A DNA stretch of 46,006 nucleotides from NCBI GenBank assembly GCA_000934665.2, contig JYFJ02003147.1, positions 1 through 46,006 of the forward strand, in the 5' to 3' direction. Shown here in pieces: positions 1-46,006 of the stretch. The notes beneath the pieces are model-generated. The model had not been told where the DNA came from. It saw only the letters and a program-made list of their open reading frames with translations, and ran no database searches. How positions within the stretch are numbered: position 1 is the first letter of the stretch; each line of letters opens with the position of its first letter. The stretch is from Catajapyx aquilonaris (lineage: Eukaryota). Position numbers and translations under genes: made by a program.

Positions 1-551
1 GGCGGCCGCAAATATCGCCCCAGGAGAAAAATAAGCGCACCATCTCAAAGGGCAACCCTTTCGCGTCCAGATACTCCAGTTTCATGCCGATACCTCCCTA
101 TTTGCGGCCGTGACAGCGAGAGGAAGAAGTGTCAAACTCACGGGCCGGCCCGCGACGGGCTACCCGCAACAATGAATAGCGTAGCCTAGAGCGTGCTCTT
201 AAACTGCAAATCATCAAGAACTGAAAGAATTTATTTAATAGGCTACAGACTACGTGTACTGTACCATACGAGTATATACCTCGTGTAGGCTACAATTCAG
301 ACATTTTTGGAGTGTACCCTAAATAGCACTAGCAATAATGCACACTTTTGACCATCACTTTATATATACAAACGCTGAATTTTCCTCTCGCCCATAGGGT
401 TATGCATTATTGTAGTAGTTTCCAATGACGTGTTGTGCAAAAATACTGCATGTGACAACAACACCTACAATAATATTATATTATATGGTCTCAGATCTGC
501 ACCCCTATAGAGTATGGTGTATTGGTACTTACATATCAAACAGTACAATAC

Positions 552-2112
552 CTTTATGGACAGACTCTTGGTAGTGTCTGCTTGTTCCTTTCGTACCGCA
601 CCGGAGATTGATCGACGCTTGACCCTCTTCAGTAGATCCGGACACATCTTTTGGAAATTTGGATGTTTATATTCCTTTATCCTGATATCAGCAATGCCCA
701 CCCATTGGTCGTGCTTAGTATGCATGGACCGGAATCCATATAGGTTCAGCTGCCTGACAAAGGAGACATATTTCCGTGATTGGAAAATTCCACTTGGGCT
801 GCTCAAATACTCCTGGAAAAAATAGGTGCAAGTTATGGTTACAGTGGAGTCTCCAAGTGTGCTTTCTCTGATGGTAAATGGTAATGTACATAATATAATC
901 CCAGTATCAAATACTCTTTAATGCAAGGACTTCAGCTTGGATGTGGATCAGAATCACACACTGCTGAAAAATTGTCAAGGAATATCTGATGGCCAGGTCT
1001 GGACCATAACACTATGTAATTGCTTTGGTCCTCGCAGAAATGAATCCAACTTGACACAGAGTAGGAGTCACATTTATTCATGTGAATGTCTCCAGTAACC
1101 AACAATCCTAGTAATGACTGTTACGGGACAATCGATGACATTCAATCTCCCTTTGAACAGGAGGCTTGGGCAATGCACCACTAACCCTTTCTTTATACAG
1201 GGTGATCTGTCTAGAGAATTAGAAACTAGAACTTTGGATCCAAAAACACCACATTTTACAATGGTGAAAATTCCCATGAGTCTTGGTGCCCAGGGGTGTT
1301 GATCCTTTTGTTTCATGCTCATTCAGTATTATACTCCTATAATATAGTTCCCAATTTTTCTGTTAGGCTCTGATGATAAATTACATTAATTTTTGTGTCA
1401 TTATTGCTCAACAGTAATTTTGATGAAGGCAGCAGCAAATTAGACAAAAGTGTTGCCAATATGATGTAAAGCAACTGCATCTCTTGTGAAAATTAGGCAC
1501 ATTCCCCTGAGGTCATAAACCATACCAGGTCGCCAGCCTTGCCCTCCTCCGTCAGCTCCAATACAGCTACGCACGCCCAACTAGAATCTGCTGGCCGCCA
1601 GTTTCGAACACAAACACTACATGGTGGGGTCAACGAACTCTCTGCTGGGAGCCAAGGTTCACGTTCAGTTTCCTTGAACCCGACCCCGGTACCCCGGTGT
1701 TGAACTACCATCGTGTTACTCTCACTGGAACAATCCCTCTCTGCTCTGTTCCAACCCTGGTCCAGCGTTCGAAATATTCATTATATGCGTGCGGCAATTG
1801 TTCCAGTGCGAACATGCGTAATTTAACAAGAGATACAGTGCAGTGAGTGCCGGATAATCATACTGCAATGTAGGCCTGCTCAGACAATGACAGTTTTGGC
1901 GGTAGGTCCTTTCCCCTACACTTAATTAATAAAACACTCACATCTACACTATCTTAGTGGAATATTCCATTTACCTGGAACTTTATAGGGTCGATAAGAA
2001 TGGACGTCCCTTCGCGACCCCATTGAATTGCTCCAGATTCGCAGTGGCTGAGCAAGTGGTACAACTTGTACGGGAAGCGTAGCTTGGATGCTACCATCCC
2101 GACACCCTCCAT
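552..2112 (-). CDS. HSF-type DNA-binding domain protein (HSF5/HSFY-like), partial; exons 2112-1975 and 812-~552, probably continues beyond the left edge
   Basis: Exon 1 reads KLRFPYKLYHLL...IQWGREGTSILIDPIKFQ (donor CAG|GTAA at 1975). It joins in phase 0 to TTTTCCAG|EYLSSPSGIFQSRKYVSFVRQLNLYGFR...YKHPNFQKMCPDLLKRVKRR. SFVRQLNxYGF is the HSF DBD signature. The start codon and the exon 2 donor are tentative. Confidence 0.88.
1489..1763 (-). ncRNA. Candidate structured ncRNA of unknown class in HSF intron 1
   Basis: GC-richer island. TATAA at 1785-1781, no T4 run in the body, TTTT at 1492-1489. Several stems contain G-U pairs only on the minus strand. Confidence 0.35.
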
Positions 2113-2717
2113 CACGATCAACGAATACTGGCTGGCTCTCCACCGCCTGTCCTGCTTTTCCGCTTCGAGGTTTATTTGGAACGAATGTGTTCCAAAACCA
2201 AGATGGCGGCTCATGGCGCTAACATGAACACTTCCGCCGGATCCCGTCTCAAGGAACCTGCGCACAGTCCCAAAGGAGAAAAATGTGCAAAATTAAATAA
2301 TAATAAAAAGTGGGGGGATTTTTTAATGTTTGGTAGGAACTTGAAAATTTCGCAAATGAAAAGTTCAACAGTCTATTTGTATTTGAGTCATGTGGTATGG
2401 GCGGGCTACTACAATACAAGTACTGTACAAGTACTTGCTTTTTCCACGTCTGTTGAGTAGAAATGACTCCAGGCTCTCTTAATAATCAGAGGAATGTGGC
2501 TCCCTACGCCTTCCGATATTTTTGCTTGCAAATGCCGACAGTTTGCTGTTATTTTTAAAACTAGCAGCGGAGCACGTTCTTCGCACGGTTTATTTCCATG
2601 GTAAAGTAAACAGTTACATTATTTATTCACAGAATCTTCGGGAACACGCGCACACCCTGCAGGTTTTGGGTGAAAAATGACATTAAAATCAAATTCAGCG
2701 ACCTAAAGAACCGAAGA

Positions 2718-2743
2718 GGGGGGGGGGGGGGNGGGGGGGGGGG
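2718..2743. repeat. Poly-G tract containing an N (2732); likely assembly join or uncertainty
   Basis: Seen directly. Confidence 0.9.
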
Positions 2744-2969
2744 AACTATTTTAACTAACTAACTAATCTAATGCAGTGTATGATTATTATTTTTTCTCGA
2801 GTATTTTCGGTTTCGCATCACCGTGGGACGATATAACTAACACGAGTGGAATGGAGCGTCGATTATACAGGCCTCACCGTTATCTTCAGAGGCGTAACTA
2901 GGGTATGGCAAGTAAGGCACGTGCCATGGGCGCCCCTTGAAGGGGGCGCCACTGATGACTTTCTGTTAA

Positions 2970-4181
2970 GGTGGTTGGGTAGTTATGGCCCCATCCTAAG
3001 AAGTTCATAAAAATTGCACGATTTACAGAAAAAAGTGTGCTCTTTAAAATAAACCCATAAAAAGGGTACTTACCGGTCAATTTATTGAACCACCGACACC
3101 TAAACATAGCTAATTTTATCATTGGCCTTATGGAAAAACGGCCAGAAACAGCATGTTACCGGCTCCGTTCAGCAGTAATTATCAATTAACTGGACGTAGT
3201 ACAGTATAGTATCGTTACGCAGATTATCGATATGCGTTAATAATATTCATCGATTCAAGCAGTAGTGGTGTAGTGGTATGGTGGCCGACTGCTAATCGGG
3301 AGGTCCTGGGTTCGAATCCCGGAGGCCGGCGACCCTGACCATGGTTTTCTGTGGTTTCCCATGGTCCTTGCAGGATAATTCCGGGGTCGTTACCGTAATA
3401 TAGGCCACAGCCGCCTCCTTCCTACCCTTTCCCTGCTTCATTCCGATGATGAGAAAAATAGTAAAAATGGAAGAGTTCCAGACAAAAAATTGGGAGAAAT
3501 CCCCCCCTAGGAAAGCCCGTAGGCTGATAATGGGGTATCAAATTATTATTATTATTATATTCATCGATTCTAAGAGCGCACATTAATTATTTATTTCAGA
3601 ATAATTTATAAAATTACATGTGTATTTGGTACTAAATGCTAAATGTCATTATTACTACATGTAAATTCATAGCCAATCCTAATTATAAGATTTTAATTAG
3701 CCCGCTGCCTATGGTTAGTGCCTATGGTTAAGCCTATGGTTGGTTGGCAGCGCCACCACAGACTCTAGCGAATGTTTTGTGAATTAGAATGTGACGTCAC
3801 GTCGTGACGTAGGGTAGACTCAACAATGGGAGGGATTGCGCTGTTGCCGGACCTCACTACCAACCTAGGCACAAAAAGGTGCCGCAAAGGGACCCTAATA
3901 ATGTCGAATATTGTTAAAGTATGACTTTGGCCCCGGACATATTTGTTGCATTTGGTTCGTACGTTCAATCAAGGTTGGCAAGCCTGCTTGCAGCTCCCTG
4001 AACCATGACACTTTCTACGCCAAAAAAATATCTTTTGCAGTGTATACCTAAAAATCAGTGCAGGTTCCGACATTATAAGTAGGCGTGTGTAAGTAGGGAG
4101 CCCTTGTTCCGAATTTTAAGTTCAACTTGTGGAATGTTTTTTACAGGCTCTGATTTGACTTATTTTCACTACCCAACCACC
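2970..4181. mobile_element. Non-autonomous TTAA-targeting DNA transposon (Kolobok-like)
   Basis: Perfect 14-bp TIR GGTGGTTGGGTAGT / ACTACCCAACCACC, flanked by TTAA at 2966-2969 and 4182-4185. Confidence 0.8.
3257..3556 (+). mobile_element. tRNA-derived SINE
   Basis: A box (TGGTGTAGTGG), anticodon-like loop ctGCTaa, B box (GGTTCGAATCC), non-tRNA body and (ATT)n tail. Perfect 14-bp TSD ATATTCATCGATTC at 3243-3256 and 3557-3570. Confidence 0.9.
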
Positions 4182-4364
4182 TTAAAGTCAAAATGAGCTA
4201 TCTTCGGACGATTGCAATAGAATTTTATTTACATAGTACAATATTTACAATATTATTATGTAACAAATATCAACTTTTTATCCTCGAGTATTCATGGCAT
4301 TTCCATGTTCCTTAGGCCACTCGTAACTCATAATGGGCATTCATTTTGTCTGAACGTGTTTTTG

Positions 4365-4367
4365 TTT

Positions 4368-4413
<46 letters not shown>
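4365..4413. repeat. (GTT)n microsatellite
   Basis: Seen directly. Confidence 0.95.
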
Positions 4414-4415
<2 letters not shown>

Positions 4416-5642
4416 TTAGCTTGGGGCAGTCAGAAAACCAAAGTCCTCGAAATATAGCCGGTCTTTCCGAATCGATGATGCTAGATCATCTCGGATTTTG
4501 CCGAAAGAAATCACAGCTGTATATACACACCTATGACGTAAGTGTAAGAAAAGAAATCGCGAAATAAAATTTGGAAGGGCTGCTCAGAGAATTAGGCCTT
4601 TATAGGATTTTTTTAAGGTTAGTGTATATGGTAAAAACCCAATCAATATGTACATCAAATGAAAGATAAAGACGAGGAAAATGCCCCTAGGTCAAAACCA
4701 AAGGTTTGACAAAATGAAACGTCATTATATGAGTTACGAGTGATAACGAGAGATGACCTAAGGAACCATGGCAGTGAAGTTCCATGGTCAAATATCGTGT
4801 TCATAGTGTTATGGGCGAGAAGCACTATGATGACTCCATGGATCAAGGCAGCAGACTATGTGATCTAGCTCTGCTGAGTGTAGAAAGAGATTGAAGAAAC
4901 TGACTTTGACCTTATCATCAACCAAATTACATCAGTGAAAGCAAGGAAGGCGCGGTTATCATTTTTATGAGCATATGTGTCATTTGTCAATAAAAAGATT
5001 AATGAACTTTTGACTGATATATTATTTGAGCTGATTTAATGATGTAAAGTTATCTGAAAAATGGGTTTCAGATGTGTTGGTAGGTGATTGCCATATATGC
5101 TCTATTTTCCGTAGATACGTCTCTGACTATCGTATTAGCCTATTAGCCTAATTGGAAGCCATGGTGCTGGGATCGGGGATCTGTGACCCGCCACATGCGT
5201 TGTGGTTTCCGAATATCGTCATCTGCTATACTTTACCATCCTCACAAAACCATCAGTGACCCAAGTCGCAGGAGAGCGGCAGACGGACCGAAGCTCTCTC
5301 AAAGTGGTATTAATTTTGCGGAATAATATGCGCAATATCGTTATTCTCTTCTCATAAAATTTAACGTAACCTAATATTTTTAATTTACTTTATTACATCA
5401 CACGTTATGGGCAGGAATCTTATTTTTACATGCTGAACTGCATAATGAAAAATCATAGCGTACCAGTATTCAGAATACTATACAGTATAGTTTACTGGAA
5501 CACCCTATAATACAGTACAGTTGATTTTTGCCAGTTTTGAGATGTTGCAGATACAAAAGAATAAATAAATATTCCAAGCATAGGCTACGTCGTATTTCCT
5601 GGAATGCTACTCTTGCATGGTTTAAATCAGTACCGTATTCTA

Positions 5643-8600
5643 TTAATTCGATCTAAATCCTCGCACAATTAACATATCTTCTCTGGATATCCTCTTGAGG
5701 TAATCTGTTAACTGGTTGATATCTTCATCTGACATGACATAAACTAAAATTTTGTCAAGAGTCGGGCTAGTGTCAATAAGGCGTTTCCAAGTCTCCACCG
5801 ACATGAATGCTTGCTGTCAGAACAAAGTTCGTCAGGTCACAATGAGAAGTGGACACCAATTAAAATATTGTTCATTGCGTTAATAAGTGATATACAAACC
5901 TGCTTCATATTAATAGCACGCAGATTCGGCATTGACTTTTGTTCCAAGAGGCTGTCCATGACTAGAGAAAAATCGAATTTATTGTCTTCCACTTCGATGC
6001 TGTCTGCAAATGCCCGCACTCCCAGGCCTAGAGTGGTGATTGTATCTGCACAGTTAGGCAGGAATATAGGTAGTACTGCAGAAGGCTGCCACCTGCAAAT
6101 CAGTAATTGCTTGGAATTTGCATTGCGTAGGTGCTATTATTTTACAGGTAGGCCTACTGCAGCTTACATGTATCCATGTATGCCCAATTCTCGTAACCGA
6201 CTAAATATGGGGTCAGAATATCCCAGGATGCCCTCGTCCTGATCTTGGTTTTGTTCGACATCCGCCTGAGTGTCCAGAGGGCGCTCCTCTCCCAAATCGT
6301 AAAAAACAAATTTCGTTAGAAATGGGCAGTATTTTCCTATTAGCTTCATATCTTCCGAAAAAGGAAGGATATCAATCTGGAACACCATTATGTCGGGTAT
6401 GGCTAAGCAGAGATTAGTTAGGTAGCAACCTGATAAGTGAATGAGAAAATATGCCTAATTTAGGTTTTTTTACAGCATGAATAATTCTATCACTAACATG
6501 TTCAAAATGAACACTAATTAGGTTTAGGAATAGTGTTTTCTAAACTATAATTACATTTATTACTGTACCACATACCTTTCACTTTGAGAAATTCTTGAAA
6601 TGGGGCTTCAAATGGATACGGTGCGTTTATAAAAGTGAGATTTTGTAGCTGGATAGAGCCGTTGACAAGTTCTTGGTATATTTCCATACCGCTATCGTGT
6701 GCGTACCTAGAGGCCTGCAAAATATGCAGGATAATTTTATTCAAATTTACTTTCAACTGATTTACCGTAGCAATATTATTAAATATTACTAATTGGCCTA
6801 CATTACCGTCGCTAGAACCTTCTTCAATCCGGGGCATAGTTTATTAAGTGCTGCAAAATGAGCAGGAGTAGCACCAAATATTTCAATCTCCGTCAAGCTA
6901 AGAGGCGGCAACGAGTCCACATTTTGAGCCAGAAGAGAGATTACATTTGAAAACAATCCGCTCACAGTGTGACAAAGTATTTCGATCGGCGTCTCTTGCA
7001 ACACACGCAATATAGCATCATTCCTGCCTGTTATGTCTTTCAGGATGCAGTTGCAGGACATCCTATAACATCTCCCGGGCTCCATGTCGAGCTTTTTCAG
7101 ATTTCTGCAAATTTTCAACTAACATGCATGCGTATACATTAATAGATATTGCGTTACTATAAGTGAAAGCGCACTTCTCACATCTAGTAATCCTTGAGGA
7201 GTTATGTATATGTCGCAAGGTCCCATCCCATCATCCGGTATGGGCATCGCGTAAGGCAGTGTAAGAGGGCTTATTGTAATTTCTTCAATGAGTGGACAAG
7301 ATTGAGCCAAGGCTTTTAAGATTGGGTCTGACATGCTGTAACATAAGGATGGCCACTTAATATAGTACTGTACACACGCTAATAACTCTTATGCACTTGC
7401 ATACTGTATGTGAGTGGCATTACAGCATGCTGGTGTACTAACGAGGTCAAAATGATGAAGATGATCAATATTGTCTCACTGCACTTATATCAATGCCATT
7501 TCAGTCAGGTGTCTGTTCCAATGATAAAATACAACCTAAAAAACCTAAAAACACCTGAAGTGCATGACATACACTTCGGCAAATTCTTGTTAGGCAACAA
7601 CATCAGTGGGAAATCCAAATAAGTTAGTAAGGTAATTGAGGCAGATTATGATGGAACATCTTCACATTTTATCCTCTGTAGTGCACAAGTTGGGAAATCA
7701 ATAAGGGTAGGAGCAGAATGTCGGATATATGAGAAATACTAACAAGTGAGACTGAACAGCTGACTCGCAAGATCAAGCATCAGTTTCCGGATTCAGTTTG
7801 TCAGTATTACTGTAGATGATAAAATCAGTAGCGGTATAAATAATAAAAGAGACCTCATACATCAGGAGAGAGTCATTTAATCTCAAAGGGACCAACATAC
7901 TGTCAAAAGGAACGTGACAACAAGGAAACAGACACTGCTATTCAGCTACTGCTATTATTTCAGTATGGTTTATAATCTATAACTATCAACTTCTGAGAGT
8001 CATAAGTAAACAAGCATAATTCACTCACCAATTTAGTGGAGTGTCGGTTGAGTTGCAAATTAGTAGATAGTAACATTCTCTTTTTATGCTTGTTTACTTA
8101 TGACTCTCAGAAAGATGTACGATACTTCCTACTGGAATGTTATGCATAACACGTGTTATGACAATTTATTGCATTACCTGCCGCTGATAAGGTTGACATA
8201 AGTGAGGTTTTGCAAGCGGGCAAATTGATCTGGCCAGAAGGAATAGTAGGGTGGAAGAGTAGTTTCAGAAGAATCTGGGTCTCTGTTGGTTTCTAATTTT
8301 GTCATCCCGTCATGTAAATACATGCACAATTTAAGTCGAACATCTTCCGTGGCTCTCCCTTCTCTAATATACATCCGTCCGTCACAGATCTGATCCAGGA
8401 GCTCAATCTGAGTACGCAATAACAATTATTCTTCTTAAACCTAAAGCTGACTAATGAGGTGTGCAGTCGAGCAGAAAAGCTTACTGTACGCTCATTATCC
8501 ACTTAAGTACATAAAGATAACATTTAGCAATTTCATACAGGCACTCTACAATAATTTATATGCACACTATTTTTTTATTTTCCTTAGTGTGTAATTATGC

Positions 8601-8957
8601 AGTCTAAAATGCAACAATAAACATTGACTTATGATGGTGGTCTCTGTGCTCATATGGTATGCCAATACCTGCGTCACATACTTACTTCTGATTGTCGTAA
8701 AGATTCCTTCTTAAAAATTAATTATGCTTTGAATTTAAAACTCTTGTCGAAATTTCTGTTCTAAGTACAGTACATGCTGTAACTCACAGAGATCAGTGAC
8801 CCTGCAATATGCGTACCTTTTGTTGGCAGTTACGGAAGAGAAATTCGCGCACTTTTTTGCATTCTTCCAAGGCTGCAGGACTGTTATAATATCCGTAATT
8901 TTCCTGGATCCTTCTTGCCGTATCGTTTATTAAAGAGCACATTTCTGACAGACTCAT
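5643..8957 (-). CDS. Multi-exon leucine-rich-repeat protein (RNI/AMN1/FBXL-like LRRs), uncharacterised
   Basis: Spliceable exons with LRR-like units: FARLQNLTYVNL, ILKALAQSCPLIEEITI, CRNLKKLDM, LNKLCPGLKKV, LQNLTFIN, MPNLRAINM. The last exon ends ...LIVRGFRSN* (TAA 5645-5643). Start MSLSEMC at 8957 is tentative. Confidence 0.7.
7991..8112. repeat. Perfect 29-bp inverted repeat with 64-nt spacer (MITE-like) in an LRR-gene intron
   Basis: TTCTGAGAGTCATAAGTAAACAAGCATAA at 7991-8019 and its reverse complement at 8084-8112. Confidence 0.8.
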
Positions 8958-9633
8958 AAATACAAGAGTCCTGAGATGATTTCCATGATATGTTCCGAAT
9001 CCTATTAACATGCAAAATTGATAAAATATTGTGTGAAACATGGATATACTAATTAACTTATATACCCATCAGTGTAACTCTCAAATCATAGCTCAAAATA
9101 CACCATGTAAGTAATTTTCTACATCACAGTGGGCTGTGATATGTGGGCTTTCAATGCACTGGAAATGATAAAATATGGGAATACTTTGGAAACACCCCAC
9201 ATTAGTGAAATAAGGGCTCAGTGAACTCTAGTCAGTTCACATATAATGTGAAAGACGAACTCTATCACTGACTACCGTTCATTGATGAGTGATATGCGCA
9301 AGTTAAAGTATGAGATAGAAATCCATGCCCATTCACCAGTAATATTTACCTAAAGTCAAAGTCCTGACACTCATTTTGTATTCCAATAATATACTACTGC
9401 TTGTCACTAATAATGTTTCCATAGTAAGGGGAACTGGAATAAGAGTACGAGTAGAGAATGGAGAATAACTTTTTATGCTTTCTGTGCATGCCACATGCAA
9501 TAACCGAAAATACCGTGTCATTATTATTTAATCATAAAATTATTATTCCAAATGGACGGCTATGTAATAAAAGTGCGCTTTTACATGATTAGTTGACAAT
9601 TTAATAGGCTGGCACTAGCACTCGGCAATATAT

Positions 9634-10805
9634 TCAAAGCTTGGAGTTTCTGGAGGAGAAGAAGTTCATAATTGCATTCATGCAGTCGTCAGAAGTACTT
9701 CTTTCAACCAGTCTCTCACACTCTTCGTCGTTAATCCGATGAAGAATGTCTTTTAGCTCATATCGCTGCAGTTCCTTTGCTATGATCATGCTCTGGAAAT
9801 ATATATGGTAACACACAAAATATTTCGTCAAGGATGTCATTGGATGATTATTGTTCTTACCTTCTTGGCATATGTAGAGTATTTTCTGAGACGAGGCCAT
9901 ACTTCTTGATGAAGAGTACTGTCTGGGAAAACTTCCGTGACCAGGCCCCAGTCACATGCTGTCTTAGCGCTAATTTTTCGATTGAAGCAGAGAAGTTCGC
10001 TAGCTTTGGCAAATCCCATCAAGCGGGGGAAAAGGTATGAAGAGCAACCTTCTGGGCTTTGTCCAAGGGCGCTGAATGGTGTGTAGAATATTGCCTAAAG
10101 AACATACATTCGAATTTTAATGTCCGATTGATATTGTTATTTTAGACAAGTAATAAAGAGGTGATGCATTTTATTAATCATGTGATTTCCTAAGCTTTAA
10201 CTTACTCTATCCGAGGCATAGACTAGGTCGAATAATCCCAAAATAGTAGTTCCAATGCCGATAGCAGGTCCATTAACAATTGCCACCAGAGGTTTTTTAA
10301 AGTCTATGAAGGCCTTCACAAACTTGCTGCCAAAGAATAATTAAATCACCAGCAGTGTTTCCTTCAGTAAGGATATATCATTACCGTCTCCCTGTAAAAA
10401 CAAAAGTGACACACACATCTGACTTACTTTACTAGACCCAATCCTTCCCTGGCCATGCCTTGAATCTGATCAAACGTCATATTCTCGGCTTGTGCAATTC
10501 TTGTGGTAAAATTGCTGAGGTCATTTCCGCTGGTGAAGTAATCACCTGCACCAGTTATGACAACAATAGAAGTATCGTCATCGTTTTCTGCTTCTAAAAG
10601 AGCCACGGGCACCTCTTTGAACATCTGCAGGAATAATCGACATATTATATAGCATTTCAGCAATGGAATGGTGTGATTTCCTATTACAGACCTCAGGAGT
10701 GCATGCATTTTTTCTTGTAGGCCGATTGAGTGTTATAACTGTTATCTTGCCATCTTGAGTTACCAACAATGTAGAATACTTTATTGAAGTGTAAGAGCCT
10801 GGCAT
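9634..10805 (-). CDS. ECI2: Enoyl-CoA delta isomerase 2-like (crotonase fold, peroxisomal), 5 coding exons
   Basis: Motifs [82 protein letters not shown]-terminal SKL (PTS1). Confidence 0.92.
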
Positions 10806-11131
10806 CCTTCTTTCGACAGAGTTTCGGAAGAAAGCCTTGAAAATAAAATAATGTATGGATCAAGTTTTTCGGGGTCCTTAAGAAGCGTCTGAAATATGCG
10901 CATTTATAATTTTTTCGAAGGGCACGTGCACTTGTGGTGTATTGTGATCTAGAACTTCTAGGGCTTCTGATAAAGTAGCGTTATCATCTGCTAACAGCCT
11001 TGGCGAGTATCCAAAGACGATAGCTTATTTGAATTGATAAAAACTAGAAGTAATCCACTAGAGAAAATGGTCATACAGTTCGATGCCTTTTCCGTTGATC
11101 ATTTTATGTGAAAACACAATGTCCAGGCTAA

Positions 11132-11257
11132 GGGCCGGTTTCACCGAGCTTGGTATATGATAAAACCAGGTTTCTTTAGAAAAATCCATACAAATAGATA
11201 GGGATTTTGCGAAAGAACCCTGGTTTTATCATATACTGAGCTCGGTGAAACCGGCCC
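11132..11257. mobile_element. Palindromic MITE, PIF/Harbinger (Tourist)-type
   Basis: GGGCCGGTTTCACCGAGCT...AGCTCGGTGAAACCGGCCC, nearly fully self-complementary, TAA TSD on both sides. Confidence 0.88.
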
Positions 11258-12647
11258 TAAAACACATTTTTTAAATTTTCCTCAATAAATATTCATATAG
11301 TATGACAACCATGGAAGCATAGTTGTAGACTCAGCACTCAGGATTCCATGATAATAATAATCATCTGGTAATTTCCTGATCACTGCAGGATTTTTTCTTT
11401 TTTTCCTTTTTTTTCTAGATCAAGAGAGGTGAACAAGGAGGTGTCGAGTTTTAAAAATTCCGATTTATTTCACTTCCAGTTTGTATGAGTGGTTTTTCAT
11501 GATATTAATTGATTTTTAAAATCATAAAGTTGGGTATATGTGTTTGTATTATGCAGTATGTAAATCATCTTGCTTCTCTTGATTCATCGCTGACTATCCC
11601 CGTCACAGCTTAATCCCTTGATAGGCTGTTGTATGTTGCTCTTTTAAAATCCGTAATTTGTTATATTTGAATGCAATTTCTTGCAGTAAGGAGATGCAGG
11701 TTGACCTTGCCTCTATACTAGTGAAGGTAAACCAATTCACGGGCTTCAACGTTCAAGGCCCTTGTAACATAACTTTCGCAAACGTGCTATTCAGAATTAG
11801 AAGGCGGGGAGAGGTCGAACAGGTCGAAATTGGTATATGGAAAGTGATTAGTCCACGATCATTATTTGTACGAATCGGACTGTGTTATAACTTATTTAAA
11901 AAACCATGCAATGTGGAAGAAAGACTTTTCCATCACTTCATCAACTATATGTTGCACGTGCCTGAAGCTGAAGTTGTCAAGGACACTCGCTACAACAAGA
12001 TCCATCCGACTCTTTAGATATATTTTTTTTCTGGTCGACTTTGGGCATTGACTATGGCAAACTGTAGACCATACATATACAAATAAGATAAGCAACAATC
12101 ACGACTAACATCCTTTAATGATCATTAAAATGAGCTATCACCGAACGTAATCCACCATAAAATAAATGGGCATTAGGGTACTTTTGATCAAAGGTACAGG
12201 CAGGGTACAGTGATGTAATAATAACAATTCACAAACCTCACGCTTCGTAAGTTATATTATTCCACACCAACCACGATTCTCTCTGACTGTGCACTGAGAC
12301 TAATGATAACCACTAATCATCTGGGAACGAGCGCCACCATGTGGAGTTCCTGCCCTCTAGCACTGGAAATACGTTGAAGAAAAGCTATGCAAATGGGCCA
12401 AGAACATACCGGTATACTGACCAGTTACAGAATTTAGCAACAAAATTCACTTTGATGACCAGGAGGGAAATGAGACAAAAGAAAATTTCTTAATTATAAT
12501 CATAAAGCAATTTAGCATGCTTTGAATATAAAATAAGTGTGTAACCTGGTGTAACCTATATGTAATAATAACTGTTTCCAATATACCACCAAATTGATTT
12601 GGATTTATTAATTAATTATGCAGCTGACGCTTCTCACATTCCCCAGC

Positions 12648-15600
12648 TCATTCCCCCTCTTCCTGGGCTATTTTCTGATCTGCCCTTTTTAATATGGCCC
12701 TCTCCAAGCGAAAATAGGAGCTGAGGATCTCTTTCATAGTCTGTCTGTCCACTCTGAGTATATCGGTAGTCGTCTTTGCCCAGTATGAGAATTTATGCGG
12801 TACATTGCTTCTAAGGCCTTGAATCTGAAGTTAGAAGAAATAGGTTATTTATTCAGAAGGGTTTCATATTTTCTAAGCCAACTCCATTATTTTATGATAA
12901 TATTATGCAGGATATACCCACTTCTCCAAACACGTCGTGTGGGAAGAGGACATTAACTTCAACTCGAGTTTCGGCTGCGAGCACTCCTACTGTCCCTCGG
13001 TGTACAAAGTATAAATTGTCATCTACTTCTCCAGCCTCTACTATTGAATATCCAGGCAGGTAAGGAACATGATGAACACTTACGCACAGTCTTCTCAAAA
13101 AGTTTTCATCAGCTCCTTGGAATAAGTAGGACTATAGCAGGAAGTTGAAAATAATTAATTGATACAGTATCACATTATGTGTTATGTAGTTATGTCACTT
13201 CAATTTCATGATTTCTGCAGTTGGCGGTGCATACAATACAGTAGGTATAGGCATAAGTTACTTATAAATTATACACCAACTCAGTGTTTGACTCCGGAAA
13301 TTATTATCTTGTGCATACCTGTTTTATTGTTTCGCCATATACGGCAAAACATAAGTCAGATCTCAGGCAATATGGGGTCCTTCGAAGGAATTCTGGTGTG
13401 ATTACTCCTTTGTTTTTGAACCAAAGGTAGGCAATATATGCTCGTAACTTTTTGGTACTTATATGAGATACTTTATGGTGCTTTAGCCGGTTCTGAAAAA
13501 TATCATAAATATGAGAATTTCAATTACTCTTTCTTGACATAATTATAAGTGTACAAAAATGAGAGAAATGAACATGAACCACGTCGGTCTGGTAACCAGA
13601 CGTATAATAATAAGAGCCTTTTAAAATTTATTATTTTGTCGTTCCCCTGATAGGCTTGCATGTTGAGACAGGTTGAGAGCTTAAGGTAGTTCTTGCGCTT
13701 GGAAACGGAGGGAAGGGGGAGGGGAGTTGAGCCTATGTTTATACATGGGGCGAGCTGGCCAATACCAACTTCTGCGATTGTAAGACATTTCTGCTAGTAT
13801 TTCTCTGAAACAGTGTTTTGAGTACGTGTTTCGCGTCGGATACGTTACGGGAACATTTATTTGGGGGATAATAATTCCCTCGTGCACTTTTGTCCCGGAG
13901 AAGAGCAGAAATATGGCTGTTCCAAATAGCGGAAAAAGTGCGGGAAATCCGGCAGCGTTGCATACGTTGGTAGCCCTTGTCAACAACGTATCGATGTTTC
14001 GATGTATCGATATTTCCCCCCAGCGATATATCGAGTTCTCGACCCCGATTATTACATCGATATTTTAATAAAATTACAGTGATTTGAGCTTATCAGACAT
14101 CGATATTTTATAAGTAAACCATCGATATATCGATATCAATACATCGATAGTCCCATCTCCCCCGCCCCATTCGAACGTGCCTCCTTTGCTGGTAACTTAG
14201 GTAACTGTCTAGTCGATCAATAACTTGAGACCAGAGACCAATCTCACATACTCAATCATACACAATCATACATAATCACACAGTACCGGACCGGCGTTTC
14301 ATTCAGAAACTCCACGGACAACACTTGCACTTCCCTTGTCAGTTACATGCCATTCTGAAACCTAGGCGGCTCGGGATTTTCAAATCCCGAGCGAAGGCCG
14401 CCAAGACGACCGTCGCTTACAGCGTTGCCACTTCGACGCCAACTGTAGAGTCGGCTGCTCACAAAATGACGATTTGCGGGGGAAGGACCATGGTGACCCC
14501 TATGAAAATCGCCACTAAATAAAACTCCCGACTTTCCCCCACATTAATATGGTTTTTTGTTAATATCTGAATATTTTTAAAGAAGCTAGGGACACTTTTC
14601 TCGAGGCCCGCAGACCGGCTCCCATAAGGCTCCATGCATAAGGGGCCGCCAGAAGCCCAACTTTGAAAATTAATATCTCACAAACGAGATAGACGAACCT
14701 CTTGAAACTTCACAGGAGTATGTGCGACATGCCCAGGAATGGATTGTGTGATTTTCACGAAATTGTCAATAAATGGACTTAGCGCAAGAAATACCTTAAA
14801 ATAATGATATTTGAATTTCTAGTACTTACCATAAGGCCACTAATTTTAATCTCGAAGTTTACTTTGGCGAAGTTTTGCAGCCCGGAAGTGATGTCACCAA
14901 GTACGACTCCAAACACAAATTTGGAACCCAGCATCGTTATGACAAGGTAAATCATTTCAGACCAGCACTTGGGGAGATGACACGCATCTCCGTATCCGGT
15001 AGTGGAAAAGGTCTCAATGACTTTGTACAGCTTCAAGCGATATTTTTCGAAAGGACCTGATGTTAACAGGTTTTGGCATTCTGAAAGTATCAGAAACATT
15101 AGGTGGCACCCTTAGGGCCGATTGTGTGATTGACAATTAAGAAATGAAATCTCCAATTATATTGAACTATGTACTATAAATACATATATACGTAACTTTT
15201 ACATTACTCACCTGCATGATCTCCGTAAAATTTCTGTTCTACTTTGATTTTGCATCGGAACAAGTAAAGGCCACAGGCAAAAAAATGGCAAAGCAGTGCC
15301 AGGGATATCAAGAGCCTCTTCGCTTTCAAGCTTATTAAGTTGATAAACAGTTTTTCTCCTCTTATCTCAAAGTATTTCCAGAAATGCAGCTGAAACAGAA
15401 GATAATTTGTCACAAGGTGTGGACTCTTTAGTGGATGATGACTTATTTTATCATGATGCTACTGAACTTACAACTCGTAATAAGCGAAGTACTTTGAACC
15501 ATGACCACAGTGGGCCCCAACTTTTGCTGCCGATAATAAAAGTGATCAATTCAAATGGTAAGGTAGACATTAAGTCCAAAATGAAGCCGAAATTGTCCTG

Positions 15601-18600
15601 CAAGTATCTGAACATCAGAAGATATTATTGGTCAGTTTTTAAGCTGCTCGGTATTTGTGTTCCAGAGAATTACCTTTCCTTGATTTTCTTCACATCTAGT
15701 ATTAAATCTCCCAATTCGTTGACAAAAGCAAGCTGAAAGCTGATACACATCTTGATCCAAAACACAGCATCTATTACAATCTCTATCCCATTTACGAGTC
15801 GGCTATTATCTTCGAAAGCGATGCGATAAGAAGTCATGAAACAGCTTAGTACGGCCGCGAATGTCACGAGCAAGCTGAACTGTATTAAGAGGGCTGACTC
15901 TGGATCCAGCACTTTTCCGTCGCTCCTGTGTTTGAAATAACTCATCAAGTGACGATGAAGAATGCCAAGAAGGCTTTTCTGGTTGTTATTGTACTTACCT
16001 CTCTTCAGATATGAAAGGTTCCCCCATAACTTTACTAGTTCGACGAATTATTCGTTGAAAGTACGTCTTTCGGGGTTCAAGTTCACTGATCTCCATGTCC
16101 AGAATTTCTTCATCGTGGCTTTCTGGATGTGTTGTCTTTTGCGCTGGTGATTCTTTCTTATTCTGTACGAAATATATTAGTCGGAAGATTGGTAAATTTG
16201 ATTGCTGATCCGGCCATAAAACTTCGGAGTAAAGAAATAAACATATTAAAAACTTGCCAGGGCACATAGAGCACTATTCTCTAGGTTTCTTCTGATGTCT
16301 GGAAACGAATTGAGTACACCCTGAAGTTCGTCCCTAGTTATCATGAAAGCATCTACATTGGAGCTGCAGACTATGTAAGCAGCTTCGTGCATTTGGGAAT
16401 ACATGGCCACTTCTCCAAAGAAACTGCCAAACTCGAGTGACCTCAGACGCACTCTATCCTGTGACTGCACTTCCAATAGACCTCGGTGAATAAAATACAT
16501 CTCATTGCCCACATCTTTGTACTGGTAAATCACTTCTCCTTTTAAGAAGTACACCGGTCTCAGCAGAACTGCAACGGATCTCAAAAAGCTTAAAGGAGCC
16601 TCTTGAAAGAATGGAACCTGCCAAACGTAAACAGTTTTTTATCTATCACCTATCGTGGTAGGCAGCTTATTTTATGTTTAGTTTACTAAAATTTTACAAC
16701 ACCTTTTTTATAGTATCTTCAAACAGGCTGAGGGCTACATCTTGTTCCAAAGCTGTATGCACGTTGGTGAAGAGGTGATGAAAATTAACGCCTCTTGTCC
16801 TGTGCCACTGATACTCGAAGTGGTTGTATACCCTCCTAAAAATAGTAACATTTTCCTCATTGTGTCTAAACATCACACTCTCGTCTGAGTGACTCGTTGG
16901 TTTCGCATAGAAATATATAAAGCAATACTCGCACCCTGATATTATAATACTTACTTTATCATAGTTGAATCAATACTTTCATTTTTTAAGAACTTAAGGA
17001 GTCTCTTGGTATTGTATTGATACATCAAGTGCTGCAGGTTGTAATGGCACTGGGAACTTGTAATGCTGGCAACTATGTAACCGAAAAGCAGAACTCCTAT
17101 GACAATCATACTGCAAGCCAGTATCATTTCGTCAGGGTCTTGAGGTGTGATGTCTCCGTACCCGACCAGTAGGAAAGTGGCAGTGACCCAGTATAGTGAG
17201 AGAGTGTACTTCTGAAACCATGTCCTTTTCTTATACATACCACCTGAAAAATTATCGCAGGAAAAATAATTTACTTGTCTCAGTTATATAACAGTGGAAA
17301 TATTAATCGTAACATGCCTGATGCTGACAGCCACTTGTTGAAATAACAATGATTAACATCCAAACACATTATATTTTGATCATGTTTCATCTTAAAGTTC
17401 TCGCAAGATGATGCGTCCTTGAAAACTCGGTGTTTTGTTACGTCTGTGACAGCGGAAGTGGGACACGCTTCCCAGAAGCAAAAGCAAGCCATAGCATTCA
17501 CCACTATTAAATATATCGGGATGAACTTGAGAACACTGGCGAAAAAATTTCAACTGTGATTATTGCAACCGCTTCGCTGTAGAAAAGGCATAGTAACACA
17601 TAGGACTACTGTTATGACTGCATCAAAAACAGTACACTCAATATAATTGAAAATGTTTCTTGCCAAAATACGGCATTTCATACATAAAAGATGTGTAAAA
17701 AATAAAGCCTGAGTCCTCTTTCCCTATACACAAAATAGGCATACTTGAATCTTGTGCAGAAAGCATTACTGTAAGAGCGTGGTCATATTTAAAAAAAAAT
17801 CCTAATCTGACTAGTTAAGATAACTGAAGTACAAAGGAAAGTAAAATGATTGCAAAATCTTACCGTATCACATTTGTCTTGAATAGAACTTCAGACTCGA
17901 AATTGGAAAAAGCTTCAATGACCAGGTAGAGCTGCGTGAGACGTAGCATTCGTATTAAACTCAGGTAAGCTGTTGTGCTGTTGGGTGTAATTAGTTGCGA
18001 CAAATCTTAATACACTAGGTGACCGAAGTAGTATAGACGTGAAGAGTGAGCATACTTACTCGAGTTTTTTGGTAAAATGTTGGATGATTATATCTATTGG
18101 GACACAACCTATAAAATCCACTAAGAAGGACCCTAGAAGGTAGTGTTTAGCAGTATACAATGGGTGACTCACAACCAAATTCTCTTTGTTGTAATACGCA
18201 GTGTGCAACCGAAGATACCTACAAAAGAATAAACGCGGTAAAAATATCTAAATAGTGAATAAAGTTCGTCCAGAAAGTACGCCACGCTGGTAAAGTAACT
18301 ATATACTTCCTGAATGGACATAATGACCATTAGCTATGATTAATCAACATACATGCTGATCATTCCAAATGTGTCAATCGTTAAGGTTATAATCCTTAGT
18401 TTATGGTGAAAGGCAGGGTACGTTTCTGTCATTGGAACAATCAGGGCATTGACCATAATTCCAGCGCATCTTATATATGTCCACCACTTCAAAAACTTCC
18501 CTCGGGGCATGATTGTAGTTCTTACCAAAAAATATCTGTGTAAAATAATTACAAAAAAGAAAACTTGTAAACAGACAGGCCCCTTTCATTTTGAGGTATC

Positions 18601-21600
18601 GGCGCACCTTATTACGCTGAATTTTCCCAGCTTCATGAAAGGAGCAAAAAAATCATCCATTTCATGAACATTTCGTAATTGTCCAGGCCTCTTGAACGAC
18701 TGCATTCCCAGTTTATCCTCGCACCACATACACAACTGCTTTCGTCCATAAGGTATCGGTTTTCCTTTGCCAGTCACACCTTCACTTAACTTCTGAAAGA
18801 GATGAAGCGAATAACAGTAAGCGTTTGAACGGCATCCGATTGTCTATTTGCTGGTCATACTCACCACCTTCGCAGATGTGCTGTCGATTACTGAGAGAAG
18901 CTGTTTTTTGAAGGATGGATATAAATTCAGAATGTTCCTGATATCCGTTGTCTTGATGAATGCCAGCTCGCAGTGGGATATCGTTTTGATGACTATGGGT
19001 GATGGCAACCCGTACAATGTGCTGAAGACGCCAAGAGTACTTCCAGGTCCTATGACTCCTAAGGTTCTGTCACCGCTTGGAGAAAATGTCTGTCGGCACA
19101 ATTTGTCATACATTAAAAAGGACACTGACGACTGACGGAGTGCAGTACTAAGTTGTAAGGCTTGTCTTTCTGACTTGTCAAATCAATGTGCATCGACACT
19201 TACCTCGCAATAACCTCGCCTAATCATGTACATTCCGGGTATCAGGTCATCAGAATACAAAACTATTTCATGAGGTGGTAGCATGAACACGTGGGACACT
19301 TTGGCAGCTGCCCTGGTGATTTCTTCAGGGACATGCTATCAAAAGAAAGTTTTACGCAATAATAGTCTGAGATCATTAAAAGCTAAATTAATATCCTACC
19401 ATAAATAGTTGCATAGATTTCAATGTATCCATGAGGGCTGCTTCTAGCACGCTCTCTTGCAGTGGAGAAGGGAGGTTGTTCAAAATGCGATTTGAGTTCG
19501 GGAGCGATAATCCCTGAGAATTTTCCCATTGCAGCTCAAAGTAAGATAGGATTCGTCGTATGAGATCTAGCCCTATGTAATTCTCCTGCATGAACTTTTT
19601 AATGGCAAACAGCTTTTTTTGAAACTTCACCCTGAAAGACAATGTTTCATTCCAAAGTACATTGGCAACCAAATTTTTTAATGTTAGAACCTACAGTATT
19701 TCATGACTAAACTTATACCTAAAATACTCTATATTATAAAATGATGTACTAACTTGTGTTCACCATCATTACTTAAAGTGGCGGCCACATGAGAAGCGAA
19801 GTGTCCAAAAAGTATTGTCCCTATGACCATCTCCAGACTGACGAACATGACTTCCCATGGGCCATAGGCCTTGATATCCCCAAATCCGCAGTTGGAAAGG
19901 ATAATGGTAGCAAAGTATAGAGACACCAAGTATTGGTTCTCAGCGTACCTCTTTCTTAGGTACTTATTACCTGCCTCTTCCTGCCTTTCTAACATAATTG
20001 TATACCAGGACCTCGGGATATAGTCTGTGCATTCTCTGCGGGAAGAGAGTTTCAGGAGGTGAATATAAACGCTCCTTAGTTCAATTGAGCGACTTGAATT
20101 TTCCTCCCATAAAATCCAGCGACTTCTTTAATGGATTAACTACAACACTAGGTAGGAACTGGCATGTTATTTTTAGATGCAACAGTATCATCTGAGGCAT
20201 GTGGAGCATTTGACAATGTAGTTCAAGTGAAGAAGTTGTATAGCAAAGAAAGAAACGCACTAATTATAAGTATGAACAATCAAGGCCGTATGCAACTGTC
20301 TGGACTGTTGCTTTTCCTTGTTTTGTGAATTTAAAATCCATAACTTTTTCTGTTGAACATAGGAATTGAGAAGCTCTGTGTTCGTGTACACTACAAGTTG
20401 TTCTAGTTCACTGAGGAAGCATTACCTTACATCCAGGCATGCAAACAAGTACGTGAGACAACCGAACCAGTGGCATGCGATGATAAAGTAAACGAATGTT
20501 TTCACCACTCGAACTGTCACTGTACTCATCCATATGTTGTCTTCAAGATTGGTAAACATGGCCTCAATCTGCAATGCAAAATGAAAGGAGATGCAAGCGG
20601 GGTACTGATCATATATGGCTGACACTGCCATGACATTTCAATGTGATTTATGCAAACTTTTAGGGTGAATTCCTTGACACTACAGGAATACTGTACTTTA
20701 TGTACGAGTATAGAGTCATAAAGGAATAATATTATTTGCTATCCGCAGCCTTTTTACTAAGGTTAATTAGCAATAATCAACAAATGCATTGTAACAGCTC
20801 CTATGGCGATGATCAGCTTACAAACCTTCTAACTCCTCGACTTTTGCCTATACGATACGTAATGGTGATTGCAAATTAAAATCGTATGGTAGCACCTACA
20901 TTTTTAAAATGCAAATGTCAAGGTCGCGTGGAGATATTTTACATGCTGGTTAATGGTTGCACAGAGTTCTCAGTTCTGGACCTCACATTAACTTTCCATT
21001 TCATATCCAGTACCATCATACAACCTTCTCCAAATACGAGTACAGCCCCTTCTTGCAAGACTTCCAATGTTTAAAGTACGGTACCGTATATTATCTTGTT
21101 TAGAAAATGTATGTAAAAATGATCATCGAGTGTTGAGAGGTTCACCATGGAAATTCTGAACCATTACCTAGATACTAATTATGGAGACTTACCTTAAAAA
21201 TTTTCACAAGTGGTATCCCTCTTAATACACGTCGTACTATTCTTTGATGGCTTTGTTGACTTAGGACGTATGAAACCACATAAAAAGGAAAGATGCTTAG
21301 TAAGTCCATCAATACTGTGTATGTTCTAAATTTGTGCTTCATAAGTTCTCTGAAATTCATCTTGTTTCCTAAGAAAAATGAATTTCATTAAGAGGTAGTG
21401 TTATTGACCATCGTTCTTTCCTATAGGCATCTTACCCATACAATCATACAATATCTTCACTTTATCTGAATCCCACCTGGGCCTCAGGATCACCCACCAT
21501 GATATCTGATTACGATATATTGTTCAGACATTGGGTTCAGAAAGACGCTGAGTGGTCATGCCTTGCTTGGATAATTTCCGAAGCTTCTTGTGTCATATGC

Positions 21601-24600
21601 ATGACATAATATTACGGAAATTTCTAGTTTCGACGACCTTCTTTTTTGACTTCAGTTATCGGGGTGGGTGATCCGGCGTAGGGTGCAGGCATTCAGATTT
21701 TTAAAAAATGCAAAATCAAAGCGTAAATTTGCATTCATATTACTTGTAAGATTACCGTAATATACTGTGCCTCATACTTAATTGTAGAAAATTGTACAAA
21801 AATCAGAGATATCCCACTTAATATTGACAACATAAAGTTGTGGCATCTTCCCCTGACTTGCACTATATTCTGCTCCTTAAAAAAATAGAGTTAAGGTTCT
21901 TACCATCCTGTACATCTGTGGGGTTCAAAACATCCATGATGAAATCCACCAAGTAGACAAAATCAATGATGTATAACTTTATGATGGCTTCTTTGGGCAA
22001 GGGACTGACAAACACCGCATAATAGGGAAACAGAAATACATGTGCGGTAATGACACCAAGCACAACCAGCCTTATGACCTTTGATAATGTTTGAATAATT
22101 TTCATTTTAAGATCTTGGAAATTCGTAAATGCCAGTATACTACCATCCTTCGAGAATGCTACCTAGAAGACAAAATGTTTATGAGTAATTATACGTAAGA
22201 AAGAGTGGAAATGCACACTTGCGGTCACCTCCTTAAACTTGTACATTCCTGAGTACGGAGATTTCTGAGATTCTGCGGGCTTGTGAAACATGAGAAACTT
22301 ACTTCCCAACGCTTTTTCCCTTCTTAGACGATTGGCAATTAATAACTGCGATAGCCTATTTCCTCTGAAATGAAAAAAATGTCAAATTACTACGGTTGAA
22401 AATAATGTTTAGTGCAACACACTCGTCATTTGTCAGAAAAATATCACTGATCTGGTTAAGGAGATTTCTTTGCAACAATGTGGGATGCAGGAAAGATGCC
22501 ATCCATATAACGAATAAGTGCTCACCCGTAATTCCTACTCTCTATGATTTTAGCGTAGTCTCTCTCTGCTTCCATGACTGATTCTGCAATCCACGTTAAT
22601 CTACCCTGAAGACAGGCATGTAATGCACTATTGATCACAAATATTTTTTAAAGCTCACTCATGTTCCACACATACCATAATAATGCGAGAAATAATCTCT
22701 TTGGCCTGAGGAAGCCGTTCTTCGGTTATGCACTTCATGTCTTGCTTACGCAACATGAGTACTCTGCATAGAGTTCTGGCCCTCACATTAGCTTTCCATT
22801 TCATATTATCCAGTACCATACAACCTTCTCCAAATACAGCCCCATCTTGCAAGATTCCCAAGGGCGTATCTAGATCATCATTGGTTACTATCTGCAACAG
22901 TCACTTTTTTTTAAATAAGATAAAGCAGCCAAAAAATCCATCTCACTCAACAACTGGTGGCTATTATTCTATTAACTTATTTCATGCCAAAAAGTGTATG
23001 GCAAATCTCTGCTGGAGCTACGTAATCACAAGAAATTTTGTTGACATAGAATATTGGCTATGCTTCACTACTGCCACTTGCCCACATGAGTGAGGTGAGC
23101 TGTTGATGTTGACTCGTACCTCGACTTCTCCGGATGTGATGTAGAATAAGCAATTCGCTGTCAGATTTTGATGGGTCAAGTATTCACCTGGCTGATAATA
23201 ACTATAAACGACGTGAACTGCTAGTAGAGACTTAGTCACCTCGTTCAAGTCTTTCAGCAACGGGGACTGAAATTTTGAATAATAAGGACAGTATTTAGTA
23301 GCAGCCATATTCCTTTGTTGCACAAACTATACTAGAGATTTGGTGAGAAAAAATATTGAGGATATCAGTGAAAGTATCAGTTTGAAATAGTTAATCCCAG
23401 TTTGAGGTACAAATCTCCAACTTACTGTGATTAAATTATAATGTTTTCTAGCCTATGAAATAATGGCTTCCTTACGCTACGGAGTAGGCCTTGGGCAAGT
23501 TCAGAGCATACTGCGGCTCTCATGGTCAATGGCAGCAAGTCAAGAAGTTCGTCGCTCTTGGTACTCTTGATCTTCCAACGATGTTCGTAGAATTTGGTGG
23601 TCTTGTTCACAATCTCTTTTGGCAACTCCAACCTTGTCTAGGACAAAAATTATTTGACTGACGGAATATTATCAATGTAAAAAGACAATAATGCAATTAA
23701 TTGCTTGATAAAAAGTAAATGAACAGGTGAAAATGTAGCCTAATAAATATTAAGCACTGGAGTGCAGAAGACATTTGGATTAAAATTTAGCCTATAAGAA
23801 CAATAATTACCTCCGAAGTATACGTACCAGGTATTCTTTGGCTTTTCTGGCTTGGAAAAAGAGTTTGGATCTGCATCTGTCACGTTGCTCCGAATTCAAG
23901 GACATGTAGCCCACCAACAGGCCGTACACTATTCCAAAGCCCAATATCATAACAATAATGGAGAACCATTCTTCTACTTTATTGGTAGGGTAGACGTCAC
24001 CAAGTCTACATGAGAAAAAAATGACCAGCATGATGCTTACCACATTCGAGATAAATTAATAATGACACTGCGAAGAGCAGCTTATAAGGAGCTGGGAGTT
24101 ACCCTGCCGTTGTAATGGTCGCTGTACTCCAATAGAGTGATGCGATGTATCTTTCATACATTGTATCAAATCCCATATCAGGACCGGTGTCATAGAATGT
24201 GCCCAACCAAGTATCGTTTTTTTCGCAAGTAGGGATGTGAATGTAAGTACGCTGAAAATTAAAAAGTATTAATCAAATTATCTAGCAATGCATAATTATC
24301 CATATTAAATAATTGATTAAAGTTACAATTAATTTAGATTTGTTTATTTATTATCCGTATAATTATAAATTAATTCGTTAAATTGAAATTAATTAATCGC
24401 AATGGTTCTATTCCTAAAGCCTGATATACATGGTAGTCAAAATGAGACGTCATCCGTATGTTATGGGAGTATAGTTTTACTGATTTGATTATGGAAATTT
24501 AAATAGGTTCAGATGGCTTATTGCTATTACACAGGTACTAACTTTTAAAAAAGAGAGCTTACTGCTCCCTAACCATCTCTAATGGAGGAGTGGTCTGAAT

Positions 24601-25847
24601 CAGCATGGTAGTCCCCAACAATTACGTTGGTGCTGACGAAACAAAAATTAATGCCACATTATCATTTCAATGGTATCTGAAATTACCGGACTTAAGAGAA
24701 CAAATGGTAATTTATAATCCTCCAGGCACATTTTTGACCACCATGCATAGCTGGGGATGTAACTTGTAAAACTCACTGGACAAGACAGGCAGTACCACAT
24801 GCACGTGACTCCATGAAGGACAACAAGTAAAATTATGGAGCAATATGTTTTTAAGAGGAAGACAGCGTCCACACCAAGTCTGTCTGCTTGTTCATCTGAG
24901 GGGAGGAAATGGTCGTAATTAATAAGATATTGGACAACACTCTCAAAGACTGGTGTAGTGGCAGGCAACTTACTGAGGATCTTAAAACACCGGCACATCC
25001 TCAAGATGCGGTTGAGTCGCAAATATACCGTAGTATTCCTAACTCTATAATCTGAGACTTCAGTTTCAACAATGAAGATATCCACAATTGTTACGGATAT
25101 GAAATCCAGAAGAAGATATTTAATATCTGTTCTTTCATTTTGAGACAACAGAGAATACTTCCCTCGCAGAATCATCTTCAACTGAGGCATCCTTTCGCGA
25201 GTCTCAATCACAACGTAAGCAATGTATGCCAAGTCACAGGTATACAGGATCACCTCGAGCCATAAGTAGCTGTTCATGTCCATGAAGACTCCGTACATCA
25301 CAATGGCGTAGGAGATGAGAGTAGTGAGCACCACCACATAACGCCATATGCTCATAGTCATAGAATCGTCCAGGTGGAGTTCATGAATCACCTTACCGGG
25401 GACAAAGACAGACGGCATCCTTGCATGCACTTTGCTCGTGAACCTACGCATATTCCTCATTAAGTTGGGGACGATGAGGCCAATACTTTCTCTAAATGCG
25501 TAGATTCGAGTGCGATTCATGGCGCTTGTGAGTGACCGAAAGTCCGTGACTTCATCCGTGCTGCAGATGCTTTGTGACGGTCGAATCTTGTTATACTTGC
25601 CAGAGTCAGTGGAGGATGATGGTATGGACAAACTGAGTCGATGTTGGAACCTGCCTGATGACGTGCTACTGCCCTCGCTCATCATGGACCCCTTCCTTTC
25701 CTTTCCAGTGTCAGTTCCTGGAGACGGAGTTGAGCTCGTCAACGGCTGTCTGGATTGTTCCGCTTGCCCCGATTGGTCTGGTGGTAGTTGGGCTTGAGAC
25801 GGGTGTATCTGGAGAAGTTGAGCTGCTTGTTTCTGGCACCTGGGCAT
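12648..25847 (-). CDS. CNGK: Single-chain four-repeat cyclic-nucleotide-binding-domain K+ channel (CNGK / tetraKCNG-like)
   Basis: Four successive units of S1-S6, pore, C-linker and CNBD. Pores: SLYWSTATITTAG|LGD (~24150-23995), SLYFATIILSNCGFGD (~19925-19875), SLYWVTATFLLVGYGD (~17200-17152), KLYKVIETFSTTGYGD (~15035-14987). CNBDs at ~23270-22680, ~19335-18870, ~16617-16260, ~13130-12700. Inter-repeat exons can be joined in frame. Stop TGA at 12650-12648 after ...IAQEEGE. Start tentative. Confidence 0.88.
13685..14795. mobile_element. Non-autonomous Kolobok-like DNA transposon in a channel-gene intron, containing an ATCGAT-rich hAT-like fragment (~13988-14158)
   Basis: TIR GGTAGTTCTTGCGCT / AGCGCAAGAAATACC (14/15), with TTAA at 13681-13684 and 14796-14799. 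Confidence 0.78.
20958..21070 (-). pseudogene. Degenerate intronic copy of part of the CNBD1 exon (source ~22765-22862)
   Basis: Shares ...CTCACATTA.CTTTCCATTTCATAT...CCAGTACCAT...ACAACCTTCTCCAAATAC...AGCCCC.TCTTGCAAGA... with the exon, with several indels. Confidence 0.85.
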
Positions 25848-26559
25848 TGTCAGTCCTATTCTTCGTCGAGGGCATTTCTCCAAAATCGAAGTTGGCGTTA
25901 AGTAAAGCAAGAATGCTGTTGTCGCTAACGTAAACAGGTCATTGTTTGCTTATTCCTGTACACGTGGTTTATAACTAACCAAAAGCAAATCATATTATAG
26001 CATGGTTCAGACACTTTTTCCAAACTTGACAGAGGTTGTCTGGGCACGTAATTGGTAGGACGACGAATGACAATGGAAAAGTATTCGAAGGCGATTAACA
26101 CACATAAAACGGGGAAAATAATTACATACCGTGGCTTTTATGGTATTGTAGTCTACGTATTTATTTTATCCTGCAAGTTAAACTGACTTGCGAAAAATAA
26201 AGTGCCGCAGTGGCTATCAATAGTTGGAATAAATACGGTATAGTACGGGAGAGATTTTCTTAATTATTAAAAAAACTGTTATGAAATATGACGTTCAACC
26301 CAAATGATTACGTACGCAACTCCTGCTCGTACGTGGCGCGCCGATTATTTGCGTCATCAAGACACGTGAGCTCCTTATTTCCAACCCCTAGTCACTCGTA
26401 ATAGTCGTAAATCCAGCCGACTCGATAGTATCAAACGCAATGCTTTTTTCCGTTTCCTGCTGTTGCATCCCTCGACCAGCTCAGATCATGTGAATATTGC
26501 ACCCCCTGCATTCCTTCCTTCCTTCCCACCAGTTCAGTATTAATCAAAAGAGAGCAGCC

Positions 26560-29500
26560 ATGGAGGAGATTGTCGCCGGGGCGGAAGAGGAGGAGGAGGA
26601 AGAAGAGGAAGAGGAGCAGCTGATCCTACATGGCACTCCAAATGGGTCTCCATGTGGCCAGCAGGAGCAGGTGATGAGCCCAGAGGAGTGCAGGAAGTCA
26701 GCCAGGATCAGGCTGGCACTCAAGGAGGGGGATGCGGATGCACTCAGGGAGGCTGCCCTCACTCCTGGGGGACTCCTGGGGGACGACCTGAGGGAAGGAG
26801 CCTGGCCGCTGCTGCTCAGGATCAAGCCGGAGGATGTCCAGTCAGGGGGGCCCAAGCTGGAGGAGCTGGAGGATCACAAGGATTTCTCGCAGGTGTGCAG
26901 GGCTACCTGGGAGTTTTAAAACAATATATTTCAACCGAACAAATTTCATGCCGATTGGGTCTTGCTGCAGTCGAGGGATCATAAGATTGCACGAAGCTTG
27001 CATTTGAACCACCCCCGCCTCTTGATGACCTGGGGAGGGCATGTATGGGGTGCCACACACAGTGCAAGCAATATGATACAATGCTTTAGGCCACGAGGGG
27101 GATGCAATGTGTTATCCATTGCAACCAGTACCTCTTTCCCTGAAATCAAAAAGTGCGATCCTAGACAATGTGAATATAAGTTAACTTCTGCGTCCAATGA
27201 GGAGTTTAGTGCACATTGCCATTCTCTAGGAATTTATGAAAGGGTTTCTTTTATTGCAGTGTCACTAATACATGACTAGTGCTATCTTTTACATTCCTGG
27301 ATTTGGCATGAGTCACTTGTACCCACCTAGAGAAATTGATGCATTTTCCACAACAATTTTGCAGTTTGTTAACAGGCACTTTTAAGACAGTTATTGGCAG
27401 ATCTTGTGTTGTGGTGAAAAACTTGAAGAATCAGATACACCATAATACCCACTAATGTTATTAGCCATCTGCATTCACATCCCTTATGCATCTTGTCATC
27501 ATATGGCAGTTGAATGTGTTTATGAGCTGGTAATGAGCTAAATGGCAAGATCCTATTCCCAGCAGTTTTGAAGGTAGCAAGTATATAGTTGCTGCCTAAT
27601 AACAATTATGTAAGTGTTTCAATTGCAATTTTAACATTATTTCTTGATAGACAATTTAGTATTTCCTTAGGACAATTTTTGTTTGTCCATTCACTTGCCA
27701 CGAGAAGAAATTGCAGAGTTGCTCAGTCCATCGAATTGGGTGCAAATTGGGGGTCTTTTAAAACTTAATGTGGTTTGCCTTTTTATTTACTTATTAACGT
27801 CAAGATTTATTAGTACGGTACCTGTTTCGAGTACAGTAGAACCCAGATTATCTGTCACCCACGGGACTGGGGCATGGTCGGAACACGAAAAGGGTTCAGA
27901 TAATCCGAGGAGAAATGAAAACTTTAATGAAACACAAAAAACAAAAAGACGAAGTAACGTACAACATTATGGTTTTCTAAGAAATAGTGAAGTAGGCCTA
28001 TTTATCATTTACGTACTACTGTACTGTAAAGTCCGTTAAACGAAAGAATGATCTGACGTCATTGTTTTGTTTACCGACTCCTACTCTCCTATTCGCATAA
28101 GTCCAAACCTTTTCGGGTATACATACGCCCAAGGGGGTGAGGCGCCACAAAATTAGTCCCCTGTGTCGCTGGTTTTCTCGAAGAAACTGTGCTGGTACAT
28201 GTAATTCGAATGTCTAATTATCATGGGCAGCCCATGCGGCAGCTGCAGCGCTACACAAACTGCACATTTTGTTGTGAGAAGCAGTAGGGCCTGGCATGGT
28301 GGGCACTGCTTTCGGCATATGGATATCCAAAAAATGGTTCACACTTATGCGATTCGGAGAGTAGTCAATGGAAATCTGCCAAACGCACCTCTGGAACCTT
28401 CCTCTTTTCCTGTTTCCATGGAAATGCTCTCACACAACAATATGAGCAAACAATATTCTTTTTTGTTGACACTGTTTTGCTCATATTGTTGCATGAGGGC
28501 ATCTCCATGGAAACAGGAAAAGTGGAAGGTTCCAGACACGGCCTATTACTCAGGTCGCGCAACTTCCTCCCTCCATGAGTGAGCTTAGTTGGGCATGGCT
28601 TGGCGCTGTCGTCCTCCACAGAGCACAACTTTTACGTCACGTTTGGGTCACGTTCGGGTGGCTGTCTCTGCGACTTTCCCTACTCACCCAGCTGCATTGG
28701 AAAGAATTGTTCAGGTTGGTTCAGAAAAGCGTCCGCCCGAACATGGCCCTAAAAGTTGTGCTCTGTGGAGCGACGCCGGCGACAAATAGAACATTCTACA
28801 GTGGCGGTGGAACGGAACTAAGCCCATGCCGTTCCCTGTATGGCTAGATAGGGAGTTTCGGGGGGCTGGTTCCAGAGGTGCATTTGGCAAATTTCCGTTG
28901 ACTAGGAGTTGGTAAGCAAAACGATGCCGTCAGATCGTTCTTTTGTTTAACGGACTATATTTACAATTATTGAACTAAGGCAAAACAAATGCGTAGTATA
29001 TTCCTGTATTTCATGAGATAACATGTTTATTGCGAGATCGGGACAGTTGGATAAACTGAGGAGTCAGATAATCAGAGGTCGGATAATTCTACTGTATTTG
29101 AATTGGTGTTTCTAATGGTATATTTCATGAATTTTTATATGCAACAGTATTCGAATGCACTTTGGTGGCAATGGAAGTGAATACATTTTTGAAAGGATAG
29201 TGACATCCTATGTGTAATCACAGTGGTCTAGACCAGCGTTCTCAACCGGGGCTCTGTAAGGAATAGTGATGAATAGGCTGATCATATGTAAATGCATTTT
29301 TGAGTAATTAATTGTCAGGTCTAAAATAAAATAATTTTTATGTAGGGGTTTCATGAGACATAAATACTATATCAAGGGTTCCGCAAGGGTAAAAAGGTTG
29401 AGAAACACTGGTTTAGACAAAAGATGACTGTTAACATTTACTGTGATTCAGTGACATAGCAATAATAAAATTAATTTGAAAGAGGGGAGGTGTGGTGGCT

Positions 29501-32500
29501 GAGATGGTAACTTCTCAGCTTGCTGAGCTGAAGGTCCCAGGTTCGATCCCCGCCTGGGAGTTACCTTTCGCCTGCGTCAGGAGGGTCTCTGACCTGCACC
29601 TTGGAGGTGTCTGGCAACCTAACCTCCTGGGGAACAGCACATGACCCATTAATTTTATCAGTGTTAAGGCCATTTCACAAAAAAATGTCGCGCGGCAAAC
29701 GGCGCGACTTGCGGCAAATTTTTTATTTATATTTATTGTTGCCAATTGTTGGCAACAATAAATATAAATAAAAATTTGCCGCACGTCGCGCCGTTTGCCG
29801 CGCGACATTTTTTTTGTGAAATGGCCTTTACACTTGCACTCATGTTCCCTCCCCAAAAATCCCTATCCTTACCCTATTTCCCTGATTTCCCTGCAGTGGA
29901 GTTTGAAGTTAACGGACGATAGCTGAGAAAAAATGGTGGTATCCCACCCCCCTAAGAGAGCCACTGGCTCTATCACGGGGTATAACAAAAAAAAATCATT
30001 TGAAAGGAACACATTGGAGAGAAAACACACACCTTCTTGCCCTTTATACCTTGAATGTGTAGTAACATTTCAAGACCATCTGCCACTTACAGGAGATTGG
30101 TAGTAGTGCCCAATCAGAAATTATATTAAACCTCGTTTCTATCATACAGGTTGTCCTAGATGTGAACCGCTCATTGAAAAGGTTTCCTCCCGGGATTGAA
30201 GACACTCGGCGGATCGTTCTTCAGGACCAATTGACCCGCCTGATAATTCGAGTCCTCCATGCACACCCAGAGCTACACTATTATCAGGGGTACCACGACA
30301 TTGCAATCACCTTTCTGCTGGTAGTTGGTGAAGATGTGGGCTTCAAAATGGTGGAGGTCCTCTCCTTAACACACTTGCGTGACTTCATGGAACCAACAAT
30401 GGAAAGGACGACTCATTTATTAAATTACATTTATCCAATAATCAGGAGGGTCAGTCTGAAACTCCATGATTTTTTGGAAAGGTCAGTAATTCTATTTTTG
30501 TTCAGGTGCATTCCTTACGAAATTATTCTTATCATTGGGCTTAACTTTGTTGATTTACTTTCCTGCAATTGCAAACACACTTAAAAACTTTCAGCAATGA
30601 ATAAAATTGTAGAGCTCTGTGATAGAAAGAGACCTCTCAGTTTCATGCTAATTGGATTGGTGCCATTTTGTATTTTTGCTAGTGAGGGTTTAGCAAAAAA
30701 ATCCTGGTGACTTGTATTTACTTGTAAGGGACAGAATCATGCCCAAAGTTTGTCTTGGGCCGATTTACCAAGCAGTTTGGGTCCCTCAGGACAAATTTCT
30801 CTTTCCATGTTGGTTTGAGTTCTAGGCACACTACCGGACACTACCAGAGTAAGATAACTTTTGGCATTTTAAAATGGCTACATGGTCAACTGTCAATGAA
30901 ACTCACATTAATCATCAGTCTGATGGTGCCCTATGAATTAGTACTTGTAAGACTGGGAAACCTTCAGGAGCCCTGCCAGAGGCCAACCAGTGACACCCTA
31001 TTGGCCATGACAGGCAAAGGCCACACCTTCAGCGATGCATGTGTGGCGTGCCTTGGAGTGGGGACACCATAATGAAACCAAACAGACTTAAAATTGTCAA
31101 TGTGAGTTAAATTTTGGCCAGGATAAATTGAAGAAGTTACAGAGAAGCCCTTCATTCTGAAATCTGAAGTTCATTGTTAACTGTCTTTCTTTGTGAGGCT
31201 TTTCCTATCAGGGACAAACACTGGAAAATTTTCTCAGAAAAATGAAACTGCACTAATGTAAGTTACTTTGTGGAGAAGTAATCAACTTGAACTGAAAGAT
31301 TTTCGTATACGATATGCTGCTGGTGGAGCACATCTGATGCCTGCCTTTTAGTATTAAAATGCTCTTGGTCCTTGGCAAAGACACAAAGTGGCATTTATTT
31401 GAAAGCCTTTTGCTCAGTATGAGCAATTATATTTAGCCTCAATTGCATGATCCAGAGCAGCCCCCCACAACTCCCAGTCTAGCCAGGTCTGGTACATAAT
31501 ACCTAAATCCATAATCCTGACATCCCAAAATACCTACCGCCGAAATACCTAACTGAAAAAATGCCGAGACCGCCGAAATACCTAATCTGGAAAATAACGA
31601 CACCACAGAAATACCTATTTCCGTACAAACACTTGGAGGAAAAGATGATGCTGACCTACTCTCCGAACCTTGACGATGCTCTCTTCTCGGCCTACCAATA
31701 ACATATGTCTCTTCAAAATATTTGAGTAAACCATTCGCTTCTTCAGGAAACTTATGCTTCAATTCTACAAAAGCTTTCGGAATATCACTACAAGGTAAAT
31801 ATGCTAGGCAACTAACTGTCGCACTAACAGGCAAAACTCTTTGTCACACCATACTTCTGTTGCAATCCTTCCCCTTGTATCTTATGCCAAATATTTTGGC
31901 CCAAATGAAACAAACAACCTCGACTTTGACTACTGCGATATTCCTGCTTAATGGCCAACATCGCACCCATCTCGAAATCAGTTATGATAACGTCTGGGTT
32001 CAATTCCAACCTTACAAACAAATTCACAAATCATTCAAACGGGTGTGCATTATTTTGTTACATGCGTCCGTATCGGTATTTCATCTATTAGGTATTTTGG
32101 CGGTGTCGTTATTTCTTCTATTAGGTATTTTGGTATGTCGGTATTTTCCAATGAAGTAGTTCGGCGGTGTCGGTATTTCGTGTCTTAGGTATTTCGCCTG
32201 TCGGTATTTTCATCCGTCAGTATTACGTCCGTAGACTATTACACACGGGCCCGGTCTAGCCTTATGATGACGGTAGTGTAATTAGAGTGTCTCCTCCAGC
32301 CTGGAATTTGATGCTGCATGGCCCCACAGGCATCTTATGATTCGAGTGGCTGACTAGAGTTCTGCGAATGCCCCCTAGACCCAGCGGCAGTGGAAAGGAT
32401 GGTTTGGGTTGGTTCACGTGTCCGCCCGAATCATAGATGCCTGTGGGCGCCAAATTCCAGGTTGGCTGGGAGTCTCTAATTACACTGCATATTGCGGGAG

Positions 32501-33718
32501 TTGTGGGGAGCTGATCCAGAGTAAGTCCAAAACAGGTTGTTGATATTTGTTATTCATTGTTGGTAATGATGTTCTAAATGATGAATAACAAGGATGAACC
32601 ACTTATTCTGAATTCATCAGAATCCTGCAGCCCACAATTACAGAGTTTTTTGCAACCTAGGCTACTGCTAATTTCATGTTTCTGGCATACTTCATCAAAC
32701 ACTGAAATGGGTTAATATTTCTTCCCACACAGGTCGGAGATTGGGACCATCTTCTGCCTTCCCTGGCTTATCACCTGGTATGGACACACACTCAATGACT
32801 ATCGAGATGTGGTGCGGCTTTATGACTACTTCTTAGCCGTTCCTGTCCTCATGCCAATGTACCTGGCCGCTGCAATAGTCCTGTATCGAGAAAAGGAGAT
32901 CCTGGAAGGAGACTGTGACATGTCTTACCAACATGCATTGCTGTCTAAAGTTCCAGACCAGTTACCATTTGAGACCTTGCTGGACAAGGCCCGAGATCTG
33001 TATGAAAGGTTCCCACCAAAGATGCTGGAGAAGGAAGTGAAAGAGAGATCCCAGAGAGAGTATGTAAACCAACTTTGGTGCATGCTAATACATTTCATTA
33101 GGATTTAATTAATTTTACGAAACAAATTGAACAAGGAAAAGGTTCCAAAACACCACCATACACAAACCTCCAAAACAGAGGCTTTATGACCTACAACTTA
33201 TTAAGTGAATGTTTAAAGAGGTTGGCCTGACATTGCCTCTCAATCTCATTACCTACAACTAACTCATTGTTGGAAATCATTAGGAACATTACATGTGATA
33301 TTTTGCCTTGGAGCTACAGTAGTTCAGAACTCTCATTGTTTTAATTACTTACATTTTATTGCTTGGATGACTGTAGTTGTGCTCTTTTTAATTTGACCAA
33401 TGGCTCCTATCATTTACTAGATCAGTGCTACAGTTAACAGAGTAAGATAGACCAATTACCTATATGATTAATATTAATGCTTTCATGCCCATATTTGTCT
33501 CCAGTCTCATCCTTTTCCGGCGACCGCCCCGAACTCGCAACCACCTTCGCTGGAACGTGATGCGATGGGTGCCATTTATGCCTCCTCCATGGATCATACT
33601 TCGCACCATTCGTCTACACAAGTGGTCACTGTTGGCAACACTGCTCGCTGGTACAGTCGCCTACGTATACAAAACAGACTCAACAGGATCCCTTGTGCCA
33701 TGGGCTTGGTATAGGTAA
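26560..33718 (+). CDS. TBC1D20: TBC1 domain family member 20 (Rab1/Rab2 GAP); exons 26560-26892, 30150-30481, 32733-33059, 33505-33718
   Basis: Motifs GGLLGDDLREGAWPLLL, QVVLDVNRSLKRFPPG, LHYYQGYHDI, GTIFCLPWLITWYGH, and a C-terminal TM segment (WSLLATLLAGTVAYVY). All junctions are GT-AG and phase-compatible. Confidence 0.95.
28084..28361. mobile_element. Inner MITE with TA TSD
   Basis: TA|CTCTCCTATTCGCATAAGT...ACTTATGCGATTCGGAGAG|TA. Confidence 0.75.
28391..28535. repeat. ~145-bp imperfect palindrome
   Basis: CTGGAACCTTCC.CTTTTCCTGTTTCCATGGA...TCCATGGAAACAGGAAAAG.GGAAGGTTCCAG. Confidence 0.85.
29234..29410. mobile_element. hAT-Charlie-like MITE
   Basis: CAGCGTTCTCAACC...GGTTGAGAAACACTG with 8-bp TSD GTCTAGAC/GTTTAGAC. 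Confidence 0.85.
29484..29995 (+). mobile_element. tRNA-derived SINE (second family), interrupted by a MITE
   Basis: A box TGGCTGAGATGG, B box GGTTCGATCCC, poly-A end, imperfect flanking repeat AAAT.ATTTGAAAG. Confidence 0.75.
29667..29827. mobile_element. Near-perfect palindromic PIF/Harbinger-type MITE
   Basis: TTA|AGGCCATTTCACAAAAAAATGTCGCGCGGC...GCCGCGCGACATTTTTTTTGTGAAATGGCCT|TTA. Confidence 0.9.
31458..32513. mobile_element. hAT-type MITE interrupted by a MULE
   Basis: TIR CAGCCCCCCACAACTCCC / GGGAGTTGTGGGGAGCTG. Perfect 8-bp TSD ATCCAGAG at 31450-31457 and 32514-32521. Confidence 0.85.
31485..32252 (-). mobile_element. Internally deleted Mutator-like element (MULE) with transposase fragment
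   Basis: Peptides PDVIITDFEMG...RGCLFHLGQNIWHKIQ and LAYLP...LLKYFEETYVIG. Long TIRs made of AAATACC subrepeats. ~9-bp TSD AGTCTAGCC/GGTCTAGCC. Confidence 0.88.
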
Positions 33719-34361
33719 CAATGAGGAAGCATAAAGAAAGGCACAATGGTAGTTTTAGCCAGTGGGACACTACTGCTGAGAGACAGACATGTATGTGTTG
33801 TGATTATTATTTCCTGCACCTGTTTTTGACCAATGTTTTGCAGCTCAAAGAAGCATAACAGAAGAAGATATACACATATTTCTGTTTATTCGGCACATGT
33901 GCTGAACTCTGTACAGCATTGTTAATATAGTTGTTTTCACTTGTGAAAGCACTGGTTTTTAAAGCTAATGTAAAGTGTACATGATCAGAAACTCATAAAA
34001 GTCCTCACAATTCAGACTGTGTTAAAATGTACAGTCCAACATGTAAAATGTTAATGACCAGATATTCAGGACTCCACTTATCACTTACAGGTATACATCC
34101 CTACCTAAAACTAAAACACAGAATCCAAACATATTCAAAGAAGACAGTACAGAGAGTAATTTCAAGAATCATTCCTTAGGAACAAGGTCAACAGAGCAAT
34201 TCAGACGAGAATCATATTTAACCCTCTGTGAAAACCATTACTTCTCTCACTCCCTCCCTCACTCTCACCTCTTTCAATAAAAATCCCATCTGATTAACAA
34301 CAATCAGAGCTTAATACTTCACATCTCAATAAATTAAAAACGTGTGGCAAGACACTACCAT

Positions 34362-37300
34362 TCACACATTCTTGTCAGTGGCAATTTTCTTGATGTAGTT
34401 AATGATATCTGGATCGCTGAGTATCCCGATGTGGTCTACATTATTGAAGTTCTGGTAGTATACAGGTTGTTTTTGTTGTCCCTTCCAACGCAGGCAACCT
34501 TGCATGCTTCGCGTGTTGACTGTGCCATCTCCATCTCCCATTACCAACTTGGCCTTTCCATCTGGGAAGCTGCCTGATTCATACACAAGCCTGCAAGACA
34601 TTACACAAAATGGTCAAGTAACATCCCATTTTTTGTTAGATCCAAGGGGGTAACAACTATGTAAATCTGGTGTACACTTGGCCATAAATCCCATAAATTT
34701 GGTGTACACAAAAATGTTAGTTGTTACCCCCTTGAGGAGATCTTATCTAATAAATGTTAATTTGGTTACGTGCTACTTGCAAGATATTGGAGCATCCAAG
34801 ATATAAGCTGCCCTAGATACAAGGATAATTTCATTGAAAGTGGTTCTTTAGAAGAAGGCCACATGATAAATGGTCCAAAAAAAAACCCTGAATGAGCAGT
34901 ACATTCTATTTTTACAAATGTTGAGTATGTGATAAAGATGATATTCCTTCTAAAAAACTGCTGATCTCAATATTTGGCAGCAAACATGAAACTGACCCTT
35001 GATTTCTGGCACCTCTCCAAATGCTGTCAAGTGATGCAATTTTGATGAATAAATTCAGATAACATGTTAAAAAGCATACATGCTCTTACTTTTCAGTAGT
35101 GGGCAACCCAACTCCATGCAAACAGTGAACTTCCACCCCTGGTGGCTTCAGGTCATATATGAGACCCTGTGTCTCCTTCCTCATGTACCAGCCAACAGGA
35201 TAATTCAAGGCATCAAACAAGTCTCGATAATCATTGACTGTGTAATTCCTTGTTTCAGTCTGAACCAAAACTTCCTGGGATTTCCAGAAACGATCAGTTG
35301 GCATTAGCCAAGCCAGACTTGGCGAGGTACGTTGCTCTTCACGTAATGTACGTGCACTTAGGACATGAGTTCCAAGGTCATCACCCTCAGCAAAGACTTT
35401 GAGAGTTTTGACTGTTCCACCCCATACACCAGCTAGGGTTACCAGTGCATGGATGTGAGTGTCCTTCCATGATTGGGACTGGTGGTTGAGAAAGTACAGC
35501 ATCATGGGGCATCCCATGCTGTGCGCCAACAATAAGACTCGACGATTGCCATTCATGGCATAGGTTTGTTCAACCAGTGACTTCATGTTTACAAAAAATT
35601 CTGCATTCTCATCTGAAATTTACAAGAGCAAGAATTTAGAGGAGAGTAATGCTAGCAGTATTCAATATTTTTACTGTCACGGAACCCCTTTTTTTGGCCA
35701 AACTTTGCCAGTACTCTTACTATTAGACCTTGTGCCAATTTGAAAAAGCCATATTCACTCCAGCCAAGTCCAGAGTGTAATTAGCCACCATCCCAGCCCT
35801 CCCTTACCAGATGCCTACCAAAAATAAGTGAAAGCTATGTCAGTGGGAATCTCAAATGCTTTTATCTCCCTTGGCCTTAATTTCTCTCAGTTTGTAAGCG
35901 ACAGTCTTAGAATACTCAGATCCCAACCTCCCCCCACCTTCCCACTTTTTTTTGTTGTTTTTTTGCATGAGCTAGGTTGCTCTCCACCGCCATAGTTCCT
36001 AAGGCGGTTCCTTATGACGACTCTTTGCACTGCAGCTCAATCAGGAGCACATTGGCAGAGTCATCCACGAGAACCACCTTAGGAACTGTGGAGCTACACC
36101 AGTATCAAATAAGAAAGAGGTGGGGAAGAGCAACTAAGCTCATGGGGGTTTCCATAATACCGGGGTAGGAGTGTCAGGTAGCTGCTGTAAACATGTAAGT
36201 TTGAGAGAATTGCAGCCTCATTTTTTGAAGTTATTATTGGTCCCACAATCACATCATCACAATCACATATCGCTATAATACCAAACATTATTGTTAATGT
36301 ATGGCTTATGAGATAATTACATACTAGGAGCTAGCCTGAAGTCATATGGAGCGCCTCGAATGGAGAGATTTCTCTTGAACCCTACAGCAACCAAAGCATC
36401 AGCTATAAACTTGAAGTAGGCTCCAGACGATGCCTTGCTTGGGTCCAGCCACTCAACTGTTTCCGAGTCACCAAATCCAGGGATCCGGATATCCACCCCA
36501 GGTGAGTTGGAAGACTTTCCTGTGGTCTTGTCGAATGTCAACTTCATGTTGTCAACCTAAAATTGAAAATTAATTGATTGTGATGCATAATTTGTTACAT
36601 ATTGGACTTATTTCATCATTCAAACTACTCAAATTATTATTATTATTTTTAAATTATTATTATTATTATTGTTAAAGTTGTACTGTACTATACATGTTAA
36701 TTTCATTGAACAATGATCATGTAAAAAGGTAACTAATGTAACTTCATTTAAAAATTTTGAAAGCACTCCCCTGCCATAAAAATTAATGGAAAATGCAAAT
36801 CTCCAAGATACACTTATACCTCCTAATCCACCCTAATCAGTTTGCTACAAATTTCCAACAAAAATGCCAAGGACAATACTGCATTATCAAGAAACGAAAA
36901 CAGATACAGTGTGACAATTTATTAATACATGCTTAAAAGGGATATCCACAGCCAAGTTGAAATAATTTTTCTCCAGTGTGTAAATTAACACTGGGTCACT
37001 GATCAATATTGGGTGACCATTCTAATTTTACAAGCTTATCCTTCTGGATTAGATTTTGATACCAAATACTGTTATTAGTTCACACTCAAACATATGTGCA
37101 GTGTCCTACGCATAACCATTTATGTTATGTTATTATGGTGCTTCCCTCTCCATTGTTTGTGTAGGTACACAGAAAAGTCCTCACCCAGCAATCGATGATC
37201 CCTGGAAAAAGCAGCTCCATGTTGAGCCAGAGGTTAAAGTAGTAATCAGTATGCTTCTCACACACATAGTGGACCACCTCTGTCTTGTTCAGCTTGGCCT

Positions 37301-37553
37301 CCACCTGGCTTCCTCCGTCTCCTGGAACTGCGGGAGAATCAGGCGCATGATTATCCTTGCCATATTACAACGCAGGAGCTCGCCAACAGTAATCAACATT
37401 CCCATTAGTTGCGCAAAAGCACCTGTTGTGACAAAGAGGCAGGTAAAGTGCGGACATACCAAGGACAAGTGGCCAGAAGGTGCCATTTGGTAATACCCCA
37501 GGCAGTGAGTGACCCCAGGAGACCAGGAGAAGCAGCAACAGAAAGAGGCGCAT
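34362..37553 (-). CDS. PLA2G15: Group XV (lysosomal) phospholipase A2 / LCAT family, copy 1, 5 exons
   Basis: Signal peptide MRLFLLLLLLVSWG. Motifs VPGDGGSQ, IRGAPYDFR, AHSMG (catalytic Ser), PPGVEVHCLHG, GDGDGTVN (Asp), VDHIGIL (His). Confidence 0.93.
34643..34734. mobile_element. Small MITE-like inverted repeat
   Basis: CAAGGGGGTAACAACTA / TAGTTGTTACCCCCTTG. Confidence 0.65.
35990..36090. repeat. ~100-bp imperfect hairpin (MITE-like) in an intron
   Basis: CATAGTTCCTAAGGCGGTTC / GAACCACCTTAGGAACTGTG. Confidence 0.65.
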
Positions 37554-39409
37554 GTTGTTGTTGGTGGGCAGCAGCGTCACAGTCCGTCCGACCCCAGCAG
37601 ATGCAACCTTATCAATGGGATTTATCCATTTCCACCCAGGGGCCTGGGTCTCCCTTCTAGGCAATCACCACTCTTGTTTTTGCGTGACTCTGACTAGTTC
37701 AGTTGGTGGTACGATACACAGGGTTGGAAATAGAGCAACTGCTCCGCTTTTCGAGAGCGCCTTATATAAATTGAATGGAAACGTGCCTGTAACAAGAATA
37801 ACTCAGTCACCAGAAATTCCTGTAACAAACAAGTTAACGTGCGTGTGTGCATTTCAGACTCCAGTGAATGTGTAGCAAAGTTGTTCCAACACTGCGGCTC
37901 GAAATGTGTTCAATGATCTGTTACAATACGCACTTATTAAACATGCTAAAAATGAATAATGCTATCATTTTAATCGGGAATTCATAGTAAACTACTACGA
38001 GATGAGATGCATTTTGCGTCATAATGAGCAATATCTTTCAAGGTCCCGAGTGGCGCGACAATTCCGTAATGTGCTATCGATGATTGATAATTACAATTGC
38101 CACACACAATATTGGCGCAATTGATCCTTTGGGAGGTTCGAATTGTTTGTTTGCGCAGAAGTTTTTATTACATCAGCTTCTGAAACATAGCCTTGTATTT
38201 TTAACCTCCTAAACGTACAGGGTATACGGTACTGTACCTATATTTTATTTGTTCCACAAATGCGGCTGCAGGCCTGGACTATTTTGTAGTAAATATTAAT
38301 ATGGCCCAGAAGGATCTCGATTTTTCAAGTTTATCTGTATAAATTCCAGACGGATAAAAAATAGTTGAGACAGGATATGTTTGCGCGTAACTCCATGTGG
38401 GCATGTGAATTCTACAAATATCCTTTTCGTCATCATTTTTGAAATAAATAACCAAAGTTTACAGATAATGCAGTACTTTGAGGCACTAATTAGTGAGAGG
38501 ATGATTATCGTCATCTTAAGTTTGTTAATTTTATATTAAGTAATTGGCAATATCGATTAGCAAGTCAGCAACAATCTTGGAAAAATAGTGAATGGCCTTT
38601 GGAATTGGAGCAAATCGTGATCAAGCATGGAGCGCGCTGTTTGTGCCGCGTGTCGAGGGGGTGTGGTGTGACATGTGGCCAGATGTTTACTCGTTTCTTA
38701 ACCACATGATATGCTTCTCTTATCATGTGTAGTTTTTGTCATTTAGGCTATCCTGAATAACACTGTCGAGAATAATCCAGTAAGCAATATATGGGTTACG
38801 TCGGAGTATAACGTATAGTTCGACCTACAGGTCGCCGAAAGTGTTTTTTTCTTCGGTCCCCAGTAATCAACATGCAGTGTCACAAAATTTAACGACATAC
38901 GAGTATGCTATAGTCTACTCGACGAAAATGGAGTCTTATTTGTAAGTACGGTACCAGTAATGAAAGTTGCCTTTCGGATTTATAACAATACAATAATTTT
39001 GTGCTATTAGCGAATTTGGCAAAACTATTATCAGTAATTATGTAACATCCGGCATATCAATGGAACTGAATACTGTATAATCATAGACTATCTTGCTGTG
39101 TTCATTTGGTGCCAATCTTACTCTAGGCAACTGTGACATTCATTCGCGATACAACATTGTCCGGTTCAGAAGCAATGACCCTGCTGTATCTAGCAGCGAT
39201 AAGATGCAGGATTTGTTGTCCTTCTACGGAGATATTTCCAATCTGTTATCCTAGATAAGTAGGCCTATGCATATATGGATGCAGGATTATACAAGTACGT
39301 ATTCATCACTTGGATTCAACAATCGTATAACACTATAGGAAAAATAAATATGAAGCGAAGGTTTGAGTTATTTATTTATTTATTTATTGAAATAGTCATT
39401 ATCATTGGG

Positions 39410-41644
39410 TCAGTTTTTTGTGACCAGATGTTTGATATACTTGATTACTTTAGCATCTGACACCATTAGTACATGGGAGACACCGCGGAACTTTACATAA
39501 TGAACCTCTTGTGTTTGCTGTGTTTTCCATTTTTTGCATACATCCAAACTCCGACGATTAACCGTGCCGTCTCCGTCTCCATATAAGACCATCGGATTAT
39601 CTGGGAACATATCCGGTTGGTAGGACAATCTGAAATGAATCAATACGATCCCAGGTATAAACAAATTAGGCTACGCCAGTCAGGTCTCAGCAGCAGCGTT
39701 TTTAAAACTTATACTACAGTAGGGTATGATTGTATTCTACAAGTATTATACAGTACAAGTATAGTTCCTCAGAAGTTCATAGTGTAGGAATTTTTACTAG
39801 AATGATATAGGCCTACTGTAATACCACAATAATAATAATTCAATAAACAAAGCAGTAGTACGTTATTGTTCTTAGTAACAGTAAGCTGGTAATTAAGTTT
39901 CCATTTGTACCTCCTGCGGTCACATAATTGCAAATGATGAGGGATCAGATGAGAAGATTTTCTCCAGATTTACATAGATTATGACCTGCTGCAACTAACT
40001 TCGCATTCAGGATGCCCAAATTGGCAAATAACATGGTAAAAGCGAGATAACTTTGATCTTGGTAATGGTGTACCGTACACTGAGAGATCCTTGCGCATGT
40101 TATTATGTAATAGCGCGGGGAAATATAGCGTATTACAGGAAACAATACTCAGTACGTATATAGCTATTAATATATATACACCCTACCCTGATAGGGCCGG
40201 GACGCCTACGCCAACTAAGCAGTGAACTTCGACCCCTGGCGGCGACAAATCGTAGGTCAGATTCTGGATACGTCCCCACATTTGATAACCGTGAGGATAT
40301 TCTACAAGCCTAAAAAATGAAAAAAAAAGAGACATATTAATATGATAATTTTAGGGGCAAGTTTTTTTCCGCTTAGATGCCTTTCTTACTGGAACAACTT
40401 CTTGTAATCTTTGGTAGTATATTTAGATGATGAGCCGTCCTTGTTATGTACCTCAATCAACGTGTCATGTTGTCCCCACAGTTTCGGAGAAGGCATCAAC
40501 CACGACAAACTTGATATACTTCTTTCCAGTTTTCTCATCTCACTATTTCTTACAAAAGGAATTCCCAAAGTATATCCTGAAAAAGTCCGTTTTCAATTAC
40601 ACCCGTAATAAGCGAAACTTTCACTCGTTATGATCTGCAACACAACACAAGTGAACTCCCAAGTATACCTTGAAAGATTGCGTCAAGGGCTTTGACTGCA
40701 CCTCCCCAGACTCCAGAAAGTGTCACTAAGGATTTTATAAATTTGTCTTTCCATCCTTGGCTTTGTTGGTTCAAAAAATGAAGCATCATTGGGGCACCCA
40801 TACTGTGGGCCACTAAATGAACGGGCTTATTTCTGTGTCGGTAAGTGTCTTCAATTAGTGACTTTAAATTATCAAAGTATTCACTTTGTTCGTCTGCAAT
40901 ATAAAATAAGTGTTGCAATAAAGGGAGGTTGTGACATACATTTTTCTACAATTCACTCTTCATGCATTGTACGCATATATACTCACTGGGCGCCTTTCGA
41001 AAATCGTAAGGTGCTCCTCGAAGAGATATGTTCCTTTTTAAACCGACATCCGCAGCAGTTAAAGAGTGTACTAGAACTGCCATGTAGGGCACTAAACCTG
41101 CGTCATCCAAGGTTTCAATTGTTCGAGTATCTCCGAAACCTGGAATTCTGGTCAAAACGCCTTGGACATTTGCACTTGTTCCAGTCGTTGCGTTATAATC
41201 CATACTGGTGTAGGATACCTGATATGGTGTACGATCATTGGCATCAATTAATAAATTAGGTTATTAGTTAAACTGTCACAATATGAGCATTACTTACAAA
41301 GCATATTATTCCACCGCGAAATAGGATATCAAGATTAACCCACAATGTAAAGTAATCAGACGTATTTCGTTTACAGGCAGATTCCACTATAGGATCTACT
41401 AGTTTCGCTTCTATTCTACTTCCTTCCAATCCAGGCACTGAAATGATGACATGACGTCACATTACGACATATTTATCTAGTGAACAAAATTTCATGTAAC
41501 CGATAATGTTTTTGCTGCATGCTTACCCAAAATAACAGCATATGCCTCTGTCCTAGCACCGAGAAATTTTGGAAAAGCCACATCACCACGTATTATTCCT
41601 GCCACTATGACCAATGCTAATGACCAACTTATGTCCCACTTCAT
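39410..41644 (-). CDS. Group XV phospholipase A2 / LCAT family, copy 2 (divergent tandem paralogue), 7 exons
   Basis: Signal peptide MKWDISWSLALVIVAG. Motifs VPGLEGSR, LRGAPYDFR, AHSMG, PPGVEVHCLVG, GDGDGTVN, VSHVLMV. Confidence 0.92.
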
Positions 41645-42032
41645 CTCAAGAAACGAGCAAGCAGTGGGCTTCCAGCAGCCCCTCGACAACTGATTCGTTT
41701 TTATAATAATGATCATGTATTTGCACACGAAGAAATAACAAAAAGGTGACTGTGTGGCTGTTCTGATATAGTTTCAGACATTTTGGAGTTCAATTCCCAC
41801 AAAACTGCTCGATATTACTGCTATCAGATTATAAGGTCATGACCCGTGAACACTAGACTTATTATTAAAGCAAGTAATCTCCAATATCAATAAGGCGTAG
41901 TCATGATGTACCTTCGAACTGGTCATACCAAGGGTCATACACCACGTGTGTGAATGTCATTTGTTCAAACCTTTATTGCACTTAGCGTAACTTTGACAAC
42001 GGCCAAACATTATACAGCAGAGCTTTGTCATC

Positions 42033-42828
42033 ATGGATTTCACTAGCATAGGACGAATGATTCCTCAAGGATTTATTAGTCAGTTTCATTTCACTATTTC
42101 GATAGTGTACCAAAATTAATATTTTTGTATGTCATGAACACACATTTTTCACAGGCAAGTGTAATCGAACCGCTTGGAGGTTGCTAAAAGACAACATTCG
42201 AAGAGATAAGCTAATTGACCAGCTACAATGGAGCCAGAAGAGACTGACGCTGCTGGAGGAAGTCAACGATCGACTGGCCGGTACAGTCCGAGAACACCAG
42301 GCACGAGCTACGCAGATGGCTGACATTTTTGATAACCTTCTAGGGGAGATACAGTGAGTCTATATCATTCCTCATTGAAACTGCGTTTGCGCAGTGGAAA
42401 TACTTACCGTATACGTCAGATTATGGGTTCACTATTTCTGCATATGTTTGTGTAGTCAGTTTAATCTAAACAATTGAGTAGCAAATCGTATCAGGCAATT
42501 GGAGACAATTTTAATATTATTTGGGTACAGGTATCTGGAAACGGCGTACTTTAGCAGCAAAGATCTGGATGAAGATTTGCGACAGCAACTGCTGGAAGAT
42601 GGCAAACGTCGGTTGCAAAACATTTCTAACCAGTTGCCCTCGGCCATGGCCAACGTGTCAGTCCTGAATGCCGAGCAAACAGCCGAGGACGACAGATGCC
42701 TTGATGTGAAACCGTCTCTGTCCGATACAGGCGCATCAGCCGGAAACAGCATTCCAGACTTTTCCGGGTTAGGTGGAGAAGAGGAAGTGGAAGCCAAGGG
42801 GGACTGTCCTCTTACTCACTCCAGATGA
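42033..42828 (+). CDS. Hypothetical ~180-aa coiled-coil protein; exons 42033-42078, 42155-42353, 42531-42828
   Basis: Three GT-AG, phase-compatible exons give one open frame (MDFTSIGRM...RDKLIDQLQWSQKRLTLLEEVNDRLAGTVREHQARATQMADIFDNLLGEIQYLE...). AATAAA at 42912. Confidence 0.7.
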
Positions 42829-43541
42829 TCACTGCCGTTCATGTTAGGCCGCAACATGGGACCTCCGGGCCGTTTGCCTGGCCTCATTGGGTGTAAACAT
42901 TCACATTTTGCAATAAACCTCGTTTAAGATCCACTTATTTAATTGCCCTCTCTTTTGGCACCATTAGCAATTAATCAATCGAGTGTTGCTGAGTCATCAT
43001 AATATTACATGAATCGGTCATTTCGTATACACGGTATACTCCATATTATCCGGGTTGCGGATTATCCGTGCACCGCCAAAAAAATTAATTTTTAAATTAA
43101 AGAGCGGAAAAACGGGTCAAAATTTTGTCCCACGGCTAGATACTGTGCTAACTTAGCAGTACCAGTGTTACCGACGGAGATTGAAGTAACAAAGGAAAAT
43201 GGTTCTAAAATGGCGGTAAACCACTCCCCCAAAACGGTTTCAAATTGGCCGAGAACGGGGCTTTAAAAAAGTGTCATTATTTCCAGCGCGATAAAGAATA
43301 GGCCAACTTTCACAAGAAAAAATTCACATATAAGTTATCTCATATAATTACACTGATTATAGTGTTTCCTTATATTCATGTCACAACAAACCACGAATTT
43401 GTAGCAGGTATGAAGTTATTTTGACGATACTTCACATGCCAAAATGAGTCGTCATTATTGGTACTTATATAATAATTTCTTCAGCAGCTTCGCAGAACAT
43501 TGTGGAGGCAAGTTTCGTTAATTGGTCGGTATACAGGGGAG

Positions 43542-44461
43542 TTTTCAGTAATACGCATATTAATAATGACTAATGTTACTCCGATAACTTATTTATAACG
43601 CATTGTAACTAAAATACAGACTATGGAATTTCACATACTGTCCTTGATTATAAATCAGATGTTGCTGACTGACTGCGTATTGCACCGATACCGTATATCG
43701 GTTGCTGGAAGTTCAGAGTACAGCAAAATTAATTCATTACAATATGAAATAATTATTCGTAAAATATTTACCTTGCATATATACTGTATATATATATATA
43801 TATATATATCGGTTTATTTATGCCCTCATCAGACACATTCCTTTGGTGTACAGTATGTTCTTGGGCTTAACAAAATTTTGACATTTTTGTGGGTTGACAC
43901 ATTATTGCATAACGCCATCCATATGATGCCCTGAGCGTTTTTGATTTGGCGCCCTATATGTCTATACGATGTGGACTGTACGTGAAAATGCTGATGTCTG
44001 GGATCAAAGATTCAAAGCCGATGAAGTTGTAGTCAGCATTTACATGCAGAAGCCGGAATTCACGCCATTTCAGGTTGTGATTCAACTTCCTACAAGAAAC
44101 TAATTACGTTGATTCCAAAACTTCAAGAAGTGGCTAATATTTTTACCCAACCTGATGCATCCAAAGATAAACCGCTGCAGCAGGAGCGTTTTCAGAAATA
44201 CGCATATTAATAATGTCTAATATTATACTCCTGTAATAAGTTATTTATAACGCATTGTAACCAAAATACAGACTATCGAATTTCATGGGTCCTTGATTGT
44301 AAATCAGATGTTGCTGACTGCCTGCATATTGTACCGATACCGTATATCTCATCCTGGAAGTTCTGAGCAGAACAATAATAAATCATTAAAATACCCAATT
44401 AAATAATGATTCGTAAAATATTTACCTTGCAAATATATCGGTTTATCTATCAGACACATTC
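43542..44461. repeat. Two diverged direct copies of a ~280-bp unit (43542-43840 and 44189-44461)
   Basis: Both begin TTTTCAG.AATACGCATATTAATAATG and end ATCAGACACATTC. Confidence 0.85.
44040..44190 (+). mobile_element. Decayed transposase fragment, probably Academ-type XPG-like domain
   Basis: Reads IHAISGCDSTS...LQEVANIFTQPDASKD...AAAG, resembling the HAxSGCDTTS motif. Family assignment is from memory. Confidence 0.5.
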
Positions 44462-45321
44462 AAGAATGGGGAAGTAGCCTTGGTCTGGGATTTGGGATTT
44501 TTGTTCATGACGAGCTAGCCCATGCCTGTAAACATACATTCCATCACTCTGTTGCATCAAAATGACATTACTGGATAAATTACGGCACATTTAAAAGTGC
44601 CTTCAAAATTGGCGGGAAAAATGCCCCGGCCGGGTGGTGCCAATCGAAAGGGTACACTGAAATGCCTGGTTGACTGCGAGATATGAGGAATTTCACTTTG
44701 AATTAACCGCGGACGCGACGGAAAGCATTCGCAAGGCCGCTGTAGGCCATCGAGGTGGAGAAAGGGGGCCTTCATGTGCCGAATTCGGGAGAGAGATATT
44801 TCCGACCTGGTGGCATCACTGCCATGTACAAAGCAGTTTGAGCAGCCTGGAATAAATACGCGCCCCGGCCGCTATCTTGCTCACGGAATGGGACGGTTGC
44901 TAACAACAAGGCTTGTTCTAACCAGGTTCCGTCATCTAATGTAAATCGTCTGGCACGCTTCCGTTGCACGCCGCTCGAGGCGCTGATGCCAGCCGCGGGG
45001 GGAAACTGCCGCTCACCGCATATGCATATGCTTACGTTTTCATTTAATATTTGCATGCAAAAAATGTATACGTTGAATCCGGATATAACATCCTCGGCTA
45101 CAACCGATCCTTGGTTATAGCAGACTGGTCCCGCCATACTCACGTACTCTATGACCTGTGTATTTAGCTACAACAGACTCGGTTTATTACAGCAGACTGA
45201 TTATATTTGCGCGGTTTTTTGATATCCGAGTCTTATGTAGTTTTTTTCGGGCAATGATTAAAGACCGTTATTGGAAATATCATCCCCTAAAAGACTCAAG
45301 GAGCCATATCGCGAGGTATCC

Positions 45322-45343
45322 ATTATTATTATTATTATTATCG

Positions 45344-45418
<75 letters not shown>

Positions 45419-45511
45419 ATTGTTGTTGTTGATTATTATTACTATTATTTATTATTATTATTTATTGTTATTATTATTATTTATTATTATCATTATTGTT
45501 GTTGTTGTTTA

Positions 45512-45564
<53 letters not shown>

Positions 45565-45606
45565 ATCATTATTATTGTTGTTGCTGTTTATTATTATTAT
45601 TATTAA

Positions 45607-45652
<46 letters not shown>
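45322..45652. repeat. Compound (TTA)n/(TTG)n microsatellite
   Basis: Seen directly. Confidence 0.97.
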
Positions 45653-45656
45653 AGCA

Positions 45657-45780
45657 CAAGTGGTTACCAGACGTCCCGGATTGTCCGGGACTGTCCGGAA
45701 TATCCACCCATTGTCCCGGATTCTTTCAGGGGTCATTCGGGATACCAATTTGTCCCGGATTGCGCCAAATTGTCACGGGG
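45657..45780. mobile_element. hAT (Blackjack-like) terminal fragment with GTCCCGG subrepeats
   Basis: GGTTACCAGACGTCCCGG followed by repeated TGTCCCGGA/TGTCCGG. Confidence 0.5.
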
Positions 45781-46006
45781 TTATAGCAGATATTGAAAAA
45801 TCACTTCTTATCTAATGCTGCGCATTAATACCGTATATGGACATAATTATACTGTACCTATATCGTATACAGTACAGCATACCAGATTTTAAAAGTATTA
45901 AATGTATGATATATTATACGTGGACATACATAGGCTATATGATGCAGGTACCCGTGTCAACCTAATAGCCAATACATATAAATTATCATGGAAGTAATTA
46001 AGTAAA

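Follow-up and report, generated by a model that had tools for sequence, protein, structure and literature searches.

A predicted pancrustacean orthologue of the four-repeat CNGK potassium channel in Catajapyx aquilonaris

Introduction

CNGK channels enable sea-urchin sperm to respond to a single molecule of chemoattractant. The 'cNMP-gated potassium channel' of Arbacia punctulata (ApCNGK; QKM75728.1, here P0309), also called Sp-tetraKCNG, is a single chain of 2242 aa in which four repeats each comprise a 6TM region, a pore, a C-linker and a CNBD. All four of its selectivity filters read G-Y-G-D, and every CNBD has Arg at the phosphate-binding position, in repeat 3 as part of P-R-T-A-S-I-R. HCN, CNGA and bacterial SthK, for which structures have been solved, contain the same 6TM-pore-C-linker-CNBD module, but have only one per chain and assemble as tetramers. 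The accessible text of PMC4749565 describes CNGK pores as carrying the K+-channel signature G-Y-G or G-F-G, ApCNGK as gated by one cGMP at its third CNBD, and zebrafish CNGK (DrCNGK) as gated by pH, not by nucleotides, with a 42-residue C-linker insert in repeat 3 of the fish channel. CNGK has been recorded from a choanoflagellate, a sponge, marine invertebrates and fish, and no arthropod is named in the accessible portions of PMC4749565 and PMC6259924.

Results and discussion

Gene organisation

The window, the whole stretch of DNA analysed here, covers 46,006 nucleotides of contig JYFJ02003147.1 of Catajapyx aquilonaris. Its region 25847-12648 on the minus strand is very probably a single CNGK-family gene, as judged from the spliced gene model. 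Chaining of 31 predicted exons gives a single open frame of 6771 nt (2256 codons), free of internal stops and frameshifts, which encodes four 6TM + pore + C-linker + CNBD modules. The original prediction had placed four pore and CNBD modules here in one orientation, and the Pfam matches, the 31-exon frame and a repeat profile all confirm this on the minus strand, the profile finding four full-length units (aa 152-702, 724-1245, 1258-1794 and 1791-2256). Every exon junction is a prediction, selected partly so that the frame stays open. The features are as follows, with S-segment labels assigned by eye and by alignment.

Exon 1, 24777..25847, minus: ATG at 25847 (first Met of the open frame), low-complexity N-terminus of about 150 aa, then repeat 1 S1-S5; Ion_trans 22.5 bits
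Exon 2, 24103..24251, minus: repeat 1 turret and pore helix
Exon 3, 23828..24005, minus: repeat 1 filter T-A-G-L-G-D (spanning the 24103/24005 junction), S6, start of C-linker
Exon 4, 23476..23637, minus: repeat 1 C-linker
Exon 5, 23120..23266, minus: repeat 1 CNBD, first half; cNMP_binding 23.9 bits
Exon 6, 22676..22891, minus: repeat 1 CNBD, second half; Trp in place of the phosphate-binding Arg; cNMP_binding 31.7 bits
Exon 7, 22526..22605, minus: repeat 1-2 linker; alternative acceptor 22583
Exon 8, 22229..22364, minus: repeat 1-2 linker
Exon 9, 21904..22162, minus: repeat 2 S1-S2
Exon 10, 21193..21368, minus: repeat 2 S3-S4
Partial duplicate of exon 6 (repeat 1 CNBD core), 20942..21070, minus: inside intron 10, outside the gene model
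Exon 11, 20426..20568, minus: repeat 2 S5
Exon 12, 19754..20035, minus: repeat 2 pore C-G-F-G-D and S6; Ion_trans_2 36.1 bits
Exon 13, 19400..19631, minus: repeat 2 C-linker
Exon 14, 19204..19335, minus: repeat 2 CNBD, first half
Exon 15, 18865..19089, minus: repeat 2 CNBD, second half; Ser at the Arg position, F-G-E degraded to L-G-V; cNMP_binding 21.8 bits
Exon 16, 18608..18792, minus: repeat 2-3 linker
Exon 17, 18353..18535, minus: repeat 3 S1
Exon 18, 18060..18218, minus: repeat 3 S2-S3
Exon 19, 17864..17977, minus: repeat 3 S4
Exon 20, 17318..17535, minus: repeat 3 S5 and long turret; GC donor
Exon 21, 16955..17243, minus: repeat 3 pore V-G-Y-G-D, S6, start of C-linker; Ion_trans_2 43 bits, Ion_trans 36.1 bits
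Exon 22, 16703..16835, minus: repeat 3 C-linker
Exon 23, 16258..16617, minus: entire repeat 3 CNBD; F-G-E kept, Glu-Ala versus Arg-Thr in ApCNGK; cNMP_binding 49.3 bits, E 4.9e-13; GC donor
Exon 24, 15999..16162, minus: repeat 3-4 linker
Exon 25, 15674..15925, minus: repeat 4 S1-S2
Exon 26, 15472..15607, minus: repeat 4 S3-S4
Exon 27, 15212..15389, minus: repeat 4 S5
Exon 28, 14830..15080, minus: repeat 4 pore T-G-Y-G-D and S6; in Pfam only a weak IRK match, 16.9 bits, below cut-off
Exon 29, 13319..13492, minus: repeat 4 C-linker
Exon 30, 12922..13131, minus: repeat 4 CNBD, first half; cNMP_binding 32.7 bits
Exon 31, 12648..12824, minus: repeat 4 CNBD, second half; His in place of that Arg, one-residue insertion and H-x-F-S-Y; stop 12650-12648

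A Pfam scan of 27 stop-to-stop exon frames (gathering cut-offs 27.5 bits for cNMP_binding and 25 for Ion_trans) matched cNMP_binding (PF00027) in five frames, at least one per repeat: three above the cut-off (31.7, 49.3 and 32.7 bits) and two below it (23.9 and 21.8 bits), the lowest being the only match to the CNBD of repeat 2. Ion_trans_2 exceeded its cut-off in two of the 27, the pores of repeats 2 and 3; exon 1 fell just short for Ion_trans, and 17 of the 27 frames, all of them short, gave no match. Taken with the CNBD alignment, the scan places a C-linker and CNBD after S6 in all four repeats. Pairwise identity among the four repeats is only 15-20%, so they do not represent an assembly duplication. 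The partial copy of exon 6 in intron 10 is a 66-nt direct repeat of 85% identity, 1800 nt from the original, with indels and no flanking similarity.

Two introns are GC-AG, with donors at 17318 and 16258, and the rest are GT-AG; the longest of all (1337 nt) precedes exon 29. The GC donor at 17318 is the only donor in frame with the sole strong acceptor, 17243, and the GT alternatives, all of which keep the frame open, would need poor acceptors. The S5-to-filter distance in repeat 3 is 95 aa, as against 61-73 aa in the other three Catajapyx repeats and 48-76 aa in repeat-1 rows of the alignment; the donor GTGAGT at 24777 gives 70 aa in repeat 1, where other repeat-1 units likewise have 48-76 aa. 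Acceptor 19089 was preferred to 19131 because it gives a gap-free alignment to barnacle and sea-urchin repeat 2, and the join of exons 5 and 6 aligns without a gap to ApCNGK repeat 1.

Only 330-514 nt separate each CNBD from the following S1, and these gaps contain in-frame linker exons with good splice sites. Two of the linker exons first proposed, 22364-22229 and 16162-15999, have the same ends in the present model. The exon proposed to begin at 22163 was recovered, with its start shifted to 22162. The remaining two needed revision: 22583-22528 is better drawn as 22605-22526, there being no GT after 22528, although 22583 is a possible alternative acceptor; and 18792-18616 is better drawn as 18792-18608, for 18616 does have a GT but its sole in-frame acceptor leaves a 33-nt intron. 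Read-through past the donor of exon 6 meets a stop after six codons. A gene product with one module, of HCN, CNG or KCNH type, does not fit the locus, where predicted in-frame linker exons join four modules; the Catajapyx protein differs from HCN, CNGA and SthK in that four diverged modules are fused.

Relationship to known CNGK channels

The locus is probably best explained as a pancrustacean orthologue of the pseudotetrameric CNGK (tetraKCNG) K+ channel, with 31 predicted exons. The spliced model aligned by BLASTP in a single colinear stretch with a crinoid protein (P0151; query 354-2235, subject 2-1912, 736 bits, 26.5% identity), with Bombyx P0101 (query 298-2248, subject 183-2167, 24.5%), and with a cyprinid 'Cyclic nucleotide-gated potassium channel' (P0043, A0A673L3B5; query 157-2184, subject 11-2031, 22%). 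The likeness to ApCNGK extends from the single chain of four modules, with a length of 2256 aa against 2242, to repeat-by-repeat orthology and, in repeats 2-4, the K+ filter signature. Identity to ApCNGK peaks on the diagonal but is only 24-31% per repeat (24.3, 25.5, 30.6 and 26.7% for repeats 1-4).

A per-repeat tree was built from 73 single-repeat rows of 19 proteins, with no HCN, CNG or KCNH outgroups. Each Catajapyx repeat fell in the CNGK clade of the same number (SH-aLRT 84, 87, 99 and 89 for repeats 1-4), and with the colinear alignments this bears out the CNGK/tetraKCNG architecture first proposed as one shared by descent. The repeat 3 CNBD scored 95-102 bits against CNGK repeat 3 by tblastn, versus 56.5 bits for sea-urchin HCN and 58 for SthK by phmmer, scores that are not strictly comparable. 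HCN3 followed at 48 bits, and the PDB matches of this domain included no CNGK chain. Colinearity, repeat orthology and the repeat 3 scores, for all that the last are not strictly comparable, suggest that the channel is nearer to CNGK than to HCN. Divergence is nevertheless strong, with 22-29% identity over long colinear alignments to CNGK-type proteins and end branches of 1.2-2.1 in the per-repeat tree.

Host and arthropod relatives

The neighbouring TBC1D20 gene places the host inside Pancrustacea (support 100), in keeping with the arthropod-like genome initially suspected. Insect proteins are sister to the Catajapyx channel in all four repeat clades (95, 93, 94 and 99); in a full-length tree, Catajapyx and the insects group together (100), with Catajapyx outside the insect clade (99) and the barnacle Pollicipes next (99). 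Catajapyx and the insects also have in common the one-residue insertion and H-x-F-S-Y motif of the repeat 4 CNBD. Since the insect sequences are equally long-branched, their sister placement could partly reflect long-branch attraction, and the grouping of the cyprinid protein beside the arthropods in the full-length tree (98) must be an artefact.

Predicted four-repeat orthologues are thus already in public annotation, each as an 'uncharacterized protein'. Those of insects are from Bombyx mori (XP_037867571.1, 2172 aa), Ostrinia furnacalis (XP_028158356.1), Nicrophorus (XP_017785399.1), Onthophagus (XP_022919369) and Aquatica (KAK4879766.1); this clade is the closest to the Catajapyx channel, at about 24.5% identity. 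Pollicipes pollicipes has two models, XP_037081197.1 (2046 aa) and XP_037085638.1 (1657 aa), both apparently incomplete at repeats 1 and 4, and shows the top identity to the Catajapyx channel over repeats 2-3 (29%). The Atlas holds two clusters, of 61 and 85 members, mostly from arthropods. The suggestion of an undescribed lineage of sperm channel is therefore weakened: the lineage has been annotated as predicted proteins, while our literature searches found no paper characterising these insect and barnacle four-repeat proteins. Splitting or misnaming of such genes by annotation pipelines, which was also foreseen, does occur: in Lingula, part of a 2182-aa CNGK-like protein bears the name 'potassium voltage-gated channel subfamily H member 6, partial', and in Branchiostoma an older model amounts to a piece of 277 aa.

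Pores, CNBDs and predicted gating

The four pore-forming units, and the C-linker and CNBD-type domain after each of them, would all lie on one polypeptide. The filters of repeats 1-4 read G-L-G-D, G-F-G-D, G-Y-G-D and G-Y-G-D, so that the G-Y-G/G-F-G signature is present in repeats 2-4, while repeat 1, unlike that of ApCNGK, has Leu instead of Tyr or Phe. Retention of G-x-G-D in all four filters argues for a K+-selective, hyperpolarising conductance as the likeliest activity, and K+ selectivity itself is predicted with fair confidence. If the homologous CNGK channels of sea urchin, ascidian and zebrafish are a guide, the likeliest site of action would be sperm; whether the gene is expressed there we regard, on this analogy, as an even question.

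In two independent alignments the phosphate-binding Arg is replaced in all four CNBDs, by Trp, Ser, Glu and His respectively. Repeat 3 has Glu-Ala where Arg-Thr is expected and so lacks the nucleotide-competent signature of sea-urchin repeat 3. In HCN2, cAMP binding is commonly abolished by an Arg-to-Glu change at this position. With Arg missing from every CNBD, including that of repeat 3, gating by cGMP is doubtful, and the balance tips slightly towards a loss of canonical cyclic-nucleotide gating. The channel would then open otherwise than by canonical cGMP or cAMP binding, its CNBDs more likely serving as structural or otherwise-regulated gating rings like those of the pH-gated zebrafish CNGK. 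Some ligand binding may still be possible in view of the F-G-E motif kept in repeats 1, 3 and 4.

The fish channels offer a parallel. They too have four repeats, of which repeat 3 is without Arg-Thr (Lys-Ala in P0043), and zebrafish CNGK, gated by intracellular pH according to the available text of PMC4749565, may be the best functional analogue of the Catajapyx channel, although identity is 22% and the Arg losses are independent, in different lineages. The Arg loss thus argues against a channel that works like ApCNGK and not against CNGK descent, since the cyprinid CNGK also lacks Arg-Thr. The repeat 3 clade comprises 16 rows, of which 11 keep Arg and five (Catajapyx, Bombyx, Ostrinia, P0079 and the cyprinid) do not.

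We consider it unlikely that the protein is a canonical channel of the sea-urchin type, that is, a K+ channel of the sperm flagellum which opens in response to cGMP from a chemoattractant-receptor guanylyl cyclase. Family and architecture are alike, F-G-E persists in three repeats, and barnacle repeat 3 retains the canonical P-R-T (with an altered filter), so the arthropod ancestor probably had it; but Catajapyx has no phosphate-binding Arg in any repeat and Glu in repeat 3, the Arg-Thr of repeat 3 is also gone from the sister insect clade and the cyprinid row, and a zebrafish relative of the latter is described as nucleotide-insensitive in the accessible part of PMC4749565.

Long branches, degenerate CNBDs, the unusual filter of repeat 1, two non-canonical GC donors and the stray exon fragment in intron 10 might instead betray a gene that is decaying or has lost its function, on the way to becoming a unitary pseudogene in a lineage no longer needing CNGK, and the filters of lepidopteran relatives are indeed badly degraded. 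This is improbable for Catajapyx, however: 31 exons run through 2256 codons without a stop or frameshift, all four filters keep G-x-G-D, exon junctions join gap-free against homologues, and the alignment shows the S4 charge pattern and C-linker retained.

A tandem array of separate single-repeat HCN/EAG/CNG-like subunits or recent duplicates is hardly credible, for although the stop six codons past the exon 6 donor makes a shorter product formally possible, repeats so dissimilar to one another are orthologous to the same-numbered repeats of single-chain CNGKs, linker exons that are in frame and have good splice sites occupy the short CNBD-to-S1 gaps, and constraining the four Catajapyx repeats to one clade cost 212.8 log-likelihood units (AU test, p-AU 3.7e-8). 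The check by per-repeat phylogeny that had been proposed, made here on a tree of CNGK-type repeats, thus rejects recent tandem HCN/EAG copies.

Implications for the CNGK family

Returning to the orthologue reading, we offer as a tentative conjecture, rather less than evenly likely, that the clade of Catajapyx and the insects lost the Arg of repeat 3 and of all other repeats after the barnacle split, turning a single-molecule cGMP detector of broadcast-spawned sperm into a K+ channel that responds to another stimulus, be it intracellular pH, voltage or an unknown ligand. Such a change would have arisen independently of the similar one in freshwater fish, and might have gone along with a shift to fertilisation that is internal or by spermatophore.

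The finding carries a warning for annotation, in that relatives are called 'uncharacterized' or misnamed as KCNH fragments. The Catajapyx gene, with the unnamed insect and barnacle predictions, indicates that the CNGK family persists in arthropods, whose fertilisation biology differs greatly. The Arg loss, which in repeat 3 is common to insects and not to barnacles, would provide a concrete, testable case, the second after zebrafish, in which a 'cyclic-nucleotide-gated' channel has exchanged one gating stimulus for another; and if that reading is true, the Catajapyx protein, having kept all four G-x-G-D filters intact, would be the best preserved of the members on which it could be tested.

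A four-repeat channel gene model

The DNA is eukaryotic, with a G+C content of about 40%, and from 25949 to 12648 on the minus strand it carries a long run of open frames reading as channel segments. A Pfam scan of 27 stop-to-stop frames gave matches to cNMP_binding, the family of the cyclic-nucleotide-binding domain (CNBD), in five frames lying at four separate places, and matches to Ion_trans_2 in two. Exon 1 fell slightly below the cut-off for Ion_trans (22.5 against 25 bits), and the repeat 4 pore frame gave a weak, sub-threshold match to IRK (16.9 bits). A weak, sub-threshold match of frame 16697-16969 to Tis1_ImmP is taken as chance, and 17 of the 27 frames, all short, had no Pfam match.

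Pfam matches in channel frames (gathering score of cNMP_binding, 27.5 bits)
23021-23326, minus: repeat 1 cNMP_binding frame, 23.9 bits
22658-22900, minus: repeat 1 cNMP_binding frame, 31.7 bits
18847-19182, minus: repeat 2 cNMP_binding frame, 21.8 bits
16249-16638, minus: repeat 3 cNMP_binding frame, 49.3 bits
12895-13131, minus: repeat 4 cNMP_binding frame, 32.7 bits
19732-20127 and 16954-17283, minus: Ion_trans_2, two frames, above cut-off

Donor and acceptor pairs that keep the frame were enumerated between adjoining frames, and were selected on the quality of the splice sites and on whether homologues aligned without gaps. The predicted channel gene runs on the minus strand from an ATG at 25847 to a stop at 12650-12648, and comprises 31 exons with a coding sequence of 6771 nt (2256 codons, no internal stop). 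Of its introns 28 are GT-AG, while two have GC donors, one following 17318 and the other 16258. The first of these was chosen because 17243, the one strong acceptor, shares its frame with the GC donor alone; each of the GT alternatives requires a poor acceptor, though the frame stays open in all of them. For exon 15 the acceptor at 19131 was dropped in favour of 19089, which aligns gap-free, and for exon 1 a donor at 24687 is less likely than 24777, judged by the length of the turret.

A one-repeat profile matches the model at full length four times (residues 152-702, 724-1245, 1258-1794 and 1791-2256), which, with the four minus-strand cNMP_binding places, bears out the original prediction of four pore-plus-CNBD modules in one orientation. 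The linker exons it had proposed were recovered exactly or almost so: 22364-22229 and 16162-15999 are the same in the model, its start at 22163 becomes 22162, 22583-22528 is replaced by 22605-22526 and 18792-18616 by 18792-18608, the junctions at 22528 and 18616 being rejected or less likely. The gene would be expressed as a single transcript; since junctions were picked partly for frame retention, the open frame does not prove this independently.

Intron 10 contains, at 20942-21070 on the minus strand, a partial copy (about 110 nt) of the middle of exon 6, which encodes the core of the repeat 1 CNBD. The copy sits 1800 nt further downstream, has a 66-nt core of 85% identity, bears indels and has flanks without similarity, and is probably a defunct piece of exon.

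Relatives in sequence databases

An exhaustive HMMER search with the repeat 3 CNBD exon against 1.84 billion representatives matched 6546 proteins at E <= 0.001, 39 of them at E <= 1e-30, and the best 150 of the 6546 include many that measure about 2000-2400 aa and match in four stretches. Cluster look-ups supplied names for 30 of these 150. The cluster of P0309 holds the Arbacia punctulata 'cNMP-gated potassium channel' (QKM75728.1, 2242 aa), that is, the sea-urchin sperm channel ApCNGK, and P0043 is a cyprinid 'Cyclic nucleotide-gated potassium channel'. Other named relatives come from Branchiostoma, Anneissia, Lingula, Tubulanus, Montipora and Nematostella, and those from arthropods, all 'uncharacterized', from Pollicipes (two), Bombyx, Ostrinia, Nicrophorus, Onthophagus and Aquatica. 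For P0079, a row of the insect clade, a language-model look-up returned two clusters, of 61 and 85 proteins about 1930-1970 aa long; where the phylum is known, these are mostly from arthropods, which serves as a lead only. Word-indexed searches found no homologue of the repeat 1 transmembrane exon at E <= 0.001 (1073 candidates, proteins of up to 2000 aa) and none of the repeat 3 pore exon (84 candidates).

The spliced model aligns with database proteins in one colinear BLASTP stretch of nearly its whole length.

BLASTP alignments of the spliced model (q, model; s, database protein)
Crinoid P0151: q354-2235 with s2-1912, 736 bits, 26.5% identity
Bombyx P0101: q298-2248 with s183-2167, 24.5% identity
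Amphioxus P0024: q167-2221 with s49-2111, 24.3% identity
Cyprinid CNGK P0043: q157-2184 with s11-2031, 22% identity

Some four-repeat CNGK-type genes are represented in the databases by fragments (P0103 and P0307 from Lingula, P0153 from Branchiostoma), labelled 'potassium voltage-gated channel subfamily H member 6, partial' or given as separate short models; the mis-splitting by annotation that had been anticipated is thus real.

In the parts consulted of four papers (PMC4749565, PMC6660944, PMC6259924, PMC8835908), CNGK is recorded from a choanoflagellate, a sponge, a cnidarian, deuterostome invertebrates and fish, and an arthropod CNGK is named in none; PMC6660944 says that most of the chemotactic marine groups, among which it names molluscs, conserve the channel. 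A literature search on CNGK with insect or arthropod, and on six arthropod LOC numbers, covering papers exclusive of their supplements, found none on an arthropod CNGK. The suggestion of an undescribed lineage is weakened, since arthropod CNGK-like proteins are already publicly annotated, so that the window gene belongs to a known kind.

Ancient fusion or recent duplication

Window repeats 1-4 are each closest to the same-numbered repeat of ApCNGK (24.3, 25.5, 30.6 and 26.7% identity, respectively). Same-number identity is also highest against Bombyx and P0079, and against Lingula it narrowly fails to be so for repeats 1 and 4. Compared by tblastn with CNGK repeat 3 domains, the window's repeat 3 CNBD reaches 95-102 bits; by phmmer against structures it reaches 62 bits with PKG, 58 with SthK, 56.5 with sea-urchin HCN and 48 with HCN3, the two kinds of score being comparable as a rough guide only; no CNGK is among the structure matches listed.

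In a tree of 73 individual repeats taken from 19 proteins (quick search, LG+C20 PMSF), composed without HCN, CNG or KCNH rows, each window repeat belongs to the clade formed by repeats of the same number, with SH-aLRT support of 84, 87, 99 and 89 for repeats 1-4. The original prediction had itself set against its reading the possibility that the repeats are recent tandem HCN/EAG duplicates, and the corresponding grouping was imposed on the tree. Constraining the four window repeats as one clade cost 212.8 log-likelihood units, and the AU test removes this alternative (p-AU 3.7e-8). An assembly artefact is dismissed because the repeats are merely 15-20% identical to one another. As judged by sequence comparison, each repeat can be assigned as the orthologue of the same-numbered CNGK repeat.

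Host and lineage

The best named matches of an exon of the adjacent TBC1D20 gene are crustacean (65-69% identity, against about 58-66% for insects and about 61-68% for molluscs), among 120 of 1154 matches. A tree of the stitched window TBC1D20 with 40 named proteins chosen among those 120 places it within Pancrustacea (100), which upholds the arthropod-like host first proposed, and outside 17 insects (100), eight malacostracans (100) and two copepods (96), where it forms a polytomy with insects and Malacostraca. The four-repeat CNGK-type gene model accordingly belongs to a pancrustacean.

Bombyx, Ostrinia and P0079 together are the sister group of the window in each of the four repeat clades (95, 93, 94 and 99), and the barnacle Pollicipes branches next (96, 86 and 93), its repeat 1 having been excluded as too short. 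In the full-length tree of 19 proteins Pollicipes comes first in the branching order, the window second and the insects, three beetles among them, last (supports 99, 100 and 99). The window and insect CNGK-like proteins form long branches; this tree also puts the cyprinid beside the arthropods (98), a position which cannot be right, and a long-branch warning was raised. Independent support for grouping the window with insects comes from the repeat 4 CNBD, where a one-residue insertion and an H-x-F-S-Y motif are common to the window and three insect-clade rows.

Neighbouring sequence

The channel gene (25847, minus) and TBC1D20 (about 26560, plus, its start taken from the open frame) stand head to head with predicted starts about 710 bp apart, which hints at a promoter region that is shared or bidirectional. 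Long open frames without family match occur in intron 28, the longest channel intron, and in the 3-kb introns of TBC1D20, and are possibly mobile-element remnants. A single N is present in the window, at 2732.

Other features of the window
465-917, minus: HSF-type DNA-binding domain exon (Pfam, 52.5 bits)
6164-8425, minus: run of open frames, no Pfam match, leucine-rich by eye
9634-10859, minus: enoyl-CoA hydratase/isomerase exons (Pfam, 41.7 and 25.3 bits)
14830-13492: long open frames in channel intron 28
27000-30000 and 30600-32700: long open frames in TBC1D20 introns
34362-37664 and 39410-41260, minus: two tandem LCAT / phospholipase A2 group XV-like genes (Pfam LCAT, first copy 137.5 and 64.4 bits, second copy 85.2, 32.9 and 26.8 bits)
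45150-45800, near the window end: long simple repeats giving poly-Ile/Leu/Val frames

Selectivity filter, S4 and nucleotide-binding residues

The selectivity filters of repeats 1-4 read T-A-G-L-G-D, C-G-F-G-D, V-G-Y-G-D and T-G-Y-G-D, so that G-x-G-D is kept throughout, and the S4 segments retain the usual spaced basic residues, most strongly in repeat 1. The channel would be K+-selective and may have a hyperpolarising role in sperm. In its lepidopteran relatives, by contrast, the filters are far more degraded. Those of Bombyx (P0101) are badly degraded in two repeats and those of Ostrinia (P0138) in all four, G-x-G-D being absent from Ostrinia repeats 2-4; either K+ selectivity has gone from these proteins or their gene models are poor.

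According to the portion of PMC4749565 consulted, ApCNGK opens with one cGMP, at the third CNBD, a phosphate-binding arginine is crucial to nucleotide binding, and in zebrafish CNGK the gating stimulus is pH instead of nucleotides. CNBD columns were read from two alignments made differently, and both give W, S, E and H in the arginine column of window repeats 1-4, whereas ApCNGK has R-T, R-T, R-T and R-R at this position. The column lies within single exons in repeats 1-3 and within exon 31 in repeat 4, so the reading is independent of the choice of junctions. The F-G-E motif is present in repeats 1, 3 and 4 and degraded to L-G-V in repeat 2. Within the repeat 3 clade the arginine is kept in 11 of 16 rows, both barnacle proteins included; the window, Bombyx, Ostrinia, P0079 and the cyprinid make up the five that lack it. 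On the aligned residues, the arginine is lost from all four window CNBDs. This loss of the nucleotide-binding residue is the point worth following, and the window channel would be gated other than by canonical binding of cGMP or cAMP.
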